From Candidatus Sulfotelmatobacter sp. (GTDB lineage: Bacteria > Verrucomicrobiota > Verrucomicrobiia > Limisphaerales > UBA11358): a stretch of DNA of 64,000 nucleotides. Location: positions 2,460-66,459 of the forward strand of contig DATJTK010000175.1 of the NCBI GenBank assembly GCA_035503455.1, read 5' to 3'. Positions 1 through 64,000 of this stretch are shown here, one piece after another; position 1 is the first letter of the stretch; each line of letters starts with the position of its first letter. The translations under genes were made by a program, and so were the position numbers. The notes beneath the pieces were generated by a model. The model was not told where the DNA came from. It worked only from the letters and a program-made list of their open reading frames with translations, and did not search any database.

Positions 1-600
1 GAAAAATACAATGACAAGGAATTTCGCAAATCGCTCACCGAAGCGCTTGCGGATGGAGTCAAACGGGTGACCCGGCTGTTGAATCAAATGCGATTCCTCG
101 CGCGGGATGAGCGTTCCGAGCCTGTCGCTTTTCCCATCGAACCGCTGCTCGAGGAAGCCTATCAGGAGGCGCGCAAGCATTTGCCCGCCGATAATTCGAA
201 GTGGCAGTGCTCCAACAATGGCGGCAAGCCCATCATCATCACAGGCGACCGCATTTCGCTCAAACACGCGTTTGCTGAAATCATGCTCAACGCGCTCCAG
301 GCCAATCTTAAAGAGCCAAACGTGACCGGCCGGCTGCAAATTGTTTCGGACAAAACCAATTTGCCGAATCTTCAAGTCGAAATCGAAGACAACGGCGACG
401 GATTCTCGCCCGAAGCCGCGCAAAAAGCGCCCGCGCCCTTTTACACAACGCGCAACGTCGGCCTGGGCCTGGGCCTGGTCGTCAGCCGCAAGATTATCGA
501 GTCCCATCATGGCCGGCTGGAAATTCCCGCGCCGCGCCCCGGAGTGCACGGTCTCGTGCGTGTGATGTTGCCGGTGGATGGAGCGCTCCCTCCCGCTTAA
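1..600 (+). CDS. Sensor histidine kinase, C-terminal HATPase_c portion (5' end outside window)
   Basis: Frame is open from nt 1. ATP-binding box motifs are present: MLNALQAN, IEDNGDGF, GLGLGLVVSRKIIESHHGRLEI. Confidence 0.85.
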   Translation, partial: EKYNDKEFRKSLTEALADGVKRVTRLLNQMRFLARDERSEPVAFPIEPLLEEAYQEARKHLPADNSKWQCSNNGGKPIIITGDRISLKHAFAEIMLNALQANLKEPNVTGRLQIVSDKTNLPNLQVEIEDNGDGFSPEAAQKAPAPFYTTRNVGLGLGLVVSRKIIESHHGRLEIPAPRPGVHGLVRVMLPVDGALPPA

Positions 601-668
601 ATTTCTATCGCGTCAATGACAAAAGAAAAAAAAGAAAAAATATTTGATTGAAGTTTTCGTGATTCCCC

Positions 669-697
669 TTGACGGTTTTCCGAAAAGGGCGGATATT
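669..697 (+). promoter_or_regulatory. Candidate sigma-70-type promoter for rpoD (TTGACG-17 nt-GATATT)
   Basis: TTGACG at 669-674, a 17-nt spacer, then GATATT at 692-697, about 30 nt upstream of the ATG at 729. Pattern match only. Confidence 0.3.
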
Positions 698-728
698 CTC
701 CGACACTCGTATTGGCAAGTTGAGTTGT

Positions 729-2444
729 ATGTCGAAATCGAAGGTCATCAAATCCCAGCCGGACATAGCGCGGGAACAAGAGCCATTGGCTTCCGCCGAA
801 AACGATTCCGCACCGTCACCCAATAGCGGCCCACGCACGCTTCAGGACAAAGTCAAAGAACTGGTGCGCCTGTCGCGCGAACAGGGGCGCCTTACTTACA
901 ATGACATTGACGAAGTGCTCGACGGCGCCGCTCCGGAGGAGATGGACGAAGTCTTCGCCAAGCTCCATGCGCTGGACGTGGAAGTCGTGGATCAGGCCGA
1001 CGTGGACCGGGGCAAGCCCCAGGATTCGGATGAAGATGGCAGCCGTTTGGACGCCCTCGACGATCCGGTGCGCATTTACCTCAATCAAATGGGACAAGTG
1101 CCCCTGTTGACGCGGCAGCAGGAAATTGAAATTTCACAGCGAATCGAACTGGCCGAGGAGGACATCCGCAAAATCATTTATCGCCTCGGGTTTGTCGGCA
1201 AGGAGCACATTGCCATCGCCGAGCGCCTGTTGGCTGACCCTCCCAAGGACCGCTTTGACCGCGTGGTCCTTGACCATCTGGCCGAAGACCGTGAAGCCTA
1301 TTTAAAAGCCTTGCGCAAATTGGCTGCGCGCGTGCGCGACCTGGACGCGGAAGCGGACATGCATTTTGTGGCGTGGCGTGATTCCAGCCCCTCCCACCGC
1401 TCCGGGCACGAAGCGGCATTTCGCAAGACGGAGGAAAAGCTCGAGTCGCAGTTCGGGGAATTTGGCTTCAAGCGAATGGTCGTTGAGGAAATGGCGATGG
1501 TAGCCGAAAACATCCACGAAAAAATCCATTACAGCCTCCGCGCGCTGGTCGAAGCGGGCGAACAACGCGAATCCAGCGCCCAACAGCATCTGGTGGAAGC
1601 CGAACGGCAAAAAATTAAAGCGCTCGAGGAATTTGTCCGCATGCCGCACCAGGATTTTCTGGCATTGTTCAACCGCTTGCGCGAGTCCTCAACCCGTGCG
1701 CTCCAGGGCAAGACCGAGATGGTCGAGGCAAATTTGCGGCTCGTCATCGCCATCGCGAAAAAATATACCAATCGCGGGCTCTCCTTTTTGGATTTGATCC
1801 AGGAGGGCAACATCGGTTTGATGAAGGCGGTCGAAAAATTCGAGTACCGCCGCGGTTATAAATTTTCGACGTATTCTTCATGGTGGATCCGGCAGGCCAT
1901 CACGCGCGCCATCGCCGACCAGGGACGCACCATTCGCATCCCCGTCCACATGATCGACATCATCAACAAACTCATGCGTTCGCAAAAGCGCCTCCTGCAG
2001 GATTTCGGACGCGAACCTACTGCCGATGAAATCGCCGAGGAAATGCAGATGCCCGTGGACCGCGTCCGGCAGATCCTCAAAATGGCGCAGCAGCCAATAT
2101 CGCTGAGTTCCCCGGTCGGCGACGGCGACGACGCCAACGTCGGCGATTTTATCGAGGACAAAGGTGCTGGCGATCCCCTGGACCTCACGAGTTTCAGCCT
2201 GCTCAAGGACAAATTGGGCGACGTGCTGTGCAGCTTGAGCGAGCGCGAACAGAAAGTCCTGGAGTTGCGCTTTGGCCTGGGCGATGGCGATGCCCGGACA
2301 CTCGACGAAATCGGGCGCCAATTTCAGGTCACACGCGAACGCATTCGGCAGATCGAAGCCAAAGCACTCCGTAAAATGCGGCATCCCACCCGCATCCGCC
2401 AGTTGCACGGATTTCTTGAGATTAAAAAGTTGGACGTGGATTAG
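729..2444 (+). CDS. rpoD: RNA polymerase primary sigma factor (sigma-70 family)
   Basis: Regions 2-4 are recognisable: [63 protein letters not shown]; [30 protein letters not shown] prefer the ATG at 729 over the TTG at 669 used in the ORF track. Confidence 0.95.
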
Positions 2445-2470
2445 ATCGGCATTCGATGTTCATCTTGTAG

Positions 2471-2490
2471 GCCGGGTGCCCTCACCCGGC
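2471..2490 (+). terminator. GC-rich hairpin downstream of rpoD (gccgggtg-ccct-cacccggc), no U-tract
   Basis: Perfect 8-bp stem with a 4-nt loop, 27 nt after the rpoD stop. The missing T-run makes intrinsic-terminator function uncertain. Confidence 0.3.
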
Positions 2491-2742
2491 GCTTCCGTCG
2501 TCCGTTCCCACACGAACAGGCTGTCCTTGACCTGAATTCAAGGCCGGCCATTTACACCCACCCCCCGGCTCGAAAAATCCCGAATTTTCCAGCAAAACGG
2601 CCCCGTTTGCCGTCGCCATTACCGTTTTTACCCCGTCGTTTACCCGTTTACTCACCTATAGACACAAAATGTGAAAGTGTCTTTCGCGCGACCATTTCGT
2701 TGGCCCCTGTGCTTCCGTTGTCCGAAATGCCAGATTGCTGTT

Positions 2743-2778
2743 CCCTCTCCGCTCCCATTCTGATGGGAGGGGAGAGGG
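2743..2778. repeat. 16-bp-stem hairpin (ccctctccgctcccat-tctg-atgggaggggagaggg)
   Basis: Inverted repeat with 15 of 16 positions paired, in the rpoD-panC intergenic region. Confidence 0.6.
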
Positions 2779-2880
2779 TAAGGGTGAGGTGAGGGTCGGA
2801 TAGGGCAGTCGTTGGTCTGATTCCTTATTTCCTGCCTTCCTCATTTTCCCTTTTAATTTTTACACTCCTCCGTCACTTTC

Positions 2881-3756
2881 ATGTCGATGCAAACTGTCTC
2901 ATCCATTGCTTCAATGCAGCGTCTGGCAAACAAATGGCGGCGCGAGGGCGCGCTGATTGGGTTGGTCCCCACAATGGGATACCTGCACGCGGGACACCTG
3001 AGCCTGGCGCGCGAAGCGCGCAAACGGGTTGGCAAGGGCGGCCGCGTGGTGGCCAGCATTTACGTAAACCCCACACAATTTGCGCCCACCGAAGATTTTT
3101 CGAAATATCCTCGCGACCTGAAACGTGATTTAAATCTGCTCCGCAAAGAAGGCGTGGACGTGGTTTTTGCGCCGGACGACCGGGAAATGTATCCGGACCG
3201 GCGCGATGTTCCCGAAGGCTACAGCACCTATGTCGTCGAGGAAAAATTGTCGCGCAGCATGGAAGGAGCGTCGCGGCCAACACATTTTCGCGGTGTGACG
3301 ACCATCGTCGCCAAGCTGTTTAACATTGTCCAGCCGGACGTGGCCGTTTTTGGCCAAAAAGATTTCCAGCAGGCGGCAATCATCAAACGAATGCAGCGCG
3401 ACTTAAATTTTTCGGTGCGGGTGATTGTATCGCGGACGGTGCGTGAAGCTGACGGCCTGGCGATGAGTTCGCGAAACAAATATCTCGAAGGCGATTTGCG
3501 GCGGCAGGCGGTAGTACTGCGGCGCGCGCTGGATGCTGTCCAGTCGGCGGTCAAAAAATCCGGGAGAATTTCGGCGGACGCGCTGAAAGCGGACGTCAAA
3601 AAGCTCATCGAAACCGAGCCGGATGCGAAACTGGATTACGTGGAATTTTTCGAACCGGATACGCTCATGCCTGTGGCCGAGGTCTCGACGGGCAGCCAAA
3701 TGGCCTTGGCGGTGTTTGTCGGAAAAACAAGGTTAATTGATAATGAAAGGATCTAA
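2881..3756 (+). CDS. panC: Pantoate--beta-alanine ligase
   Basis: [14 protein letters not shown] and YVNPTQF motifs, with the typical length of about 290 aa. Confidence 0.93.
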
Positions 3757-5023
3757 ATCCAAAACGCTTTTCGCGGAAGCTTTGAAATATATTCCGGGCG
3801 GCGTGAATTCGCCCGTGCGCGCGTTCCGCGCAGTGGGAGGAATTCCCTTTTTTGTGGATCGCGCGAAGGGCGCCCGCGTTTGGGACGTGGACGGCAACGA
3901 ACTCATTGATTATGTCTGCACGTGGGGGCCGGCGATTCTTGGCCATGGGCACCCGAATATCATTTCTGCAGTCAAGGCTGCCGCGCAAAAGGGCGCCAGT
4001 TTCGGAATTCCGAACCCTTACGAAGTGGAAATCGCGAAACGAATTTGCAAGCTTGTGCCTTCGGTCCAAAAAATCCGCATGACCAATTCCGGCACGGAAG
4101 CGTGCATGAGCGCCATCCGGCTGGCGCGCGGATTTACGCGGCGCGATAAAATCATAAAATTCGACGGCTGTTATCACGGCCATGCCGATTCACTCCTGGT
4201 CAAGGCCGGCAGCGGCGCGCTGACTTTTGGCAATCCCGATAGCGCGGGCGTGCCCGCCGATTTCGCCAAGCACACCATTGTGTTGCCCTTCAACGACGCA
4301 GACGCCGTCAACGCCGCTTTTGCCGCCAACGGGAACCAAATCGCAGCCATCATTGTTGAGCCGGTTCCGGGCAATGCGGGACTGTATTTGCCTCGCGAAG
4401 GATATCTCGAGTTTCTGCGCGAAGTTACAAAAGCCCGTGGCGCGCTCCTGATTTTTGACGAGGTCATGACCGGCTTTCGGCTTGCGCCGGGCGGCGCACA
4501 GGAGCGTTTTGGAATTTCTCCGGACCTGACCTGCTTTGGCAAAATCATCGGCGGCGGTCTTCCAGTGGGGGCGTTTGGCGGGCGGGCGGACATTATGGAT
4601 TGTCTTGCGCCGTTGGGACCGGTCTACCAGGCGGGGACGTTGAGCGGGAATCCCATCGCCATGGCGGCGGGACTTGCCGCCCTCGCGGAGTTGGGCAGGC
4701 GCGTTTATACGGCGCTCGAAAAATCCGGGCGCCATCTCGAAACCGGCATGCGCGAGGCCGCCAAAGCGGCGGGAGTTCCAGTCCAGTTCAATCGCTGCGG
4801 CTCGATGTTTTGCGCGTATTTCACAAACGAACCAGTTTGGAACCTCGCCGATGCCATGAAAAGTGACCGCGCCCGTTTCTCAAAATTCTTTCACGGAATG
4901 CTGCACGAGGGGATATACCTGGCGCCGTCCCAATTTGAGGCGGGATTTATTTCCACCGCTCACATGCCGGCCGACGTGGATGCAACTATCCGCGCAGCGG
5001 CGAGGGTTTTGGCGCGCCTGTAA
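3743..5023 (+). CDS. hemL: Glutamate-1-semialdehyde 2,1-aminomutase
   Basis: [12 protein letters not shown] and the class-III aminotransferase core [12 protein letters not shown] at 3743 (MKGSKSK) overlaps the panC 3' end by 14 nt. Confidence 0.93.
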
Positions 5024-5115
5024 CTTTCATTTATCTAATCCGTCTAATAAAAAGTAATCCGATGCCATGCGCCTCGGGTGACCCATTGGACCATAAACTG
5101 GGAAAGGAAGGATTT

Positions 5116-5565
5116 ATGAAATTGAATAGGATGCTTGTTTTAACGGGGCTTGCTGCGGGTGGTTTGGTCGCCTGCGGTTCAGTGTTTGGCCAGGAAACCA
5201 CGACTCACGAGATCACGTCGATGACCACGAATGCCACCTCTCATGTTTCTCACATGTTTTCGAGTTCGAGCATGGACAAGTTGTCGCAGGAGCTGGGTTT
5301 GACGGACTCTCAAAAACATCAGGTGCAGTCCGTTTTCTCGTCTGAACGCGAGCAAATGCGCGATGTGCACAAGGACACAACCCTATCCACGGGTGAAAGG
5401 CGGTCGAAAATGAGCGACATCCGCGACAGTTTGGACACGAAAATGAAGGGCATTCTTACCCCGGATCAATACCAAAAATGGCAAAAGTTGACTCACTCGA
5501 GCCATATGACGCGGCCAACGGTGCCCTCGGTGAGCCCGAACGCGCCCGCCGGGTCAACGCAGTAA
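5116..5565 (+). CDS. Secreted LTXXQ-motif (Spy/CpxP-like) protein
   Basis: ATG at 5116 is preceded by GGAAAGGAAGG. Signal-like N-terminus MKLNRMLVLTGLAAGGLVACGSVFG. Two LTxxQ motifs (LGLTDSQKHQ, ILTPDQYQKW). Confidence 0.6.
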   Translation: MKLNRMLVLTGLAAGGLVACGSVFGQETTTHEITSMTTNATSHVSHMFSSSSMDKLSQELGLTDSQKHQVQSVFSSEREQMRDVHKDTTLSTGERRSKMSDIRDSLDTKMKGILTPDQYQKWQKLTHSSHMTRPTVPSVSPNAPAGSTQ

Positions 5566-5570
5566 TTGAT

Positions 5571-5646
5571 AGTGGGACAGGCTTCAAGCCTGTCTGGCTT
5601 CCTGGAAAAATTTCGCCCTGTTGGCAGGCAAGACGCCTGTCCCACT
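5571..5646. repeat. Nested inverted repeat between convergent genes (agtgggacaggc ... gcctgtcccact, plus inner hairpin gacaggc-ttcaa-gcctgtc)
   Basis: The 12-nt arms at 5571-5582 and 5635-5646 are perfectly complementary. The inner 7-bp hairpin lies at 5576-5594. Possible bidirectional terminator. Confidence 0.55.
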
Positions 5647-5650
5647 GGAG

Positions 5651-6034
5651 TCAGGCGCCGACTAGAGCTTTATACTGCTCGGCGGACATGAGCGAACTGA
5701 GTTCGGCGGGATCGCTCAATTTGATCTTGAAAAACCACCCGTTGCCGTAGGGTTCGGTATTTGCCTTGGCCGGTTCGTCTACGACCGATTTGTTCGTTTC
5801 CAGGATTTGGCCGCTCAGGGGCGCGTAAATATCGCTGGCCGTTTTTACGGATTCCACCACCGCGCAGGCGTCCCCGGATTTCACCTGGCGTCCGGCTTCG
5901 GGCAATTCGACAAAGACGATGTCCGTCAGTTCCTGCTGGGCGTGGTCGGTAATCCCGATGGTCGCCGTGCCGCCGTCTGCGCGGACCCACTCATGCGATT
6001 TGGTGTACTTCAAGTCCGAAGGAATATTGCTCAT
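5651..6034 (-). CDS. gcvH: Glycine cleavage system protein H
   Basis: Lipoyl-attachment motif [15 protein letters not shown]; 127 aa. Confidence 0.95.
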
Positions 6035-6096
6035 AACATTGTATCGCAGCTTAACCCAGGAATAAAAAATTCAAAATTAAAAATGTCCCTGCCCAA

Positions 6097-7224
6097 CTAC
6101 TTCGGCTTTCGATAAATCGGCTTGGGCACGATTACCGCGGGAAATGGTTTGCCGCGAATTTCGATATCAATGTGCCCGTTGGCGCCTCCGGGCGGCACAT
6201 AACCCATGCCAATGCCAATGCCCAGGGATGGACTTTGGGTGCCGCTCGTAACCATTCCCACCGAAGCGCCCCCGGCCAGGATCGGGTAATGTGGACGCGG
6301 CGGCGCGGATTTTTCCGCCATCTTAAACGCTACGAGCTTTTTGTTTGTGCCGTTGGCCTTTTGTTTCGCAAGAACTTCGCGTCCCACAAAATCGCCTTTG
6401 TCGAGCGCGACGAAATAGCCCAGGCCGGCCTCAATCGGGGTCGTTTGCTCGTCCAATTCATTGCCGTAAAGCGGATAACAAGCTTCGGTACGCAACGTAT
6501 CGCGGGCGCCCAGGCCGCACGGCTTGATTCCGAAGGGCTCGCCAATTTTGAGAATTTTCTCCCACAAGCGGCTAATGGCCCAATCGCCGCCAATAATTTC
6601 GAATCCGTCTTCGCCGGTATAACCGGTGCGGGAAACCAGCACACCGCCGCCTTCGGAGGAAAATTCGCCAATTTGATTTTTATGCAGGTCGGTCACGCGG
6701 TTGACGCGCACGCAGGCCATGGACCCCCCGGAAATGCAGTCGTCAATAAACTCCTTCACGCGCGGACCCTGAACGGCCACCGCGGAATAATTGTGGGAGG
6801 TGTCCGTGAGAAACACGTTGGCGCGCTCGGAAAACTGCTGATACTGTTTCTTGAGCCATTCGGCGTCCGCCTCCGCGCGCGCCGCATTGATGATGAGCAG
6901 ATACACCTCGGTGGAAAGCTTGTAGCAGTATAAATCATCAATCACGCCGCCGCGCTCGTTGCACATCAGCGTGTATTGGCCATGGCCGGACGTCAATTTT
7001 CGGAGATCGTTGGTCAAAACATGGTTCAAAAACGCCTCCGCGCAAGAGCCCGATACGGTGACCTCACTCATGTGGGATATGTCGAAAATGCCAGCCGCCG
7101 TTCGCACGGCCGTGTGTTCGGCAACAAGACCGGAATAGTGCACCGGCATTTCCCAGCCGCCAAAGTTAATGAGCCGGGCGCCCAGTTTTTTATGCGCCTT
7201 AAAAAGGGCAGTTCGCTTGTGCAT
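6097..7224 (-). CDS. gcvT: Glycine cleavage system aminomethyltransferase T
   Basis: NFGGWEMPVHYSG, GIFDISHM and SRTGYTGEDGFEI motifs; 375 aa. Confidence 0.93.
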   Translation of the reverse strand: MHKRTALFKAHKKLGARLINFGGWEMPVHYSGLVAEHTAVRTAAGIFDISHMSEVTVSGSCAEAFLNHVLTNDLRKLTSGHGQYTLMCNERGGVIDDLYCYKLSTEVYLLIINAARAEADAEWLKKQYQQFSERANVFLTDTSHNYSAVAVQGPRVKEFIDDCISGGSMACVRVNRVTDLHKNQIGEFSSEGGGVLVSRTGYTGEDGFEIIGGDWAISRLWEKILKIGEPFGIKPCGLGARDTLRTEACYPLYGNELDEQTTPIEAGLGYFVALDKGDFVGREVLAKQKANGTNKKLVAFKMAEKSAPPRPHYPILAGGASVGMVTSGTQSPSLGIGIGMGYVPPGGANGHIDIEIRGKPFPAVIVPKPIYRKPK

Positions 7225-7237
7225 CGATCCAAATAGT

Positions 7238-7903
7238 TTATTGCAGAGATTCCAAAGTTAACTTGCGCACTTCGATGTCGCCGCCTTCAGCCTGGATGCC
7301 GATGTAGCCGGAAGTTATTGTGCAACCGGTGATTTGGTTCATCACCTTGCCGTTGACGAACAGGCCGATGGCGCTGCCGTTGCAAACAATCTCATTCGTG
7401 TCCCATTCCCCGGCTGGATTCTCATTGGGCGGCCCCATTTGATAGACAAAAATGGCCTTTTTGCCCGCCGGGTGGCCATCCGCCCCGGCGCCCGGTTGCA
7501 AAATGAGGTCGCCCTGATGCTGGAATAATCCCTGGCACTCGACACATTCCGGCCACACTTTGTCCGGGGACTGGATATGAACAAAAATCCCCGAATTATC
7601 CGCATGCGGCGCGACCTTCACAAAGCGCCAGATGCAAGTCAGCTTGTAATCATGATAGGTTTGTGTGGTCCGTGCGTAGCCGTAAGGCTGGCCCGTACAG
7701 TGAATGACGCCGTCCCTCACGCTCCAGGTGTTGGCCGGGTCGGAATTGTTTCTCATGCAGAATTTCCAGCCATCCAGGTTGGTGCCGTTAAAGAGTTCGA
7801 TCGTTGCGGTTTTCTCCGGCGTCGGCGTAGTTTGACAGCCTGCGAGAACCAAAAGAGCAATGGCTAACGCTGCGGCAGCGGAAAGTTTTGTCGCGGTTTT
7901 CAC
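7238..7903 (-). CDS. DUF1080 (3-keto-disaccharide hydrolase-like) lipoprotein
   Basis: Lipobox [19 protein letters not shown] ... WSVRDGVI ... [17 protein letters not shown] is the usual DUF1080 pattern. GTG start. Confidence 0.8.
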
Positions 7904-8022
7904 GGGCGAAACATATCAATGAATCAGGAAAAAGGAAAAAGGAAAAAGAGGACCGCAATTCACCGTCAAAAAATAGCAAGCGGTCGAAAGCGGTGGACAA
8001 TCCATTCTGCGAGACTCTTGCT

Positions 8023-8844
8023 ATGAAAAAAATTGAGCGCGGATTTACACTGATCGAATTACTGGTCGTCATTGCCATCATCGCCATCCTTGCGGCGATT
8101 CTGCTGCCCGTGCTGGCCCAGGCAAGGGAAAAAGCCGTTCGCGCCGCCTGTCTGAGCAATTTGCGGCAGTGGGGAACGGCGCTGTCCATGTACCTGGACG
8201 ACAACAAGATTTTTCCATTGGCGAAAATCCCCAATGGCACGCCGGGCGCGCCCTCCGGTTACGACGAGGATGATCCGAGTTGGAGTGCTCTCATTGCCTT
8301 TCACGCCGCCGGGCAGGGCGACGATGTCTGGTACAACGCGCTTCCATCTTACGCGGGCGGCGTGCCGCTCTGGCAGATTGCGCAGGCAAATGGTACGACC
8401 AGTTTCGTGGGCGCCAGGAAAATTTTTGACTGTGGTACCGCCCAGGAATTGCCGTCTGATTTTGCCTCCAACCCGGACCGTATCGTGTTCAATTACGGAA
8501 TGAACTATAAGGGCAACTACGGATTGAATGGCATCGGTTACGGCACCAATTTCACAGAGACAATGGTTTCGCATCCGTCGGCGTTTGTTTTCCTGTCCGA
8601 CGTTCGGGCGCATGCAAGCGAGCAGCCCTTCTACGGGTCGAATCCGTCAAATGAAGTTGGCTGCTCTCATTGCTGGGCAGCCCAAATTTCATCCCGCCAT
8701 AACGCCGGCGCAAACATTACATTTGGCGACGGCCACGTCGCATGGTTCAAATATTCCTATATCTGCGCCAATCTGGGCACCTCTGCCGGCGATGCCGGAG
8801 ATCCCGACATCAACTGGACGTATAACGGCGTGCCGATTCCGTAA
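8023..8844 (+). CDS. Prepilin-type N-terminal cleavage/methylation domain protein, H-X9-DG (DUF1559) family
   Basis: [25 protein letters not shown] at the N-terminus after the ATG at 8023. C-terminal [12 protein letters not shown] motif. Confidence 0.9.
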
Positions 8845-8851
8845 TCACAGC

Positions 8852-8967
8852 CGTGATACGTGGTGCGTGTTACGTCAAGTACGTGGTCACGGGTGGTGGA
8901 ACACGGCGCGCTGCGCCGCAACGAGTGTGTTCACTCGTACTTGACGCATGGCGCACCACGCAACACG
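8852..8967. repeat. About 116-nt extended inverted repeat (32-nt arms, 25/32 complementary) between the H-X9-DG gene and moaD
   Basis: Arms at 8852-8883 and 8936-8967. The centre contains a further small hairpin, ggcgc-gct-gcgcc. The repeat starts 8 nt after the upstream stop and ends 9 nt before the moaD GTG. Confidence 0.7.
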
Positions 8968-8975
8968 ATGAGGCC

Positions 8976-9215
8976 GTGCGCATTCTATTTTTTGCCCAGC
9001 TCAAGGACGCCACGAAATGCGATTTCATTGAAATCGCGTTTTCATCGCCCGTGAGCTCTGAGGAATTGTGGGCTGAATTGCTCAAAAGATTTCCGGCGCT
9101 GGGAGGGCATCGTTCCAGCGTCCGTCTGGCGCGGAATTTCGAGTACATAACCGCTGACGCCCGTTTTTCCAACGGCGACGAAGTCGCGCTCATTCCACCG
9201 GTTTCGGGAGGATAA
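8976..9215 (+). CDS. moaD: Molybdopterin synthase sulfur carrier subunit MoaD
   Basis: C-terminus ...ALIPPVSGG (Gly-Gly end) in Moco operon context. I chose the GTG at 8976 to give the expected ~79 aa; the ORF-track start at 8853 would run through the inverted repeat. Confidence 0.7.
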   Translation: MRILFFAQLKDATKCDFIEIAFSSPVSSEELWAELLKRFPALGGHRSSVRLARNFEYITADARFSNGDEVALIPPVSGG

Positions 9216-9220
9216 AGCCA

Positions 9221-9316
9221 TGGATTATTGGATTTTTGGATTAGTGGATTGTTGGAAGATGCCAATCGCACGGCGCTTTTTCCATCAATCCATAAATCCA
9301 TCTATCCATCAATCCA
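9221..9316. repeat. Inverted arrays of 8-bp tandem units: (GGATTNNT)x4 at 9222-9253 and (ANNAATCC)x4 at 9284-9315
   Basis: Read directly from the sequence. The two arrays are separated by 30 nt. The second array ends 1 nt before the ATG at 9317. Confidence 0.8.
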
Positions 9317-11053
9317 ATGCATCAAGAGCGGATCATTGCAATGAATATTGAAATCGAGCTAACGAGAAACCCGATACCGGTACACATCGATCCGCCTCCG
9401 GCCGGCGCGCATGGGGCGTGGCTGGAATTTCGCGGCGTTGTACGCGATGAAGAAAATGGAAAGAAAATTTCCGTGCTCGAATATGAAGCCTATCCTGAGA
9501 TGGCGACGCGCGAAATCCGCCGGTTGCTTGAAGAAATATCCTCGCGTCATCCCTGTCTGGCGGCCGAAATCATTCATCGTCTCGGAATTATTCCAGTTGG
9601 GGAAACGGCCATCTATGTCGGCATCGCATCGGCCCATCGCGCTGAGGGCATTGCGCTTTTGGGCGAATTCATGGACAAGCTCAAACAGGATGTGCCAATT
9701 TGGAAAAGCCGCGCTGTGCCAACTGGGGAAAGTTCGGCGGAGAAGGCACCGATCGAACCGACAGGCCGGGCAGTCCAGTCCCAGATAGGGAATGCGTTCG
9801 GGCGGCCAGCCGATTTGGAAATCGGCGATACGGCAAAGCGCACCGCTTCCCCCGTGACGTCTCTGGATCAAGCTCTGGCAAGGATTTCGGATCACTGCGT
9901 TCCGCTCCCGGCTGTGGCCATGCCGCTCGACGTAAGCTTTGGCTTTGGGCGCGTCCTGCGCGAAACAGTCCTCGCCCCGACGGATTTGCCGGACTGCGAC
10001 CGTTCCACGCGAGACGGCTACGCCATTTTGGAAAACGATTCTTCCGCAAGCTTTCAAATCGTTGATGCCATTCATGCCGCCGATTGGAAACCGCGGCAAT
10101 TGGAACCCGGCCAAACCGTTCGCGTTGCCACTGGGGCATCACTCCCATGCGCCAACCTGCGGGTCATCATGCAGGAAAATGTCGAGCGCAACGGGGAACA
10201 AATTCGGGTTCTGAAACGTGAAACGGACTTCAATATTCGCAGGCGTGGCGAAGAAATAAAAGCCGGCGCACCACTCGTTCAGGCCGGCGAATATCTGAAC
10301 GCCGGCAAACTCGCCTTGCTTGCGTCAGCGGGCTGTGTCCGGCCTGTGGTCAGCCCCCGGTTGCACGTCTTTCATTTCACGACCGGCGACGAAATTGTCC
10401 CTCCCTATCAGACGCCAAAACCCGGCCAGATTCGTGACAGCAACTCGTTCCTGATTCGCGGTCTGCTCCGACATTTTCGGTGCGTTTTGTTTCAGGACCA
10501 TTTGCGGGAAGATTTTAAATTAGCGACAACGCAAATTTCCAACCGAAGAGAAGAACTGGAAAGAGCCGACGTGGTGTTGTTCTCTGGCGGCGCAAGCGTT
10601 GGCGACAAAGACTTCACCCGGCCTTTGCTTGTGTCATTGGGTTTTGAAATCGTATTTTCGAACGTGCCGATTCGACCAGGCCGTCCGACTATTTTTGGAG
10701 TGAATGGCCGGCAAATTGCCTTTGGATTACCGGGAAATCCGCTGGCCCACTTCGTTTGTTTTTATTTATTTGTGGCGCCGGCGCTGGCACTATTGTCCGG
10801 CGGCAGGACGCCAGGGTTTTTGCGCGGCACGCTGGCGGCGCGTTTGGATGATGCCGCAAACCCGCGCGAAACGCTTTGGCCGGCGCGGCTGGAGTTGGCA
10901 GGCGGCCAGGCGCGCTTGCGCCCGCTTGCGTGGTCCAGTTCCGGTGATGTCACCTGCCTGACGGAAGCAAATGCTTTGCTTCGCGTCCCGCCGAATTGCA
11001 ACGAAATGGAACCAGGCGCGGGGATCGAATTTTTGCCGGCCAACGGGCTATGA
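9317..11053 (+). CDS. MoaE-MoeA fusion protein (molybdopterin synthase catalytic subunit fused to molybdopterin molybdenumtransferase)
   Basis: N-terminal part is MoaE-like (LEFRGVVRDE...EYEAYPEMA...IYVGIASAHRAEG...DVPIWKS). From about aa 180 it is MoeA-like (SLDQAL...DRSTRDGYAI...GGASVGDKDF...LPGNPLA). No in-frame stop lies between them. An alternative start is the ATG at 9341. The in-frame GTG at 9854 could also start a stand-alone MoeA. Confidence 0.85.
   Translation: MHQERIIAMNIEIELTRNPIPVHIDPPPAGAHGAWLEFRGVVRDEENGKKISVLEYEAYPEMATREIRRLLEEISSRHPCLAAEIIHRLGIIPVGETAIYVGIASAHRAEGIALLGEFMDKLKQDVPIWKSRAVPTGESSAEKAPIEPTGRAVQSQIGNAFGRPADLEIGDTAKRTASPVTSLDQALARISDHCVPLPAVAMPLDVSFGFGRVLRETVLAPTDLPDCDRSTRDGYAILENDSSASFQIVDAIHAADWKPRQLEPGQTVRVATGASLPCANLRVIMQENVERNGEQIRVLKRETDFNIRRRGEEIKAGAPLVQAGEYLNAGKLALLASAGCVRPVVSPRLHVFHFTTGDEIVPPYQTPKPGQIRDSNSFLIRGLLRHFRCVLFQDHLREDFKLATTQISNRREELERADVVLFSGGASVGDKDFTRPLLVSLGFEIVFSNVPIRPGRPTIFGVNGRQIAFGLPGNPLAHFVCFYLFVAPALALLSGGRTPGFLRGTLAARLDDAANPRETLWPARLELAGGQARLRPLAWSSSGDVTCLTEANALLRVPPNCNEMEPGAGIEFLPANGL
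9795..9833 (-). repeat. Copy of the 'GATTTCCAAATC hairpin' repeat family inside the MoaE-MoeA linker (in frame)
   Basis: 37 of 39 nt are identical to the reverse complement of 46882-46920 (intergenic copy after rarA). Contains the hairpin gccgatttggaaatcggc (9809-9826). Translated as ...FGRPADLEIGDT... Confidence 0.85.
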
Positions 11054-11056
11054 ATC

Positions 11057-11506
11057 ATGAAAGAAAAATTTTCGCATTTAGATGAGCACGGCGGGGCACG
11101 GATGGTCAATGTCGGACGCAAGCCGGCCTTGCGACGCACGGCCGTCGCGGAAGGGCGTCTCATTTGCCAACCTTCTACCATTCAAGCGCTCAAGAAACAT
11201 GCCCTCCCGAAAGGCGATGTTCTGACCGTCGCGCAGATTGCCGGCATTCAGGCCGCCAAAAAAACGGCCGAACTGATTCCCCTTTGCCATACACTCCCGC
11301 TCAGCCACGTCGAAGTGAGCTTTAATATTCGTGCCGGAGCCGTTGAAATCCTGTGTTCGGCGGAGACAGTTTCACAAACCGGAGTTGAAATGGAAGCCCT
11401 GGCCGGCGTCACCGTCGCGGCCCTGGCGCTCTATGACATGTGCAAGGCCGTGGACAAGGAAATGCGCATTGACGGCATTCGCGTCGTCGAAAAAACCAAA
11501 GGATGA
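11057..11506 (+). CDS. moaC: Cyclic pyranopterin monophosphate synthase MoaC
   Basis: MVNVGRKP..., IPLCHTLPL and [23 protein letters not shown] motifs. Confidence 0.93.
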
Positions 11507-11994
11507 AAATCGGCCGCATTACTATCAGCGACCGTGCCAGCGCGGGCATTTACGAAGACCGGAGCGGCCCGGAAATTGAAAAGGCATTGTGTGACTTTTT
11601 AGGCAGCGCGGTCAAATTTCAATCGGCCATTGTGCCGGACGAAGTCCCGTTGATTACCGCGGCGCTCAGGAAATTCGCGGATGAAATGAAGTGTGACCTG
11701 GTGGTGACAACGGGCGGCACGGGAATTGCCTCACGCGACGTGACACCGGAAGCCACGCGGCCTGTTCTCGAAAAGGAATTGCCCGGCTTCGGCGAAGCAA
11801 TGCGAATGCAATCGCTGGCAAAAGTGAAAACGGCCATTTTATCCCGCGCCCTGGCAGGCACGCGCGGCCGGACACTGATCATCAACCTGCCCGGCAAACC
11901 AACCGCCGTGCGCGAATGCCTGGAAATCCTCGCCCCGGCCATCCGTGAAGGCGTTGCGCACTTGCGCGGCGACGATCCACATGACAGAATATAA
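11503..11994 (+). CDS. mog: Molybdopterin adenylyltransferase (MogA/MoaB family)
   Basis: ITISDRASAGIYEDRSGP and VVTTGGTGIASRDVTPEA motifs. ATGA start/stop overlap with moaC. Confidence 0.88.
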   Translation: MKIGRITISDRASAGIYEDRSGPEIEKALCDFLGSAVKFQSAIVPDEVPLITAALRKFADEMKCDLVVTTGGTGIASRDVTPEATRPVLEKELPGFGEAMRMQSLAKVKTAILSRALAGTRGRTLIINLPGKPTAVRECLEILAPAIREGVAHLRGDDPHDRI

Positions 11995-12005
11995 ATGACA
12001 TTATT

Positions 12006-12980
12006 GTGGACGCTCACGGACGAAATATTGATTACCTGCGCATCTCGATCACCGACCGGTGCAACGAGCGGTGTCTTTATTGCATGCCGGAAGGCTACAA
12101 AGGCTGGGAAACCACGCGCGACCATCTCACAGCGGAGGAAATCATTCGCGTGGTCCGCATTGCGGCAGGAATCGGATTTCGCAAGTTCCGACTCACCGGC
12201 GGCGAGCCGCTGGTCCGCCGCGATATCCTGGACGTCGTCCAGGGAATGAAACAAGTCCCCGGCGTCGAGGACGTCGGTCTCTCGACGAATGGGACAAAAC
12301 TCGGTCCGCTGGCCGGGCCGCTTCGCGCGGCGGGTGTTCGCAGCGTGAATGTAAGCCTCGACGCGCTCGACCCGGGGATTTATCGCCGGGTGACCGGCGG
12401 TGATTTGGATTTGGTCCTGGCCGGCATCCGCGCCGCCTCGACGTCCGGCTTTGAACGCATCAAATTGAATTGCGTCCTGATGCGCGGCGTCAACGAAAAC
12501 GAAATTTGGCCGCTCGTCCTCTTTGCGGCTGAGCATGGATTTCCTTTGCGGTTCATCGAACTCATGCCGTTGACCCGCACGGAAGTATTGACTGAGGAGA
12601 ATTTCTTTCCCATCGGCGATGCCATGCGGCTTTTGTCCGGGCGCGACGAATTGGTTCCGCAACCGGGCGCGCGCATTGGCCACGGTCCGGCCGCGTATTA
12701 CCTGCTGCGGCACACTGGCGCCCTTGTCGGTTTTATCGGCGCGCTGACGAATCTCCATTTTTGCGATCAGTGCAATAAAATGCGCCTGACTTCGGACGGT
12801 AAAATTCGTCCCTGCCTGGGCAACCACGGCGAACTCGATTTACGCGCCGTATTGCGCGAAGGCGGGAACGATGAAGCCCTGCGAGCCGTCTTCCTCGAAG
12901 CCCTTCGCATCAAACCGCTGGAACACGAGTTCCGGAATCAATATCAGCCCCAGCGGCCAATGACGGCGATTGGCGGATGA
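12006..12980 (+). CDS. moaA: GTP 3',8-cyclase MoaA (radical SAM)
   Basis: DYLRISITDRCNERCLYCMPE (CxxxCxxC) and the C-terminal cluster CDQCNKMRLTSDGKIRPCL. GTG start. Confidence 0.93.
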   Translation: MDAHGRNIDYLRISITDRCNERCLYCMPEGYKGWETTRDHLTAEEIIRVVRIAAGIGFRKFRLTGGEPLVRRDILDVVQGMKQVPGVEDVGLSTNGTKLGPLAGPLRAAGVRSVNVSLDALDPGIYRRVTGGDLDLVLAGIRAASTSGFERIKLNCVLMRGVNENEIWPLVLFAAEHGFPLRFIELMPLTRTEVLTEENFFPIGDAMRLLSGRDELVPQPGARIGHGPAAYYLLRHTGALVGFIGALTNLHFCDQCNKMRLTSDGKIRPCLGNHGELDLRAVLREGGNDEALRAVFLEALRIKPLEHEFRNQYQPQRPMTAIGG

Positions 12981-12991
12981 TGGCTGGCCGG

Positions 12992-13176
12992 GCGCCGTAG
13001 CGCAGTTTTCCAAACCTGCCGACTTGAGCGGTTTGGGAAACCGCGAAAGGGATTGCCGGAGCGAAGCGAAGGCAAGGCAAGGCAAGGCCCGAAGGGCCGA
13101 GCGAGCGGGAGCGAGCGAGCCAATCGCCGATTTCCAAATTGGCCAGCCGTCCGACGTTGTACTATGCCGCGCGCCC
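12992..13176 (+). repeat. Composite hairpin repeat, copy A (divergent, interrupted by low-complexity (GGCAA)3 / GAGCGAGC tracts)
   Basis: Has gtagcgcag + hairpin gcagttttccaaacctgc (13002-19), gcggtttgggaaaccgc (13028-44) and gccgatttccaaattggc (13126-43) + cgacgttgtactatgcc. Homologous to copies at 17332-17556 and 46853-47037. Fills the gap between the convergent moaA and GH29 genes. Confidence 0.8.
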
Positions 13177-13182
13177 AGACAG

Positions 13183-14619
13183 TCATTCAATCTGCGGCGT
13201 GCCGGGGAATTCCAAAACTACAGTCGAAGAGATTTTATCAGGCGCGGTCCTGGGAAGAGTCAGGTTCAGACCATCGGAATCACTGGCGAATTGCAATTGT
13301 TTCCGTTCACCAAAAAGACTGGGTTTCAACAGATATGCTTTGGCGACCTGGTTTTTCAGATTCGGCACGGACAATTTGCCATCGGCGGGCCAATCCCACA
13401 CGTGCAGGTACAAGATCGTTTTGTCCGGCAGGACTTTTTCCGTGCAGCGGCCCCAGTCAAAGGGATGTCCAAACGGGCTGGCGGTGGTCCCATAGATGGA
13501 GTCGCCATTGACCTTCATCCACTCTCCAATTTCCTGCAACCGCTCGACTTCCGGCTGCGGAATTTCGCCGGCGCTTGTCGGGCCGACGTTCAGCAAATAA
13601 TTGCCGCCTTTGCTGGCGATGTCCACGAGGTTGTGAATGAGCGTCTCGGCGCTTTTGAATTTTGTGTCCGAGGATTTGTAGCCCCATGTGCCGTTAATGG
13701 TCATGCAGGTTTCCCAGTCGCCCGAAAGACCGTTGGCCGGAATTTTCTGCTCGGGTGTCTGGTAATCACCGGTGAGATGATGTTCATCCAGGCGATTGTT
13801 GGTGATGATGCCGGGTTTGAGCTTCAATAGCGGCAACAGCTTTTCAACACGGTCGGGCGTCATGCCAACCGGCGTGTCCCACCACAGGACCGCCGGCGTA
13901 TCCGGTCCGTAATTGCTCAGCAACTCCCTTACTTGCGGCACGGCTACTTTATCTTCGTACTCGTCAAAGCTGCCCGTCTGCGCGGGGTCCCAGTGATGTT
14001 GTTTGTCCACGTCCGCTTCGGGATGTTTGCTCGCGGCCGCGCCGCCGGGATGATGCCAGTCCTGTGCCTCGGAGTAATAGAACCCGAGCCGGATGTTTTG
14101 TTTTCGGCAGGCATCCGCCAGTTCCGCGAGCGGATCATGATGCCAGGGTGTGGCGTCGTAAATGTTGTAACCGTCCACGTGGGTATGGAACATCGCAAAG
14201 CCGTCGTGATGTTTGGCCGTTATGACGATGTATTTCATGCCGGCATCTTTGGCAATCCTGACCCATTCATCGGCGTTAAAATTTGTCGGATCAAATTGCT
14301 TCGCGTAGGACGCATATTCGGCGACCGGAATGTCGGCCCAGCGCATGATCCATTCGGCTGCATGCGGCACCGTTTGGCCGTGGTAAGTGCCAGCCGGGAC
14401 CGAGTACACACCCCAATGAATGAACATCCCGAATTTCGCCTCACGCCACCATTGCATGCGCTCGTCGTGCGTGGGGCCGTAGTCCTGTTTCCACATCTCG
14501 AGCGCCGGATCATCGGTGTCCGCTGCGTGGGAATTTGCCCCGGGAAGCCATACAGCCGCGGCCAGGGCGGCGCTGGTGGTCATCCAAATGGGAAGTAATG
14601 GTACGATGCGTTTTTTCAT
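13183..14619 (-). CDS. Alpha-L-fucosidase (GH29), secreted
   Basis: FGMFIHWGVYSVPA, AGMKYIVITAKHHDGFAMFHT and KGGNYLLNVGPTSAGEIP motifs. Signal peptide follows the ATG at 14619 (MKKRIVPLLPIWMTTSAALAAA). Confidence 0.9.
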   Translation of the reverse strand: MKKRIVPLLPIWMTTSAALAAAVWLPGANSHAADTDDPALEMWKQDYGPTHDERMQWWREAKFGMFIHWGVYSVPAGTYHGQTVPHAAEWIMRWADIPVAEYASYAKQFDPTNFNADEWVRIAKDAGMKYIVITAKHHDGFAMFHTHVDGYNIYDATPWHHDPLAELADACRKQNIRLGFYYSEAQDWHHPGGAAASKHPEADVDKQHHWDPAQTGSFDEYEDKVAVPQVRELLSNYGPDTPAVLWWDTPVGMTPDRVEKLLPLLKLKPGIITNNRLDEHHLTGDYQTPEQKIPANGLSGDWETCMTINGTWGYKSSDTKFKSAETLIHNLVDIASKGGNYLLNVGPTSAGEIPQPEVERLQEIGEWMKVNGDSIYGTTASPFGHPFDWGRCTEKVLPDKTILYLHVWDWPADGKLSVPNLKNQVAKAYLLKPSLFGERKQLQFASDSDGLNLTLPRTAPDKISSTVVLEFPGTPQIE

Positions 14620-14663
14620 AACAATGGTGCTGTTTCCAGTGAAGTTGACGTGGCCGGGACTGT

Positions 14664-14680
14664 CAAGGTTTCCAAACCTG
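14664..14680. repeat. Solo copy of the GGTTTCCAAACC hairpin unit
   Basis: caaggtttccaaacctg lies in the divergent fucosidase/aldolase intergenic region. Confidence 0.5.
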
Positions 14681-14759
14681 AACGTTTGTTCTATGGCTTG
14701 CTTCCATTTTTTCCTCGACGGCCATCGCACCGGCCTATGACAATAGTTTTCAACGCCCT

Positions 14760-15524
14760 ATGAGACCGTCCGGCATTTTGAGGCAATTGATTCAGCTTTC
14801 TCACGAACTGGGTCACGAAGACCGGCAACTGGCCATTCTCGGCGAGGGCAATGTCAGCGCCGATTTGGACGGCAGCGCATTTTACGTCAAGGCCTCGGGC
14901 AGCCAGTTGGCGACGATTGATGCCGGCGGGTTTACCCGCGTGCGGATGGGGCCGATTTTCGACGCCCTGGAATCTCCGGACAAAACGGACGAGGAAGTCC
15001 GCAAGATTCTCGAAAAATCGCGCGCCGATAAAAGCGCGCGGCTCCCTTCGGTCGAAACGTTCCTGCATGCCGTTTGTCTGCGCGAGGGCGGCGCGAAATG
15101 GGTCGGGCATACTCATCCGGTTTCAGTCCTGAATATCCTTTGCAGCACCCTGGGCGCCGAACCCTTTCGACATCACATTTTTCCGGACGCGATTGTTGTT
15201 TGCGGCCGGCACATGGCAGTGGTTCCGTATGTGGACCCCGGCATTCGGCTGGCTGTTGCGTTGCGCGAATCTCTTCGTCAGTTCATTTCTGAACATAGCG
15301 TTCCGCCCAAGGTCATTCTGATGCTCAATCATGGTCCGGTCGTTTTGGGGCAAAGTCCGCGGGATGTTCTGAACTCGATGCTGATGCTGGATAAATGGGC
15401 GAGGATTCTCGTTGGCAATTACATGGTCAGCGGCCCGCGATTTTTGGATGAAACGTTGTCCGACCGCATCGAAAACCGGCCGGACGAACATTACCGCCGC
15501 CGCGTCATCGACAATTTGAAATAG
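14760..15524 (+). CDS. Class II aldolase/adducin-family protein (possible L-fuculose-phosphate aldolase)
   Basis: GEGNVSA and VGHTHP metal-site-like motifs. Located immediately upstream of fucI. Confidence 0.7.
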   Translation: MRPSGILRQLIQLSHELGHEDRQLAILGEGNVSADLDGSAFYVKASGSQLATIDAGGFTRVRMGPIFDALESPDKTDEEVRKILEKSRADKSARLPSVETFLHAVCLREGGAKWVGHTHPVSVLNILCSTLGAEPFRHHIFPDAIVVCGRHMAVVPYVDPGIRLAVALRESLRQFISEHSVPPKVILMLNHGPVVLGQSPRDVLNSMLMLDKWARILVGNYMVSGPRFLDETLSDRIENRPDEHYRRRVIDNLK

Positions 15525-15533
15525 CGTTAAACT

Positions 15534-17318
15534 ATGGAAAATCCCTTGTTCAAAAAACTGCCAAAAATTGGAATCCGTCCCGCCATTGACGGGCGGCTCG
15601 GAGGCGTTCGCGAATCACTCGAGGCGCAGACGATGAGCCAGGCCAAATCCGTGGCCGCATTGATTTCAAAAGAGTTGTACTATCCCAACGGCAAACCGGT
15701 TGAATGCGTCATCGCCGACAGTTGCATCGGCGGCGTCGCCGAAGCGGCTGCCTGTGCCGAAAAATTTTCCCGCGAAGGCGTCGGCGTTTCACTGACGATC
15801 ACGCCGTGCTGGTGTTATGGCAGTGAAACCATGGATATGGACCCGAGGATCCCCAAAGCCGTTTGGGGGTTCAACGGCACCGAACGGCCCGGCGCAGTTT
15901 ACCTTGCCGCCGTGCTGGCCGGTCACGCGCAAAAGGGTTTGCCTGCATTCGGCATTTACGGGCGCGACGTGCAGGACAGTAGCGATAAAACTATTCCTGA
16001 CGACGTCCGCGAAAAGATCCTGCGTTTTTGCCGGGCCGGTCTGTCCGTGGCCGTCATGCGCGGCAAATCTTATCTGGCCATGGGCGGCGTTTCGATGGGC
16101 ATCGCCGGTTCCATTGTCAGTCCTGAATTTTTCGAAAGTTACCTGGGCATGAGGGTCGAATCGGTGGACATGAGCGAGTTTGTGCGCCGCATGGAACGCA
16201 AAATTTTTGACCCGAAGGAATTTGGAAAGGCTTTTGAGTGGGTAAAGACGAATTGTAAAGAGGGTAAGGATTACAATTCGCCCAAAACTACGCGCCCGCG
16301 CGCGCAGTTGGATCGCGAATGGGAAATTTCCGTTAAGATGGCCCTCATCGCGCGCGACCTGATGATTGGCAATCCACGCCTCGCCAAACGCGGATTTGGC
16401 GAGGAATCGCTCGGGCACAACGCCATCGCGTCCGGTTTCCAGGGCCAGCGCCAGTGGACGGACCATCTTCCCAACGGCGACTTCATGGAAGCCATTCTGA
16501 ATACGTCGTTCGATTGGAATGGCGCGCGCGCGCCCTTCATCGTCGCCACGGAAAACGATTCGCTCAACGGCGCGTGCATGTTGTTCGGCTATTTGCTCAC
16601 AAACACCGCGCAGGTTTTCGCCGACGTGCGGACGTATTGGAGCGCCGCCGCTGTGAAACGTGTCACCGGCCATAAATTGGCCGGAGCAGCCGCCGACGGC
16701 TTTTTGCACCTCATCAACTCGGGCCCCGCCGCTCTGGACGGCGCGGGCGAACAGACAGTTGGCGGCAAGCCGGCGATGAAACCGTTTTGGAACATCACCG
16801 AAGCTGAAATCAAAAAATGTCTCGACGCGACAACGTGGCATCCGTCTATAACGGAGTATTTTCCAGGCGGCGGTTGGTCCACGCGGTTCCGGACGCGCGG
16901 CGGAATGCCTGTCACCGCATGCCGGTTAAACCTCGTCAAGGGCTTCGGACCGGCGCTCCAAATTGCCGAAGGCGAAACCATCGAACTGCCTGACAAAGTC
17001 CATGCCATCCTCGACGAACGCACCAACCCAACCTGGCCCACGACGTGGTTTGTGCCGCGGACCACGGGACATGGAGCGTTTAGTGACGTCTATACCGTGA
17101 TGAACAACTGGGGCGCGAATCATTGTTCCATGAGCTATGGCCATATCGGCGCGGAACTCATCAGCCTGGCCGCCATGCTGCGAATTCCGGTTTATATGCA
17201 CAATGTTCCCGACGAAAATATATTTCGCCCGAACGCCTGGAATGCCTTCGGTACCGCCGACCGCGAGGGCGCCGATTTTCGCGCCTGCGCCAATTTCGGG
17301 CCGCTTTACGGGCGCTGA
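15534..17318 (+). CDS. fucI: L-fucose isomerase
   Basis: N-terminus [26 protein letters not shown] closely parallels the E. coli FucI N-terminus as I recall it. Length 594 aa. Confidence 0.92.
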
Positions 17319-17331
17319 TTTATGAACCCGC

Positions 17332-17556
17332 ACGTCGTAGCGCAGGTTTCCAAACCTGCTGTATCGCGGGTTTCCAAACCCGCTGACCGTACGGCGTCAT
17401 GCGCCCGTACAACCTGGGGACGAACGCGGTACGTCCGCCGCGCCAGCCGAAGGGGGCGACAAATTGCGACTTTTCTGAACTCCGACGTCGTACTACGCCG
17501 TGCGACCAGCAGGTTTGGAAACCTGCGATACAGCAGACTTGGAAGTCTGCGCTACG
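17332..17556. repeat. Composite hairpin repeat, copy B (MITE-like: two-hairpin left arm, ~120-nt centre, inverted two-hairpin right arm)
   Basis: Left arm: gtagcgcag + gcaggtttccaaacctgc (17341-58) + gcgggtttccaaacccgc (17365-82). Right arm: gcaggtttggaaacctgc (17508-25) + gcagacttggaagtctgc (17532-49) + gctacg. Lies between fucI and fucP. Confidence 0.85.
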
Positions 17557-17625
17557 GTTCACGGACCGGTGTGCTCCCATTCCTGGATGTCGAACCATTC
17601 CATGCGTTAACAAACCGAACCCGCC

Positions 17626-18906
17626 ATGATAACCCCCTCCATCGAAACAAAGCCCAACGCCGCGCCGGCTAAACTGTTTTCCACCGCGGACGGAAAAAAT
17701 TACGCCCTCGTGTTTTTGTTGATGTGCTCGTTGTTTCTGCTTTGGGGATTTTGCAGCGGCTTGCTCGATAATCTGAATAAGAACTTCCAGAACACACTGC
17801 AATTGTCGAAGTTTCAGTCAGGCTTTGTTCAGAACGCATTTTATATGGGCTATTTTTTCATGGCGCTTCCCGCCGGGCTGGTCGCGCGGCGATTTGGTTA
17901 CAAGGGAGGCATCATCGTTGGGTTGACCCTGGCTGCCGCGGGCGCGTTTTGGTTTATCCCGGCAGTGGGAATCAACGCTTATTGGGCATTTCTCCTGGGC
18001 CTCTTTGTTTTGGCTAGCGGGCTTGCCTGCCTGGAGACCATCGCCAATCCCTACACGACCGTCCTTGGACCGCCCGAGAGTGGCGCCACTCGCATTAACA
18101 TGGCGCAAACGTGCAACGGCCTGGGCTGGATTTTGGGCATGTTCATCGGCGGACATGTTATTTTGTCGGCGACGACAGTGGTAAACACCAGTAACGAAAA
18201 GCTGTACATTCCTTACCTCGGCATCGGCGTGGTTGTTGCCGTTCTTCTGTTCATATTTGTTTTCGCAAAAGTCCCTGACCTGCGCGCGGCTGAAGAGTTC
18301 AAGGCAGAGGCACAGGGCAAAGCCGTGAAGCCGCTCTTTGCTCGTTCGCATTTTACCTTTGGTGTTGTCGCGCAGTTTCTTTACGTAGCCGCGCAAACGG
18401 GCATATTCAGCTTTTTTATCAATTATGCCGTCGCCAATATCAATAATTTAAGCGATCAATCAGCCAGCAACCTGCAGTCCGTGGCCTTTGCGCTGTTTGC
18501 CGGCGGACGGTTGATTGGCAGCGCCGTCGTCGGTTTGACCAAACCTCACAAGGCGCTGGCAATCTACGCTGCGGTCAATACCGTGATGGTTCTCCTGGCG
18601 ATGGCAGGCGGCGGTTGGCCCGGCGTCATTGCCGTCATGGCGAGCTTCTTTTTCATGTCCATCATGTTCCCGACTATTTTTGCGCTGAGCATTCGCGGCC
18701 TGGGCGAGCACACCAAATTTGGCTCCTCATTGCTGGTTATGTCCATTGTCGGAGGCGCAATTATGACTCCAATCATGGGCAAAATTGCGGATATCGGCGG
18801 TATGCGCATTGGCTTTGTGATTCCGTTGATTTGCTTTGTCGTGATTGCCGTTTATGGGGCCGTTTGGCAGAAATTGGAAAGCAAGGACAGCGAGGCGGTG
18901 GCTTAA
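17626..18906 (+). CDS. fucP: L-fucose:H+ symporter permease (MFS)
   Basis: 12-TM-like hydrophobic profile. N-terminal LFLLWGFCSGLLDNLNKNFQ resembles the FucP signature region. Operon context with fucI. Confidence 0.85.
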   Translation: MITPSIETKPNAAPAKLFSTADGKNYALVFLLMCSLFLLWGFCSGLLDNLNKNFQNTLQLSKFQSGFVQNAFYMGYFFMALPAGLVARRFGYKGGIIVGLTLAAAGAFWFIPAVGINAYWAFLLGLFVLASGLACLETIANPYTTVLGPPESGATRINMAQTCNGLGWILGMFIGGHVILSATTVVNTSNEKLYIPYLGIGVVVAVLLFIFVFAKVPDLRAAEEFKAEAQGKAVKPLFARSHFTFGVVAQFLYVAAQTGIFSFFINYAVANINNLSDQSASNLQSVAFALFAGGRLIGSAVVGLTKPHKALAIYAAVNTVMVLLAMAGGGWPGVIAVMASFFFMSIMFPTIFALSIRGLGEHTKFGSSLLVMSIVGGAIMTPIMGKIADIGGMRIGFVIPLICFVVIAVYGAVWQKLESKDSEAVA

Positions 18907-18945
18907 ACCGTGTTTAACTTGTCGCGGGGCGACGACGGAAATTAG

Positions 18946-18964
18946 CCAGACACGGAGTGTCTGG
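18946..18964. terminator. Hairpin ccagaca-cggag-tgtctgg between convergent genes
   Basis: 7-bp perfect stem, 40 nt after the fucP stop. No U-tract. Confidence 0.3.
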
Positions 18965-18994
18965 TCGAGGCCAAATGGACGATTTGTCTTTAGA

Positions 18995-20026
18995 TCACTT
19001 GGGCTCTAGATTCTGTGACCCGTCAGGGTTGTAAAAATAATCCAACGAAGTGAACAGCGGCGTCTTGGCCGCTATGTATATTCCCATTCTTAGATAGCCG
19101 CCGGGAATCTTCACGAAATAGGATTTGGTTACGGTATCTGACCAGCCCGGCTGGTCTTTGTCCATGTCGATCTCGATGGACTCTTGATAACCTGAATCAG
19201 GCGCAACAAAATCAAATCGGTTGGTGAATTCAACCAATCCGCCATCCGGCACAGTCAAACGCACAGACCAATCATAAGGAGTGCGGCTATAATTTGGGGG
19301 AGTGTTACCCGAAGCTTCAATTTGAAGTGTTCCGACTACCCACCTGTTGTCCCGTCCGCCGTAAAATTTAACCGTCGCGCTGCCACGATTCACTGGAACA
19401 TCGGCGCCGCCAATCCGATGGACCAGCGGAACCGGATGACCCTTCCTGTGCATTCGAAAAATTTCCGCCTTTTCCTCGGTGTCTGAAAAATATCCCTTCC
19501 GCGGCAGGCCCCGCTTATCGAAACCCGTCGAGTTGTCAGGATATGGGTAATAGTTTGAATGCGATAGCTCAACCATCAGGTTGATTCCTTGTACGCCGTC
19601 TACCTTGAAAATTCCGCGCCCGTCGGTCGTAACCGTTCCCCTATTGTACACGTCTTCAAGCGATGCGTTCAGAGAATATGCTGTATAGGAAACCGTCACC
19701 CCGCTTATAGGCCAGTTGCTTTCATCAATCACCTTTCCAAAATAGGTTATGGGAGACTGCGCCATAGCAACATTGGCTTGTACGGCCTTTCGATATTCGT
19801 CCCACCTGTGATCACTGTTGACGTTCGTCATCTGCGAAGGCGAGCCGGCGACGGGTCCGGTCCTGTTATTATTTGTAATACCTTGCACTGCCGTCGCAGG
19901 GTTGGAAGATATGTTTGTCGAAGCGCTTGAAGCCGTCACCGATGCTTGCTGGCGCCGCCGTTGCGCCAAAACAAGAACCCACACAACCAGGCCAGCGACA
20001 GCAAGTATTGAGATTGTTGATCTCAT
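18995..20026 (-). CDS. Membrane-anchored protein with CarboxypepD_reg-like domain, unknown function (paralog 1)
   Basis: N-terminal hydrophobic anchor (ILAVAGLVVWVLVLA), a low-complexity linker, then YFGKVIDESNWPISGVTVSY. Roughly half of positions are identical to the adjacent gene by eye. Confidence 0.8.
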   Translation of the reverse strand: MRSTISILAVAGLVVWVLVLAQRRRQQASVTASSASTNISSNPATAVQGITNNNRTGPVAGSPSQMTNVNSDHRWDEYRKAVQANVAMAQSPITYFGKVIDESNWPISGVTVSYTAYSLNASLEDVYNRGTVTTDGRGIFKVDGVQGINLMVELSHSNYYPYPDNSTGFDKRGLPRKGYFSDTEEKAEIFRMHRKGHPVPLVHRIGGADVPVNRGSATVKFYGGRDNRWVVGTLQIEASGNTPPNYSRTPYDWSVRLTVPDGGLVEFTNRFDFVAPDSGYQESIEIDMDKDQPGWSDTVTKSYFVKIPGGYLRMGIYIAAKTPLFTSLDYFYNPDGSQNLEPK

Positions 20027-20096
20027 AATTGGGCAGATATCGGTGTCCGGAGGACAACGCGTACCGCAAAGCTAATTGCGATTTGGAATTGCCTGC

Positions 20097-21116
20097 TCAC
20101 TGCCGCTCTAAATTCCTTGAGCCATCGGGATTGTAATCATATTGCACTGAAAAGAAGAGGGGGCTTCTTGCTGCGATATAGACGTTCAAACGTGCGTAAC
20201 CCGACGGCAATTCGACAAAATAGCTTTTTGTGATTATATCTGTCCAGTCGGACGCGTCCTTCGGGAAAGAAAATTCAACAGATGGCTGATAACCACTGTC
20301 CGGCGCAATGAAATCAAACTGATTAGTGTATTCAACAAACCCACCTCCTATCGCGCTGAATTTGACGTTCCAATCGAACGGCTCTCGGCTATATTGTGAT
20401 GGTGGAGTTCCAGTAGCTTCAATATCGAGTTCGCCTATTTTTTGCATTCCGTCAGCTCCGCGCAAGAAAAGTACGCTCTGCTTTCCGTCCAATGGCACAT
20501 AGGCGCCTCCGGTACGATGAACCAGCGCCACGGGATGCCCTTTGTGATACATGCGAAATATTCGAGCATTTGCCTCGCTATTTTCCACGATTCCATCCCT
20601 CGGAGGGCTGCGGACGTCAAAACCGGTCGAGTTATCGGGGTACGGATAATAATCAGGGTGCGATAGTTGAAACATCAACCCTATACCGTAAAGTCCATCG
20701 ATTTTGAAAAATCCACGTTGATCCGTCGTAACTGCGCCTTCATTATAGGCCTCTTTGGTCAGCGATTCGTCCGCTGCGTTGCCGTAATATGAGACTCGAA
20801 CACCGGCAATCGGTTGATTGCTCTCATCAACGACCTTTCCATAATAAAGCAATGGAGTGCGCCACAGTCGAAGCTCTTGTTTCATGTCCTCGATTCGGCC
20901 AACTTGCGCTTGATTGTTGGTTGTACGTTGCACCGTAGAAGCGGCCGCCGACTGGGTTTGATCATGTTGCTTTTTGTCGCTAACTGATGCTGACCCGTTA
21001 GTTTTGACGGCCTCGGGACGTTCCTGAGGCGCCGGATGCATTTGCGGAAAAGGCAACCAAATCCATACGCCTATTGCGCAGAGAAGCAAAATCGATATAT
21101 AAATTCGTCTTTTCAC
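20097..21116 (-). CDS. Membrane-anchored protein with CarboxypepD_reg-like domain, unknown function (paralog 2)
   Basis: Shares blocks with paralog 1: LSH.(D/N)[33 protein letters not shown](V/I)APDSGYQ, TKSYFV, YNPDGS.NLE. GTG start overlaps the stop of the upstream MBL gene (GTGA). Confidence 0.8.
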
Positions 21117-21895
21117 TCACCTGCAACCTTAAGCCCATCCCACGCAAACCAGACGTCCGGAGGCAATTCTGCCTGCGCTTTGTCATGGTCATAGTCATGG
21201 GTTAGGTGCGTAAAAAACGTCTTTGTCGCGCCGATGCGCCGGGCCGTTGTGAGTGCTTCATCCAGGTTCATGTGCGTTGGATGCGGTTTTGGGCGCAGCG
21301 CGTCCAGCACGGCGACTTCGACTCCGCGCACTTTTTCGAGCGCGTCGGCGGGCACTTCTTTGCAATCGCTCATATAAGCCAGCCGTTTTTTGCCGTCCTG
21401 CACAAACAAATAGCCGTTGGTGATGATCGAACCGTGCGGCAGAGCCAGCGGAATGATTTCCAAATCGCCGAGCATGAACGGACCGTCAACGATGCGCGGT
21501 TCCGGTTGAAAATAGCCTTTGGAAATCGGACGGCCGTCGAAGGCGTAAATGAAAACGCGTTTGACGTTTTCCATGGTTTCGGCGTTGGCGTACACGGGAA
21601 GCGGGCCCTGGCGCAAATCGCAAAAGCGGCGGCAATCATCCAGGCCCATGATATGGTCGGCATGCGCATGGGTGAGAATGACCGCATCAAGCCATGAAAT
21701 TTTCTCGCGGAGACACTGAATGCGAAACTCGGGAGTCGTGTCCACGGCCAATTTGACTTTATCAGTCGCGACGTAAATGGCCGGGCGTGTGCGCCAATTT
21801 TTTGGATTGGCGAGAAACTCCGGCGGATATTCCTTGCCGATCACCGGTACGCCCTGGGATGTGCCGCTGCCCAAAAATGTAAATTCAAACGCCAT
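21113..21895 (-). CDS. MBL-fold metallo-hydrolase (PhnP/PqqB-like)
   Basis: [11 protein letters not shown] and [13 protein letters not shown] (HxHxDH) motifs. Confidence 0.85.
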
Positions 21896-21959
21896 GCGAT
21901 TTTCAAATTAGCAGAAGGGAAACGATCCGCGAACCAAAATGACATGCGGGGTGTCATTC

Positions 21960-21991
21960 GTTGAAGCGTTGAAGGGTTGAAGCGTTGAAGC
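21960..21991 (+). repeat. Tandem 8-mer (GTTGAAGC/G)x4, with two inverted units at 22084-22099
   Basis: Read directly from the sequence. Located in the divergent promoter region between the two MBL-fold genes. Confidence 0.8.
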
Positions 21992-22136
21992 GGGTTTGGA
22001 CTCGGCCCTTGGTCGGAGAAATGGGCGGCAGCCGACAATGTTTGAGGTCAGGCCCATTGGCGCTTGTTGATCATTTTCAATCCGCTTCAACGCTTTAACG
22101 ACGGCGCAAGCAACTTTTTCTTTCTTTTTCCCAAAA

Positions 22137-23006
22137 GTGGGGCACAGTAAAGCCATTAAACTGGCAACCACGTTGAAATTCTGGGGCGCGCGCGGCTCGA
22201 TTCCCACTCCCGGGCCGGGCACGGTGCGTTATGGCGGCAATACCTCCTGTGTGGAAGTTCGGAGCGGTGGGGAAATCATCATTTTGGATGCCGGCACCGG
22301 CCTGCGCGGTCTCGGCAACGCCCTGGCGGCCGAATTTAAAAAACGCCCGCTCCACCTGACGATGCTCATCACCCATACCCATTGGGACCACATTCAGGGA
22401 CTGCCATTTTTCGGGCCTATTTACAATCCCCGCTGCCGTTTGCGGCTCGTGTGCAGCGAAGGCGCGCGCACCGGTCTCATTAACGCGCTGACCGGCCAGA
22501 TGGAAAGCACGTACTTTCCGGTGCCGTTTTCCGAACTGCCGAGCAACATCGAAATCGAGGAACTCAAAAATTTCAGTTTCACGGTCGGACCGCTGAGCAT
22601 CAGGACCCTTCGGGCCCACCATCCCGGCAATTGTGTCGGCTATCGCCTGCTCGCGCCGGACTGCCTGATTACTTTCTTTCCCGACGCCGAACCGCGCGCC
22701 GGCAAGGACATGGAATTGATTGATTTCGTGCGCGACTCGGACGCCCTGATTCTGGATTCCCAATACACCGCCCCTGAATACAAACAGCATATCGGATGGG
22801 GACACGGCTGCGTGGACGACTCGGTATCGCTGGCGATTGCGGCCAATGTAAAAAATCTTTTTCTCTTCCATCACGACCCCGACCGCACCGACAAACAATT
22901 GGACGAACTTTTAAAACACGCGCGCCACCTCGCCTCCGCCCGAAAATCGAAGCTGAAAATCAATGCGGCGCGCGAAGGGATGAGCATCGAATTGCCCTCC
23001 GCCTGA
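22137..23006 (+). CDS. MBL-fold metallo-hydrolase
   Basis: FWGARGSIPTPG, ILDAGTG and ITHTHWDHIQGLPFF motifs. GTG start is uncertain. Confidence 0.8.
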   Translation: MGHSKAIKLATTLKFWGARGSIPTPGPGTVRYGGNTSCVEVRSGGEIIILDAGTGLRGLGNALAAEFKKRPLHLTMLITHTHWDHIQGLPFFGPIYNPRCRLRLVCSEGARTGLINALTGQMESTYFPVPFSELPSNIEIEELKNFSFTVGPLSIRTLRAHHPGNCVGYRLLAPDCLITFFPDAEPRAGKDMELIDFVRDSDALILDSQYTAPEYKQHIGWGHGCVDDSVSLAIAANVKNLFLFHHDPDRTDKQLDELLKHARHLASARKSKLKINAAREGMSIELPSA

Positions 23007-23177
23007 TGGTTTTTAGCGGGTTGGCAGGTCGTTACGCCGCCAGCCGCAGCCATGTAAAATGCAACGCTGCCAGTGCAAAATGCGATAAAACGAGGGTTGT
23101 CCATCTGAAAATGCCAGCAAATGTGCGGCACTTCGTTTGCTTAACAGGTAAGTTCAAAATTCTACCGCGGTTGAAGT

Positions 23178-23546
23178 GTGACGAAAAAACAGGCAAAACC
23201 AAATTATCTGACATTGTTGCAGCAGGCGATTGAGGAACGGCATAAATGCAGTGCTGTTCATCGTGAAAGCGTGCACGTGCATGAAACAATGGACGACAAA
23301 ACTATTTGGGCCGGCGAAGTTGAAGTATTTGAACTGGATGGACATGCCGAAGCGGCAACGTGTTACGCCTGGTCGCATCGCGAAAGAGGCGCCAACGGCA
23401 GTGTCCTGAACAGCGAGACGATGCGGCTGATTACCGTCCTCGGAAAGCGGCCAGTGGATTCGCCGCAAATGGCAGTTCGCGCGGCCATCTTCTACGACGT
23501 GCAACCGCCGCACACGGGTCCATCACTTGGAAATGCGGGTGCTTAA
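23178..23546 (+). CDS. Hypothetical protein (122 aa)
   Basis: ORF with no competing gene and protein-like composition (WAGEVEVFELDGHAEAATCYAWSH). GTG start. No recognisable domain. Confidence 0.4.
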   Translation: MTKKQAKPNYLTLLQQAIEERHKCSAVHRESVHVHETMDDKTIWAGEVEVFELDGHAEAATCYAWSHRERGANGSVLNSETMRLITVLGKRPVDSPQMAVRAAIFYDVQPPHTGPSLGNAGA

Positions 23547-23666
23547 CCGTCCCGCATTGCGCATGGCTATCTTCCATTTTCCATCCCCCATCCTCGCCCT
23601 GCGTTCGCACCTAAGCAGCCGGCACACTGGCAGGCCGAAACTCTCTGTCCAGAATACACCGGCTAC

Positions 23667-25484
23667 TTACGGTCCGCCTAGCCGCGCGCGAATTTGTTGA
23701 AGCTGTTTTCTTAATTCCGCTGGGACCCGGCCATCCAGTTTGGCATGAGCGGCCTCAATTTCGTCCAGCCCGCGCTTCCAGCCTTCGGTGTCCACCGCGA
23801 GCAATTCCTCCATATTTTCCGTCGGCAAATTCAAGCCGGACAGGTCAAGCGCGCCCGGCGCGGGCAGGTTCCCAATCGCCGTTTCACGAGCTTTTCCAGA
23901 GCCGTCCACCCGTTCACAAATCCACTTAAGGACGCGGGAATTTTCGCCGTAGCCCGGCCATAAAAACTTTCCGTCGCCCCCTTTGCGAAACCAGTTCACG
24001 AAAAAAACTTTTGGCAGTTTCGCGCGGTCCGTGCGCTGTGCAAACGAAAGCCAATGCGCGAAATAGTCGCCCATGTGATAGCCGCAAAACGGCAGCATCG
24101 CAAATGGGTCCCGGCGCACAATGCCCACATTGCCGGAAGCGGCGGCCGTGGTTTCCGAGCCGCAGGATGAGCCCAGAAAGACGCCGTGTTCCCAATCAAA
24201 TGCCTCGTTCACCAGAGGAATCGTGTGGGGACGGCGGCCGCCAAATAAAATTGCCGAGAGAGGCACGCCTTCGGGATTTTGCCAGTCCGGATCAATGACA
24301 GGGCATTGTGACACAGGCGCGGTAAAGCGCGAATTGGGGTGCGCGCCCTTTTTTACGCTTTTGGGTGTCCATTCATTTCCCTCCCAGTCAATGCCCACTT
24401 CGGGCGCAGGGTCCATTCCTTCCCACCACACGTCTCCGTCAGGCGTAAGCAGGACATTGGTAAAGATCGTATTCTTCGCGCAGGTTTTGAGGGCATTAGG
24501 ATTCGATTTTTCGGAGGTGCCCGGAGCGACGCCAAAAAATCCAGTTTCCGGATTCATGGCGTAAAGTCGCCCGTCTTTGCCAATGCGAATCCACGCAATA
24601 TCGTCGCCGAGCGTGGTGAGACGCCAGCCGGGCAGCGTGGGCGACATCATCGCAAGATTTGTCTTGCCGCACGCGCTCGGGAATGCGGCGGAGATATAAT
24701 ATTTTTTGCCAGCCGGTGACGTGAGGCACAGGATCAACATGTGCTCGGCCATCCAGCCTTCGTGCCGGGCAATGACCGAGGCGATGCGCAACGCCAGGCA
24801 CTTCTTGCCCAGAAGCGCGTTGCCGCCGTAACCGGAACCATAAGACCAAATGGACGGTTCGTCCGGGAAATGAACGATGTATTTGTTGTTTGGATCGGGT
24901 TCGCAGGGCCAGGGCGTATCCGCACCCCCGGGCGCAAGCGGCGCGCCGACCGAATGCATGCACGGCACGAACTCGCCGTCGTCGCCCATTTTGTCCAGCA
25001 CCGCCTTTCCCATGCGTGTCATGATGCGCATGCTCGTCACAACATAAGGAGAATCGGTCAATTGTATGCCAATCTTGCAGATGGGCGAGTCAAGCGGTCC
25101 CATGGCAAAAGGAATGACATAAAGCGTCCGGCCTCTCATGCAGCCTCTGAATTTGTTCAGCAACTGCGCCTTCATTTCGACGGGATCAGCCCAATGATTG
25201 GTAGGGCCGGCGTCGTCTTTGGACCGGGCACAAATAAATGTCCGGTCCTCCAAACGCGCGACGTCGCTGGGATGCGAGCGTGCCAGGAATGAATTGGGCC
25301 GCAGTTGCGCGTTGAGCCGGATGAATGTGCCGGTACGAACCATTAAATCGCAAAGCCCCTGGTATTCGGCCTCCGAACCATCACACCAATGGATAGTGTC
25401 CGGCTGGCATAGCGCGGACATTTCCGCAACCCAGGAACGGATTTTAGTATTGGAGGTTAGCCCCTCGTTGATTTCGGTGTTCAT
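23667..25484 (-). CDS. pckG: Phosphoenolpyruvate carboxykinase (GTP)
   Basis: [12 protein letters not shown] kinase-1a motif; WMAEHMLIL; [13 protein letters not shown] prefer the ATG at 25484. The TTG at 25523 from the ORF track would overlap the upstream gene. Confidence 0.93.
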
Positions 25485-25498
25485 GGATGACGTCCGAC

Positions 25499-25972
25499 TC
25501 AAGGTTTGTGTTGCCTCAGCCAATAGTCTCTGAAGCTGCGCAACCGTCCGAGCGATTCCCTATCCTTGGCGCGGTTCGCGGCCGCCTTGCTGGCGATGAT
25601 GTCGTCGGGATGGCAAACGGGGAATTCGTCCACTATAACACGCCGTCGCCAGGCGTCAGCGAACCTCTCAATGCCGTCGGGGGCAAAAACCAGGTCCAGG
25701 TCGAAGGGACCGTTTTTCAATTGGACGAAATCTTTGCCGCGTTCAATTTCGGCCGACTGGGCATCTGTGAGTTGGAATCCCAATTCCCGCAGCGCCGCCG
25801 CGAGAGCGCGTCCATTTTCCGGCGTGCGATCGGGAAAAATATCGGCGTCCTGGGTGGTGTCGGGAAAGCCCAGGATGATTGCTCCGGATTTGCCGATGAA
25901 AAGATAGCGCACCCCGTGGCGGGCAAAAGAGTCGCGGATTTCCTGGGCCTGGCGGTATTCAAACGCGCCCAT
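25499..25972 (-). CDS. Small nucleotidyltransferase-fold protein (MNT/DUF6036-like)
   Basis: From the ATG at 25972: [27 protein letters not shown] (G-x-x-A...D-x-D pattern) and C-terminal [17 protein letters not shown]. Family assignment is by motif only. Confidence 0.6.
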
Positions 25973-26171
25973 AGCCGAGCCAGTCGGGAAGGTTTTCCTC
26001 ACACCACCGGCGGTATTCTTCCATGCTCTCAAACGAGCGGTAGCGGGCGTCATCAAGCACCGGCTTGTAGGTATGGACAAAGGCGTAACGAAAACGTTGC
26101 GCCAAAGGCCGCCGCGCCGCTGCCTCGAACTCGGCCAGCAAATCTTGCGGTACTTCACCCATCGCTCTCAT
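25959..26171 (-). CDS. Hypothetical 70-aa protein, translationally coupled to the NTase-like gene
   Basis: ATG start. Its 3' end overlaps the downstream ATG by 14 nt. No known motif. Confidence 0.45.
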   Translation of the reverse strand: MRAMGEVPQDLLAEFEAAARRPLAQRFRYAFVHTYKPVLDDARYRSFESMEEYRRWCEENLPDWLGYGRV

Positions 26172-26251
26172 GCGCCAAACTTACGGAACGAAGCCCGGTC
26201 TGGCAAGTCCAGCTTCTGCGCGTGGTTATTCCATTATGGCCGACGGGACAT

Positions 26252-26791
26252 TTATGCGCCCGCTAGTTCCAATAATTTGTTGGTTGTAGCCCAATTTCGC
26301 GTTGTCGCGCGACAAGAGAATTTCTTTTCGATGGCCGTATTCGTCAGCTTTGTATTGCCATAACCGTTCGGACAATAGAGATATACTGCCCGTCCAACGA
26401 TATGAACCTGCTCGGCACCCACGGCAAACGGTTTCAGCAATTCAAGCGCATTGCGAGGAGGATCGTCTGAAAGAAAAGTCACGTGCAATTTGCTTTGGTC
26501 AATGGCCGCGTCTTTCGCAAGCGGATTTCGTTTTACGATGTCCGCAAGTTCTTTGGACGATTTCGTCAACACCGGCACGTCAAAGCCAAATTCGGTCAGG
26601 ATGTGTTTCTCAATTTTGGCAGCCAGGACGGCAGGAGGTTCGCTCGTTTCAAAAAGGACGTTTCCACTCTGGACGTACGTTTTGACGCTTGCGAATCCAA
26701 GATCCTCGAAAGCCGCGCGAAGGCGCTCCATTTTGATTATCTTGTGGCCGCTGACGTTGATGCCGCGCAAGATTGCGACGTAAGTTGTCAT
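26252..26791 (-). CDS. DUF1697 domain protein
   Basis: N-terminus YVAILRGINVSGHKIIKMERLRAAFEDLGF..VKTYVQSGNVLF is the characteristic DUF1697 opening. Confidence 0.8.
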   Translation of the reverse strand: MTTYVAILRGINVSGHKIIKMERLRAAFEDLGFASVKTYVQSGNVLFETSEPPAVLAAKIEKHILTEFGFDVPVLTKSSKELADIVKRNPLAKDAAIDQSKLHVTFLSDDPPRNALELLKPFAVGAEQVHIVGRAVYLYCPNGYGNTKLTNTAIEKKFSCRATTRNWATTNKLLELAGA

Positions 26792-26854
26792 GAACGTATT
26801 TGCTTTTATATTCGATGGCCAGGAGCGAATGCAAGTTCACAACCCGACTTCGGT

Positions 26855-27075
26855 TATCCCGAAGGGATAAATGGAAATAGCCCGGCGTTTCAACGCCGGG
26901 TAGGAACGAGGAAGGATACGAGTCCCGCAGGGACGGCTGAACGGAGCGTGTGGAATATGAATGATCTGGCGGGAGCCGATCAGTCGTCCCGTTCGGGACT
27001 TATGCAATTCCGAATTTTGCCCGGCATTAAAATGCCGGGCTATTTCCAATTGTCCCTTCGGGACACGAAATGCGC
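26855..27075. repeat. MITE-like element: 46-nt terminal inverted repeats (40/46), each made of two hairpins
   Basis: The left arm (26855-26900) matches the reverse complement of 27030-27075. Four of the six differences form two compensatory stem pairs (tAtccc/gggaTa vs tGtccc/gggaCa; cccggcG/Cgccggg vs cccggcA/Tgccggg). Confidence 0.75.
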
Positions 27076-27104
27076 CCCTGAATCCGTTCTAACGCTCTGA
27101 ATTG

Positions 27105-29339
27105 TTACGGTGCCGGTGTGAGGTTGCCGGTAGAGCCTAGCGTACCCTCCGCCTGTTTCTTTCCCGCCCGGTCAAACACTACAACGTGGACATTTTTATA
27201 AATGTCATTGCCGGCGTAATTGCCCTCGGTTGTCCAACTCAATTGTCCGCTGGCGTCATTCCACTTGAACATGGTGGCGAGCATTTGTCCGTTCAAATAA
27301 TTGGTTGTCGTACCATCGTCTTCAACAAGCGTAAACGTCGCGTCTTTGCCCGGATAAATCTCCAGTTCCAGCGGACCACCGGGCATTTGGCTGGTGTGCT
27401 CAATGACCGGTCCCAACGGCAGAATGGTTCCAGCCCGGACATAGATGGGAATTTCATCCAATGCGGCTGTGACATGCATAGTTCGCCCGCCATTCACTGG
27501 GGTGTTGGATTCAAAGGGATACCATCGGCCGTGCGGAAGATAAACATCGCGCGCACCGCCGGGCTGCAAAACCGGCGCAGCCAGAAGCGACGGACCCATA
27601 AGCCATTCGTCAGACATGTTGGCCACCATCGAGTCGTTCGGAAATTCCATAATCAGCGGGCGCATGAGCGGAACACCTGTCTCGGACGTTTCGTGAGCCA
27701 GGCTGTAATAATAGGGAATCAGGCGGTAACGCAAATCGAGCGCTTTGCGGATGGCGTCCAGGGCGTCCGCGCCATAAAGCCAGGGAAACCTGGGCGTATC
27801 GTGCAATTCTGAATGGGACCGGATGACTGGGAAAAAGACGCCGGCTTCCATCCAGCGCGACAACAGTTCGGGAGTGGGATTGCCGAGGAAACCTCCGATA
27901 TCGCACGTTTCATATGGCAAGCCGGCCAGCGACCAATTCAACAGAGATGTCGGTGTCATTTGTAAAACAGACCAGGTGCTTTTGATATCTCCTGTCCATG
28001 CGGCCGCGCCCAGGCGTTGCAAACCGGGCGAAAAGGCACGGTTTAACGTCCATAACCGCGCGCCCGGGTGGTATCGCGCGAGCGCGTCTTTTTCGGTCAG
28101 GTTCCAATAATAGTACAGTGTGTATGCGGCTTCACCTTCGTCGTTCCACCAGCCGTCAACCCCGGCAGCCAGCAGCGGCGTCATTTGCGAGATATACCAT
28201 TCGCGAAAATCCGGGTTGGCAAAGTTCACATCACGCGATTCAAATTTATCCCGGCCCGTCACCCGGGCAAGGTCCCAATGATTATGTCGTATCATCGCCA
28301 GCGTGGCGGCATTGCCCATGCGCGGTTTGCGAATACCCACAAAATGCACGCCCTGGGCCTTGTACGCGGCGATTTGCTTTGCCGGCTCGGGAAAAAGCGC
28401 GGGGTTGAAGCTGAAGTCCTTGAAATCGGGCAAGCCAGACGACGGCAGAGTGTAATCAGGCGTCCTGGTGTACCATTCAAAATCGTAAATGAAGGCGTCC
28501 ACCGGCAGTTTGAATTGCTGAAATTTTGAAAGCGTATCTTCTATGTAAGCGCGATCGGCCCAGCCCCAGCGGCTTTGCAGATAACCAAACGCCCAGCGCG
28601 GCGGGACTGGGGCGCAGCCGGTCAATCGCGCATATTCTTTTGCGGCATCTTTCAAGGAGGCGGACGGCATCAGGAAAAGGCTCCCTTGTATGCCGGGAAA
28701 GGTCCATGTCACCGCGCCGCCATTTGTCGCGGCGGTCCAGTATGCAGGCCGATTGTCATCCGCCGTTACCGCGAGGACAGAGTAACCGGCATTCGACCAA
28801 TAGTAAGGAAGCACGGCCACGCCATTGCCGACATGCGTTTTTACATTGGACTGTTTGAGTGAGTTTACGCCGTTGCCGCTGCCATAGACATAGATGGGTT
28901 TATGCCCGGGCCAGCCGAGGTCGAGATTGACGGAGTCGGCTCCGTCCGTTGCATTGAAATTCCCGAGGGCATGCCGTGGAATCAATATCTTGCCGTCGCC
29001 GTTTTCCAGAGTCCATTCGCCGGTCGTCGGATTCATCAACAATTCACCGCCTGCCGTTTTAATCCCAACCATACGATGCCGTTTGACTTCATGCCAGGCG
29101 GTGAAGTTGGGATTTATAGTGTCCTTAAGAAAAGTCGAAGTCGAAATTTCCGACACGCCGTCCGGGTAGGCGTCCAATCGGAATATGTTTGTGTCAATGG
29201 CGACCAACTCCACTTGAGGTTCGCCGAGGCTAATCTTCAGACCATAGGGCAATTGTTGAACATCCTCCGGCGCGCATAAGGCGGGTAGTGCCATCGCAAC
29301 GGCGAATAAACAGATGCTGAGCGATTTCAGGAATTTCAT
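27105..29339 (-). CDS. Glycoside hydrolase family 31 (alpha-glucosidase/alpha-xylosidase type), secreted
   Basis: Signal peptide; GVDGWWNDEGE (GH31 nucleophile-region-like); IRSHSE...PRFPW. Confidence 0.85.
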   Translation of the reverse strand: MKFLKSLSICLFAVAMALPALCAPEDVQQLPYGLKISLGEPQVELVAIDTNIFRLDAYPDGVSEISTSTFLKDTINPNFTAWHEVKRHRMVGIKTAGGELLMNPTTGEWTLENGDGKILIPRHALGNFNATDGADSVNLDLGWPGHKPIYVYGSGNGVNSLKQSNVKTHVGNGVAVLPYYWSNAGYSVLAVTADDNRPAYWTAATNGGAVTWTFPGIQGSLFLMPSASLKDAAKEYARLTGCAPVPPRWAFGYLQSRWGWADRAYIEDTLSKFQQFKLPVDAFIYDFEWYTRTPDYTLPSSGLPDFKDFSFNPALFPEPAKQIAAYKAQGVHFVGIRKPRMGNAATLAMIRHNHWDLARVTGRDKFESRDVNFANPDFREWYISQMTPLLAAGVDGWWNDEGEAAYTLYYYWNLTEKDALARYHPGARLWTLNRAFSPGLQRLGAAAWTGDIKSTWSVLQMTPTSLLNWSLAGLPYETCDIGGFLGNPTPELLSRWMEAGVFFPVIRSHSELHDTPRFPWLYGADALDAIRKALDLRYRLIPYYYSLAHETSETGVPLMRPLIMEFPNDSMVANMSDEWLMGPSLLAAPVLQPGGARDVYLPHGRWYPFESNTPVNGGRTMHVTAALDEIPIYVRAGTILPLGPVIEHTSQMPGGPLELEIYPGKDATFTLVEDDGTTTNYLNGQMLATMFKWNDASGQLSWTTEGNYAGNDIYKNVHVVVFDRAGKKQAEGTLGSTGNLTPAP

Positions 29340-29341
29340 TT

Positions 29342-31639
29342 TCAGTTTGTTTCCAATGTTACCTCCGCCGGGAGCACCGTGTTTCCCTCGATGTTTTGGG
29401 AGAAAATGCGCGAGTCAACGCTCACTTCGATTTCAAAATATCCACTGGCGGCATCGTAGTTTAAAAGTCGGGCCTGACCGGATTGCGCGGTTACCTTCGG
29501 AGCGCGGTCCGCATAGCCGTGAAGAACCACCGAAGTCTCCGGCGGTGCAAACAGGACGCCCACGGTCAGCATGCCTCTTTTGTCTTTTAGCGACCCAATG
29601 CGTTCTTTGCCGGTCGAAACGAATTTCCCCTTGTCTCCAAGAAAGGCGATCCCGCTCTTGCCATACGGCGCGACGATATAAAAGGCCGTGCCATCCGTTC
29701 CCAACGACGCTGAAACCGCATCGCCGGACTTCAGGTGCCAGCCAGTTCCCGTGAAATAGTTGTACACGCAAGTAGGACCATCAAAGCCGAGTTCGGCAGG
29801 CGTGAAGCTGAATTGCTCATCGTCTGACTTTGAGCGGTTAAATGCAAAGACATAAGCCGTTTTGAGGCCGTTGTGGTCGGTATACGCCGCGGCGATCAAT
29901 GGCGCGTGTTCCTGCCGCGCATCGGCTATGTAACATTGGTCTAGCGGCAATGCCGGCACGTCAGGCTTGACGATGACACCATCGGCGCGGACCGCCTGAA
30001 AAATATTGTTCTTATTTTCCGTACCAACTTCATCCCCGATTCCGACCGGGCCGGCGGATAAAGTGGACAACAGCACGTTATTCGTTTCCGTGCTCCGATA
30101 AACATCCGCCCACGGCCAGATGCCCATCGAAACTGCAAGGCGCGACACGTAGAGGAAGCCGTTATATCGCGCCGGACAAAACCCGTCGTCGCTCACCCGA
30201 ATGGTCGTGAGGTTTGGATATCGGCTGCCTTGAAGAAAATAGCAGGGATACGGCATGCAGTATTGCATGGTCATTTTCTGCGCGGCGCACGCGCTCGCCA
30301 TGTCGTCGAGAAAAGTATCCGCGGTATCCACGGTGCCGCTGAAATCCGGAGAGTATTTGTAAATGCGGTCCAGCCAATCCTGTTCGTATGTGGTGACGCC
30401 GCTGCTCTTAAGGTAGCTGGCGACGTTGTTCCACCAATTCAGGTCCACGGCGGCGACTCCGGAAATTTTGTAGCCATCATGGTACGGGCTGGCGGGATCA
30501 ATCCAGCGGTTATGCGTTACCAGGGGCAGGTTGACGGATTGTTGAAACGCCGCCAGGCCATTTGGAAACACCGCGGGATGCGCCTTGTATTCCAGCAAGC
30601 CGCCGTAACGGTTCCATTCTCCTTCCGGCAATTTCGGCACTTTAGTGCTGCCCATTTTTCCATCCGGCCCCATGAACGACTTGTAATACCACCAGCTATC
30701 CAACTGCAAATAGTGGATGGGAATCTGTTCCTGCCGATAGTGCGCCACCAGAGATTGAAGTGTGCCGGCGTAACCTTTGTCCAAATCGTAGTTGTAGTAA
30801 TAATACGCAAAATTGTCCGTCCAATATCCCAGGTATTTCAAAACGGTGTCCGACTCGCTGTCCGGGCGTTTGAGATTTTGCAAGGCCAGCAATGATTTGC
30901 CCCACAAATCCCACGCGTGATTGATTCCCTTGTTAAACACAAGAATCGTCTGCTGTGAAAACCCGGCGGGCAGATTGCGAAGCGCGTCGTTCAATCCGCT
31001 GGCAATTGTCTGTTGGCCGTCCCCGCTCATGGCGGCGACCATGAAATGCGATGCCGGCGAAATGACCATGGCATCGTCTGCATCGTCAAACAAAAGCCAT
31101 GGCGTGGAACAATCGCTGGCGGCAAATCGCGGCGGGGCGAACGTTTTCTCCTGATAACTGAAAACGTGCAAATCGTGAGGCACACCGTCAAAGGAAGGAA
31201 ACGGCTTGGGCGGCGTCTCGGTTGCGCTTTCACAAGTTTCGGAAAAAATGACGGCTGGAGTTTTTTCGTAAAGCCGGATGCTTCCGTCCATGGGCGCCGT
31301 CCCGTCCGTCGATGAAAATGAGATTTCGCGGTAAGAGCCGAGGCCGTCGTTCCCGTGCGCCGTTTTCAGGTTCGACAGCGGCTGCCCGATCGATCCGCTG
31401 AATGTCCACGCCGGATGCGTTTGACGAACGCTGTAGGCGCCGTTGCCGCCATCCACACCGATCGCCAAATGGTTGCGGCCCGTGTATGACGTGTTTATGT
31501 AAAAGGTATCAGCGGCTGCGGCCTGGCGCGGCACTGTGATGCACGCAGCCAGTGCCAGTAAAGCGACGAACGTTTGTCCGGTCTTTTTTTTCAAAAAATG
31601 AGTCTCGCCGTTTAAATGGTCAATGTTGTGCGGTCCCAA
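29342..31639 (-). CDS. Secreted putative glycoside hydrolase of unassigned family
   Basis: Signal-like KKKTGQTFVALLALAACITVPRQAAAA. Motifs IHYLQLDSWWY and TYEQDWLD resemble clan GH-D DDGW / KxD signatures. Only 2 nt from the GH31 gene. TTG start is uncertain. Confidence 0.75.
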   Translation of the reverse strand: MGPHNIDHLNGETHFLKKKTGQTFVALLALAACITVPRQAAAADTFYINTSYTGRNHLAIGVDGGNGAYSVRQTHPAWTFSGSIGQPLSNLKTAHGNDGLGSYREISFSSTDGTAPMDGSIRLYEKTPAVIFSETCESATETPPKPFPSFDGVPHDLHVFSYQEKTFAPPRFAASDCSTPWLLFDDADDAMVISPASHFMVAAMSGDGQQTIASGLNDALRNLPAGFSQQTILVFNKGINHAWDLWGKSLLALQNLKRPDSESDTVLKYLGYWTDNFAYYYYNYDLDKGYAGTLQSLVAHYRQEQIPIHYLQLDSWWYYKSFMGPDGKMGSTKVPKLPEGEWNRYGGLLEYKAHPAVFPNGLAAFQQSVNLPLVTHNRWIDPASPYHDGYKISGVAAVDLNWWNNVASYLKSSGVTTYEQDWLDRIYKYSPDFSGTVDTADTFLDDMASACAAQKMTMQYCMPYPCYFLQGSRYPNLTTIRVSDDGFCPARYNGFLYVSRLAVSMGIWPWADVYRSTETNNVLLSTLSAGPVGIGDEVGTENKNNIFQAVRADGVIVKPDVPALPLDQCYIADARQEHAPLIAAAYTDHNGLKTAYVFAFNRSKSDDEQFSFTPAELGFDGPTCVYNYFTGTGWHLKSGDAVSASLGTDGTAFYIVAPYGKSGIAFLGDKGKFVSTGKERIGSLKDKRGMLTVGVLFAPPETSVVLHGYADRAPKVTAQSGQARLLNYDAASGYFEIEVSVDSRIFSQNIEGNTVLPAEVTLETN

Positions 31640-31707
31640 ACATAGTTGAATATGGGCGAAGGATTCAAGGCGTCAAAAGCGACGAATTCCAACATCGAAC
31701 CTGGTAG

Positions 31708-31727
31708 GGCGGACGTGCCCGTCCGCC
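31708..31727. repeat. Hairpin ggcggacg-tgcc-cgtccgcc
   Basis: Perfect 8-bp stem in the divergent intergenic region. A tandem (aggttcg)x3 follows at about 31765-31785. Confidence 0.5.
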
Positions 31728-31834
31728 AGGCGAGCGCCCCCGGCGGTCGCGTTTCAAAACGTTCGAGGTTCGAGGTTCGATGTTTTAATTTGCCCCTAAA
31801 CACGCTGCGGATTAGCCTCGGCGCATCAGATGCA

Positions 31835-32596
31835 ATGAATGCCGTTGTCGAGACTGTCAATCTAACCCGCGACTTCGGGTCGTTGCGGGCTGTCGATGGC
31901 TTGAATCTGCGGGTCGAGGCCGGGCAATTTTACGGATTTTTGGGTCCAAACGGCGCAGGCAAATCCACCACCATCAAAATGCTCACCGGGCTGCTCGGAC
32001 CAACGGGCGGTTCCATCCATATTCTGGGCCAGGACATGGCCAATCCCAAACTCGCGCTGGACGTGAAACGGCGCATTGGCGTGGTCCCGGAAAATCTCGC
32101 GCTTTTTGACAACCTCACCGCCAGCGAATATCTCACATTTATCGGGCGCATGTATCTGCTGCCCGCCGACGTCGTGCGCCGTCGGCGCGACGAATTGCTG
32201 GCCATGATGGAACTGCCCACGGATGGCAAGAAGGTGACGCTCGAATTCTCGCACGGCATGAAAAAGAAATTGTCGCTGGCCGCGGCGCTGATCGCCAATC
32301 CCGAACTGCTCTTTTTGGACGAGCCGTTTGAAGGCGTGGATGCTGTGGCCTCACGTGTGCTCCGCGATACACTCAGGCAATGCGTCAGCCGTGGCGCGAC
32401 CGTTTTTCTCACGTCGCACGTTTTGGAAATCGTCGAAAAACTGTGCACGGATGTCGGCATCATTGCTGGCGGCCGGCTGGTCCATCAGGGCACAATGGAG
32501 GAATTGCGGCGCGACGGCTCTTCATTGGAAGACAAATTTCTCGCCGTGGTCGGTGAAGCGGGACATGAAAGTCAAAAACTAAGCTGGCTCGAATGA
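31835..32596 (+). CDS. ABC transporter ATP-binding protein (ABC-2/DrrA-like)
   Basis: Walker A GPNGAGKST, signature-like FSHGMKKKLSLA, Walker B LLFLDEPFEGVD. I prefer the ATG at 31835 (MNAVVETVNLTRDFG). Confidence 0.9.
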   Translation: MNAVVETVNLTRDFGSLRAVDGLNLRVEAGQFYGFLGPNGAGKSTTIKMLTGLLGPTGGSIHILGQDMANPKLALDVKRRIGVVPENLALFDNLTASEYLTFIGRMYLLPADVVRRRRDELLAMMELPTDGKKVTLEFSHGMKKKLSLAAALIANPELLFLDEPFEGVDAVASRVLRDTLRQCVSRGATVFLTSHVLEIVEKLCTDVGIIAGGRLVHQGTMEELRRDGSSLEDKFLAVVGEAGHESQKLSWLE

Positions 32597-34317
32597 ATTG
32601 GGAACAGATCAAAACCATTCTCTGGCTGCGTTGGCGGCTCATCTGCAATCAATCGCGGCGCAGTCACGGATTGGGGCTGGCGGTTTCCATTCTCATTGGC
32701 GTTGGCGCCGTCTTTTTCTCGTTAGGTTCATTCATTGGCGGTTTTTTCGGCGGGATGCTGGGACTGGGCGGCGCATCGCCAACCGCCATCTGGCTGACGT
32801 GGCTTATCTTTACTTTCGCGTTTCTTTTTTTCTGGGTGATCGGCCTGGTCACCGAACTGCAGCGTTCGGAAACCATTGATTTGCAAAAATTGATGCATCT
32901 GCCGGTTGCGCTGGGCCAGTTGTTCTTCATCAATTTTCTAGTGTCCCACTTTACCCTGAGCATCATCGTTGCCGTGCCGGCGATGCTCGGCCTGGGACTT
33001 GGACTGGCCATCGGGCGCGGCTTTGAAATGCTTCTTTTGATCCCGCTCGCCGCCAGCATGATTTTTATGATTTCGGCGTGGACCTATTGTTTCCGGGGCT
33101 GGATCGCCCAATTGATGACGAATCCGCGACGGCGTCGCACGGTCATCATGTGCCTCACCTTAGCGGTGGTTCTTCTGGGACAGGGGCCAAACTTGTATTT
33201 CAATGTTTTCGGCCGTTACCATCGTCATTCAGACCAAATGAGCCCCGGCGCGCAGACCCAGCTCATGGACCGTCTTCTGGTCGCGGAAGAATACATTCCG
33301 CCACTGTGGCTTCCGTGCGGCGCCCGCCCGCTGGCCATGGGCAACCCGGTGCCGGCTCTCCTGGGAACTCTCGGTTGTCTTGCCATTGGCGCGCTTGGCC
33401 TGCGCCGCGCTTATCGCAGCACTATCCGTTTTTATCACGGCGAAATTGGCGGCAAAGCAGCCGCAAAAATCAAAATTCCGGGCGGCAAAGCAATGGCTGC
33501 GCCCGGGACGAATCAAAATGCCGGCTTGCTTGAACTGCGCCTGCCGTATGTTCCCGAACAAGCCGCCGCGCTGGCATTGGCCACGTTTCGCTCAATGTTG
33601 CGCGCGCCGGAAGTAAAAATGGCATTGGCCGCCGTGTTCATCCTCCCCGTGATTGCCGCGGCCACGTTTGTTTTTCGCGGTCCCGCGCATATTCCCGAGG
33701 GCTTGAAAGCATTTGCGGCCACCGGCGCGGCCGTATTGCCCACGTTAATGTTAATCCAATTCCTCGCAAACCAGTTCGGTTACGATCGCGATGGGTTCCG
33801 TGCCCTGATGCTTTCCCCGGCGGACAGGCGCTTTATCCTGCTTGGCAAAAACCTGGCCTGTCTGCCCGTCGGCATTTTTCCCGGCTTTCTTTTGCTCGGG
33901 TTGATTTGCATTCCGCTTCGGTTGTCGCCGCTGACCGTTATCGCCACGTTGTTTCAACTCTTAACGCTGTTCCTCACCGTCAGCACGGTGGGAAACCTGA
34001 TCTCGATCCTCGCCCCGCAACACATCGTGCCGGGCTCATTGCGTCCGACCAGGCCAAAACTCCAAATCGTTCTGTTGATGCTGGCCCTGCAAATGATTTT
34101 GATGGCGGCCATGACCCCGATATTTTTGCCTGCGCTTTCGGAATTGGTGTGGCGCAGCAACAGCCTGCCGGATTTAGTTCCGGTGAACCTCATTCTTTCC
34201 GTAGCTCTCTGTGCTGTCATGGTCCTGGTTTATTGGCAAACGCTCAATCCCCTGAGCCGTCTGCTGCAAAAACGCGAAACCAAAATCCTGGAAAGCGTGA
34301 CCGCAGAAGTGGAATGA
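32593..34317 (+). CDS. Polytopic ABC exporter permease (putative ABC-exporter family)
   Basis: ATGA overlap with the ATPase gene. At least 10 hydrophobic segments. Basic N-terminus WLRWRLICNQSRR. Confidence 0.8.
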   Translation: MNWEQIKTILWLRWRLICNQSRRSHGLGLAVSILIGVGAVFFSLGSFIGGFFGGMLGLGGASPTAIWLTWLIFTFAFLFFWVIGLVTELQRSETIDLQKLMHLPVALGQLFFINFLVSHFTLSIIVAVPAMLGLGLGLAIGRGFEMLLLIPLAASMIFMISAWTYCFRGWIAQLMTNPRRRRTVIMCLTLAVVLLGQGPNLYFNVFGRYHRHSDQMSPGAQTQLMDRLLVAEEYIPPLWLPCGARPLAMGNPVPALLGTLGCLAIGALGLRRAYRSTIRFYHGEIGGKAAAKIKIPGGKAMAAPGTNQNAGLLELRLPYVPEQAAALALATFRSMLRAPEVKMALAAVFILPVIAAATFVFRGPAHIPEGLKAFAATGAAVLPTLMLIQFLANQFGYDRDGFRALMLSPADRRFILLGKNLACLPVGIFPGFLLLGLICIPLRLSPLTVIATLFQLLTLFLTVSTVGNLISILAPQHIVPGSLRPTRPKLQIVLLMLALQMILMAAMTPIFLPALSELVWRSNSLPDLVPVNLILSVALCAVMVLVYWQTLNPLSRLLQKRETKILESVTAEVE

Positions 34318-34331
34318 GTCGCTTTTTTAGC

Positions 34332-34907
34332 CGTCTTTTACGCGGATGGCATTGGCGACGCTGCCCTCCATCTCCGCAGGAGAGCGCAATACTTGTAGTA
34401 AAAGGTCCCCCAAAAGATTTCCCAAAAAATGAAATCGAAAAATTTCTGTCCCTAAATCCCCGCGCCAACATTGAACTTTTTTGGGGTTCCAAATGTAGTT
34501 CTTGTGCTGCCCCGTACATCTGAGAAATTCGAATTGTATCAAAGTCAAAATATGGAAACGGAGAATTCATCAGACGCCGGGCTATTCCTCAAGATCCTCA
34601 CCCTTGTATCCCTTGCGTCCCTCACGTTGCGTATGCCGTTTATGGCACTCATGGTACTCATGGCACTCGTGGCACTCACAACTCCCCTGCAATTGTCCCC
34701 ACATTCCGCCTTGATGGGGGGACAGTTCGCTGAAACGCCTTCAAAAACCCATATTTTATGTCCATCTCTTACGCCGATGGCATTGGCCAGGCCGTTTTTT
34801 TCGGTGATTTGGAGCGCTTTTGGCGAAAAAACCGTGTTTAAAATTCATTTTTTTGACCATCGAAAGGGACAATTCCTGCTTTGCCAATGCCAATGGCGTA
34901 AAAGACG
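34332..34907. repeat. AT-rich ~0.58-kb segment bounded by 27-nt inverted repeats (23/27), with a third direct copy inside
   Basis: cgtcttttacgcggatggcattggcga (34332-58). Its reverse-complement match is at 34881-34907. A direct copy catctcttacgccgatggcattggcca is at 34763-89. The core is a tandem (A)TTGGC hexamer. Confidence 0.7.
34601..34677 (+). repeat. Two adjoining 9-bp-period arrays: (CCCTNNNGT)x3 at 34601-27 and (ATGGCACTC)x4 at 34642-77
   Basis: Read directly: cccttgtat cccttgcgt ccctcacgt ... atggcactc atggtactc atggcactc gtggcactc. Confidence 0.8.
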
Positions 34908-34991
34908 TCTGTATTATTTTGTTCTGTTTAGGTGACACTGCATATTCCGGACAAATGGTGACAGTAATAGGTCTTTTTTCGGAAAAATCTC

Positions 34992-35020
34992 TAGACTCTT
35001 GCGCAGCCGCAAGTGATAAT
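34992..35020 (+). promoter_or_regulatory. Candidate promoter for the NRPS gene (TAGACT-17 nt-GATAAT)
   Basis: Pattern match only, about 50 nt upstream of the ATG at 35073. AAGGA lies 9 nt before the ATG as a likely RBS. Confidence 0.25.
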
Positions 35021-35072
35021 CATGATACTCAATTCGGAAGTTTTTTTAGGTTTACCCTAAGGATATTCGTAA

Positions 35073-36587
35073 ATGGGACCTGAAGCGCAAACAATATTAA
35101 GCTTAATTGATTGGAAAGCTGGTTCCGAGCCTGATCGGCCATTCCTGATCAGCCCGGAGACGGAGCGCGTGCTTACCTTCAAGGGATTGCAACAGCAGGC
35201 GGCAAAGTTGTGCGCACAGTTACGGCAACTGGGTCTGGCTCCGGGCGACAAGGTTGCGTTCCTTCTGGATAACGGTTTGTTCACGGCTGAACTATTCCTT
35301 GGCACGATGTACGGGGGTTTTGTGTCGGTCCCGCTTAATGTCCGCGCCGGCGCCTCTCAATTGGCCTACACCCTGGATCATTCGGATGCGAAAGTCGTGT
35401 TTGCGGGCGGTGAATACCAGAACCTGGTCAAGGAAATCCTGGTTCACGTTCCACGGTCGATAACGGTCATTCCTTGCGACGCCGACAATGGCCCTGTAAA
35501 TCTGCCTGAATCAGCCGCCAAAGAAGAAGCGCCGCCGATTAAACCGGAGGACGTCGCGCTATTGATGTACACTTCCGGCAGCACGGGCCAGCCAAAAGGA
35601 GGGGTCCATACCCACAAATCGTTGTTTGCCCATGGCCGGAATTCTGTTTTGGCTCACAAACTGACGGCCGCGGACCGGTCTCTTTTGGTTCTTCCCCTGT
35701 ATCACATCAACGCGGAATGTGTGACTCTGGTCCCGACGCTCCTCAGCGGCGGCTCGATTGTCGTGCCGCATCACTTCAACGCCAGCCGGTTTTGGGATTG
35801 GATGGATGACCATCGCTGCACATGGTCGGCCATGGTGCCGACGATTGTCTCGCAACTCCTGGACTGGAAAGATCCAAAGGCGGGCAGCCGCGCCGCCGCG
35901 TTCAAACGCATCCGCTTTTTGCGCTCCTCTTCAGCGCCGCTTTCGCCGTCGCTGCACCGGGAATTTCTGGACAAATTCAAGTTGCCTCTCATCCAGGCCA
36001 TGGGATGCACGGAATTGGGCAACGTCTTCTCAAATCCGGTTCCCCCGGGCACGAACAAAATTGGTTCGCCGGGTTTGCCCTGGGGCATCGAAGCCAGGAT
36101 CGTCAATCGCGACGGTGTTCAGGTGCCCGATGGAGAGCCCGGAGAGATATTGCTGCGCGGGGACGCCATGATGCAGGGTTATTACAAAGATCCGGTGGGA
36201 ACGGCTGCGGCCGTGGACGCAGACGGCTGGCTGCACACGGGCGATTTGGCGTATCGGGACCCGGACGGTTACTTTTTTGTCGTTGGCCGCTCGAAGGAAT
36301 TAATCATCAAAGGCGGAATGAATATCGCGCCGCGCCAGATCGATGAAGTTCTGGAGGCGCATCCGGCTGTGTTGGAAGCAGCGGCTGTGGGTGTTCCCGA
36401 CCGGTATGTGGGGGAAGACGTCGTGGCTTTTGCCGTCCTGCGGGAGGGAATGAGGTGCGAGGAAAAGGAACTGCTTCAATTTTGCGAGGGCCGTTTGGGC
36501 CACTTTAAGACGCCCACGCGCATTTATTTTGTCCAGGATCTCCCCAAAGGCCCCTCCGGAAAGGTCCAGCGGCTGCGCTTGGTCGAA
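35073..36587 (+). other. NRPS domain A1: ANL-superfamily carboxylic-acid-type adenylation domain
   Basis: LMYTSGSTGQPKGG; LPLYHINAE in place of an FDxS motif; GCTELG; TGDLAYRDPDGYFFVVGRSKELIIKGGMNIAPRQIDE; PSGK (Lys497, 36561-63). Confidence 0.8.
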
Positions 36588-39500
36588 GAGGCCGCCAAGC
36601 CGGGGCTTGCGAGGTCAGGTTCCTTGGCTGAAAAACCCGGAACCCCCGCCGTCAACGGCCACGCACAGCCAAGCGGGGCCCATTCGTCTGAGCTTCCGGT
36701 CGAACAAATCATTGCCGGCATTTGGTCTGAGCTTCTGACGCAGCCCAAAATTGATATTCAGAGCAATTTCTTCGCGTTGGGGGGCTATTCATTGCTGGCC
36801 ATTCAATGCCTCTCGCGTCTGCGCGAAAAAATTCCTGTCACATTATCGCTTTCAGACTTTTTTGAGAATGCAACGGTCACGCAACTGGCGGCACTGGCGC
36901 GGAAAAGGTTGTCCGAGTCTCCGGGGCAGGATGGCGGCGGCGCGATGGCCCTTGATGTGCCGCCGATTCCATTGCGCGATCGCAGTGTTGCCTGTCCGTT
37001 GAGCCCTGCCCAGGAAAGTCTTTGGTTCATGGAGCAACTGGCGCCGGAGGCGCTGGCCTATAACGAATCTGAGGCCGTGCGTTTGACCGGCAGTCTCGAC
37101 GTTGAAGCGCTTGAGCACGGGCTCAATATCATCGTCGCGCGCCACGAAATTCTTCGGACGACCATCCGGACAACCAGGGGAAAACCTGCGTGTGTCGTTC
37201 ACGAGAATTGGTCCCTGAAATTGAAGCGCATCAGCCTGGAACATTTGCCTCGTGAACAGCGCGACGCCGAGGTGGAGCGATTGCTCATCGAAGAGCCGCG
37301 CGGCCGGTATAATCTCCAATCCGAGCCGGGAATTCGCGCGACACTGATCAAACTTGCGGACAACGAGCATGTTTTCATCCTGATGATGCATCACATTATT
37401 TGTGACTGGTCTTCGGAAGGCGTACTTTGGCGCGAGTTGTCGGCGTCATATCGCGACCTGATTCACGGCAAAGCGCCCATATTGCCGCCGCTGGCCATTC
37501 AACACGGGGACTATGCAGTCTGGCAAAGACAGGTAATGGAGGAGGGCGCCTACGCGGAGGATTTGGGATATTGGGAAAAGACCCTTCGGGGAGCGCCCGG
37601 CTTATTGGAACTGCCGGCCGATCGTCCCCGGCCCGCCACGATTACTTATCGTGGCGCTCGAAAACGTTTTCGAATCGGAGCAGAATTAGTGCAGGCATTG
37701 CGCGAATGCAGCCGGCGTGAAAAAACCAGCTTATTTACCCTGTTTACCGCCGCGCTTGATTGTTTGTTTTACCGGTACACGGGCAGCAATGATATTTCGT
37801 TAGGCATTCCGATGGCGGACCGGGACCGCAAGGAATTGCAATCGATTATCGGCTTCCTGCTTCGAGTCCACGTTTTGCGAACACAGCTTTCCGGGGAAAT
37901 GACGTTCAAGGAATTGGTGGCCCGGGTCCAGAAAGGCGTTTTGGATTTGTACGCTCATCGTTCTCCTCCATTTGATCAAGTTGTCAGCCGCGTCAAGCCC
38001 GAGCGCAACCCGAGCTATTCTCCTTTGTTCCAGGTGATGATGAACTGGCGCGACCGCGACCAGCAATTGACATTTATCGGCATCGACGGGCTGGCGGTCG
38101 AATCTCTTCTGGCAGAAACCAGGACCTCGAAATTCGATCTGACGTTCATGCTGACCGATGATGAGGATGAGATTTGGCTGGAAATGGAGTACAGCACCGA
38201 TCTGTTTGACCCGGACCGGATCGAGCGCATGGTTGGCCATTACCGGACCATCCTGCGCGAGGCGGCAGCCAATCCTGACCGGCGTCTCGTTGACCTGCCG
38301 ATGTTGCCCGAATCGGAGCGCCATCAAATCCTCGTGGAATGGAACCGCACACAAGTGGAATATTCCAGGGACAAGTGCCTCCACCAATTGATTGAAGAGC
38401 AAGCCCGCCGGACGCCGGAAGCGATTGCCTTGCGGTTTGAAGGCGCGGCATTGACCTACGGCGAGTTGAACACGCGCGCGAACCAGTTGGCACGGCATTT
38501 ACGGGACCTGGGAGTTGGGCCGGACGTTTTAGTGGGTGTATGCGTGGAACGCTCGCTGGAGATGGTTGTGGGGTTGCTGGGCATTCTTAAGGCCGGCGGG
38601 GCTTATTTGCCTTTGGACCCGGAATATCCGAAGGAACGAATTGAATTTGTCCTTCAAGACGCTCAAACGGCCGTTTTGCTGACGCAACAGCATTTGTCGG
38701 CTTTGGCCGCCGGAAGCAAAGCGCAGATTTTTTGCCTGGATTCCGATTGGCCGAAAGTCGCTGACCAGGAACAGTCGGACCTCGCAAACACGCCGAAGCC
38801 GCAGAACCTGGCCTATGTGATTTATACCTCCGGCTCGACAGGGAAACCCAAAGGCGTACAAATTCCACATAGCGCGGCAGTCAACTTCATGCAGTCGATG
38901 GCCAAAAAACCGGGCTTCACGGCGCAGGACACGATTCTCGCGGTGACCACGCTGTCGTTTGACATTGCCGGCCTGGAGCTATGGCTGCCGCTGAGTTTGG
39001 GCGGCCAGTCCGTTATTGCCAGGCGCGACACGACCCGGGATGGTGAAGCGTTGGCCCAATTGTTGGAGAGCTGTGGCGCAACTGTCATGCAGGCGACACC
39101 GAGCACGTGGCAGGTGTTGTTGACCAGCGGCTGGCGCGGCGCGCCGAATCTCAAAATATTGTGCGGCGGCGAGGCCTGGTCGAAAGAACTGGCGGAGCAA
39201 TTGCTTAAAAAATGCGCTTCTCTTTGGAACATGTATGGGCCGACGGAAACGACCATTTGGTCCGCAGCCTGCAAAGTGGAAAGCGGCGATGGTGTATTTG
39301 TTGGAAGACCCATCGATAACACGCAGATCTATATATTGGACAAGCAACTGCAGCCGGCGCCCGCAGGTCAGCCGGGAGAATTGCACATTGGCGGCACGGG
39401 ACTGGCACGAGGCTATCATAACCGTCCGGAGTTAACCGCGGAAAAATTTATAGCGGATCCATTCTCGAAGGAGCCCGGGGCGCGGCTTTATAAAACCGGC

Positions 39501-41009
39501 GATTCGGCGCGCTTTCTGCCGGATGGCAACATCGAGTATCTCGGACGACTGGATTATCAGGTGAAGATTCGCGGTTTCCGGGTGGAGCTGGCAGAAATTG
39601 AGGAAGTATTGAATCAACATCCCGGAGTACAAACGAGCGTCGTGATAGCGCGCGAGGATTCACCGGGCGCAAAACGGCTGGTGGCGTATTTCGTGAGCCG
39701 AACGGAAGCTGTCAACACCGCAACGTTGCGAGACTATTTGCGCGACAAATTGCCCGGCTACATGGTGCCGGCGGCGTTTGTCGCCCTGCAGGCGTTTCCA
39801 TTGACTCCAAACGGCAAGGTGGATCGCAAGGCCCTGCCGGCGCCGGATTCGGCGAAAGCCGAATTGGACGCGGAGCGAAAAGCGCCGCAGAGCTATACCG
39901 AGCAGGTGTTGTGTCATATTTGGCGTGAATGGCTCAATTTGAAAGCGGTGGGAATACGAGACAACTTCTTTGACCTGGGCGGCGATTCCCTGACGGCCAT
40001 CCGGATCATTGAACAAATGAACCGAACGTTCAAGGTGCATCTAAATGTCCCGGTCTTTTTTCACAACCCAACGATAGAAGGGGTGGCCCGTGTCCTGGAG
40101 CAGGAGCATAATATCCGTCCGGAACCTCAATTGGTTCCGTTGCACGCGGGAGATTCCGCCGGGTCGCTGTTTTTGCTCGAAGCGGGATTGGGCATGGGAC
40201 TGTGCCGGCTGGTCGAGTCATTTCATGGCGGCCCGGCCACGTTTGCAACCGTAGCGCCGCTGTCTCCGAAGGCCTATCAGGCGGCAATGCACAACCGTGT
40301 CACAGATTATCCGAGCCTGGAAGAGATCGCTGCCCCGCACACCGCGCTGATCCGGAGCCGCTATTCGAGTCCGTGCTGGCTCATCGGCCATTGCGTGGGC
40401 GGGCTCCTGGCTTTCGAGGTGGCGCGACAGCTTCAGAATGAAGGGAAGCCCGTTGAATTGATTTTCCTGCTCGATTCCTGGGCCAGGCTTCCATCACTGA
40501 GCGTATGGGACCGGTTGCGGCGCATAGTAACGGACGGTGCTGGAAATACCCTAAAACGGAGGGCAAAACGATTTTGGAAAGAGGCGCTCTCCCAACCGGC
40601 AAACGTGAATGGCAAACAACATGGAACCGACTCGCCGAATGGCGGCGAACCGGAAACGCTCAACCTCCTGGATCCCCTGGTCATTGGGAAAATTTTCAGA
40701 CATGTTCGCCAGATTCACCAAATCACGCCATTGCAAAGCCACGCTCTTTTATTTCGTCCTCGCGAACTCGCGCCGGATCGCAAATTTTTCTATGAAATGG
40801 ACGGCGCGATGGGATGGACCGGCTCCTTCACTGGCGGAATGGAAATCATGGACTGCCCCGGAGACCATTTGACCATGCTCAAAGCGCCGCACCTGCAATT
40901 TTTGGCTGAACAGATCTGGCAAAGGATCCGACAAAATACCCCATCGACACGGTCCACGAAGCCAAACGGGGCCAGCCAGGACCAGCAGCCAAAGCCGGCC
41001 CTTCGATAA
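35073..41009 (+). CDS. Non-ribosomal peptide synthetase, 1978 aa: acyl-AMP-ligase-like A - T - C - A - T - TE
   Basis: Core motifs were read in order; see the domain sub-features below. Confidence 0.95.
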   Translation: MGPEAQTILSLIDWKAGSEPDRPFLISPETERVLTFKGLQQQAAKLCAQLRQLGLAPGDKVAFLLDNGLFTAELFLGTMYGGFVSVPLNVRAGASQLAYTLDHSDAKVVFAGGEYQNLVKEILVHVPRSITVIPCDADNGPVNLPESAAKEEAPPIKPEDVALLMYTSGSTGQPKGGVHTHKSLFAHGRNSVLAHKLTAADRSLLVLPLYHINAECVTLVPTLLSGGSIVVPHHFNASRFWDWMDDHRCTWSAMVPTIVSQLLDWKDPKAGSRAAAFKRIRFLRSSSAPLSPSLHREFLDKFKLPLIQAMGCTELGNVFSNPVPPGTNKIGSPGLPWGIEARIVNRDGVQVPDGEPGEILLRGDAMMQGYYKDPVGTAAAVDADGWLHTGDLAYRDPDGYFFVVGRSKELIIKGGMNIAPRQIDEVLEAHPAVLEAAAVGVPDRYVGEDVVAFAVLREGMRCEEKELLQFCEGRLGHFKTPTRIYFVQDLPKGPSGKVQRLRLVEEAAKPGLARSGSLAEKPGTPAVNGHAQPSGAHSSELPVEQIIAGIWSELLTQPKIDIQSNFFALGGYSLLAIQCLSRLREKIPVTLSLSDFFENATVTQLAALARKRLSESPGQDGGGAMALDVPPIPLRDRSVACPLSPAQESLWFMEQLAPEALAYNESEAVRLTGSLDVEALEHGLNIIVARHEILRTTIRTTRGKPACVVHENWSLKLKRISLEHLPREQRDAEVERLLIEEPRGRYNLQSEPGIRATLIKLADNEHVFILMMHHIICDWSSEGVLWRELSASYRDLIHGKAPILPPLAIQHGDYAVWQRQVMEEGAYAEDLGYWEKTLRGAPGLLELPADRPRPATITYRGARKRFRIGAELVQALRECSRREKTSLFTLFTAALDCLFYRYTGSNDISLGIPMADRDRKELQSIIGFLLRVHVLRTQLSGEMTFKELVARVQKGVLDLYAHRSPPFDQVVSRVKPERNPSYSPLFQVMMNWRDRDQQLTFIGIDGLAVESLLAETRTSKFDLTFMLTDDEDEIWLEMEYSTDLFDPDRIERMVGHYRTILREAAANPDRRLVDLPMLPESERHQILVEWNRTQVEYSRDKCLHQLIEEQARRTPEAIALRFEGAALTYGELNTRANQLARHLRDLGVGPDVLVGVCVERSLEMVVGLLGILKAGGAYLPLDPEYPKERIEFVLQDAQTAVLLTQQHLSALAAGSKAQIFCLDSDWPKVADQEQSDLANTPKPQNLAYVIYTSGSTGKPKGVQIPHSAAVNFMQSMAKKPGFTAQDTILAVTTLSFDIAGLELWLPLSLGGQSVIARRDTTRDGEALAQLLESCGATVMQATPSTWQVLLTSGWRGAPNLKILCGGEAWSKELAEQLLKKCASLWNMYGPTETTIWSAACKVESGDGVFVGRPIDNTQIYILDKQLQPAPAGQPGELHIGGTGLARGYHNRPELTAEKFIADPFSKEPGARLYKTGDSARFLPDGNIEYLGRLDYQVKIRGFRVELAEIEEVLNQHPGVQTSVVIAREDSPGAKRLVAYFVSRTEAVNTATLRDYLRDKLPGYMVPAAFVALQAFPLTPNGKVDRKALPAPDSAKAELDAERKAPQSYTEQVLCHIWREWLNLKAVGIRDNFFDLGGDSLTAIRIIEQMNRTFKVHLNVPVFFHNPTIEGVARVLEQEHNIRPEPQLVPLHAGDSAGSLFLLEAGLGMGLCRLVESFHGGPATFATVAPLSPKAYQAAMHNRVTDYPSLEEIAAPHTALIRSRYSSPCWLIGHCVGGLLAFEVARQLQNEGKPVELIFLLDSWARLPSLSVWDRLRRIVTDGAGNTLKRRAKRFWKEALSQPANVNGKQHGTDSPNGGEPETLNLLDPLVIGKIFRHVRQIHQITPLQSHALLFRPRELAPDRKFFYEMDGAMGWTGSFTGGMEIMDCPGDHLTMLKAPHLQFLAEQIWQRIRQNTPSTRSTKPNGASQDQQPKPALR
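36696..36920 (+). other. NRPS carrier domain T1 (Ser573 at 36789-36791)
   Basis: FFALGGYSLLAIQCLSRL. Reads GGYS rather than the usual GG(H/D)S. Confidence 0.8.
36990..38300 (+). other. NRPS condensation domain
   Basis: SPAQESLWFMEQ (C1), ARHEILRTT (C2), MHHIICDWSS (C3; HHxxxDW at 37389-37409). Confidence 0.85.
38340..39842 (+). other. NRPS domain A2: amino-acid adenylation domain, glycine-like specificity code
   Basis: LAYVIYTSGSTGKPKGV; SFDIAGLE (Asp1297, 38961-63); NMYGPTETTIW; GELHIGGTGLARGY; YKTGD; GRLDYQVKIRGFRVELAEIE; PNGKVDRK (Lys1582). Confidence 0.85.
39900..40112 (+). other. NRPS carrier domain T2 (Ser1639 at 39987-39989)
   Basis: FFDLGGDSLTAIRIIEQM. Confidence 0.85.
40125..41009 (+). 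other. NRPS thioesterase domain with Cys at the nucleophile elbow (GHCVGG)
   Basis: WLIGHCVGGLLAFEVARQL (Cys1774, TGC at 40392-94); LLDS; CPGDHLTML (His1932 at 40866-68). Confidence 0.75.
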
Positions 41010-41033
41010 CGCCGGGAATTCGGCACCGGCAAA

Positions 41034-41744
41034 ATGCGCCAATCGAATTTACTGTGGGCACCGCCTTCGCATGAATGGCCATTGGCGGAAATGGACATCC
41101 ACGTTTGGGCAGCCGGGCTGGATCCATCGCCGGAACGCGTTTCTGCCTTTAAGGAAACACTGGCTCCCGATGAACTGGAACGGGCGGCGCGATTTCATTT
41201 TGAGATCGATCGCAACCGGTTTATCGCCGGACGGGGCATTCTTAGGGAAATATTAGGCTCGTACCTGGGAATTCGTCCGGAGCGCCTGCAGTTTGATTAC
41301 AGCCCGCATGGCAAGCCGACGTTGAAGGCCAGTTCGACGCGCCCGCCACTTCATTTTAATCTCGGTCATTCGGTGGATTTAATTTTGATTGCGGTGACAC
41401 GAGCTTGCCCCCTTGGCATCGACGTCGAATGGGTCCGCCCAATACCGGATTTGGAAAATATTGCGACGCGATATTTTTCGACGCGCGAGGCGGCCGAACT
41501 TATGGCCCTGCCAGAAGAGCGGCGACCACGTGCATTTTATCAGCTTTGGACCCGCAAAGAAGCCTGCCTCAAAGCAAGCGGGGAAGGACTTTCAGGACTG
41601 GCAGGCCTGCAAATTCCCGATCATTCCAAATTGACCGATTCCCGGACGCTCGTTGAATTCACCCCTGCCCGGGATTTTATTGGCGCTATCGCGGCTCCAG
41701 CCGGTGGCTTGACCGTTTCCTGCTGGAGCTGGCCGTCCCATTGA
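41034..41744 (+). CDS. Sfp-type 4'-phosphopantetheinyl transferase
   Basis: GKPTL...FNLGHS, PLGIDVE and WTRKEACLKASGEG motifs. Starts 24 nt after the NRPS stop. Confidence 0.88.
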   Translation: MRQSNLLWAPPSHEWPLAEMDIHVWAAGLDPSPERVSAFKETLAPDELERAARFHFEIDRNRFIAGRGILREILGSYLGIRPERLQFDYSPHGKPTLKASSTRPPLHFNLGHSVDLILIAVTRACPLGIDVEWVRPIPDLENIATRYFSTREAAELMALPEERRPRAFYQLWTRKEACLKASGEGLSGLAGLQIPDHSKLTDSRTLVEFTPARDFIGAIAAPAGGLTVSCWSWPSH

Positions 41745-41864
41745 AAATTCACTTCACCGCGATTTTTCGAACGCAGTGATTATTCGTATCGGCCACGAAG
41801 ATATTGCCGTTGGCAAATAAATTCACCAAAAAATGCAAGCTCAAAGCATTTCGTAATGATTGGG

Positions 41865-41890
41865 GCCGCCATGCCGCCATGCCGCCATGC
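41865..41890 (+). repeat. Tandem 8-mer (GCCGCCAT)x3
   Basis: Read directly from the sequence, in the intergenic region. Confidence 0.7.
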
Positions 41891-41906
41891 ATCCATCTTA
41901 TTGTTA

Positions 41907-41935
41907 TTGACAATTTTACGAATGTTTGCTAAAAA
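41907..41935 (+). promoter_or_regulatory. Candidate promoter (TTGACA-17 nt-TAAAAA) for the large surface-protein gene
   Basis: Perfect -35 hexamer, 17-nt spacer, and a 4/6 match at -10, about 70 nt upstream of the ATG at 42008. Confidence 0.3.
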
Positions 41936-42007
41936 CCTTTCGTTGAGCATAAGATTGGGCCATGGACAATCCCTATGCCCGCTCAACAACAAATCAGGAG
42001 CAGCGTC

Positions 42008-44923
42008 ATGAAGAACCTATTTCAGAAGATATTTACCGTCCTGGCGGTTCTCGCCAGTGTCCACCAGACCAATGCCGCCGTCTCGTTCACCATCACGCCG
42101 ACGGCCATCAGCAATACCTACAACGGCATCATCACCCTGCAAATTACCGGCCTGTCCGACGGCGATACCGTGGTGGTGCGGAAATTTTTGGATGCGAATA
42201 CGAATGGCGTGGTGGATGCCGGCGACATCTTATGGCAGGAATTTCAAATGACGGACGGACAGGCCAGTGTTTTCACCAACGGAACCACGTCTATAACCAA
42301 TTTTAACGTGGCAAGCGATACCGACGGTTCGGCCAATGGCGCCATCACGGCGAAGTTGATTCCCGCCCAGGACTTTGCCCAATTGGTGGTTGGAAAGTAT
42401 CTTTTCGAGCTTTGGAGTCCGGCGGGCCATTTTACTCCCATCACAAATACTTTCGCCGTCACCAATTTCCCCTTTGCCCAATCCGTTTCCGGCAACGTGG
42501 TCAACAACGGAACCAATGTGCCGAATGCGGTAGTGTTTTTATTCCAACCCACCCCTGGTGGCGGCCAGAATCCGCAGTATGGGGCCGTGGCAAACAATTC
42601 CGGGGCCTATAGAGTTGCCGCCCCGACCGGTGCTTACCTGCTTGCCGCTATTAAGACGAATTTCGTGGCAAACCTGAACGCCTCGCCCAACGTCGTTTTA
42701 AACACGGGCACAACTATTACCACGAACGTGCCGCTCACGAATGCCACCGAAAGCATTTCCGGAAGTGTCGTTGACGCGAGTTCAGACGCCGGCGTTGCCG
42801 GATACCTTGTGCCCCTGGAATCGGACGATGGTCTTTTGGCAGTAGCGTTTACGGACACCAACGGCAATTTCGGTGCGGGAGTCACCAGCGATCATTGGAA
42901 AGTGGACAATAATAGCGATAGCCTGTTGATCAAAGGTTATCTTACGGTCCAAAACAACATCAATGTGAATACCACCACCGGCAGTGTTTCAGGTGTGACG
43001 GAAAGTTTAACCAAAGAAACGGCGGTATTTTACGGGACAGTTGAAGATCCTTCGGGAAACCCCCTGACTGGCGTGAATGTATATACCGCCGATAATAATG
43101 ACCTGTATCAGTCGGATGGCGTTGCATTCACAAACGGGTATTACGTGGCGAGCGCTGTTGGCGGCGGCGGCGACCTGTGGCAGGTCCAGTATGACCAGCG
43201 CGGCCCGGCCAACTACATTTATTCACAGCCGGCAATCGATCAAAACAACGGCACCAATATTAACGCGGGCCAGGCAATTCAGGTGAATCTCACCGGTGTT
43301 CTGGCGACCAATGAGATCACCGGGACCGTGTATTTTGACGGCAGCCCGGTTGCCGGTGTCGGCGTTTATGCCAGCGCCACAACCAACGACGTCAACTTCA
43401 ACAACTACGTCGATACCGCGGACGACGGGACCTACTCGTTGAACGTCGCCAATGGCGCCTGGACTGTCGGTGTAAATTGCAACGGCGGCAGTGACAGCCT
43501 TGAGAACATCATCGGCAGCGGCTTCGATTGCCCAAATAGTGTCACGGTCGGCGTTAATAACAGCAACGTGGTTGTCAATTTCACAGTGCCGCCGGTGGGA
43601 AGTGACGATGAATTCTACGGCTATGTGTCTGACAGTAACGGCAACCCTATTGCCGGCGTCGACGTCTATGCGTCTGACGGCTCAGCCACTTACACAAATA
43701 CAACCGACTCGACCGGCTACTATTCTTTTTTCGTGACGGATGGGGATTGGGAACTCAGTGTGAATTGCGGGCAGTTACAGGCAAAGAACCCGAATTACCA
43801 ATGTACCGGCACTGAAGAGACTTACATTTGCTGTGGCGATTCCAGCGAACTGGATTTTGTGATTCCGATAGATGGCGCCAGCGGTTACTTTAGGTATTCG
43901 GAGGCGAATAACGAGGTCACCATTACCAGCTACACTGGCCCCGGCGGCGCCGTTTCGATTCCGGGCGCCATTAACAGCCTGCCGGTCACCACCATCGGGT
44001 ATGATGCCCTTGGCAGCAGCAGTGTGACCGGGGTCACAATCCCCGACAGCGTCACAATCATCGAACAGTACGCGTTCGAGGATGCTTCTCTCTCCTCCGT
44101 GATCATCCCCAACAGCGTGACATACATTGGAGATTCTGCCTTTGCATACTGCTACGATCTCGCCAGCATTACCCTCGGAACAAACGTTGCCACAATTGGA
44201 GACTCGGCTTTTTACTCTTGCTCCAGCCTGGCAACCATCACGATTCCCGCCAGCGCCACGACTGTTTACAACGACGCATTTATCGGCTGCAGCAGCCTGT
44301 CGGCGATAAATGCAGCTTCAGGCAACCCGGCTTACGCCAGTGTTGGCGGCGTTTTATTTAACAACAGTCTGACGTCTCTTCTTATATACCCGGAGGGCAA
44401 CCCCGCGACGACATACACTGTTCCTGCCGGCGTTACGAGCATCGGGGCCAATGCGTTCTATTCCTGCGATTCGTTGGTCAGCGTCACGATTGGCGGCGGT
44501 GTGAATTCGATCGGGCCTGCCGCATTTGCGTACGCGAGCCTGGCCAGTCTCTATTTCCTGGGCAGCGCGCCTGCCACCGATCCAACTGCTTTCGAGGGAA
44601 ACAATGATAGTGGTTACATCGACGCGACGATTTATTATCTGCAGGGAGCCACGGGCTGGACCTCGCCGTTTCAGGGGCTTCCCGCTGTGATGCTTTCGGA
44701 ACAACAATCCGGTGTGCCTCAACTGGTCCTCATTCCCTATAGCGGAAATGCCATCCTGACGTGGCCGACAAATGACACTGGTTTTGCCCTGCAATCCTCG
44801 ACCAATCTCGCTCGTCCATCTGAATGGATTAACGTGTCCCTGTCCCCGATCATCATTGGCGGCCAGAACGTTATAATAGTTCCCGCGTCCGGCCGGCAGC
44901 AGTTCTTCCGCCTGAAACACTAA
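42008..44923 (+). CDS. Large secreted protein: Ig/CarboxypepD_reg-like repeats + BspA-type leucine-rich repeats + C-terminal ...QQFFRLKH domain
   Basis: Signal peptide MKNLFQKIFTVLAVLASVHQTNA. Repeats of GxVxDxxGNPxxGVxVY. LRR units IP.SVT.IG..AF..C..L.S.TI occur about 8 times. I prefer the ATG at 42008. Confidence 0.85.
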   Translation: MKNLFQKIFTVLAVLASVHQTNAAVSFTITPTAISNTYNGIITLQITGLSDGDTVVVRKFLDANTNGVVDAGDILWQEFQMTDGQASVFTNGTTSITNFNVASDTDGSANGAITAKLIPAQDFAQLVVGKYLFELWSPAGHFTPITNTFAVTNFPFAQSVSGNVVNNGTNVPNAVVFLFQPTPGGGQNPQYGAVANNSGAYRVAAPTGAYLLAAIKTNFVANLNASPNVVLNTGTTITTNVPLTNATESISGSVVDASSDAGVAGYLVPLESDDGLLAVAFTDTNGNFGAGVTSDHWKVDNNSDSLLIKGYLTVQNNINVNTTTGSVSGVTESLTKETAVFYGTVEDPSGNPLTGVNVYTADNNDLYQSDGVAFTNGYYVASAVGGGGDLWQVQYDQRGPANYIYSQPAIDQNNGTNINAGQAIQVNLTGVLATNEITGTVYFDGSPVAGVGVYASATTNDVNFNNYVDTADDGTYSLNVANGAWTVGVNCNGGSDSLENIIGSGFDCPNSVTVGVNNSNVVVNFTVPPVGSDDEFYGYVSDSNGNPIAGVDVYASDGSATYTNTTDSTGYYSFFVTDGDWELSVNCGQLQAKNPNYQCTGTEETYICCGDSSELDFVIPIDGASGYFRYSEANNEVTITSYTGPGGAVSIPGAINSLPVTTIGYDALGSSSVTGVTIPDSVTIIEQYAFEDASLSSVIIPNSVTYIGDSAFAYCYDLASITLGTNVATIGDSAFYSCSSLATITIPASATTVYNDAFIGCSSLSAINAASGNPAYASVGGVLFNNSLTSLLIYPEGNPATTYTVPAGVTSIGANAFYSCDSLVSVTIGGGVNSIGPAAFAYASLASLYFLGSAPATDPTAFEGNNDSGYIDATIYYLQGATGWTSPFQGLPAVMLSEQQSGVPQLVLIPYSGNAILTWPTNDTGFALQSSTNLARPSEWINVSLSPIIIGGQNVIIVPASGRQQFFRLKH

Positions 44924-45320
44924 CCGGCAAATCGTCGGACGTTGTTTGTCAAGAGGTGCTGGAAAAATTTAACAAACTTTTTTTCTTGAGAATTTTTCCG
45001 CGCGGGACGATATAGGAGGCAGAAAGTGATTCGCTCTTTGGCTCTTTGGACAAGTTGAACTTGAATTTCCCTACCCTGTTCGTGATTTGCAACAGTCCTT
45101 GAACCGTAGTTAAACGAATCCCGGGATGAGTTGCGGCGGTGGCCGACATGCCTTGACTGGAAGCCGAAAGCCGTTGCGCGAGTCCCACATGTTGTAAAAC
45201 ATGTTCAAAGGATTATCGTTGTACACGGCAAGGGTGGGGTTTTTTTTCTATATCATCCTCATCCTCAAAGCGATTTAAACCGCTTCAACGTCTCCGCCAA
45301 TTGCGTAGTGTCTTAAATTG

Positions 45321-45405
45321 GTTTGGTGTACACGCTTTAGCGTGCTCCGCAGTAGCTGGAGACTGGACGGCGAACCCGGAACACCCTAAAGGGTGGACAC
45401 CAAAC
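45321..45405. repeat. Inverted pair of 24-nt hairpin units (21/24) with a compensatory G:C to C:G swap
   Basis: gtttggtgtacacgctttagcgtg (45321-44) compared with the reverse complement of caccctaaagggtggacaccaaac (45382-405). Stems are cacGc/gCgtg versus cacCc/gGgtg. Confidence 0.75.
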
Positions 45406-45454
45406 GACGCTACCGATAATTGCAGTTCCATTCCAATTGGACTAGACTTCTCCC

Positions 45455-46852
45455 GTGCCGCACGACGATTTGTTTTCCGACCCGGTTGAACATCAACCGT
45501 CCGCGACACCATCGTCATCGCCATCCGAAAGTGAGATTTTTCGCAGCCGCCCGCTCGCTGCGCGCATGCGTCCGCGTTCTCTCGAGGAATATGCCGGGCA
45601 AACACATATTCTCGCGCCGGGGCAATTGTTGCGCCGCGCCATCGAAGCCGATCGCATCCAATCGCTCATCTTTTATGGTCCGCCCGGCGCCGGCAAAACG
45701 TCGCTCGCGCAAATTATCGCGCTTCAGACCAAATCGAAGTTTGAGCGCCTGAGCGGCGTCGAGTCCAACGTGGCCGAGATGCGCCGCGTGCTGTCTGCTG
45801 CGTCAAACCGCCTCGAAAATACCGGCCAGCCAACCATCCTGTTCGTCGATGAAATTCATCGCTTCAACAAGGCGCAACAGGACGTTTTGCTGCCGGACGT
45901 GGAAAGCGGCGTCGTCAAACTTATCGGCGCAACCACGCACAACCCGTTTTTCTTCGTTAATTCGCCGCTGGTTTCGCGCTCGCAAATTTTTGAGCTGCGG
46001 CCGCTGGGCGAAGAGGAATTGCTCCTGCTCCTGCGACGGGCCCTGGACGACAAAGAACGCGGCCTGGGTTATATGAAAATTTCCGCCGATGACAATGCCC
46101 TGGCCCATTTGGCGAAAATTTCAGATGGCGACGCGCGCAAGGCGCTGAACGCTCTTGAAATTGCCGCGCTCACCACCGCGCCGGAATCCGACGGCGCCGT
46201 CCACATCACGCTGGCTGTGGCGGAGCAAAGCATCCAGAAAAAAGCCGTCGTCTATGATGCCGATGAAGACGCGCATTACGACACGATTTCGGCATTCATT
46301 AAGGCAATGCGTGGCAGCGACCCTGACGCAGCCCTGTATTGGCTTGCTAAAATGGTGCATGCCGGTGAAGACCCTCGCTTCATAGCGCGCCGCATCGTCA
46401 TTCACGCGGCGGAAGACGTGGGCCTGGCCGACCCCATGGCACTGGTGCTGGCGAACGCTGCGTTTCAAGCCGCGGAATTCATCGGCTGGCCGGAAGCGCG
46501 CATTCCACTGGCCGAGGCGACAATTTACGTTGCGACGGCTCCCAAAAGCAACAGCACAGTCGCAGCGATTGGCGCGGCCATGAAAGATGTCGAATCCGGC
46601 CGCACGCTGGAAGTGCCCGTACACCTGCGGGACGCCCACTACAAAGCCGCGGCGCGTTTGGGGCACGGTGCCGGCTACAAATACGCGCACGATTATGAAG
46701 GCCATTTTGTCCCGCAGGATTACCTGGGTGCGGACAGGACCTACTATGAACCGACCGAGCAAGGGTCTGAGAAACGAATCAAAGAGCGCCTGGAAAAATG
46801 GCGGGCGCTGAGGGCCGAAGCGAAGAACAAACCACAAAATGAAAAAGCGTGA
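45455..46852 (+). CDS. rarA: Replication-associated recombination protein A (AAA+ ATPase)
   Basis: PLAARMRPRSLEEYAGQ; Walker A FYGPPGAGKTS; ILFVDEIHRFNK; C-terminal MgsA-type HLRDAHY...GYKYAHDY. GTG start. Confidence 0.92.
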   Translation: MPHDDLFSDPVEHQPSATPSSSPSESEIFRSRPLAARMRPRSLEEYAGQTHILAPGQLLRRAIEADRIQSLIFYGPPGAGKTSLAQIIALQTKSKFERLSGVESNVAEMRRVLSAASNRLENTGQPTILFVDEIHRFNKAQQDVLLPDVESGVVKLIGATTHNPFFFVNSPLVSRSQIFELRPLGEEELLLLLRRALDDKERGLGYMKISADDNALAHLAKISDGDARKALNALEIAALTTAPESDGAVHITLAVAEQSIQKKAVVYDADEDAHYDTISAFIKAMRGSDPDAALYWLAKMVHAGEDPRFIARRIVIHAAEDVGLADPMALVLANAAFQAAEFIGWPEARIPLAEATIYVATAPKSNSTVAAIGAAMKDVESGRTLEVPVHLRDAHYKAAARLGHGAGYKYAHDYEGHFVPQDYLGADRTYYEPTEQGSEKRIKERLEKWRALRAEAKNKPQNEKA

Positions 46853-47037
46853 CGTCGTCGTAGCGCAGGTTTCCAAACCTGCCGTATCGCCGATTTCCAA
46901 ATCGGCTGGCCGTGCGAACGTCGTTTATTGCGAGATCCGAAGTTTATGGTTCCATTACAAATCGGCCGTCGCGCGACCTCGAACGACCCGCAGGTTTGGA
47001 AACCTGCGACACAGCAGACTTGGAAGTCTGCGCTACG
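46853..47037. repeat. Composite hairpin repeat, copy C (full MITE-like unit)
   Basis: Left arm: gtagcgcag + gcaggtttccaaacctgc (46865-82) + gccgatttccaaatcggc (46889-906). Right arm: gcaggtttggaaacctgc (46990-47007) + gcagacttggaagtctgc (47014-31) + gctacg. It starts right after the rarA stop and ends 1 nt before the next ATG. Confidence 0.85.
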
Positions 47038-47038
47038 A

Positions 47039-47662
47039 ATGCAAATGAACACTGACCAACAGGCGCAAAAAAACGAATTGCGTGTCAAGATCCGCGCGAT
47101 AGTCAAAAGCTTGTCGCCCGAAAAACGCAAATCGGACTCTGAAAAGCTCTGCGCCCTGCTCAAGACGCAGCCGTTTTTCCAATCTGCGCGCTCAATTTTA
47201 TTTTTCGCCCCTTTGCCGGAGGAGCCCAACCTGTGGCCGCTTCTGAATGAGACACTGGCCGGAAAGAAATTGGTGGCCCTTCCGTGTTTCGACGCGGATA
47301 GCCAGGTCTATCAGCCCCGCCGTATCGCGGATTTACACGTCGAAATTTTGTCCGGAAAATTCGGCATACGCGAACCTGTGGAAACCTGCCTTGCCATTCC
47401 TCCGAATGAATTGGATTTGGTCCTGGCTCCCGGCGTGGCTTTTGGATTGGACGGACATCGGCTGGGCCGGGGAAAGGGATACTACGATCGCCTGCTGCAA
47501 AACTTTTCAGGAATGAAAGTTGGTATCGCCTTTGACGAACAAGTTGTCGAAGCAGTCCCGTCCGAACCCAATGACGTGAGGATGGATGTAATATTGACGC
47601 CCACGCGAAGTGTTATGTTATCTATGGGGCGCCGCACTCATGCAAAAATCCAGACGAGGTAA
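47039..47662 (+). CDS. 5-formyltetrahydrofolate cyclo-ligase
   Basis: LR..IRA....LSPEKR; FFAPLPEEPN; GFGLDGHRLGRGKGYYDR; DVRMDVILTP. ATG at 47039, just past the repeat. Confidence 0.85.
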   Translation: MQMNTDQQAQKNELRVKIRAIVKSLSPEKRKSDSEKLCALLKTQPFFQSARSILFFAPLPEEPNLWPLLNETLAGKKLVALPCFDADSQVYQPRRIADLHVEILSGKFGIREPVETCLAIPPNELDLVLAPGVAFGLDGHRLGRGKGYYDRLLQNFSGMKVGIAFDEQVVEAVPSEPNDVRMDVILTPTRSVMLSMGRRTHAKIQTR

Positions 47663-49466
47663 AACCGTGCTTACAAACACAAACTTATTCAAACAAACCA
47701 GTTTCTCGGTGCTGCTGGCCCTTTGCGTTTTAATTCCAGCCCGTGCGGCTGACACCACCGGTTTGCCCCGGGAGACCGCGAAACAACACGACGCGCGCAT
47801 GGCATGGTGGCGCGATGCGCGATTTGGAATGTTCATCCATTGGGGACTATATTCCGAGGCTGCGGGTTATTGGAATGGCCAGCCAACATCCGGCGCGGGT
47901 GAATGGATCATGAGCGATATGCGCATTCCGAGGGCGCAATACGAAACGCTGGCTCCGCGATTTGACCCGGTAAAGTTTGACGCGGACCAATGGGCTGAGA
48001 CGGCGCACAACGCCGGGATGAAGTACCTGGTGATTACGTCAAAACATCACGAGGGCTTTTGCATGTTTAAAACCGCTGCGACGGATTACAACGTCGTGGA
48101 TGCCGCGCCCTGGCATACGGACCCGCTCCAGGCGCTCAGCAAAGCGTGCCGCCGTCATGGCATCAAATTTTGCGTGTACTACTCGATTATGGATTGGCAC
48201 AGCCCGGACCAGGCGCCGGCTTATAATCCAACCAGTTTCGTTCCGGGCCAAAAAGAGGCTTATATCCAATACATGGAGACTGAACTTAAGGAACTGATTA
48301 CCCAATATCATCCCGCGGTTCTGTGGTTTGACGGCCAATGGATGAACGGCTGGACGGATGAAGACGGGCAGCGATTGTACGGCTATCTGCGGGCGCTGGA
48401 TCCGAAACTTATCATTAATAACCGCATCAAAGGCGCGGGAGATTATGAGACGCCCGAGCAATACATTCCGCCGAACGGCCTGCCTGGCCGCGATTGGGAA
48501 ACGTGCATGACCATGAACGACACGTGGGGTTACAAACGGGATGACAACAACTGGAAATCCACCCAAACCCTTATTCGCAATGTCGTGGATATTGCCAGCA
48601 AAGGCGGCAATTATCTGCTCAACGTAGGGCCCACTGGCGAGGGTTTGATTCCCGATGCCTCAATCGAACGGCTGACCGAAATCGGCCGCTGGATGAAAGT
48701 CAACGGCGTCGCGATTTACGGAACCAGCGCCAGCCCGTTCACCCGGCAATTGCCGTGGGGCAGATGCACATCAAGAACGTCCGGACACAACACCATACTT
48801 TACCTCCACGTTTTTGATTGGCCTGCGGATGACAAGCTCGTGGTTCCATTGTCGAACAAAATAAGACGGGCCTCGCTCCTTGTGGACCGGTCCACGCCGC
48901 TCAGAATGGAAAATGGCGAAGATGGCGTGACCATCTTTCTGCCGCAGCATGCGCCCGATGAGATTTCTTCCACAGTCGTTGTAAAATTGGATGGCGCGCC
49001 GGAAGTAATCACGGTTCCCATCCTTCAAAACAATGACGGCACGATTCTGCTTCGCGCCAGCGACGCCGCCCTGCACGGTTCGCAGATTCAATATGAACCC
49101 GGTCCGGGCCATGACAACATTGGTTACTGGTTCAATCCGGATGATTCGGCCGATTGGACTTTTCGAGTGAGTCATCCCGGCGAATTCAGGATTACGGCTG
49201 AAATTGCCGCGCCTGGTCCGACTTCATTTCAAGTTTCCGTGGTCGCGCAAGGGGGTCGGCACCCCATGGCGCCGTTGAGTCTACTGAACGAAACGAAGCA
49301 AATTGGGAAAGCGGATATCACACAAGGTTACTTTGACTATAAAACCGTGACGATGGGCAGGTTTCAAATCCCTGCTGCCGGTGATGTCACGCTCGCCGTT
49401 CATCCGGTTAAGGATGGGTGGCAGCCGATGAATATAAGGTCTATCAAACTGGAACCGGCACGGTGA
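47640..49466 (+). CDS. Alpha-L-fucosidase (GH29) with extra C-terminal beta-sandwich-like domain, secreted
   Basis: FGMFIHWGLYSEAA, AGMKYLVITSKHHEGFCMFKT and KGGNYLLNVGPTGEGLIP motifs. Paralogous to 13183-14619. ATG at 47640 overlaps the upstream gene by 23 nt. Confidence 0.9.
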   Translation: MQKSRRGKTVLTNTNLFKQTSFSVLLALCVLIPARAADTTGLPRETAKQHDARMAWWRDARFGMFIHWGLYSEAAGYWNGQPTSGAGEWIMSDMRIPRAQYETLAPRFDPVKFDADQWAETAHNAGMKYLVITSKHHEGFCMFKTAATDYNVVDAAPWHTDPLQALSKACRRHGIKFCVYYSIMDWHSPDQAPAYNPTSFVPGQKEAYIQYMETELKELITQYHPAVLWFDGQWMNGWTDEDGQRLYGYLRALDPKLIINNRIKGAGDYETPEQYIPPNGLPGRDWETCMTMNDTWGYKRDDNNWKSTQTLIRNVVDIASKGGNYLLNVGPTGEGLIPDASIERLTEIGRWMKVNGVAIYGTSASPFTRQLPWGRCTSRTSGHNTILYLHVFDWPADDKLVVPLSNKIRRASLLVDRSTPLRMENGEDGVTIFLPQHAPDEISSTVVVKLDGAPEVITVPILQNNDGTILLRASDAALHGSQIQYEPGPGHDNIGYWFNPDDSADWTFRVSHPGEFRITAEIAAPGPTSFQVSVVAQGGRHPMAPLSLLNETKQIGKADITQGYFDYKTVTMGRFQIPAAGDVTLAVHPVKDGWQPMNIRSIKLEPAR

Positions 49467-49467
49467 A

Positions 49468-49632
49468 AGCGTTGAACCTGTTGTGACCGGGCCGGATGGA
49501 AAAACGCAGTTCGTCGTTTATCACGCGTGGAATCACGAAATGACCGAACGCCAAATGTGCGTGGATAAACTGAAATGGACGCCGAATGGGCCTCGCTGCG
49601 CGCCTACGGTGGCGGAGCAGAAATTGCCATGA
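49468..49632 (+). pseudogene. Start-less 3' remnant resembling the C-terminus of a five-bladed-propeller glycoside hydrolase (GH43-like)
   Basis: Translation in the frame with codon starts at 49468, 49471, and so on (one base downstream of the fucosidase frame): ...VEPVVTGPDGKTQFVVYHAWNHEMTERQMCVDKLKWTPNGPRCAP...*. The pattern (V)YHA...R.m..D.L.W...G.P is typical of GH43 C-termini. There is no start codon, and the upstream frame runs into the fucosidase gene. Confidence 0.35.
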
Positions 49633-49682
49633 GCGAACATCGTCGTCCGTGCCCGTCTGTGTTCGTTCCGTCAGTCCGTGTC

Positions 49683-50777
49683 TTACGCCGCCAACTCTCT
49701 TTCCGTCTTGAGCCTTAGTTGCCCACACGCCGCGTCTATGTCATGCCCCTTTTCACGCCGTAGCGTGGCCGTGACATTTTGTTTTTCAAGCGCTTCCAGA
49801 AATTGCTCGCACACGTCTTCGGGCGGCCGTTCCCAGGGTAATCCCTCCACGGTGTTGTAGGGAATCAGGTTTACCTTCGCGAAAATCTTTTTTGCCAGCG
49901 CGGCCAGCGGACGGGCTTGTTCCAACGAATCATTCACGCCCGCGATCAAAATGTATTCCAGGGTAATCATCCGGCCTTTTTGGGCCTGATATTCCATGCA
50001 CGCGGCGGTCAGTTCCGCCAGCGGATATTTTTTATTCACCGGCATGATTTTGCCGCGTACGTCATCCGTCGCGCCGTGCAGCGAAACCGCCAGCCGAAAT
50101 TGCAGCGGTTCCGCGGCAAGCTTCCGGATTTGCGGCGCCAGACCGCTCGTAGAAATGGTGATTTTCCGCGCGCCAATGCCGCCGCCCCAGGGCGCATTCA
50201 AAATCCGGAGCGCGCGCATCAAATTGTCGTAATTGGCCAGCGGCTCGCCCATGCCCATGACTACAATGTTGTCCACCACGCGCGGCGTCCCGACACGGGC
50301 CGGCTCCGCCGTGTCCCGTTCATGCGCCCGTTCGATGGACAACACCTGCTCGATGATTTCGTGCGGCTGCAAATTACGTTTCCATCCTTCCAGTCCACTC
50401 GCGCAAAACCGGCAGCCGTACGCGCAGCCGACCTGCGTGGAAATGCACAGCGTATGGCGGTCGCTCGCATCGCCATAAAGCGCGGGATTGGCCGGAATCA
50501 AAACGCTCTCAATGAGCGAATGGTCCGCCAGCCTCCAGAGAAATTTTTCCGTCGTGTCCGGCGACCCCTGCTTGCGGATCAGTTCCGGGATTTGAAGCGT
50601 GAATTGCTCGCGCAATTTCGCGCGCAAATCCTTCGGCAGATTCGTCATGGCGTCCCAGTCCGTCACCCGGCGGACATAAAGCCATTCAAGCAATTGCGTG
50701 ACGCGATAAGTCGGCTGTGCCCACGTTTTAAATTGGGCCTCAAGCTCCTCGCGCGACAATGATTTGATATCCGACAT
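49683..50777 (-). CDS. rlmN: 23S rRNA/tRNA (adenine-C2)-methyltransferase RlmN (radical SAM)
   Basis: CISTQVGCAYGCRFCASG; MGMGEPLANYD; ISTSG; CGQL near the C-terminus. Confidence 0.93.
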   Translation of the reverse strand: MSDIKSLSREELEAQFKTWAQPTYRVTQLLEWLYVRRVTDWDAMTNLPKDLRAKLREQFTLQIPELIRKQGSPDTTEKFLWRLADHSLIESVLIPANPALYGDASDRHTLCISTQVGCAYGCRFCASGLEGWKRNLQPHEIIEQVLSIERAHERDTAEPARVGTPRVVDNIVVMGMGEPLANYDNLMRALRILNAPWGGGIGARKITISTSGLAPQIRKLAAEPLQFRLAVSLHGATDDVRGKIMPVNKKYPLAELTAACMEYQAQKGRMITLEYILIAGVNDSLEQARPLAALAKKIFAKVNLIPYNTVEGLPWERPPEDVCEQFLEALEKQNVTATLRREKGHDIDAACGQLRLKTERELAA

Positions 50778-50908
50778 TTGAATAACCTACAACGAAACCT
50801 CAAAGCATTGAAGGGGAACTTGGCCCTTGGCGCCTCAGCCTCAGCACCACCACTCAACCTCATTGACCGAGGCAACTTCTGGCGGCACAATCGCGCGGAC
50901 GTGAGCAG

Positions 50909-50936
50909 ACACGGACGAACACGGACTGACACGGAC
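50909..50936 (+). repeat. 10-bp-period array (ACACGGAC)x3 immediately upstream of the four-helix-bundle gene
   Basis: Units at 50909-16, 50919-26 and 50929-36. A degenerate fourth unit (gcgcggac) lies at about 50893-50900. Confidence 0.8.
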
Positions 50937-50940
50937 AACG

Positions 50941-51546
50941 ATGAGCGACCCCAAAAAACTAATTCCCTTGCATGGCGGCTACCGGAAATTGAAGAGTTTT
51001 CAGGTCGCGCAATTAGTTTATGACGTGACAGCCCGCTTCTGTGACCGGTACATAGATCCACGCAGTCGCACACATGATCAGATGGTGCAGGCGGCGCGGA
51101 GCGGGGTGCAAAACATTGCCGAGGGCAGCCAGGCCAGCGGTACCTCCAGGAAGATGGAGCTTAAACTTACAAACGTGGCGCGGGCAAGTCTGGAGGAATT
51201 ACGGTTGGATTATCAGGATTTTTTGCGGCAATCCGGTTTGGAAGAATGGACGCCGAAACATCCGGCGTTGATACGTTTCAAAGCCAGACGTTGTGCCACA
51301 GAGCAGGTACGGTCGTGGGTTTTGGATGAACGGAAACGGCCCGGCGCTCGATCGTCCGTGACCGTCCGTGAAGGTCCGTGTAAGTCCGTGTCCTCCGCTC
51401 AACTGGTCGCAAATGCAGCCCTCTCGCTCCTCAATCCTGCTTGTTACCTGTTGGATCGGCAGTTGGCGGCCCAAGCGGCAACATTTGAACAAGAAGGCGG
51501 GTTTACCGAGCGTCTTTACCGCGTGCGCAGCGCAAAGAGAAAATAA
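50941..51546 (+). CDS. Four-helix-bundle protein (23S rRNA IVS-protein family) with C-terminal suffix domain
   Basis: YRKLKSFQVAQLVYDVT..F....D.RS.THDQMVQAARSGVQNIAEGS matches the TIGR02436-like pattern. The C-terminal ~50 aa form an extra domain. Confidence 0.8.
   Translation: MSDPKKLIPLHGGYRKLKSFQVAQLVYDVTARFCDRYIDPRSRTHDQMVQAARSGVQNIAEGSQASGTSRKMELKLTNVARASLEELRLDYQDFLRQSGLEEWTPKHPALIRFKARRCATEQVRSWVLDERKRPGARSSVTVREGPCKSVSSAQLVANAALSLLNPACYLLDRQLAAQAATFEQEGGFTERLYRVRSAKRK
51354..51391 (+). repeat. 10-bp-period array (GTCCGTG[A/T])x4 inside the four-helix-bundle ORF, inverted relative to the array at 50909-50936
   Basis: Units at 51354, 51364, 51374 and 51384. The last two are exact reverse complements of ACACGGAC. 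The array encodes the linker SSVTVREGPCKSVS. Confidence 0.8.
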
Positions 51547-51561
51547 CCAGCGCCATTTTGA

Positions 51562-53202
51562 TCAGTTCGCCCGGCGAAAGACGCCCACATATTCCGGCCC
51601 CATTTTGTGATAATTAGTGATGCTGTTGTCCGCGACAAATTTCGTTTTGTCGTTCGCGATTTGTTCCACGACGGCGACGCGCGTATAATGCGCTTTGGAA
51701 TAATTGGCAAACCAGTTGAACAGGTTGGTGTCCGGCCCTGAGCCCGGGTTGTTCACAAAAACCATGTATTCGGGCCTGTTGGTCTCGATTTCACTTATCA
51801 TTTCGGCCCGCATTTGCGCCGCGAATGGCTGGTGTTCCGTAAATGGATAGGTATAGAGATAACCGGTGGCCGGCGGGCGTTGGGCGTAGAAATAAAGTTC
51901 CGGTTCCGAGCCAATCACGGCCATGCTCGCGCCCGCGCCGGAATGGTTGCGAATGTAGCTGCCCACGGCGGGCATTTCGGTAAAGGGCGATTCTCCGGGA
52001 TAAATCTGCTGAACGGCTGCGTCCGGGCTGAGTTTAAAAAAGACGTCGCGTTGCAAATACACGGACCAGCCTAAAATCAAAATGCACACCAGGGGCGGAA
52101 CAATTTTGAAGATGTTGTTTTCGGTCGCAAATTGCAGCGAAACAATAGCCAGGCCGACGAGGATTGCCAGCGCGGGAAGCGCGAGGATGAAATAATGCTG
52201 GCGAAAATAGAAGTCGATGGAGGTTCCAATGGCCGAACAAAATAAAAGTGTGGCGGCAAAAATGATTTGGCTCCGCAGGGCGCGGTCGCGCGTCACGAAC
52301 GGGAGGCTGACAAAAACGAAACCCGCAAACGGAAAATAGACGAGCCAATGCCTGTGGGCATAATAAAGAAACCAATGGGCGGCATCGTGCAGGGTATTTT
52401 CCGCGGCGTAGGCATGGGCGTAACTGAACGTCCAAAACCAGAACTTGGGCCACAGCCCGGCCTGCCGCAGGTAAACACACAGCAGCGCGAACGGCAGCAG
52501 CATCCCGACGCCCAGGAAAAATAATTTCTGGATAAAGACCGGCTTGAAAATGGTTCCGGTTTGAATGGCATTCCAAAAGACAACCGCCACGGCAAACACA
52601 CAGAAGCAAATGGCCTGTTGCTTCATAAGAAACGCCAGGCCAAACAGCAGCCCGCTGAAAAACATGGCGTGCCAGCGATAGAATTCCTCCGTCTTCCACA
52701 ATCGCAACGCCCCCCAGACGGCGAACAGGACGACAAACTGGGTTGCGTGCGCGGCCAATCCCAGCACGGCCGGGCTCGCCGACAATACGCCATACGTGGC
52801 GCATGCGGCCAGGCCGGCGATCGTGCCAAACAACCGTTCCCCGAGCAAAAATACCAGTATAATCGTCAGGCAATTCACCACCATGAGCGTCGCGTGAATT
52901 CCGGCCACAGTTTGGCCGAAGACCGCCATGCCCAGGGCGTAGGCCAGATAGGTGCCGGGCAATTTCATGTTCCACACCTGCTGATAGGGAGGGATGCCCG
53001 CCATGATAAATTGACCCGAGCATGCGTACTCGCCCTCGTCGCGCTCCAACGGCATATCGAGCAGGCGATAGCGGATGAAGCCGGTCAATAAGAGGACCAG
53101 CAATACAAACAGCCACGGCCACAATTGAGAGCGCCGAGGAGGCTCAACCAAGCGAATTTCCGATTTTTCAGCCTCTAATTTATCACTTTTAAATGTTATC
53201 AT
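51562..53202 (-). CDS. ArnT/PMT-like membrane glycosyltransferase (GT39/GT83-type)
   Basis: At least 10 TM segments. First-loop motif LERDEGEYA. C-terminal soluble domain. Confidence 0.75.
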   Translation of the reverse strand: MITFKSDKLEAEKSEIRLVEPPRRSQLWPWLFVLLVLLLTGFIRYRLLDMPLERDEGEYACSGQFIMAGIPPYQQVWNMKLPGTYLAYALGMAVFGQTVAGIHATLMVVNCLTIILVFLLGERLFGTIAGLAACATYGVLSASPAVLGLAAHATQFVVLFAVWGALRLWKTEEFYRWHAMFFSGLLFGLAFLMKQQAICFCVFAVAVVFWNAIQTGTIFKPVFIQKLFFLGVGMLLPFALLCVYLRQAGLWPKFWFWTFSYAHAYAAENTLHDAAHWFLYYAHRHWLVYFPFAGFVFVSLPFVTRDRALRSQIIFAATLLFCSAIGTSIDFYFRQHYFILALPALAILVGLAIVSLQFATENNIFKIVPPLVCILILGWSVYLQRDVFFKLSPDAAVQQIYPGESPFTEMPAVGSYIRNHSGAGASMAVIGSEPELYFYAQRPPATGYLYTYPFTEHQPFAAQMRAEMISEIETNRPEYMVFVNNPGSGPDTNLFNWFANYSKAHYTRVAVVEQIANDKTKFVADNSITNYHKMGPEYVGVFRRAN

Positions 53203-53292
53203 TTGCTTGCTTCACTCAGTTCACATCTGTCGGTCTGCCATTTTTTCATTTTTCATTTTCCATTTTTCGTTCATTCTGCCCTGCCGAAAACA

Positions 53293-54378
53293 ATGATCAT
53301 AAGCAAACCTCTTGCCACAGTTGACACCCCCGCCCTGCTTCTGGATTTGGAAGCTCTGCAGCACAATATCCATACGATGGCGTCATTTTTTGCGACGCGG
53401 GCATGCCGGTTGCGTCCACATTTCAAGAGCCATAAGTGCGCGCAAATTGCGCGGCTGCAAATGGGTGCGGGGGCAGTGGGCATGACGTGCGCGAAGCTGG
53501 GCGAGGCCGAGGTCCTGGCGGACGCCGGAATCCGCGACATTTTGATCGCCAACGAGATCGTGGGTCCGCTGAAGATTGGGCGGCTCGTCGCCCTGTGTGC
53601 GCGCGCCAATCCCATGGCGGCCGTGGATTCGGCGGAAAACATCCGAATGCTGTCCGCTCATGCGGCGGCGGCCGGTGTGACGCTTCGTGTGTTGGTGGAA
53701 GTGGACATTGGCATGGGCCGTTGCGGCGTCGCGCCCGGGCAACCGGCAGCGGAACTCGCGGCCCTGGTCGCGTCATTGCCGGGCTTGAAATTTGAGGGAT
53801 TGCAGGGATATGAAGGACATTGTGTGGACCTGCGCGACGATGTCGAACGTGTCAGGCAAACACGGGCGGCGATTGAACTGCTGGTCAGTACGCGCCGTCT
53901 CATTGAGCGGTCCGGCATAGGGGTCCGCATCGTCAGCGGCGGCGGCACCGGCAGCTATGACATCAACGGAAATACAGACGGCATTGACGAAGTGCAGGCC
54001 GGTTCGTATGCCGCCATGGATTGGTGGTACACGGACATTCGCCCCGAGTTTAAGCAGGCCATGAGCATCCTGACGACCGTGGTCAGCCATACCAAACCGC
54101 GCATCGTCATTATTGATGTGGGACGGAAAGGCGTCGGCGCCGAATGGGGACCGCCCCGGCTAAAAAATCCCGCGGATGGACGGGTCCTGAGCTACACATC
54201 GGAGGAGCACATGACCATTGAACTGGCGGCCAGCCGGGAAATGAGCGTGGGCGATCGCATGGAAATCATTCCGTCGCACGGATGTACGACGAGCAATTTA
54301 TATCGTGAATTTGTCGTTCACAAAAACGGCGAAGTCGTCGCGACCTGGCCAATCGAGGGGAGTGGAAAGCTGCAATAA
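53293..54378 (+). CDS. DSD1-family PLP enzyme (D-serine dehydratase / D-threonine aldolase-like, alanine racemase N-terminal fold)
   Basis: PALLLDLEAL..N; RPHFKSHKC (PLP lysine region); EEHMTIEL...IIPSHGCTTSNLY. ATG at 53293. Confidence 0.75.
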   Translation: MIISKPLATVDTPALLLDLEALQHNIHTMASFFATRACRLRPHFKSHKCAQIARLQMGAGAVGMTCAKLGEAEVLADAGIRDILIANEIVGPLKIGRLVALCARANPMAAVDSAENIRMLSAHAAAAGVTLRVLVEVDIGMGRCGVAPGQPAAELAALVASLPGLKFEGLQGYEGHCVDLRDDVERVRQTRAAIELLVSTRRLIERSGIGVRIVSGGGTGSYDINGNTDGIDEVQAGSYAAMDWWYTDIRPEFKQAMSILTTVVSHTKPRIVIIDVGRKGVGAEWGPPRLKNPADGRVLSYTSEEHMTIELAASREMSVGDRMEIIPSHGCTTSNLYREFVVHKNGEVVATWPIEGSGKLQ

Positions 54379-54458
54379 TTTGGATCGAAGAGAAGGATTT
54401 CGCGAGACAGAACGCACCGCGCATTATGCATGGCCATTATGCATTGCGCATAAACTAA

Positions 54459-55031
54459 TTAAAGTTTCAACCGGTCCTTCATCAGGCAGAACGCAAATGC
54501 CGACGCCACCAGCAGCGCCAGGGCGGACGGTTCAGGAACCGGCGCCGAGTCAGAAACGGGCGCCGGAATCAACGCCGGGGAACTCCACTCGATGCCGTCG
54601 TCGTTGACTGTAAAGCTGGCGTCTCCGGGAGCGATGGGAGATGTATAGCTCACGTCGTCGTCGGTCACATCCGAGTCAAAGCCCCAGACCCAACCGACCG
54701 AATTGCTGTCAAAGCCGGAGGCATCCTGCTCGGCGCAACCGTAATCGAGCATTTTCATGCCGGTTGTATCGAGCGGGTCGCTGTTGCCGCCGATTGTAAA
54801 GGACGTCAATGCTTCCGGGACATAGGTGGTCAAACCATAACTGTATTCGTACACCCCGGTTTGGATTTCGTTCACTTCGTAGGTGATATAGAGACGGTCA
54901 TTGGGAAGTGTGTGGCCGTCCGAGACGCCTTCAAATGACACGGTTTGTGATGGAACAACGATAAGCGCCCGCCCCTGGAAAGCAACTGTCGCAAGCAAAC
55001 CGGCAACAGCAATAGTGATTAGATTTTTCAT
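54459..55031 (-). CDS. PEP-CTERM sorting-domain protein
   Basis: Signal peptide. C-terminus PVPEPSALALLVASAFAFCLMKDRLKL (PEP motif, TM segment, basic tail). Confidence 0.8.
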   Translation of the reverse strand: MKNLITIAVAGLLATVAFQGRALIVVPSQTVSFEGVSDGHTLPNDRLYITYEVNEIQTGVYEYSYGLTTYVPEALTSFTIGGNSDPLDTTGMKMLDYGCAEQDASGFDSNSVGWVWGFDSDVTDDDVSYTSPIAPGDASFTVNDDGIEWSSPALIPAPVSDSAPVPEPSALALLVASAFAFCLMKDRLKL

Positions 55032-55098
55032 GGCTTAATTTGACCGCCCAAATTTCACGCGGCTGGAAGCAGTTTCTTTGCCAAGTGGTTGGAAGCCA

Positions 55099-55586
55099 TC
55101 AGGAAAGAGGGAATATGAACGAACAAGGACGCTGCAACTCAAAATACGGGCGCCACGGACGCGCCGTGACTATTCGCGCCCGCTCATGGCGCTTTAGTTC
55201 CAACGACCTGGGCGAAGTCCAATCCTGCCATGATAAATTATCCGTGCGCCGAACATCCCAGGCAGCATCCGCGTTCAGGGACATCCAGCCATAAAATTGC
55301 GGCCAGAGGCGCGCGTCGCTTAGAAACCGCGCCGTCCAACGCATAAAAATACCGTTAAATCCGGCCGCGTCGCCAGAAGCGGGCAGGGTACTGTCCCACG
55401 ACAGGACACATCGCGTAAAATTTACCGCCAGCAAAGCATCGTCGAAATAGTTGGTGCCGCCTGTAAATTTCCACAGCAAAACCTGGAATTGTACGCGTTG
55501 AACGCAGCGTCCGCGGCGGTGGGATCCATCGCCTCCGCAACACCGGACGCCCACGTGAGGATCGCAACGACAAAAACTATCTTCAT
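55099..55586 (-). pseudogene. Frameshifted, internally shortened GH76-like (alpha-1,6-mannanase-like) remnant
   Basis: Signal peptide plus AADAAFNAYNSRF in one frame (from the ATG at 55586). A second frame continues with GFNGIFMRWTARFL...NADAAWDV...LSWQDWTSP. Total length is less than half of a typical GH76. Confidence 0.35.
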
Positions 55587-55660
55587 TTGCAACACGGAAA
55601 TAAGGCTATTTCTCACAGCTGTTTAAGCAAGCGAGTTCCGAAGCCGGGTTAACTCTCGCC

Positions 55661-55691
55661 CGATCCAATAATCCATTTATCCACTAATCCC
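55661..55691 (+). repeat. One-sided array of 8-bp (NNNAATCC-type) units, same unit type as 9284-9315
   Basis: ...gatcc aataatcc atttatcc actaatcc. This is followed by the direct repeat atccccgcttt x2. Upstream of the GH3 gene. Confidence 0.6.
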
Positions 55692-55800
55692 ACCCTTTGC
55701 GCATCCCCGCTTTATCCCCGCTTTTTCACCCTTGCCGGTTGTAGCGGAATCGCTACTATCCAACCCCATCGCCGCAGAACTCATAGGCACACAAAAATTT

Positions 55801-58476
55801 ATGGAATCACAAAACAACGCACTCAATCGCAGACAGTTCCTCTCGACCGTCACCGCCGCCGCCGGCTTGCTGGCGCTGGGAACGCCAGGCGCGTTCGCCG
55901 AAGATTTCGCGCTTTTTGGCGAACACGACCGCCGGACAGTCGGAATTTCCGACAAAGCGTACCAGCGCGCGTGGAAACGGGCCGAAGCAATCGTTGCGCA
56001 AATGACATTGGACGAAAAAATCAGCCAACTCGGCTCGTCCGCGGCCGCCATCGAGCGCTTAAATATTCCGTTCTATAATTATTACACCGGCGAAGCGTTG
56101 CATGGACTGACACAGGAAGCGCCGGCCACATCTTTCCCGGTGCCCCTGGCGCTTGCCGCCGCATGGAACCCTGAACTCGCCCTCAAAACCTATACAGCGG
56201 TTTCGGATGAAGCGCGCGCGTACGACAACCGGATGCACAAGGGCCTTAGTTATTACTCCCCGGTCACGCTCAATCTCCACCGGGACCCGCGCTGGGGCCG
56301 GTGCTCCGAAGTGCCCGGCGAAGATCCATGCCTGGCTTCAACCCTCGCGGTCAACATAGTCCGCGGCATGCAGGGCGATGACCGCGATTACCTCAAAACC
56401 ACCGCTTGCTCGAAGCATTATATCTGCAACAATACCGACCACGATCGCACCGCGATTTCGCCGCCGGTGGACCAGCGCAGTTTTTGGGAATATTACACCC
56501 GCGCCTATCGCGCCACGATTTTGCATGGCGACGTCTTTACCTTGATGAGCGCCTACAGCGGCATCAACGGCGTTCCGTGCAGCGCCAGCCATTTCCTGCT
56601 CACGGAATTGTTGCGCGGCCAATGGGGATTTCGCGGCTACGTGACTTCGGATTGCGACGCCATCAACAATATTTACAATCCGCACCATTACGCGGCCACG
56701 CAGCCCATCGCCGCCGCAATGGCCGTCCAGGCCGGATGCGATCTAAATTGTGGCGGGACATTGCAGCACAATTTACGGGAAGCCGTGCGCCAGGAACTGA
56801 TCGGCGAAGAGGAAATCTCTCTGTCCGTGACGCGGGTGTTTACCGTGCGTTTCCTGCTCGGCGTATTCGATCCGCCGGCGAAGGTTCGTTACACGCAAAT
56901 CCCATTTCAAGTCGTCGACTGCCCGGAACATCGCGCATTGGCGATCGAAGCGGCGCGGCAATCGCTCGTTCTGCTTAAGAACGATTCCCAGTTCCTGCCG
57001 CTGGACAAGAACGGGATCAAGAAAATCGCGGTGATTGGCCCAATGGCCGGCATTTGTCATCTCGGCGGCTATAGCGGCACGCCCGGAATTTCCATTTCAC
57101 CGTATCGCGGTATCGCCGAAAAATTCGGCATCACGATCAAACTCCCGTATATCCAGGCTTCGGAAATGGTTCGCTGCGACGGGGAAATCCGGCTGCAATC
57201 CTCTTCTGAAGGAGAAATGAACCTGGGATTTATTAGCAACGGCACGTGGGCGGAATTTCCAAAGGCGGATTTCACCGGTAAAACTGCCTTCCAGGCGCGT
57301 GTCTCCAGCGACGGACCCGGCGGAACTATCGAGGTCCATTTGGACAAATTCGACGGGCCGCTGGCCTGTACGCTTACGGTGCCCAACACGGGTGACTGGC
57401 AAAAATGGACTGATGTTACCGCCCCGTTGTCGGGCATCGCGGGTGAACATTCGATATTCCTGAAATTCGGGGGCGGCGACGGTTACCTGTTGAATGTCGA
57501 GCGATTGCAGTTGAATCCTGTCTCAGCTCCTGAGATGCCGCCCGGCGGGATCCAGGTGGTGTCGAAGTCCGGTTGCTCCGTAACCGGCAACAAAGACGAC
57601 GCCCTGTTCCAGGAAGCGGTGGATGCCGCGAAGGATGCCGACCTGGTAGTCCTGGTCTGTGGCGTGAACGAAGCCGTGTGCCGCGAGGGCCATGACCGTG
57701 ACACGATCGGTTTGACCGGCGCGCAGCCGGATTTGATAAAGGCCGTCTATGCGGCCAACCCCAAAACCGTGCTGGTATTGTCGACAAACAATTCCGTCTC
57801 GATTGAATGGGAACAACAAAATATTCCCGCCATTCTTTGCGCCACGTGTGCCGGCCAGGCGCAAGGGACGGCCATCGCCGAAGTCCTCTTTGGCGACTAC
57901 AACCCCGGCGGAAAACTTCCCTGCACATGGTATCGCTCCGTGGACCAGCTTCCGGACTTCCATGATTACAACATCCATAACGGCCGCACGTATATGTATT
58001 TTGAGGGCGACCCGATGTATCCCTTCGGCCACGGCCTCAGTTATACCACGTTCAAACTCGATAACCTGAATATCGCGAGCGCGGCGCTCGGTCCCGGCGA
58101 TAGGACTGCAGTATCAGCGGACGTCGCAAACACAGGCAGCCGCGCCGGCGCGGAAGTCGTCCAGCTTTACGTCACCGCCCCGTCCTCGCCCGTCAAACGG
58201 CCCATCAAGCAATTGGCCGGGTTCCAGCGCGTGGAACTGCAACCGGGTGAAAAGAAAACGGTGACCTTTGAGCTGCCTTTCAGCGAGCAGGCGTTTTGGT
58301 ATTGGGACGCAGACGCGCGGAAATTTGTCGTCCAGCCCGGAACCGCAAAAATTCTGGTTGGCAATTCTTCAGCCAATATCTCGTTGACCGGCGAACTGAC
58401 GCTCAAACCCGCGACGGAAGCGCTGCCAAAACCGGATTTTGTGGATACCGTGGCCGTGAAATCGAACGTGGCTTAA
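55801..58476 (+). CDS. Glycoside hydrolase family 3 (beta-glucosidase/beta-xylosidase type) with inserted CBM6-like module, Tat signal
   Basis: NRRQFLSTVTAAAGLLALG twin-arginine-type leader; KHYICNN; GYVTSDCDA (nucleophile region); CBM-like WAEFPKADF...GDWQKWTDV; Fn3-like C-terminus. Confidence 0.9.
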   Translation: MESQNNALNRRQFLSTVTAAAGLLALGTPGAFAEDFALFGEHDRRTVGISDKAYQRAWKRAEAIVAQMTLDEKISQLGSSAAAIERLNIPFYNYYTGEALHGLTQEAPATSFPVPLALAAAWNPELALKTYTAVSDEARAYDNRMHKGLSYYSPVTLNLHRDPRWGRCSEVPGEDPCLASTLAVNIVRGMQGDDRDYLKTTACSKHYICNNTDHDRTAISPPVDQRSFWEYYTRAYRATILHGDVFTLMSAYSGINGVPCSASHFLLTELLRGQWGFRGYVTSDCDAINNIYNPHHYAATQPIAAAMAVQAGCDLNCGGTLQHNLREAVRQELIGEEEISLSVTRVFTVRFLLGVFDPPAKVRYTQIPFQVVDCPEHRALAIEAARQSLVLLKNDSQFLPLDKNGIKKIAVIGPMAGICHLGGYSGTPGISISPYRGIAEKFGITIKLPYIQASEMVRCDGEIRLQSSSEGEMNLGFISNGTWAEFPKADFTGKTAFQARVSSDGPGGTIEVHLDKFDGPLACTLTVPNTGDWQKWTDVTAPLSGIAGEHSIFLKFGGGDGYLLNVERLQLNPVSAPEMPPGGIQVVSKSGCSVTGNKDDALFQEAVDAAKDADLVVLVCGVNEAVCREGHDRDTIGLTGAQPDLIKAVYAANPKTVLVLSTNNSVSIEWEQQNIPAILCATCAGQAQGTAIAEVLFGDYNPGGKLPCTWYRSVDQLPDFHDYNIHNGRTYMYFEGDPMYPFGHGLSYTTFKLDNLNIASAALGPGDRTAVSADVANTGSRAGAEVVQLYVTAPSSPVKRPIKQLAGFQRVELQPGEKKTVTFELPFSEQAFWYWDADARKFVVQPGTAKILVGNSSANISLTGELTLKPATEALPKPDFVDTVAVKSNVA

Positions 58477-58503
58477 GCGGATTGTGGATTGCGGAATGGT
58501 GGT

Positions 58504-59985
58504 TCATTTACGGTCCACGGTTCGTAGCGATAACTCCTTTTCCTCTTCCCAACCGCCGCCGAGGGCTTTGTAGAGTTGGACCAAATCGAGGGAAACCGTC
58601 TGGTCGCTCTGCACCAGCGTATCCTGTTCATTGTATAACGCGCTCTCCGAAGCCAATACGTGCAGGAAGTCCACCAATCCGCTTTTATAAAGCTGCGTTG
58701 CCAACAGCAGCGCCCGCTGGTCTGCCGCCACCGATTCCTCCAGCGATTCCCGGCGCACTTGCTCCCGTGCATACGCGGTCAACGCGTTTTCTACGTCCTG
58801 CAGCGCCACCAATACCGTCTGTTGATACTGCGCCAGCGCCGCCTGCTGCCGCGCGTTTTGCGCGTGCACATTGGCTACAAGGCTTCCCGCTTCAAAAATT
58901 TCCCATTGCACCGTCGGTCCTGCGGTCCAGTAATGGCTCATCCAGTTTAACCATTGGCCCGCGTCGATGCTCTGAAACCCCGCCACCCCTGTCAGCGAAA
59001 ACTGCGGAAACAAATTCGCCGTGGCCACCCCAATTTGTGCCGTAGCCGCCGCCAGTTGCCGCTCCGCCTGCTGCACATCGGGCCGCCGCAGGAGCAAATC
59101 CGAGGGCAACCCCACGGGTACTGCCGGAGGGGTGATGGGAATTTCTTTTTCGGCGGACATATCATTCATCAACGTTCCCGGCGGCTGGCCCAGCAAGACG
59201 GATAATTCAAACACCGATTGATCAAAGCCCGTTTGGAGAGAGGGAATTTGCGCCTGGGTATTTTTCAACAGGGCTTTGGCCTGTTGCACATCCAATTCGT
59301 TGCCCAGGCCGGTGGCAAAACGGTTGGTGGTGAAGCTCAGGATATTCTGCTCGGCCTGAATGTTTTCCCAGGCGATGTCCAGCCTTTGTTGATAGGCGCG
59401 GGCGCTGATGTAGTCGCGCGCCACTTCGGCCATGACAGAAATGAGCACGTCCCGCTCGCCGTATTCCGCCGCGCCGATTTGTGCGCTGGCGACCTGGATG
59501 GCCCGGCGGGTGCCTCCGAAAACGTCGAGTTCCCAGGCGGCGTCGAAGTTGCCGTCGTAAGCGTTGTAATCGAGCGGTATGCCAAAGCCTTTCAGGGGCG
59601 GGTACGCGCTATAACGATTGCGGCTGTAGCTGGCCTCGGTGCCGAGGGACGGCCACAACGCGCCGGAAATGACGGTGCGCTGGAAACGGGCCTCACGGAC
59701 ATGAGCCTCCGCGACCTGGAGGGTAAGATTGGACTGGATGGCGATGAGCATGAGGGCGTCGAGATTGGTATCATCGAAGTTCCGCCACCAATGGGCCAGG
59801 TCCACAGTTGCGTTGGTTTCGCCATTATGCAGGGGCGAGATCCATTGCGATGGCGTACTGGTTTTCGGCCGCTGATAGTTTGGCCCCACCATGCAGCCGG
59901 ATTGCATTACGATAAGAAATGCCAAAACCGAAAGGAACAGGCAGACTCGGAGATGCGACGAAATATATTTGTGGGTTTTCAGCAT
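58504..59985 (-). CDS. Efflux outer-membrane lipoprotein (NodT/TolC family)
   Basis: Lipobox VMQSGCMVGPNYQRP. Two-repeat TolC-like body. ATG at 59985 overlaps the stop of the MFS gene. Confidence 0.88.
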   Translation of the reverse strand: MLKTHKYISSHLRVCLFLSVLAFLIVMQSGCMVGPNYQRPKTSTPSQWISPLHNGETNATVDLAHWWRNFDDTNLDALMLIAIQSNLTLQVAEAHVREARFQRTVISGALWPSLGTEASYSRNRYSAYPPLKGFGIPLDYNAYDGNFDAAWELDVFGGTRRAIQVASAQIGAAEYGERDVLISVMAEVARDYISARAYQQRLDIAWENIQAEQNILSFTTNRFATGLGNELDVQQAKALLKNTQAQIPSLQTGFDQSVFELSVLLGQPPGTLMNDMSAEKEIPITPPAVPVGLPSDLLLRRPDVQQAERQLAAATAQIGVATANLFPQFSLTGVAGFQSIDAGQWLNWMSHYWTAGPTVQWEIFEAGSLVANVHAQNARQQAALAQYQQTVLVALQDVENALTAYAREQVRRESLEESVAADQRALLLATQLYKSGLVDFLHVLASESALYNEQDTLVQSDQTVSLDLVQLYKALGGGWEEEKELSLRTVDRK

Positions 59986-61580
59986 GCCGGTGGTTTGAGA
60001 AAACGTGTGGTGAGGATGCGGACGATCACTACCAGCGGAAAGGCGAACACAAAAACCAGGGCCAGCGACTCGAAGCATCCATTAAATGCGATGCTGGCCC
60101 ATTGTCGGTGCGCTTCCTGCAACGTCAGTGCCGTGGCGGAGGCTGGAACTTGCGACGGTTCCCCTCCATTTAATAAAAGCGCATATTGCACGGACTGGTT
60201 GTAATCCACCGCATTGGGACTTGTCCATGACACCGCATTGCCAAATATCGATTGGTTGTTGTCCGTTTTTGTCTCGAGAAGCGTTTGCAACCAGGCGATG
60301 CCGGCCAGCGCCCCAATATTCCGGTTAAAATTAAAGATACCCGCCGCCGCCACGTCTTCTTCGGGGGGCAGGCAGATCAGCGCCAGCAACGTCAGCGGGA
60401 TAAACTGGCAGCCCAACGCAAATCCGCGAACGATCAGCCAGAAAGCGAAACCGTCGAAATCGAGGTTGGAGGGCGCATAGCCGAAACGCCACATGGCAGT
60501 GCCAAAACATAGCAGGCCGGTAAGGATGGAAAATACCGGCGGCATTTTCGCGAACCGAATTAGAAGACCCACCCCCAAAAATGAAAAGACCGCCAGGGTT
60601 GTGCCTGAGAGCTGAACCAACCCGCTCACCGAAACCGGATATGCCAGGACGGTGGTCGCAAACCCTGAAATGACAAAACCGCTTCCAAAGAGAGCAACGC
60701 CCGCGAGCAGGACCATGCCCACGCCAAAGGTAAAGTTCGCGTAACGAAAAGCCCCATACGGTAAAAAAGTGGGTCCGCCGCGGGTTTCGAGAAAAGCAAG
60801 GGCAACGATGCAGGTGACTGCGAGCAAGGACGCCCATACGATGGGCGGGTATTCGAACCAGCGGTTGCGCTCGCCCTGTTGCAGGACATAAACAACCGAA
60901 AAAAGCATGGTCACCATCAGGATGATCCTTCGGGGCATCACCACAGTGCCCGGGACGGTATCGCTCAACCATTTCCGTTTCCAATAATGCCATGCGCAAC
61001 CGAGCAGCCCGAACGGCGTTATCGCCAGATAAGCCAGGCGCCAATCATAATGATAGGCCCAGCCGCCCAGAAACACGGGCACAATCGTTGCCGGAAACAT
61101 GACGGATGCCAGTGCATAAATGCCTTGCACAATCGGCTGATCTCTGCGGGGAAATATTGCGAGCAAGGTGCCCTGGCCGAGGGCAATCATTGCGCCGCCG
61201 GCGCAACCCTGAATCAGCAGCACCGCCAGGAATATTGGAAAATTGGGCACAAACGCGCCCGCGGCCGTTGACAGCACCAGGACGGTGGACGCAGTCAGGA
61301 TTGACCGTCGTTGTCCAAATAGCCGCTGCAATTTTGCCGCCAGCAGCAACATATAGAGTTTTCCCACGTAATAGAAAATTGATCCCCAGGTAATTTGGTC
61401 AGGATTCGCGGACAGGCCGCCCGACAGGTATGATCTTAATGTCGACGCCGCGGCGCCGTTGACACCGTCCAGCAAAACCAGAAAGGCCGACGCAAACAAA
61501 AATCCGGTTTTTTCCACACCCAACCTGCCGGCGAATGATTCCACCTGTTTAGCATTCAGAGTTGTGATGAGATTACTCAT
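59979..61580 (-). CDS. MFS drug efflux transporter, DHA2 (EmrB/QacA) family
   Basis: 14-TM-like profile in operon with HlyD and OMP genes. ATG at 61580 (MSNLITTLNAK). Confidence 0.85.
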   Translation of the reverse strand: MSNLITTLNAKQVESFAGRLGVEKTGFLFASAFLVLLDGVNGAAASTLRSYLSGGLSANPDQITWGSIFYYVGKLYMLLLAAKLQRLFGQRRSILTASTVLVLSTAAGAFVPNFPIFLAVLLIQGCAGGAMIALGQGTLLAIFPRRDQPIVQGIYALASVMFPATIVPVFLGGWAYHYDWRLAYLAITPFGLLGCAWHYWKRKWLSDTVPGTVVMPRRIILMVTMLFSVVYVLQQGERNRWFEYPPIVWASLLAVTCIVALAFLETRGGPTFLPYGAFRYANFTFGVGMVLLAGVALFGSGFVISGFATTVLAYPVSVSGLVQLSGTTLAVFSFLGVGLLIRFAKMPPVFSILTGLLCFGTAMWRFGYAPSNLDFDGFAFWLIVRGFALGCQFIPLTLLALICLPPEEDVAAAGIFNFNRNIGALAGIAWLQTLLETKTDNNQSIFGNAVSWTSPNAVDYNQSVQYALLLNGGEPSQVPASATALTLQEAHRQWASIAFNGCFESLALVFVFAFPLVVIVRILTTRFLKPPAC

Positions 61581-62874
61581 GGATGATTTCCGATTTGTCG
61601 TATTCCGGCATGGTTGTGGCCGCGGCATTAGTGGTGAGCTTCGCCAAAGCCTGGAGGTTGGTTGCTACGAGGCTCCGCAAAAGCTCATTGGCCTGCGCCC
61701 ATTCATTTGAATAAATGTCCGTCGCGTACATGGGTTGCTCGGAAGGAACCTGGGCTAACATTGCGCCGCGGTGGTCGGATGTATCAACAGTCACCCGCAT
61801 CGAAAGGCCAATTCTGAGCGGGTGTTTTTCAAGCGCATCGTCATCGTCCAGGATAATCCTCACCGGAACACGTTGAATGATCTTAATCCAATTGCCTGAA
61901 CCTTCATCAGGAGGCAACAGCGAGAACGCCGCGCCCGTGGTGGGAGCCAGCCCCACGACATGGCCCTTGTATTTGGCGGAGTCACCATAAAAATCGGACC
62001 TCAACGTGACCGGCTGGCCAATCCTGACAAACCGAAGCTCTCCTTCCTTGAAGTTCGCATTGACCCAGATTTGATCCAACGGAATGATCGCCAGCAAGTC
62101 CGTGCCGATCGTGACCCGCTGCCCGACCTCGACCGTCCGTTGCATGACATATCCCGTTGCCGGAGCCCTGACAATGGTTCGCTGCAAATCCAGGTCTGCG
62201 TTCAAGACATTGGCTTCGGCCTGGAGCACCAGTGGATGATGTTCCAGGTCAATGTTCGCGGTCAGCGCCTGTGCTGCCCCCAATTCCTGTTCGGCGACAA
62301 TGAGCAATGCACGGGCGGTGTCCCTGGCCTGACGCGCATGGATGATGTCCTCGGACGAAACAGTCCCCGGGAGCGACGTGATTCTCCGGTGATAATCATC
62401 CTCGGCTTTGTCCAACTCCACTTTTTCCGCATCGACGTTCGCTTTCAATTCAGCAACGTTGAGATAGAACTGGCAAACCTTGCGCATGGTGTCTCCCAGT
62501 GCGCCCTCGGCCTGCAATAGTGCAACGCGCTGGTCATCGTCATCCAACACAACGACCGGCTGGCCCTCCCGGACGAGATCGGTATCGTCCGCATTGATGG
62601 CCGTTACCGTGCCCGTCTCGCGGGCCACCAGAAAAACTTTGTTGCCGTGAACGTACGCGTCGTCGGTCCACCGAAAAGGAATGTCCAGCCTGAAAAAATA
62701 AACGATTGCGATCACGAGAATGACCAGGATCAAAATCGAAAAGATAGCCAGCCGGCGCCGGCGGCGTGGACGAGGCGCCGGTGGTTCCGGTTTGGTTGCA
62801 GCGGAAGCAGCTTGTGTCTGGGGCTCTGCGCCTTTGTTCGTGGAATCAGATTGTGGTTTTTCGGCTGGCGTCAT
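61573..62874 (-). CDS. HlyD/EmrA-family membrane fusion protein
   Basis: Single N-terminal TM after a Pro/Arg-rich tail, a coiled-coil segment, and beta-barrel motifs (RAPATGYVMQRTVEVGQRV; PVRIILDDD). Confidence 0.88.
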   Translation of the reverse strand: MTPAEKPQSDSTNKGAEPQTQAASAATKPEPPAPRPRRRRRLAIFSILILVILVIAIVYFFRLDIPFRWTDDAYVHGNKVFLVARETGTVTAINADDTDLVREGQPVVVLDDDDQRVALLQAEGALGDTMRKVCQFYLNVAELKANVDAEKVELDKAEDDYHRRITSLPGTVSSEDIIHARQARDTARALLIVAEQELGAAQALTANIDLEHHPLVLQAEANVLNADLDLQRTIVRAPATGYVMQRTVEVGQRVTIGTDLLAIIPLDQIWVNANFKEGELRFVRIGQPVTLRSDFYGDSAKYKGHVVGLAPTTGAAFSLLPPDEGSGNWIKIIQRVPVRIILDDDDALEKHPLRIGLSMRVTVDTSDHRGAMLAQVPSEQPMYATDIYSNEWAQANELLRSLVATNLQALAKLTTNAAATTMPEYDKSEIIHE

Positions 62875-63126
62875 TGATTTTCATCCTGGAACCCACGGTC
62901 ATGTCCCTGCCATGACCGTCGCCGCATGCGTCCTATACATACGCCCGTTTTTGAATTTGTCCATAAATTTTGATCTGGCAACGATTTCGCCGGCATTATT
63001 TCGATTGCGAATCGTTTGTTTTCATAGAAGCGGGATTTCTTCCCGAAAGAGACAATTTCGTTTTGAAAGAAAATTGTCCAATTTCCAATTCCGGCGAAAA
63101 TGATTAAGTAAATGCCAAAGCTAAGA

Positions 63127-63184
63127 TTGGATGTTGGACCTTTGGAGCTTCCCTGGAGCTTGGATATTGGAATTTGGTGCTTCC
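63127..63184. repeat. Structured short repeat (ttggatRttgga x2 flanking tggagctt x2)
   Basis: ttggatgttgga-cctt-tggagctt-ccc-tggagc-ttggatattgga-atttggtgcttcc, read directly from the sequence. Intergenic. Confidence 0.5.
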
Positions 63185-63256
63185 TGCCTGAAGTTTAAAC
63201 GATCCCCGAACGAACTGTCACTCACGGCGCTCATGCGCACTCACTAACTGCTTTTC

Positions 63257-64000
63257 TCATTCCTCGTCTTTCACTCCCTGCATTCTCTTCGTCGGGCACC
63301 CCGCCCGCAACCATCCATTCACGTACGGATCCAGGTTCCCATCCATCACCCCTTGAACATCGCTGGTTTCCACGCCCGTGCGCAAATCTTTGACCATCCG
63401 ATACGGCTGAAAGACGTAGCTGCGAATTTGGTTGCCCCAGGAAATACTGCCTTTTTCACCGTAAAAACGTTCCATCTCGGCCTTTTGCGCGTCCAGACGC
63501 TGCGCGTAAATGCGCGAGAGCAACAGGCGCATGGCCGTGGCGCGGTTCTGATGCTGCGAACGTTGCGTTTGCGAAGCGACGACCAATCCGGTGGGAATGT
63601 GCGTGATGCGCACGGCGGTTTCCACTTTGTTCACGTTTTGTCCGCCCTTGCCGCCCGAACGGAATGTATCAACCTGAAATTCGTTCGGCGGAATGACGAT
63701 ATCCGAATCTTCTTCCTCGATTTCGGCAATCACGTCCACGCTCGCGAAGCTGGTATGACGCCGTTTGTTCGAGTCAAACGGCGAAATGCGCACAAGACGA
63801 TGCACGCCGCGCTCGGCCTTCGTAAAGCCGTAGGCATTCTCGCCCTGCAAAAGCATTGTGACGCTTTTAAGCCCTGCGCCTTCGCCCGGAAGCGCATCGG
63901 TCACTTCGACTTCCCAGCCTCGTGACTCCGCCCAGCGTTGATACATCCGTGAGAGCATCTCAGCCCAGTCCTGCGCCTCGGTACCTCCAGCGCCGGCATT
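63257..64000 (-). CDS. prfB: Peptide chain release factor 2 (5' end outside window)
   Basis: RISPFDS (SPF), [20 protein letters not shown] (GGQ). The frame stays open to nt 64000 (…[16 protein letters not shown]). Confidence 0.93.

Follow-up and report, generated by a model that had tools for sequence, protein, structure and literature searches.

An in-frame REP palindrome in the variable linker of a fused MoaE-MoeA gene of a Verrucomicrobial genome

The reading of a dispersed repeat in frame within genes is a pattern classically tied to Rickettsia. Rickettsia palindromic elements (RPE) (Ogata et al., 2000, 2002, as summarised in PMC10969869) are ~100-150-bp members of a dispersed palindromic family, which according to that summary lie in frame in many unrelated genes of reduced, intracellular hosts, encode a conserved peptide at tolerant sites and recur across the genome and related species. 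The REP/REPIN-RAYT systems of Proteobacteria (E. coli, Pseudomonas, Stenotrophomonas) combine two components: (i) repeats with a GTAG-type head and a short palindrome, present in hundreds of copies, often as inverted doublets, and with stem variants that keep the palindrome; and (ii) a single-copy Y1 (HUH) transposase gene flanked by these repeats. The repeat family described here resembles them in each of these features. Steps of one pathway joined on one chain by a flexible linker are familiar from molybdenum cofactor (Moco) biosynthesis, as in gephyrin and Cnx1 (a Mog-like G domain and a MoeA-like E domain), MoaD-MoaE (MoaX), MoaC-MoaB, MoaC-MoaE and MobB-MoeA, and further Moco-pathway fusions are catalogued in PMC11237513. 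The gene examined here is of this type, and its linker carries a repeat. It lies in a 64,000-nucleotide stretch of DNA, which was analysed as a whole and is called the window below.

The fused gene and its operon

The original prediction placed MoaE and MoeA in a single ORF with no stop codon between them, and this was borne out: the frame at 9317-11053 (+) is open throughout and both domains are complete (Table 1). The true start is likely to be ATG 9341, which would yield a 570-aa protein (MNIEIELT...) matching most homologues. The MoaE half scores 89.9 bits against PF02391 (cut-off 23.4); PDB MoaE chains match it at 1e-15 to 1e-19, and chain 1FM0_E aligns to aa 32-142 of the ORF. The protein has the LKQDVPIWK motif, in which K115 and K122 (570-aa numbering) do not vary across 18 homologues. 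The lysines of LK...PxWK presumably correspond to the C-terminal active-site residues K119 and K126 of E. coli MoaE. In the other half, MoeA_N (113.9 bits), MoCF_biosynth (76.2 bits) and MoeA_C (35.4 bits) all exceed their cut-offs, E. coli MoeA (PDB) aligns to aa 180-526 of the ORF at 1e-47, and the E domains of gephyrin and Cnx1 are among the PDB matches. The NCBIfam MoeA equivalog NF007960 gives 248 bits, under its cut-off of 440, and Glp/gephyrin-type models score similarly (208 bits). Judged by these sequence models, the MoeA half is a divergent member of the MoeA family, whose equivalog-level function they do not certify.

The fused gene is probably translated as a single chain. A separate MoeA start at GTG 9854 had been suggested, and an in-frame GTG does stand there (V180), but Val/Met is unconserved at this position among relatives and no Shine-Dalgarno-like purine-rich stretch precedes it, an inspection that discriminates poorly since such signals are weak throughout the operon. 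The genes are ordered moaD / moaE-moeA / moaC / mog / moaA in one operon. At its head, Pfam ThiS covers aa 44-120 of the 120-aa ORF 8853-9215, and the neighbouring gene at the sister locus (L021) encodes 79 aa.

Table 1. Positions in the window of the fused gene, its parts, its operon neighbours and the related repeats.
Feature	Position	Strand	Remarks
moaD-like sulfur-carrier gene (ThiS family)	8976..9215	+	79 aa, ending ...PPVSGG; probable GTG start inside ORF 8853-9215
fused moaE-moeA ORF	9317..11053	+	578 aa if started at ATG 9317
MoaE domain	9407..9706	+	Pfam PF02391, aa 31-124; ends with conserved LKQDVPIWK motif
inter-domain linker	9707..9853	+	aa 131-179
REP fragment in linker	9794..9835	-	42 nt, 14 codons, A160-A173, read as AFGRPADLEIGDTA
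MoeA part	9854..11050	+	MoeA_N, MoCF_biosynth, MoeA_C (Pfam, aa 182-574)
moaC	11057..11506	+	Pfam MoaC, 1.7e-53
mog/moaB-like gene	11503..11994	+	Pfam MoCF_biosynth
moaA	12006..12980	+	radical SAM and Mob_synth_C
rearranged REP cluster	12993..13154	.	begins 13 nt past moaA stop
full REP inverted doublet (REPIN), same family as linker copy	17332..17556	.	repeat comparison within window
full REPIN, same family as linker copy	46853..47038	.	left arm is the copy compared in the original prediction

The linker repeat and its family

A 37/39 match between the linker and an intergenic hairpin repeat had been reported; the in-frame copy is real and the match slightly longer, 9795-9835 pairing with 46880-46920 at 39 of 41 positions (95% complementarity). 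The fragment consists of an inner flank (9794-9808), a palindrome (9809-9826, GCCGATTTGGAAATCGGC) and the GTATC head on the minus strand with its adjoining bases (9827-9835). A profile built from 15 canonical copies (nhmmer) aligns at 9790-9835 with E=2e-16 and no further. What the linker holds is one hairpin unit of the repeat with its 14-nt inner flank; in most of the 62 core copies a second, outer hairpin (GCAGGTTTGGAAACCTGC) comes next to complete the canonical doublet, and here it is missing. A longer element or a remnant of a second arm was sought at 9700-9870, where BLAST and nhmmer matches stop at 9790-9835, and resemblances seen by eye upstream (CAGATAGGGAATG) and downstream (GCGCACCG against GCGCTACG) were dropped as not significant. 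No target-site duplication was seen in the flanks of 9794-9835 (...GGGAATG before the insert, AAGCGCACC... after it), which does not fit a MITE; for RAYT-type elements such a duplication is not expected. The nearest other copy of the unit, at 13123-13154, is 88% complementary to 9798-9829, while the best genomic copies (C51:32295 and C111:15449) match the linker 41-mer at all but one base. Since it stands one base in 41 from other copies and from the consensus, the linker copy is young. From the translation, a tryptic peptide across the REP-encoded part is predicted to be AVQSQIGNAFGRPADLEIGDTAK. In an AF2 model (18-sequence alignment; weak, mean pLDDT 52), the linker has a pLDDT of 24-27 and no secondary structure, suggesting that it is disordered.

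The family numbers about 158-350 units at 135 loci in this genome, a metagenome-type assembly of 182 contigs and ~6 Mb. Genome-wide there are 62 exact copies of the 18-nt core, 347 modules with at most one mismatch and 158 copies of the GTAGC unit; the window alone has five core matches against 0.02 expected, a count reached by none of 100 shuffles. Each unit has a GTAGC or GTATC head and an 18-nt palindrome at high copy number, as a REP does, and the palindrome is kept in all four stem variants, consistent with compensatory change. A RAYT gene on contig C38 (L028:1429-2151, minus strand) scores 82.5 bits against NF047646 (cut-off 80), and inverted REP doublets lie ~115 nt from either end of it, as expected of a cognate RAYT. 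Other RAYT candidates (on C108, C27, C9 and elsewhere) were set aside, as the C38 gene alone has a REP of this family nearby.

Most loci of the family are intergenic, but about 7% of sites are within genes, with the linker copy and at least eight further loci falling in ORFs, so the family is not strictly extragenic. In-frame REPs, resembling RPEs in this respect, were found in this genome in ORFs with AMP-binding, Aminotran_3, HrpB HA2, GH92_N, LutB-LutC, PAP2-PMT_2 and UvrD-like assignments; among these at least eight genes, two of the five open frames are used. Aminotransferase orthologues in relatives are without the 57-aa insert seen here. A REP cluster bridges lutB and lutC into one open frame; most relatives that have a match keep the two as distinct ORFs (in three of them, in the same frame). 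In one frame the GTAG head supplies a TAG that ends translation; moved by one base, the REP is read through.

In seven related genomes or contigs tested (L022, G015, G021, G007, G004, G003 and, weakly, G016), the same MoaE-MoeA linker is occupied by other dispersed repeats, mostly strong hairpins, and in the homologues P0014, P0008, P0023, P0010 and P0007 by repeats detectable at the peptide level only. The use of a repeat as a protein linker had been called unusual; the case is genuine, but the word overstates it, given the at least eight other genes here with a REP in frame and the other repeats in relatives' linkers.

Ages of the fusion and of the insertion

The fusion had been proposed to stem from a repeat in the moaE-moeA gap combined with loss of the moaE stop. 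This history is not supported, because the fusion is clade-wide, the sister lacks the REP and the repeat family is lineage-specific. When the organisation of moaE and moeA was compared across relatives, it was fused in more than 100 homologues (540-619 aa, 60-85% identity) and in at least 11 genomes of the same genus; the database names of the fused proteins are simply MoaE or molybdopterin molybdotransferase. In the tree, where L005 and L013 were counted as fused by inspection, the sampled fused forms make up one clade (support 100/99) with the window protein inside it, joined to its sister L021 at 100/100. The sister has a 27-aa linker without such a repeat, and other closest homologues also have a shorter linker without this REP. 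Split genes with a 4-nt overlap are retained in G020. Linkers among the homologues span 21-103 aa and are highly variable in sequence as well. The linker DNA is too diverged from that of L021 for a clear MAFFT alignment, and the ends of the insertion are therefore placed by the repeat profile and by the length difference, which at 20-24 aa exceeds the 14 aa that the REP explains.

The insertion is placed later than the fusion because the fused clade is old and widespread while the REP family, with 158 copies here, has no copy in 23 of 24 genomes of the same genus. The best explanation, with a probability of about 0.82 as a whole, has three parts: (i) the gene would encode a bifunctional MoaE-MoeA protein, in which the large subunit of molybdopterin synthase is joined to the molybdenum insertase; (ii) the fusion is old and the REP a recent in-frame insertion into a variable linker, and the repeat did not cause the fusion; and (iii) the REP family is probably mobilised by the C38 RAYT. 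Accepting this explanation, the fused architecture would have been inherited from the common ancestor of a Limisphaerales-type Verrucomicrobia clade, and a REP piece (GTATC-headed palindrome and inner flank, 42 nt) would have become fixed mid-linker after the split from the closest sampled relative. It could survive there because its length is a multiple of three, because the frame has no stop and gives a hydrophilic peptide (AFGRPADLEIGDTA), and because extra residues are tolerated at the site. Rather than an adaptation, the insert is most likely a passenger that makes the linker longer and is tolerated there, and it would be neutral; it may have arrived by partial insertion or as a full arm trimmed later.

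Hairpin repeats at the same spot in so many lineages could possibly reflect an ancestral repeat at the site or selection for the hairpin. If the former, the fusion was born by read-through of a REP-type palindrome between moaE and moeA, the linker has since been re-colonised by the repeat family of each lineage, and the window copy is the latest occupant. In favour of this, a single palindromic repeat makes up much of the linker in most of the relatives tested, often GTAG-headed 13-25 nt after the PIWK codons and ending a few codons ahead of the MoeA N-terminus, with further copies in the relative's own genome, and 9 of 13 linkers fold at z <= -1.7 (most control segments, about -0.3). A one-base shift that takes the TAG of the head out of frame would let a REP be read through, and the REP-derived bridge between lutB and lutC, where repeat-plus-read-through is a plausible mechanism, offers a parallel. 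The shortest fused linkers (21-28 aa), however, are close in length to what the split genes of G020 have as MoaE tail and MoeA N-terminus (15 + 12 aa), and therefore plain stop loss or a frameshift at overlapping genes would be enough for fusion. The families at the site are unrelated, which makes independent insertion at a permissive spot simpler; repeat insertions recur similarly at the aminotransferase loop, which was never intergenic; and the sister lineage of the window has no hairpin (z +0.86). A REP origin of the fusion is thus considered quite unlikely.

Retention of the hairpin for a function in the nucleic acid, such as a translational pause for MoaE folding or dimerisation, mRNA processing or stability, or internal initiation at GTG 9854, would account for the recurrence of strong hairpins in the linker-coding DNA of many relatives, and REP-type hairpins within operons are known to influence mRNA stability. 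It is nevertheless highly improbable here: the window linker is no more stably folded than its shuffles (z -0.6 for 9780-9860 and 0.09 for the whole linker) and forms a 7-bp stem only, no hairpin is present in the sister lineage or in several further homologues, and the V180 codon has neither the conservation nor the upstream signal of a start. Chance similarity, or an artefact of a metagenome-assembled genome as fragmented as this one, was rejected as next to impossible on the profile E-value and the shuffles, on flanks that both belong to one gene and align with homologues around an insert of exactly 14 codons in an open frame, and on the like inserts in at least eight other genes.

The preferred reading is therefore an old gene fusion shared across the clade and a later, selfish-DNA insertion, and two events are told apart that had seemed a single one. 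It also shows that a free-living bacterium can read nominally extragenic REPs as protein, at permissive sites struck repeatedly by different families across lineages. Were this pattern general, it would bear on the origin of linkers and fusions and on annotation, as odd low-complexity inserts and apparent fusions could be repeat-derived, and it would point to naturally validated insertion-tolerant sites for protein engineering. The MoaE-MoeA architecture is common in these genomes. A bolder proposal is that REP palindromes are a general source of linkers and fusions in this Verrucomicrobial clade, with MoaE-MoeA born by intergenic-REP read-through, its linker re-occupied by each lineage, and the process now visible at lutB-lutC. 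This is speculative and rather unlikely.

Comparison with known systems

Among the Moco fusions, MoaE-MoeA differs in pairing non-consecutive steps, as adenylation by Mog lies between them. The pairing was not among the fusions described in the literature searched on Moco fusions, and a PDB search with the fused protein returned no solved chain covering both domains. Small non-autonomous elements that keep an ORF open are also known from in-frame MITE insertions and fusions (intragenic ERIC, BOX and Anabaena MITEs; PMC10969869); unlike those, the linker unit has no target-site duplication and is a fragment, not a complete element. The REPs of Proteobacteria are extragenic by name and by usual observation, whereas the units here are also translated inside genes, their doublet arm is made of two different palindromes, and they belong to another phylum.

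By analogy, the nearest known counterpart is provided by the Rickettsia palindromic elements. As far as the summary in PMC10969869 describes them, the differences are that the units here are REP-type (head and 18-nt palindrome) with a cognate RAYT, and that they sit in the ~6-Mb genome of a free-living Verrucomicrobium, where only the minority of sites given above is intragenic. The likeness is one of behaviour, with no sequence relationship claimed: in both, a dispersed palindromic family is read in frame in many unrelated genes, with a conserved peptide at tolerant sites, and recurs across the genome and in related species.

Organization of the fused moaE-moeA gene

The original prediction that MoaE and MoeA share one ORF, joined by a linker containing an in-frame copy of an intergenic repeat, is borne out on both counts. 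The ORF (window 9317-11053, plus strand) is an open frame of 578 aa with the Pfam domains of both proteins (see table), and window 9795-9835 in the linker is complementary at 39 of 41 positions to 46880-46920, while a profile built from 15 canonical repeat copies matches 9790-9835 (E = 2e-16) and the match ends there. In a PDB comparison, aa 32-142 match solved MoaE chains and aa 180-526 match E. coli MoeA; no chain in the PDB covers both parts. Judging from sequence, ATG 9341 (570 aa) is a likelier start than ATG 9317, because most homologues begin MNIEIELT. According to Pfam, the neighbors of the fusion constitute a Moco operon. A rearranged cluster of the dispersed hairpin repeat (REP) found in the linker (window 12993-13154) begins 13 nt past the moaA stop; thus, the moa operon ends in the linker's own repeat family, 3.3 kb downstream of the linker copy.

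Features of the fused gene, its operon, the REP family and in-frame REP insertions (window positions unless a contig, C, or locus, L, is named)
Feature	Location	Remarks
MoaE domain	aa 31-124 of ORF 9317-11053 (+)	Pfam, above curated cut-off
MoeA_N + MoCF_biosynth + MoeA_C	aa 182-574 of ORF 9317-11053 (+)	Pfam, each above curated cut-off
MoaD/ThiS gene	about 8976-9215	Operon gene; 79 aa, C-terminal GG
moaC	11057-11506	Operon gene
Mog/MoaB-type gene	11503-11994	Operon gene
moaA	12006-12980	Operon gene
Full REP element	17332-17556	Two inverted arms
Full REP element	46853-47038	Two inverted arms
RAYT gene	L028:1429-2151, contig C38 of this genome (G000), minus strand	240 aa; NF047646, 82.5 bits vs. 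cut-off 80
UvrD/AddA-like ORF	C8:12570-12609	REP in frame near C-terminal end
HrpB-like helicase	C39:6476-6515	REP in HA2 domain
Membrane protein	C96:14627-14666	REP in frame
PAP2-PMT_2 protein	C92:112636-112675	REP between the two domains
AMP-binding enzyme	C27:2842-2881	REP inside AMP-binding domain
GH92	C2:21096-21111	REP inside N-terminal domain
Class-III aminotransferase	C143:3346-3515 (L035)	Whole 57-aa element splits PLP domain, profile positions 83/84
lutB-lutC	C10:40561-40690 (L031)	REP between the two genes

The linker repeat and its family

The segment 9794-9835 comprises exactly 14 codons, translated AFGRPADLEIGDTA (aa 160-173). Its 18-nt core, GCCGATTTCCAAATCGGC, occurs 5 times in the window (0.02 expected) and has 62 exact occurrences across the 5.9-Mb assembly, and two other copies in the genome differ from the linker 41-mer by a single base. 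The linker contains the inner flank, palindrome A and the GATACGGCA junction, and nothing more of the REP arm; palindrome B, present after the core in most of the 62 copies, is missing. The MoaE motif VPIWK (window 9693-9706) is kept and is coded by GTGCCAATTTGGAAA. At L021, the metagenomic sister locus, it is coded by GTGCCGATTTGGAAA, identical to nt 1-13 of the REP palindrome, and one REP frame encodes QPIWK; this resemblance is probably coincidental.

The family has a unit composed of a head (GTAGC or GTATC) and the 18-nt palindrome NNNNNTTTCCAAANNNNN. Four stem versions (CAGGT, CCGAT, CGGGT, and CAGAC) each keep the palindrome, consistent with compensatory change. From the center outwards, a typical arm reads inner flank CGTTCGGACGGCCA, palindrome A, GATACG, palindrome B, and GCTACG, and a full element has two inverted arms spaced about 60-100 nt apart. 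With one mismatch allowed, the genome contains 347 modules at 135 loci. The gene for a REP-associated tyrosine transposase (RAYT) has inverted REP doublets of the linker's family on either side, i.e., a REPtron; the remaining Y1-transposase matches in the genome have no REPs of this family nearby. Because of this bracketed RAYT gene, the linker repeats are classified, on sequence grounds, as REP/REPIN elements with a RAYT of their own. Another hairpin repeat family (window 26857-27063; TCCCGAAGGGA...CCCGGCGTTTCAACGCCGGG) is present in dozens of copies in this genome.

Age of the fusion and of the repeat

In a search across 5.8 billion proteins, more than 100 sequences of 540-619 aa shared all four Pfam domains and showed 60-85% identity; they originate from Limisphaerales and Verrucomicrobiae and are named MoaE or molybdopterin molybdotransferase. 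Whole-genome comparison gave a single uninterrupted match over both domains in eight same-genus genomes; several further genomes have both halves within one open frame, and the fusion is also found in another family of the order (G034). The split state occurs in G020, where the stop of a 138-aa moaE overlaps the GTG start of moeA. At L010 (G017:C11, about 1483-3151, minus strand), moaE is out of frame with moeA and has a garbled N-terminal region; the frame break is either an assembly indel error or a decaying fusion. In a tree of MoeA domains, fused proteins of the main set group together in a single clade (100/99), and L021 is sister to the window's protein (100/100). In L021 and in the proteins that rank next in similarity (79-85% identity), the linker is 27-31 aa long and has no trace of REP. 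The REP family numbers 158 copies in this genome and has no copy in 23 of the 24 genomes of the same genus; 2-12 copies were counted in each of five genomes from other families. Since the closest linkers and nearly all of these same-genus genomes lack the repeat and the linker copy is one base from the family consensus, its insertion is, on this comparative evidence, recent and lineage-specific. Such a REP cannot have produced a clade-wide fusion, and the proposal that a REP between moaE and moeA created the fusion is therefore not upheld for this repeat. GTG 9854, suggested as a possible separate MoeA start, is unconserved among relatives.

The stretch from PIWK to SLDxA, measured in the 99 of 120 homologues with both anchor motifs found, ranges from 21 to 103 aa (median 32) and is essentially unalignable. 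This variability, together with a weak AF2 model (no secondary structure, pLDDT 24-27), suggests that the linker is disordered. In relatives, too, dispersed repeats make up the linker DNA, which marks the linker as an insertion-tolerant site that has been colonized again and again. For instance, the linker of L022, a related metagenome contig, contains about 95 nt of the 26857-27063 hairpin family (translated ...PGVETPGYFQSSLSG...), which has dozens of copies in G000, and that of G015 has an about 80-nt repeat found at least 9 more times in G015. The linkers of G021 and G007 carry a palindrome that recurs dozens of times in each of these genomes, and those of G004, G003, and G016 carry repeats with 22, 9, and a few weak partial other copies, respectively. 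Linker peptides from five homologous proteins (P0014, P0008, P0023, P0010, and P0007) have tblastn matches at 5-81 places in G000.

In-frame insertion, rival readings and known systems

By an ORF-span heuristic rather than a gene caller, applied to a fragmentary assembly, at least eight other genes contain REP units in frame, flanked on either side by long open stretches, and according to Pfam the units split, or sit within, real domains. In 30 related genomes, aminotransferase orthologues lack exactly residues 108-166; the exception, in a genome from a different family (L036, G027:C215:10243-11625), has an unrelated repeat-like insert of ~45 aa (...SNFKSQISNLK...) at the same point. Among 18 related genomes with a match, lutB and lutC are mostly separate, abutting or overlapping ORFs, and their halves share one frame in three. 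Here, at L031 (C10:39836-42088, minus strand), they form one 762-aa open frame with a bridge of about 75 REP-derived residues (about aa 457-534), in what appears to be a REP-bridged gene fusion. A REP arm (e.g., window 46856-46920) is open in five of its six frames, and the closed one holds the TAG from the GTAG head. Every intragenic copy found is read as either FGRPADLEIGDTAGLETCAT or VAQVSKPAVSPISKSAGRPN, the most hydrophilic pair of frames. This suggests tolerance of hydrophilic translations only; selective survival would produce such a pattern.

The best-supported reading is that an old bifunctional MoaE-MoeA enzyme came first and that its floppy linker recently acquired a REP fragment, which would be a tolerated passenger and one case of a genome-wide habit of in-frame palindrome insertion. 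An older intergenic REP could instead have given rise to the fusion, as repeats fill the linkers of many lineages, often open with a GTAG head directly after the MoaE domain, and bridge adjacent genes at lutB-lutC. This ancestral origin is the weaker reading: in the split form, the MoaE tail and MoeA N-terminus together are at least as long as the shortest fused linkers, and repeated colonization also occurred at a never-intergenic site. A hairpin functioning at the nucleic acid level is unlikely in this linker. Hairpin folding was found in 9 of 13 linkers (z -1.7 to -7.1; same-gene control segments mostly average about -0.3), but the linkers in the window (z 0.09) and in its sister (z +0.86) show no unusual tendency to fold.

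The MoaE-MoeA architecture is already present and annotated in databases, and is not among the Moco-fusion cases described in the literature searched. In-frame palindrome insertion has a precedent in Rickettsia palindromic elements (RPE; reviewed in PMC10969869), which the linker element resembles in behavior. By anatomy and transposase, on the other hand, it belongs to the REP/RAYT kind, from which, as these are normally "extragenic," it differs in lying in frame.

Follow-up and report, generated by a model that had tools for sequence, protein, structure and literature searches.

The window, that is, the whole 64-kb stretch of DNA analysed here, carries an NRPS gene of A1-T1-C-A2-T2-TE organization at 35073–41009 on the plus strand, recognized by ORF scan, Pfam and NCBIfam. 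Its ATG-to-stop reading frame runs for 5.9 kb without interruption and encodes 1978 aa, and its GC content is that of its surroundings. Between its TAA stop codon (41007–41009) and the ATG at 41034 lie 24 nt, after which a second plus-strand frame from the same scan (41034–41744, 236 aa) encodes a 4'-phosphopantetheinyl transferase (PPTase) of the Sfp/HetI type. This enzyme is two-lobed by Pfam (ACPS and AASDHPPT_N; PF01648 and PF22624), fitting the Sfp-type criterion of about 230 aa; it scored 219 bits against the NCBIfam HetI equivalog model, under the cut-off of 370, and is therefore regarded as HetI-like rather than as an equivalog. The original prediction of an NRPS followed at 24 nt by an Sfp-type PPTase is confirmed, gap included, and a chance ORF is excluded. 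Among 85 related loci, 11 have a PPTase within 10 kb of the NRPS.

The NRPS was scanned with Pfam both whole and cut into six pieces, each searched on its own. The whole protein returned two AMP-binding (E 7.7e-171), two AMP-binding_C and two PP-binding matches, together with Condensation at aa 641–1087 (E 6e-92) and Thioesterase at aa 1741–1805 (E 5e-13), and the piecewise search recovered all six domains in the A-T-C-A-T-TE order that had been proposed. On the plus strand these are the ANL adenylation domain A1 (aa 13–497, 35109–36563; AMP-binding and AMP-binding_C), the carrier T1 (aa 546–608, 36708–36896; PP-binding E 1.8e-12) with its invariant phosphopantetheine site Ser573 in GGYS, the C domain (aa 641–1087, 36993–38333; E 2e-93 piecewise), the second adenylation domain A2 (aa 1108–1582, 38394–39818), the carrier T2 (aa 1612–1674, 39906–40094; PP-binding E 1.2e-16) with Ser1639 in GGDS, and the TE (about aa 1700–1950, 40170–40922), for which the Pfam Thioesterase match is partial and covers the core at aa 1741–1805.

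The core motifs described earlier as legible (GGYS, HHIICD, GGDS, GHCVGG, Asp1801 and His1932) were all found. HHIICD occupies residues 773–778 of the C domain and is followed by W where G is usual; His773, His774 and Asp778 occur in 73 of 73 relatives. The A10 lysines of type I NRPS adenylation domains are conserved as K497 in A1 and K1582 in A2, and the hallmarks of a type I modular NRPS (A motifs, GGxS carriers, HHxxxD and the triad of an alpha/beta-hydrolase TE) are all present. As read from its sequence, the NRPS is intact, with six domains and every catalytic motif in place. Curated NCBIfam models of named NRPSs, including AusA (730 bits; cut-off 2500), EntF (551; cut-off 2400), SolG and MxcG, all scored far under their cut-offs.

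Upstream lies a 755-bp spacer (34318–35072), characterized by composition, repeats and promoter scan. It is AT-richer (GC 0.48 vs about 0.55) and, as first described, bounded by repeats: the 19-nt motif TTACGCSGATGGCATTGGC occurs three times, at 34338 (plus), 34769 (plus) and 34883 (minus), and is absent from the rest of the window, against a chance expectation of 0.08. The spacer also holds a tandem of the 9-nt unit ATGGCACTC (34633–34677) and one weak sigma-70-like site (34992–35020), and gave no match to Rfam; it is probably the seat of the NRPS promoter or operator. Beyond it lie genes for an ABC ATPase (31646–32596) and a 574-aa membrane protein (32593–34317). The position of the NRPS beside this presumed ABC exporter and the spacer had been reported correctly, but a tie between them is unsupported, because the ABC transporter and repeat-bearing spacer are not kept beside any of 84 related loci. 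The remaining surroundings consist of housekeeping and carbohydrate-use genes, and the annotated neighbours include no tailoring genes, as had been noted. The proposed Verrucomicrobiota-like origin fits the window's RpoD, which shares 90% identity with a protein from Verrucomicrobiae and 83% with one from Limisphaerales.

Predicted substrates of the two adenylation domains

The specificity code of A2 (GrsA numbering) is DILQLGMIWK, which matches the glycine-code pattern DILQLG[LM]IWK. The identical code is found in 45 of 73 full-length relatives and a glycine-like one in about 65. Among solved structures, the A2 specificity core matched AB3403 best (4zxh, E 4.8e-30; code DILQLGVVWK), followed by 5u89, probably the DhbF glycine module, and the closest match to the C-A-T portion was LgrA residues 783–1800, presumably the LgrA glycine module. 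Glycine is the preferred substrate of AB3403 and was present in its crystals. By its code, A2 is predicted to select glycine. The minimal product first envisaged, a single amino acid carrying the A1-loaded acid as its N-acyl group, still holds, with glycine now as the predicted amino acid.

Among solved structures, A1 is most closely related to oxalate-CoA ligases (AtAAE3, 5IE0–5IE3; LsOCS, 6QJZ; yeast Pcs60, 8AFF), collinear with it over about 500 residues and led by 5ie0 and 6qjz (2e-78, 267 bits); feruloyl-CoA synthetase, FadD13, 4CL and malonyl-CoA synthetase scored lower. Residues 6–502 of A1 are collinear with AtAAE3 residues 4–505, with gaps of only 1–3 residues. FAALs are marked by a characteristic insertion, some 20 residues long, which prevents the CoA-binding conformation, and the AtAAE3 alignment contains no large insertion, so that A1 was rejected as a FAAL. 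Of the earlier description of A1, the carboxylic-acid ANL type is retained and the acyl-AMP-ligase likeness is not; judged by these alignments, A1 is an acyl-CoA-synthetase-like ANL domain. A stand-alone CoA-thioester-forming ligase was likewise rejected, A1 sharing one polypeptide with T1 and the other NRPS domains; it should form its thioester on phosphopantetheine, whereas oxalate-CoA ligases do so on CoA.

The predicted A1 pocket, mapped through the alignment to AtAAE3 and its published pocket list (PMC8905533), comprises I212, N213, S286, S287, G311, C312, N317 and K497. It is small, polar and near-invariant across the family, and the INSSG[S/C]NK signature is invariant in all 34 intact locus proteins, regardless of the amino acid selected by A2. 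Relative to the AtAAE3 oxalate pocket (PMC8905533), the equivalents of Ser289 and Lys500 are retained, His216 and His319 are replaced by Asn, Ala313 by Gly and Met314 by Cys or Ser, substitutions that would make the A1 pocket polar and somewhat roomier. The Ser289–His319 pair is described as confined to oxalyl-CoA synthetases (PMC8905533); A1 keeps the Ser289 equivalent (Ser287), but His319 corresponds to Asn317 in 71 of 73 relatives, and A1 was rejected as an oxalate-CoA ligase.

To judge from the A1 pocket and the neighbours of A1 relatives described below, the likeliest source of the acyl group is a small, polar hydroxy-dicarboxylic acid such as citramalate or isopropylmalate, rather than a fatty acid. 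A more specific assignment, that A1 loads a 2-alkylmalate-type small acid, is offered tentatively. The acid assignment rests on genomes other than that of the window, and the invariant A1 pocket must suit either isopropylmalate or citramalate, or something else.

An unlikely alternative is that the substrate of A1 is a medium- or long-chain fatty acid and that the product is an N-fatty-acylglycine surfactant or signal, made by what would be a fused form of the pathway encoded by Acinetobacter baumannii A1S_0112-0119 (AB3403/A1S_0115, PDB 4ZXH and 4ZXI; acinetin 505). Both systems follow the same ligase-carrier-C-A(Gly)-T-TE-PPTase logic, with nearly equal glycine codes (DILQLGVVWK vs DILQLGMIWK) and a Cys-nucleophile TE with Asp at +27, and the AB3403 operon, in which a stand-alone ligase and ACP work with the module, yields the acyl-Gly-containing Ac-505. 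The best NCBIfam models for A1 are, moreover, fatty-acid-CoA ligase subfamilies, headed by a 'long-chain-fatty-acid--CoA ligase' subfamily model at 409 bits, under its cut-off of 476; no NCBIfam model, fatty-acid ligase models included, reached its cut-off with A1. Against this stand the oxalate-CoA ligases as closest solved relatives, a pocket lined by Asn, Ser, Ser, Cys/Ser and Asn rather than Gly or hydrophobic residues, the lack of a FAAL insertion, and the presence beside related NRPSs of alkylmalate synthases or PrpD in place of fatty-acid or acyl-CoA dehydrogenase genes. The window also differs from A1S_0112-0119 in that its ligase and first carrier are part of the NRPS polypeptide instead of separate proteins, in that A1 resembles a small-acid ligase whereas Ac-505 bears a hydroxylated C15 chain, and in its overall score against AB3403 (603 bits), which is no higher than against other NRPS modules. 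The acyl-CoA dehydrogenase, RND exporter and porin-like gene of that locus are absent from the window's annotated neighbours.

Genomic neighbourhoods of the family and chain release

Searches of GTDB species genomes returned 173 family matches in at least six phyla, mostly in peat or acid-soil MAGs. The closest full-length relative, P0003, shares 64% identity with the window NRPS across 99% of the query length, and A1 is 62–73% identical to five relatives and 55–74% to GTDB matches from several phyla. The family is large, widespread and without a characterised member, and its NRPS logic is canonical.

Of 85 related loci, 27 have a 2-alkylmalate synthase gene no more than 10 kb from the NRPS, and in 23 the two genes strictly adjoin. 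The synthases fall into three subtypes, namely truncated IPMS-like (564–590 bits; cut-off 532), full-length citramalate synthase (569 bits; cut-off 450) and Leptospira CimA-like. Most adjoining IPMS-like genes retain residues equivalent to Ser216 and Pro252, as true IPMS typically has, and other adjoining genes are citramalate synthases. A PrpD/MmgE-like protein adjoins the NRPS in four further loci, and an ATP-grasp gene is present in several. Instead of supplying the acid, the synthase could work on an acyl group tethered to T1 or take part in a different step.

The 64-kb window itself contains no 2-alkylmalate synthase, PrpD, AsnB-like or GT4 gene. In the cystargolide cluster, which joins an IPMS homologue with adenylating enzymes, deletion of that homologue left production unaffected, which the authors ascribe to possible complementation by the housekeeping IPMS (PMC10776993); complementation of this kind would explain the absence of a synthase gene from the window. 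The cystargolide/belactosin systems (CysA, an IPMS homologue; CysC and CysF, adenylating; CysD, ATP-grasp) resemble the relatives in placing a leucine-pathway-type alkylmalate synthase beside ANL enzymes, which there turn isopropylmalate carboxyl groups into amides. They use stand-alone ligases and explicitly no NRPS, whereas the ANL domain of the window lies inside one, and the window lacks the IPMS homologue, methyltransferase and esterase. Bolagladin of Burkholderia gladioli (citrate synthase BolR with a type II NRPS) offers a precedent for a primary-metabolism Claisen-type synthase supplying a polycarboxylate NRPS starter. Its synthase, however, is a citrate synthase, in contrast to the DRE-TIM alkylmalate synthases of the relatives, the citrate serves as the primer of a fatty acid, and the assembly line far exceeds the window NRPS in size.

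Polysaccharide genes are also recurrent neighbours, with at least one such family within 10 kb in 47 of the 85 related loci and at least three in 22; they include GT4, UDP-glucose dehydrogenase, Wzx, Wzz, a priming sugar transferase, an XrtA/PEP-CTERM-type amidotransferase-like protein and heptose genes. This distribution would fit a family that decorates exopolysaccharide, the acyl-glycyl unit being put on a sugar or polysaccharide by the TE or a downstream ligase. We consider that reading distinctly unlikely, since GT4 is the immediate neighbour of the NRPS in only five loci, polysaccharide genes do not neighbour the NRPS in the window or in the remaining Verrucomicrobia-like loci (L001, L002 and L005), no acceptor-binding domain is evident, and the background rate is high, polysaccharide genes being plentiful in Acidobacteriota.

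The TE aligns with those of Vlm2, AB3403 and EntF and has the predicted triad Cys1774 (in GHCVGG), Asp1801 and His1932; the Asp is found in 70 and the His in 69 of 73 relatives, and the +27 spacing from Cys1774 to Asp1801 is the EntF/AB3403 arrangement. Across the same relatives the nucleophile is Ser in 47 and Cys in 24, and P0003 has Ser. The Cys nucleophile is not a family trait: the residue singled out in the original prediction is present, but it fails as a defining feature, with Ser in about two thirds of relatives.

A special cyclising release by the Cys-TE, comparable to that of the ObiF Cys-TE in forming beta-lactones, would give a beta-lactone, morpholinedione or oxazolone ring. ObiF (obafluorin) shares with the window a GxCxG nucleophile motif in the terminal NRPS TE, here GHCVGG, and ring closure of an alpha-hydroxy acyl-Gly thioester to the six-membered morpholine-2,5-dione is conceivable in principle. 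Such a release is nevertheless highly unlikely, given the Ser found in 47 relatives, P0003 among them, and the lack of a beta-hydroxyl on the glycine predicted for A2, whereas ObiF acts on a beta-hydroxy amino acid. In ObiF, moreover, the strand-5 position is Gly and the Asp lies on strand 6, in contrast to the Asp at +27 in the window TE, as judged by sequence spacing.

That the NRPS gene is an inactive relic without a product, as its solitary position amid housekeeping and carbohydrate-use genes might suggest, is scarcely credible in view of the unbroken 5.9-kb frame, the intact catalytic motifs, the PPTase coupled 24 nt downstream, a GC content like that of the surroundings, and the A1 identity retained with relatives in several phyla.

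Proposed pathway and implications

From the domains, motifs, glycine-type code and family-wide conservation observed here, we infer every chemical step of the following route. The PPTase would place phosphopantetheine on Ser573 of T1 and Ser1639 of T2. A1 would then activate a carboxylic acid, supplied in the window's genome by primary metabolism, and load it on T1, while A2 would activate glycine and load it on T2. The C domain, through His773/His774, would make the amide, giving acyl-Gly-S-T2, and the TE (Cys1774-Asp1801-His1932) would take the chain, its simplest release being hydrolysis to a free N-acylglycine. Release could instead be transfer to an acceptor.

We are fairly confident that the window NRPS makes an N-acylglycine. 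The fuller proposal, of a working two-module NRPS with its own priming enzyme whose N-acylglycine bears a small hydroxy-dicarboxylic acyl group, is the reading we favour as probable on sequence grounds. A broader and more speculative suggestion is that the family makes small conjugates of a new class, in which an amino acid, usually glycine, bears an N-(2-alkylmalyl) or N-(citramalyl) group, and that horizontal transfer has spread these among peat and acid-soil bacteria from at least six phyla. If so, these conjugates could be hydroxycarboxylate metal binders (Fe or Al) or charged exopolysaccharide decorations, and feedback-insensitive alkylmalate synthases would have been drawn in on repeated, independent occasions to supply the NRPS.

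Gene pair and predicted product

The gene pair encodes a canonical two-module NRPS, to which an ANL starter domain is fused in cis, together with a coupled PPTase; the product is predicted with good confidence to be an N-acylglycine. The ORFs lie exactly where the original prediction had placed them, at 35073–41009 (+, 1978 aa) and 41034–41744 (+, 236 aa), separated by 24 nt. Pfam assigned two AMP-binding, two AMP-binding_C, two PP-binding, one Condensation and a partial Thioesterase domain to the large protein, and ACPS and AASDHPPT_N to the small one. When the NRPS was scanned as six separate pieces, each of the six claimed domains was recovered independently: the starter domain A1 (aa 13–497), T1 (aa 546–608; Ser573 in GGYS), C (aa 641–1087; HHIICD at 773–778), the amino-acid adenylation domain A2 (aa 1108–1582), T2 (aa 1612–1674; Ser1639 in GGDS) and the TE core (aa 1741–1805), with Cys1774 (GHCVGG), Asp1801 and His1932. 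Every catalytic residue of T1, C, T2 and TE is present, and the gene has a GC content of 0.55–0.585, like the window. A pseudogene was rejected, as the ORF is unbroken and its catalytic motifs are intact. The condensation motif (37389–37409; aa 773–779) has the form HHxxxDW, lacking the usual Gly after Asp; Trp occupies this position in 58 of the 73 aligned full-length family members.

The ten A2 specificity positions were read against GrsA-PheA, for which the canonical positions correctly returned DAWTIAAICK. Anchoring the alignment on the GGE motif yielded DILQLGMIWK, the classical glycine code; an alternative reading, DILQLSMIWK, was discarded because the automatic MAFFT pairwise alignment with GrsA had misplaced positions 299 and 301. 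The 116-residue specificity core best matched AB3403, an Acinetobacter baumannii NRPS (E 4.8e-30), for which a glycine-bound crystal structure exists and glycine is the preferred substrate; its code in the printed alignment is DILQLGVVWK, compared with DILQLGMIWK here. The second-best match was 5u89, which we take to be the glycine module of DhbF, and the whole C-A-T stretch best matched LgrA residues 783–1800, presumably the LgrA glycine module. These matches agree with the code, and A2 is read as glycine-selecting. The core of the original prediction, a two-module NRPS with a coupled PPTase making an N-acylated amino acid, was right, with the amino acid now read as Gly. Across the family the A2 code is glycine-type in most members, and a minority carry classical Ala (DLFNNALTYK), Val (DAFWLGGTFK) or Ser-like codes.

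With glycine as the substrate, and with Ser and Cys freely interchangeable within the family, release by plain hydrolysis is the simplest reading of the TE. The window TE aligns with those of Vlm2, AB3403 and EntF; the AB3403 nucleophile is also Cys (GWCFGG versus GHCVGG), and an Asp stands 27 residues past the nucleophile, as in EntF and AB3403. The Cys nucleophile noted in the original prediction is no family trait, being found in 24 of the 73 relatives against Ser in 47. Instead of hydrolysis, the TE may move the acyl-glycyl chain to an acceptor or close a ring through an alpha-hydroxyl of the acyl group. In the beta-lactone-forming TE of the obafluorin NRPS ObiF, Gly occupies the place of the Asp at +27, and Asp is found on strand 6 (PMC6668435); an ObiF-like TE was rejected for the window on the basis of its Asp at +27 and the glycine-type A2. 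Ser-like A2 codes (DVWHxSL...) occur in a minority of relatives, such as loci L028, L042, L045 and L055 (NRPS genes from about 10001), and are accompanied by a Cys TE in four of the five relatives seen. In members combining the two, an N-acyl-serine beta-lactone would be chemically conceivable.

Setting of the gene pair in the window

The NRPS gene is preceded by a 755-bp spacer (34318–35072; GC 0.48), the sole AT-richer part. It holds three copies of TTACGCSGATGGCATTGGC (two direct, one inverted), a sequence absent from the rest of the window, and a tandem array of four to five 9-nt units (ATGGCACTC; 34633–34677) that contain TGGCAC. These repeats may represent operator or promoter architecture. 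Searching the spacer against Rfam at E up to 1 returned no match and gives no support for a riboswitch of the glycine or any other class.

Further upstream lie a GH31 gene (27105–29339, −), an unknown secreted-looking protein of 765 aa, a DrrA-type ABC ATPase and a 574-aa polytopic membrane protein. At related loci the ATPase, the membrane protein and the spacer repeats are not found again, and the ABC pair and the repeats are therefore not counted in the NRPS system; the membrane protein also has no homology to a protein of 553 aa encoded after the NRPS of the closest relative. Downstream, 230 nt past the PPTase, a secreted 982-aa protein with CarboxypepD_reg and BspA-type leucine-rich repeats is encoded (41975–44923, +), which is not conserved beside related NRPS genes. 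It is followed by RarA and then a fucosidase. A 6S (SsrS) RNA (45065–45244, +; full-length match, 59.6 bits, E 2.7e-09) sits between the BspA-type gene and the rarA/mgsA-like gene.

Fucose-utilisation genes (13183–18906 and 47610–49466) comprise two GH29 alpha-L-fucosidases, an L-fucose isomerase and an MFS transporter, and have both the GH31 gene and a GH3-CBM6 gene (55732–58476) nearby. Elsewhere the window encodes PEPCK and, in a single ORF (9317–11053, +), MoaE, the molybdopterin synthase large subunit, fused to a complete MoeA. Just downstream of the GH31 gene, two Acido-Lenti-1 RNA motif hits (26855–26900, −, and 27020–27065, +; 42.6 and 41.9 bits versus the Rfam gathering threshold of 37) are oppositely oriented and separated by about 120 nt, on a contig that otherwise looks verrucomicrobial. 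RpoD (669–2444, +) is 100% identical to a protein from an NCBI MAG that carries the label Candidatus Sulfotelmatobacter sp. (Acidobacteriota), and its next relatives are from Verrucomicrobiae (90%) and Limisphaerales (83%). Given these next relatives, the public MAG was probably binned or labelled wrongly; for the window a verrucomicrobial origin is most likely, with the Candidatus Sulfotelmatobacter label an artefact of binning.

Family distribution and neighbouring genes

The window NRPS protein itself was absent from a collection of 15 billion proteins. Its closest full-length relative shares 64% identity, and more than 70 cluster representatives of 1900–2030 aa have the same architecture at 52–64% identity; other forms are about 1700 aa long without a TE, or at least 3000 aa. 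Scanning an A1–T1 alignment over one genome per GTDB species identified 173 relatives in Acidobacteriota, Alphaproteobacteria (Acidocella, Methylocapsa, Xanthobacteraceae), Verrucomicrobiae, Planctomycetota, Binataceae and Actinomycetota, nearly all of them MAGs from peat, bog or soil; the one isolate is Terracidiphilus gabretensis S55. Relatives at about 70–74% identity to the window A1 span five phyla, which suggests horizontal spread under strong constraint. Searches of the literature found no characterised member.

In several genomes a TE-less NRPS gene is followed by further NRPS genes. At loci L050, L052, L056 and L075, the order is an IPMS-like gene, a TE-less NRPS of ~1730 aa and NRPS genes of ~1540 and 600–680 aa; this order suggests that some Acidobacteriaceae build a longer peptide from the acyl-Gly unit.

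Neighbouring genes were surveyed by crude ORF calling and BLASTP clustering at 85 loci (79 from GTDB, five from metagenome look-ups and the window), a set that includes a few duplicates of one contig and some frameshifted NRPS genes in long-read MAGs. The strongest association was with HMGL-like (DRE-TIM) genes for 2-alkylmalate synthases of three subtypes; such a gene lies no more than 10 kb away at 27 of the 85 loci and is strictly adjacent at 23. The first subtype, present at about 20 loci, those of T. gabretensis and a Verrucomicrobia MAG among them, is about 400 aa long, scores above the NCBIfam 2-isopropylmalate synthase cut-off (564–590 bits versus 532), is without the C-terminal regulatory domain and has Neisseria IPMS as its best solved relative. 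The second is a full-length citramalate synthase (569 bits versus 450) in Acidocella and others, and the third, at two loci, is truncated and Leptospira CimA-like. A PrpD/MmgE-like protein is encoded directly upstream of the NRPS in four further loci, and a PPTase nearby in 11 of the 85 (six Sfp/HetI-type, window included, and five EntD-type).

At least one polysaccharide gene family lies within 10 kb in 47 of the 85 loci, and at least three in 22, among them GT4, UDP-glucose dehydrogenase, Wzx, Wzz, a priming sugar transferase, an AAA_22 ATPase, an XrtA/PEP-CTERM-type amidotransferase-like protein and heptose genes. In lineages with such neighbours the NRPS may serve exopolysaccharide decoration, but this role is inapplicable to the window and the other Verrucomicrobia-like loci (L001, L002, L005).

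The starter acid and what the family may mean

A1 is neither an amino-acid adenylation domain nor a FAAL; the latter was rejected because A1 is collinear with the Arabidopsis oxalate-CoA ligase AAE3 (residues 6–502 versus 4–505) without a large insertion. Among solved proteins it comes closest to three oxalate-CoA ligases (267, 264 and 245 bits), with feruloyl-CoA synthetase, FadD13, 4-coumarate ligases and malonyl-CoA synthetase scoring below them. Against NCBIfam, A1 alone reached no model's cut-off, the top model being a fatty-acid-CoA ligase subfamily (409 bits versus 476). The AAE3 oxalate pocket consists of Val215, His216, Cys288, Ser289, Ala313, Met314, His319 and Lys500 (PMC8905533), to which Ile212, Asn213, Ser286, Ser287, Gly311, Cys312, Asn317 and Lys497 of A1 align. 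Ser289 and the catalytic Lys are kept, whereas both His are replaced by Asn, Ala by Gly and Met by Cys/Ser; we infer a pocket that is polar yet roomier than that for oxalate, and unlike a fatty-acid tunnel. Membership of the oxalate-CoA ligases was itself rejected, as AAE3 His319 corresponds to Asn317 and the domain is fused to an NRPS.

These pocket positions are almost invariant in the 73 full-length relatives and read INSSG[S/C]NK in 34 intact genome-locus proteins, irrespective of the amino acid of A2, so a single acid appears to serve the whole family. Based on the three independent recruitments of enzymes making small 2-hydroxy-dicarboxylic acids and on the polar, dicarboxylate-ligase-like A1, we tentatively propose, at less than even confidence, a starter of the citramalate or isopropylmalate type. 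In the window, tblastn with related-locus proteins found no alkylmalate synthase, PrpD-like, AsnB-like or GT4 match; here primary metabolism would have to supply the acid. Precedents for pairing a primary-metabolism-type synthase with adenylating enzymes or an NRPS are the cystargolide cluster, with an IPMS homologue, adenylating enzymes and an ATP-grasp ligase (PMC10776993), and bolagladin synthesis, in which a citrate synthase is recruited to an NRPS (PMC7756705). Deletion of the IPMS homologue left cystargolide production unaffected, and its authors suggest that the housekeeping IPMS may complement (PMC10776993).

What is new here is the large cross-phylum family membership, together with a testable idea of the starter acid; as the enzymology follows canonical NRPS logic, the system is of value for its product and ecological role rather than for a new mechanism. 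The repeated pairing with three kinds of alkylmalate synthase provides a concrete, testable substrate hypothesis, and T. gabretensis S55, recently proposed as Occallatibacter gabretensis, is a cultured carrier for genetics. If the prediction is correct, the window NRPS would be the founding member of an uncharacterised two-module family, widespread and strongly conserved in peat and acid-soil bacteria, whose starter would be an unusual small polar acid in place of a fatty or aryl acid.

Follow-up and report, generated by a model that had tools for sequence, protein, structure and literature searches.

Cysteine in place of serine at the thioesterase nucleophile elbow of a putative one-module N-acyl-glycine synthetase from Candidatus Sulfotelmatobacter sp.

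The window analysed here, a stretch of 64,000 nucleotides from Candidatus Sulfotelmatobacter sp., carries on its forward strand a single-module NRPS gene (positions 35073-41009, 1978 amino acids), whose C-terminal domain at 40125-41009 is a type I NRPS/PKS thioesterase (TE) with a cysteine instead of a serine at the nucleophile position. This exchange is a modest variant, as the swap is common in the family of this TE and known from the solved, glycine-loading AB3403, and at this locus alone the Cys elbow is to be regarded as an ordinary variant. We consider it rather probable that the NRPS is a self-contained one-module N-acyl-glycine synthetase, whose TE releases the product via a thioester acyl-enzyme, most likely by hydrolysis; what we infer are the acid used as starter, the nature of the product and its release by hydrolysis.

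The gene was delimited using the list of open reading frames and the translation, and Pfam assigned two AMP-binding, two AMP-binding_C, two PP-binding, one Condensation and one Thioesterase domain to it, in the order acyl-activating domain, carrier, condensation (C) domain, glycine-coding adenylation (A) domain, carrier and TE. The N-terminal acyl-activating domain of the ANL type, which is fatty-acid-CoA-ligase-like, occupies 35073-36602 (AMP-binding and AMP-binding_C) and is followed by the first carrier domain at 36705-36902, which was matched by PP-binding in two stretches and has Ser573 in its motif GGYSL. The C domain at 36993-38333 (PF00668, residues 641-1087, E 6e-92) contains HHIICDW at residues 773-779, the A domain was located by Pfam at 38394-39842, and the second carrier domain at 39906-40094 (PP-binding, residues 1612-1674; GGDSL with Ser1639) lies immediately upstream of the TE. 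Like all these domains, the neighbouring gene at 41034-41744 is encoded on the forward strand; it starts 25 nt past the NRPS stop codon and encodes a 4'-phosphopantetheinyl transferase (PPTase) of the Sfp/HetI type, recognised by the Pfam families ACPS and AASDHPPT_N and by the HetI-type NCBIfam model with 219 bits, which is under the cut-off of that model. The PPTase and the NRPS are probably co-transcribed. The genes around the NRPS encode an ABC transporter, this PPTase and a secreted repeat protein; among the window genes only the PPTase is linked to the NRPS, and no dehydrogenase, hydroxylase or other tailoring gene is found nearby. A conserved partner or tailoring gene was also sought around three TE-bearing homologues, P0157 (Ser-type), P0166 and P0169 (both Cys-type), whose surroundings have nothing in common. 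A membrane protein of 574 amino acids encoded upstream of the NRPS was considered as the counterpart of a 553-amino acid protein downstream of P0157 and was rejected, as the two are unrelated. One Cys-type homologue is surrounded by a polysaccharide cluster.

The assignment of the TE domain (residues 1685-1978, plus the stop codon) is based on PF00975, on alignments with PDB structures, on an AlphaFold2 model and on Foldseek. PF00975 matched the C-terminal 294 amino acids with 55.9 bits (cut-off 26.4, E 9e-15), the elbow region being covered, and reached 50.3 bits in the whole protein. In the phmmer alignments with solved structures, Cys1774 of the GxCxG elbow (W-L-I-G-H-C-V-G-G; codon TGC at 40392-40394) occupies the column in which Vlm2 (GHSLGG), EntF (GYSLGG) and the tautomycetin TE (GHSSGG) have their nucleophilic Ser and AB3403 (GWCFGG) has its nucleophilic Cys. 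The triad acid was placed by the same comparison at Asp1801 (GAT at 40473-40475), in “position I” after strand beta6, since the segment LIFLLDS matches the Asp-bearing strand of AB3403 (IVMIDT) and EntF (LGLLDTW), and the triad histidine at His1932 (CAT at 40866-40868), whose motif PGDH matches the His motif of Vlm2, AB3403 and the tautomycetin TE. Across the family alignment A1, the triad His is invariant (H248) and the Asp column is at least 90% conserved. The model of the TE domain has a mean pLDDT of 85.3, rising above 95 in the segments around the elbow, the Asp and the His; strands and helices alternate in it, with a lid of low confidence at residues 125-185. Its best Foldseek matches are the type I TEs Vlm2, Pks13, tautomycetin TE and AB3403 (E 1e-14 to 1e-11). 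As far as can be judged from these alignments, the Cys-His-Asp triad Cys1774/His1932/Asp1801 is intact at its canonical positions. A preceding reading of this DNA, made from the sequence only, had already proposed a type I TE with Cys at the nucleophile elbow and His1932 as the triad histidine, and both proposals agree with these results, including the profile and structural alignment of the elbow that it had suggested.

A single TGC codon could nevertheless be an artefact of sequencing or assembly, or it could mark a domain in decay that was recently inactivated by mutation, as TGC is one transversion away from the Ser codon TCC and the Ser codons of the relatives at this site are all TCN. 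We regard this as extremely unlikely. A contig of 1539 nt from another metagenome assembly (L086) is 100% identical over window positions 40140-41678, TGC included, and a relative (L001) with 80.4% nucleotide and 73% amino-acid identity has kept TGC while the flanking codons have changed synonymously; a sequencing error is unlikely because of this identical independent contig and this TGC-bearing relative. Against inactivation stand the dN/dS of 0.20 for the TE, calculated between the NRPS and the 80%-identical relative, the intact triad Asp and His, and the Cys that is found at the elbow even in a relative of 47% identity (P0006). The TE, Cys included, is conserved under purifying selection.

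The Stachelhaus code of the A domain, which was read from the alignment with AB3403 and the motif positions, is DILQLGMIWK and thus a glycine code (AB3403: DILQLGVVWK), in line with the previous assumption that glycine is the amino acid loaded. AB3403 is also the best match of the A-domain core among solved structures, while the best solved match of C-A-T as a whole is LgrA, via the C-A-T of its second module. For the N-terminal domain, the best NCBIfam match is the long-chain-fatty-acid--CoA ligase PRK06187 with 408 bits, under the cut-off of 476 bits, and among solved structures it is most closely related to oxalate-CoA ligase, which ranks first, and to FadD13 and 4CL, but not to fatty acyl-AMP ligases (FAALs). 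Being fused to a carrier, the domain is taken to be carrier-loading; its starter acid is probably a fatty acid, with some uncertainty from the oxalate-CoA ligase as the top solved relative. In the proposed mechanism, the N-terminal domain would activate this carboxylic acid and load it onto the first carrier, the A domain would place glycine on the second carrier, and the C domain would join both to N-acyl-glycyl-S-carrier. The acyl-glycyl group would then move onto Cys1774, activated by His1932 and Asp1801, and resolution of the thioester acyl-enzyme would release the product, with water as the likeliest nucleophile and free N-acyl-glycine as the result. The literature was also searched for an NRPS route leading to N-acyl-glycine, and no relevant report was retrieved.

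The closest precedent for this arrangement comes from Acinetobacter baumannii, where the module AB3403 (A1S_0115; PDB 4ZXH and 4ZXI) terminates the Ac-505 pathway. AB3403 was crystallised with glycine, its best substrate, and its TE has a nucleophilic Cys and a triad Asp following strand beta6. AB3403 and the NRPS thus share the C-A-T-TE core, a glycine-type code, the nucleophilic Cys, the Asp at position I and an upstream acyl-activating enzyme with a carrier that furnishes the donor. This precedent speaks against the view that the pairing of a Cys elbow with glycine is a mismatch lacking any precedent. However, Acinetobacter encodes its acyl-CoA-synthetase-like enzyme and its ACP in separate genes of an eight-gene operon, which also contains a dehydrogenase gene and others, whereas the NRPS has both functions fused to the module and is accompanied by the PPTase alone. 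The TEs themselves are distant (28 bits, E 8e-6; GWCFGG as opposed to GHCVGG), the gammaproteobacterial GWC-type TEs gave weak matches to the TE, in which some 200 residues aligned with about 29-32% identity, and a test for orthology by a close TE together with the operon genes for acyl-CoA synthetase, dehydrogenase, ACP and A1S_0116-0119 had a negative outcome. On the basis of these comparisons, the NRPS is best described as an analogue of AB3403 and not as its orthologue. The pathway product Ac-505 is more than a simple N-acyl-glycine, which counts against the preferred reading of the NRPS; it contains an extra Cys-Gly and is not fully defined.

Cys-type TEs were associated by the sequence-only reading with beta-lactone or beta-lactam formation, on the example of ObiF (obafluorin) and SulM (sulfazecin). 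Both are type I TEs of NRPSs with small acylated amino-acid products and have the GxCxG elbow in common with the TE described here, and a substrate modified after loading, with a misleading glycine code, would bring the NRPS close to them. This explanation is highly improbable. In TEs of the ObiF/SulM type the triad Asp is relocated to position II and Gly is found at position I, whereas Asp1801 occupies position I, in agreement with EntF and AB3403; where SulM reads Q-C-N, the TE described here reads H-C-V. In addition, the substrates of ObiF and SulM are beta-hydroxy or beta-amino compounds, in contrast to the canonical glycine code of the NRPS, which is close to that of the glycine-binding AB3403; there is no hydroxylase or tailoring gene nearby, and the Cys-type TEs of the family occur together with many codes. 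Beta-lactone or beta-lactam chemistry was rejected for this TE because neither the place of its Asp nor its glycine code fits. More generally, a Cys elbow in a TE should be taken as a flag for such chemistry only where Asp position and substrate code point the same way. The association is also too narrow, as MacB-TE (macolacin), the product of which is a macrolactam, and the sorangibactin TE, for which an external amino acid has been proposed as the nucleophile, are Cys-His-Asp TEs of NRPSs outside beta-lactone chemistry. MacB-TE groups with Ser-type TEs, as does the TE described here; however, it macrolactamises a long peptide, and the sorangibactin TE acts on a siderophore chain, and neither such a substrate nor such an acceptor is evident for the TE of the NRPS.

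In order to place the TE in its family, the elbow residue was surveyed among its relatives. When the TE domain was used as query, a word-indexed protein search yielded 5 matches only, and the family was therefore viewed through an exhaustive search of representatives. In all, the TEs of the family amount to about 8,000 hits. The 154 nearest representatives include 115 with Ser and 35 with Cys, and the 76 full-length homologues with the same architecture divide into 48 with Ser, 27 with Cys and one with Tyr. At the reference-genome loci, where the highest TE identity was 45%, 39 elbow codons encode Ser (all TCN) and 46 encode Cys (all TGY). These two codon types differ by one transversion. The Cys share of 23-50% in the different surveys, roughly a quarter to a half, lies about tenfold or more above the figure given for TEs generally, for which Cys-type enzymes make up about 2% of those characterised (PMC13288461). 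The earlier statement that Cys-for-Ser TEs are rare therefore applies to characterised TEs as a whole but not to the family concerned.

The sequence-only reading had suggested a survey for Cys/Ser covariation with the code of the A domain, and none emerged. Members with a glycine code have Ser in 42 cases and Cys in 22, the Cys-type TEs of the family are found with many codes, including Ala-, Leu-, Val- and Asn-like ones, and no association was detected (Fisher p = 0.51-0.52, calculated without phylogenetic correction). A free mixing of Cys and Ser among close homologues without a functional correlate, which that reading had named as a finding that would speak against it, is largely what is seen, yet the states are not randomly distributed: they are grouped by clade and stable within clades, as in one all-Cys clade of 18 representatives. 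Such stability at the clade level fits selection and neutrality alike. Taken from the distribution of the sequences, Cys appears as a lineage-specific alternative nucleophile in a family that swaps Ser and Cys interchangeably at the clade level.

The Ser-type homologues are otherwise very similar. The best full-length homologue, the metagenome protein P0157 (64% identity over 99% of the query), has a nucleophilic Ser. The same is true of acidobacterial proteins that fully match the NRPS in architecture and code, among them the one from Terracidiphilus gabretensis S55 (locus L015). Both L015 and P0157 show the six-domain order and the code DILQLGMIWK. Homologues of this type comprise about 1960-2010 amino acids and have 53-66% identity over 98-99% of the protein, but their nucleophile is Ser (GHSFGG), and their TE, with about 33-45% identity to the TE described here, is far more divergent than the remaining protein. 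Because the divergence of the TE exceeds that of the rest, an exchange or a fast evolution of the TE is suggested.

Whether the nucleophile affects the chemistry of release is a separate question. The Cys-type TEs that have been mutated, ObiF, MacB-TE and the sorangibactin TE, all need the Cys for non-hydrolytic release, and the exchange of Cys for Ser leads to hydrolysis or to no product; by analogy, since the Cys is required in these enzymes, it may also be relevant for the TE of the NRPS, a point against the preferred hydrolytic reading. The Cys could be adaptive in that the thioester acyl-enzyme is more reactive and is resolved not by water but by another nucleophile, such as an external amine, thiol or alcohol (polyamine, amino acid, sugar or lipid hydroxyl) or a hydroxyl of the acyl chain, so that Cys- and Ser-type members make different products. 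Besides the loss of the non-hydrolytic outcome in the mutants, the external amino acid proposed for the sorangibactin TE, the extra Cys-Gly in Ac-505, the high Cys frequency in the family compared with TEs generally, the stability of the Cys state in clades and the polysaccharide cluster around one Cys homologue argue for this explanation. However, no conserved partner gene adjoins the Cys- or Ser-type homologues examined, both types are alike in architecture and glycine code, the window shows the NRPS linked to the PPTase alone, and the acceptor substrate is without direct evidence. We therefore rate an adaptive Cys as a minority option, and it is somewhat less likely still that the Cys-type members, including this NRPS, transfer acyl-glycine to an external nucleophile or to an acyl-chain hydroxyl without hydrolysis. 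The transfer to an external nucleophile, which had been put forward as a role for the Cys, may occur but finds no support in the gene context. If it does take place, Cys- and Ser-type enzymes would share one assembly line and yet make lipids that differ chemically.

With hydrolytic release to N-acyl-glycine as the preferred reading, the NRPS belongs to a large and abundant family of uncharacterised, putative single-module acyl-glycine synthetases, found in soil bacteria of the Acidobacteriota, the Verrucomicrobiota and related groups. The family supplies natural Ser/Cys pairs with the same architecture and code, which are suitable for testing the effect of a nucleophile swap on the release chemistry, and one Ser-type member, that of Terracidiphilus gabretensis, comes from a cultivated strain. 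As a side observation, two matches to the Acido-Lenti-1 RNA were found, and the neighbouring genes are of acidobacterial type.

The thioesterase (TE) domain belongs to a nonribosomal peptide synthetase (NRPS) encoded by an ORF of 5937 nt (35073-41009, + strand; 1978 aa), along which the Pfam hits run in the order AMP-binding, PP-binding, Condensation, AMP-binding, PP-binding and Thioesterase, with the Cys-bearing TE at the 3' end. Positions 40392-40394 read TGC and encode Cys1774 within WLIGHCVGG, and the isolated domain matches PF00975 with 55.9 bits (cut-off 26.4). When aligned to solved TEs, Cys1774 occupies the column of the Ser nucleophile in Vlm2, EntF and the tautomycetin TE and of the Cys nucleophile in AB3403, a C-A-T-TE module of A. 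baumannii, LIFLLDS pairs with the Asp-bearing strand in EntF and AB3403, and PGDH pairs with the His motif; the catalytic triad is therefore formed by Cys1774, Asp1801 and His1932. An AlphaFold2 model of the TE, based on an input of 24 family sequences, reached a mean pLDDT of 85.3 with uncertainty in the lid only, and type I TEs were its best structural matches. Codon, profile match and alignments agree with the sequence-only reading, which had placed a Cys at the nucleophile elbow and assigned His1932 as the TE His; that reading observed the site correctly and described it well.

The Cys codon is also found outside this assembly. Positions 40140-41678 of the window (1539 nt) recur with 100% identity on a contig of another metagenome assembly, and a relative at 80.4% nucleotide identity retains TGC with synonymous differences in the flanking Gly codons, the TE dN/dS between the query and this relative being 0.20. 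A sequencing error as the source of the Cys is effectively excluded by the identical contig and the retained codon, and the low dN/dS, together with these, makes error or domain decay at this position unlikely.

The ten specificity positions of the adenylation (A) domain read DILQLGMIWK, compared with DILQLGVVWK in AB3403, which was crystallised with glycine and matches this part of the domain better than any other solved structure; this supports glycine as the loaded amino acid, as originally proposed. The most likely mechanism, which we favour with moderate confidence, is that of an acyl-glycine synthetase with a Cys-bound thioester intermediate and release by water as the default. The N-terminal ANL domain, which is fatty-acid-CoA-ligase-like, would activate a candidate acid and load it onto the first carrier, the A domain would place glycine on the second, and the C domain would produce the N-acyl-glycyl-S-carrier. 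The acyl-glycyl moiety would then be moved onto Cys1774 and the thioester resolved, by default with water as the nucleophile, from which we infer N-acyl-glycine as the probable product.

Since Cys-TEs had been taken for beta-lactone or beta-lactam enzymes, a mismatch with glycine was initially seen. In ObiF (obafluorin) and SulM (sulfazecin) the triad Asp is relocated, whereas in AB3403 it occupies the usual place after strand beta6. With its Asp at this usual position and H-C-V around the Cys, the query TE departs from ObiF and SulM and resembles the layout of AB3403, to whose TE it is only distantly related (28 bits); these features and the glycine code effectively exclude beta-lactone chemistry. 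In the literature, AB3403 is named as the only other NRPS TE of characterised structure whose nucleophile is Cys, and its best substrate is glycine and the pathway product the lipopeptide-like Ac-505. The range of Cys-TEs, which are quoted at about 2% of known TEs (PMC13288461), is further widened by MacB-TE, which uses its Cys in macrolactamisation (PMC13288461), and by the sorangibactin TE, in which the Cys is required and an external amino acid is the proposed nucleophile.

Searched exhaustively, the TE domain has 8290 protein matches (E up to 1e-3); of the 154 closest that were collected, 115 carry Ser at the elbow and 35 carry Cys. Hosts in the reference genomes are mainly uncultured soil Verrucomicrobiota, Acidobacteriota (Bryobacterales, Terracidiphilus), Binatia and Gammaproteobacteria; here, all 46 Cys codons are TGY and all 39 Ser codons TCN, so that the two states are one transversion apart. 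The neighbour-joining tree contains one all-Cys clade with 18 representatives and at least five more Cys lineages, and the query TE clusters with two Cys proteins (73% and 47% identity) within a mostly Ser clade. The second-closest of these relatives (P0006, 677 aa, from a metagenome, 47% identity) has the order carrier-TE-carrier-TE, with Cys at the elbow of both tandem TE-like domains (GGFCFGG, GHCFGA).

A query with the full-length protein retrieved many homologues that share the six-domain architecture, with 53-66% identity across 98-99% of the protein; those bearing a TE have Ser in 48 cases, Cys in 27 and Tyr in one. With a glycine-type code the counts are 42 Ser and 22 Cys, Cys-TEs of the family occur with many non-glycine codes too, and no association between nucleophile and A-domain code was detected (Fisher p = 0.51; TE-level set p = 0.52). 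P0157, which is the nearest homologue over the full length (64% identity), has Ser, as do acidobacterial proteins of identical architecture and code, including that of the cultivated Terracidiphilus gabretensis. Because of the solved precedent and the frequency of Cys without code correlation, the idea that an uncommon Cys is at odds with glycine finds no support. Among the homologues P0155-P0274, the TEs are only ~30-47% identical (closest relative excepted) compared with 55-66% for the whole protein, and several unrelated elbow types occur (GHSFGG, GYCWSGN, GYCIGG, GYSLxGK), which suggests that the TE may have been exchanged repeatedly on a conserved core. The Tyr-bearing homologue (P0248, 54% identity; VGYYFPGK) also has Glu replacing the triad Asp, and its TE may be inactive or repurposed.

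Alternatively, the Cys could matter for a non-hydrolytic release, which we regard as rather unlikely. Ser and Cys are each stable inside TE clades, the family shows a strong enrichment of Cys, and characterised Cys-TEs lose their special outcome in C-to-S mutants, all of which would fit such a role; however, no acceptor or partner gene backs it. The neighbourhoods of a Ser-type homologue and two Cys-type ones have no genes in common. In the window, the start of an Sfp/HetI-type phosphopantetheinyl transferase gene (41034-41744) lies 25 nt downstream of the NRPS gene. Upstream are an ABC ATPase gene (31646-32596) and, translationally coupled to it, the gene of a 574-aa predicted membrane protein (32593-34317, + strand; no match in Pfam or NCBIfam), followed by a 154-aa ORF directly before the NRPS (34471-34935, + strand; no Pfam match). 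Further neighbours encode a secreted LRR/CarboxypepD_reg protein, glycoside hydrolases, PEPCK, 5-FTHF cyclo-ligase and 6S RNA, and apart from the transferase the surroundings look unrelated to secondary metabolism. A modestly interesting by-product is the uncharacterised family itself, which by its size and high Cys frequency offers a natural test bed for the question of Ser versus Cys.

Some homologues lack the TE; these are about 1700-1726 aa long (61-66% identity to the first 85% of the query) and directly precede large PKS genes, as in locus L084 (8001-21181, homologue P0194), so the acyl-A/T/C/A(Gly)/T cassette also serves as a loading unit of hybrid assembly lines; combined with a TE, it seems to act as an enzyme on its own. 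One Cys-type homologue (P0169, locus L085) lies amid genes for glycosyltransferases, a polysaccharide deacetylase, a DegT aminotransferase and a sugar transferase, which points tentatively to a connection with a surface glycoconjugate in its organism. Two Acido-Lenti-1 RNA matches (RF01687; 26855-26900, - strand, and 27020-27065, + strand), both scoring over the gathering threshold, are oppositely oriented and ~120 nt apart, just past the end of the GH31 gene (27105-29339, - strand) on its 3' side; they suggest a host resembling Acidobacteriota. The 6S/SsrS RNA (45065-45244, + strand, 59.6 bits) is flanked by the genes of the LRR/CarboxypepD_reg protein and an MgsA-type AAA+ ATPase.
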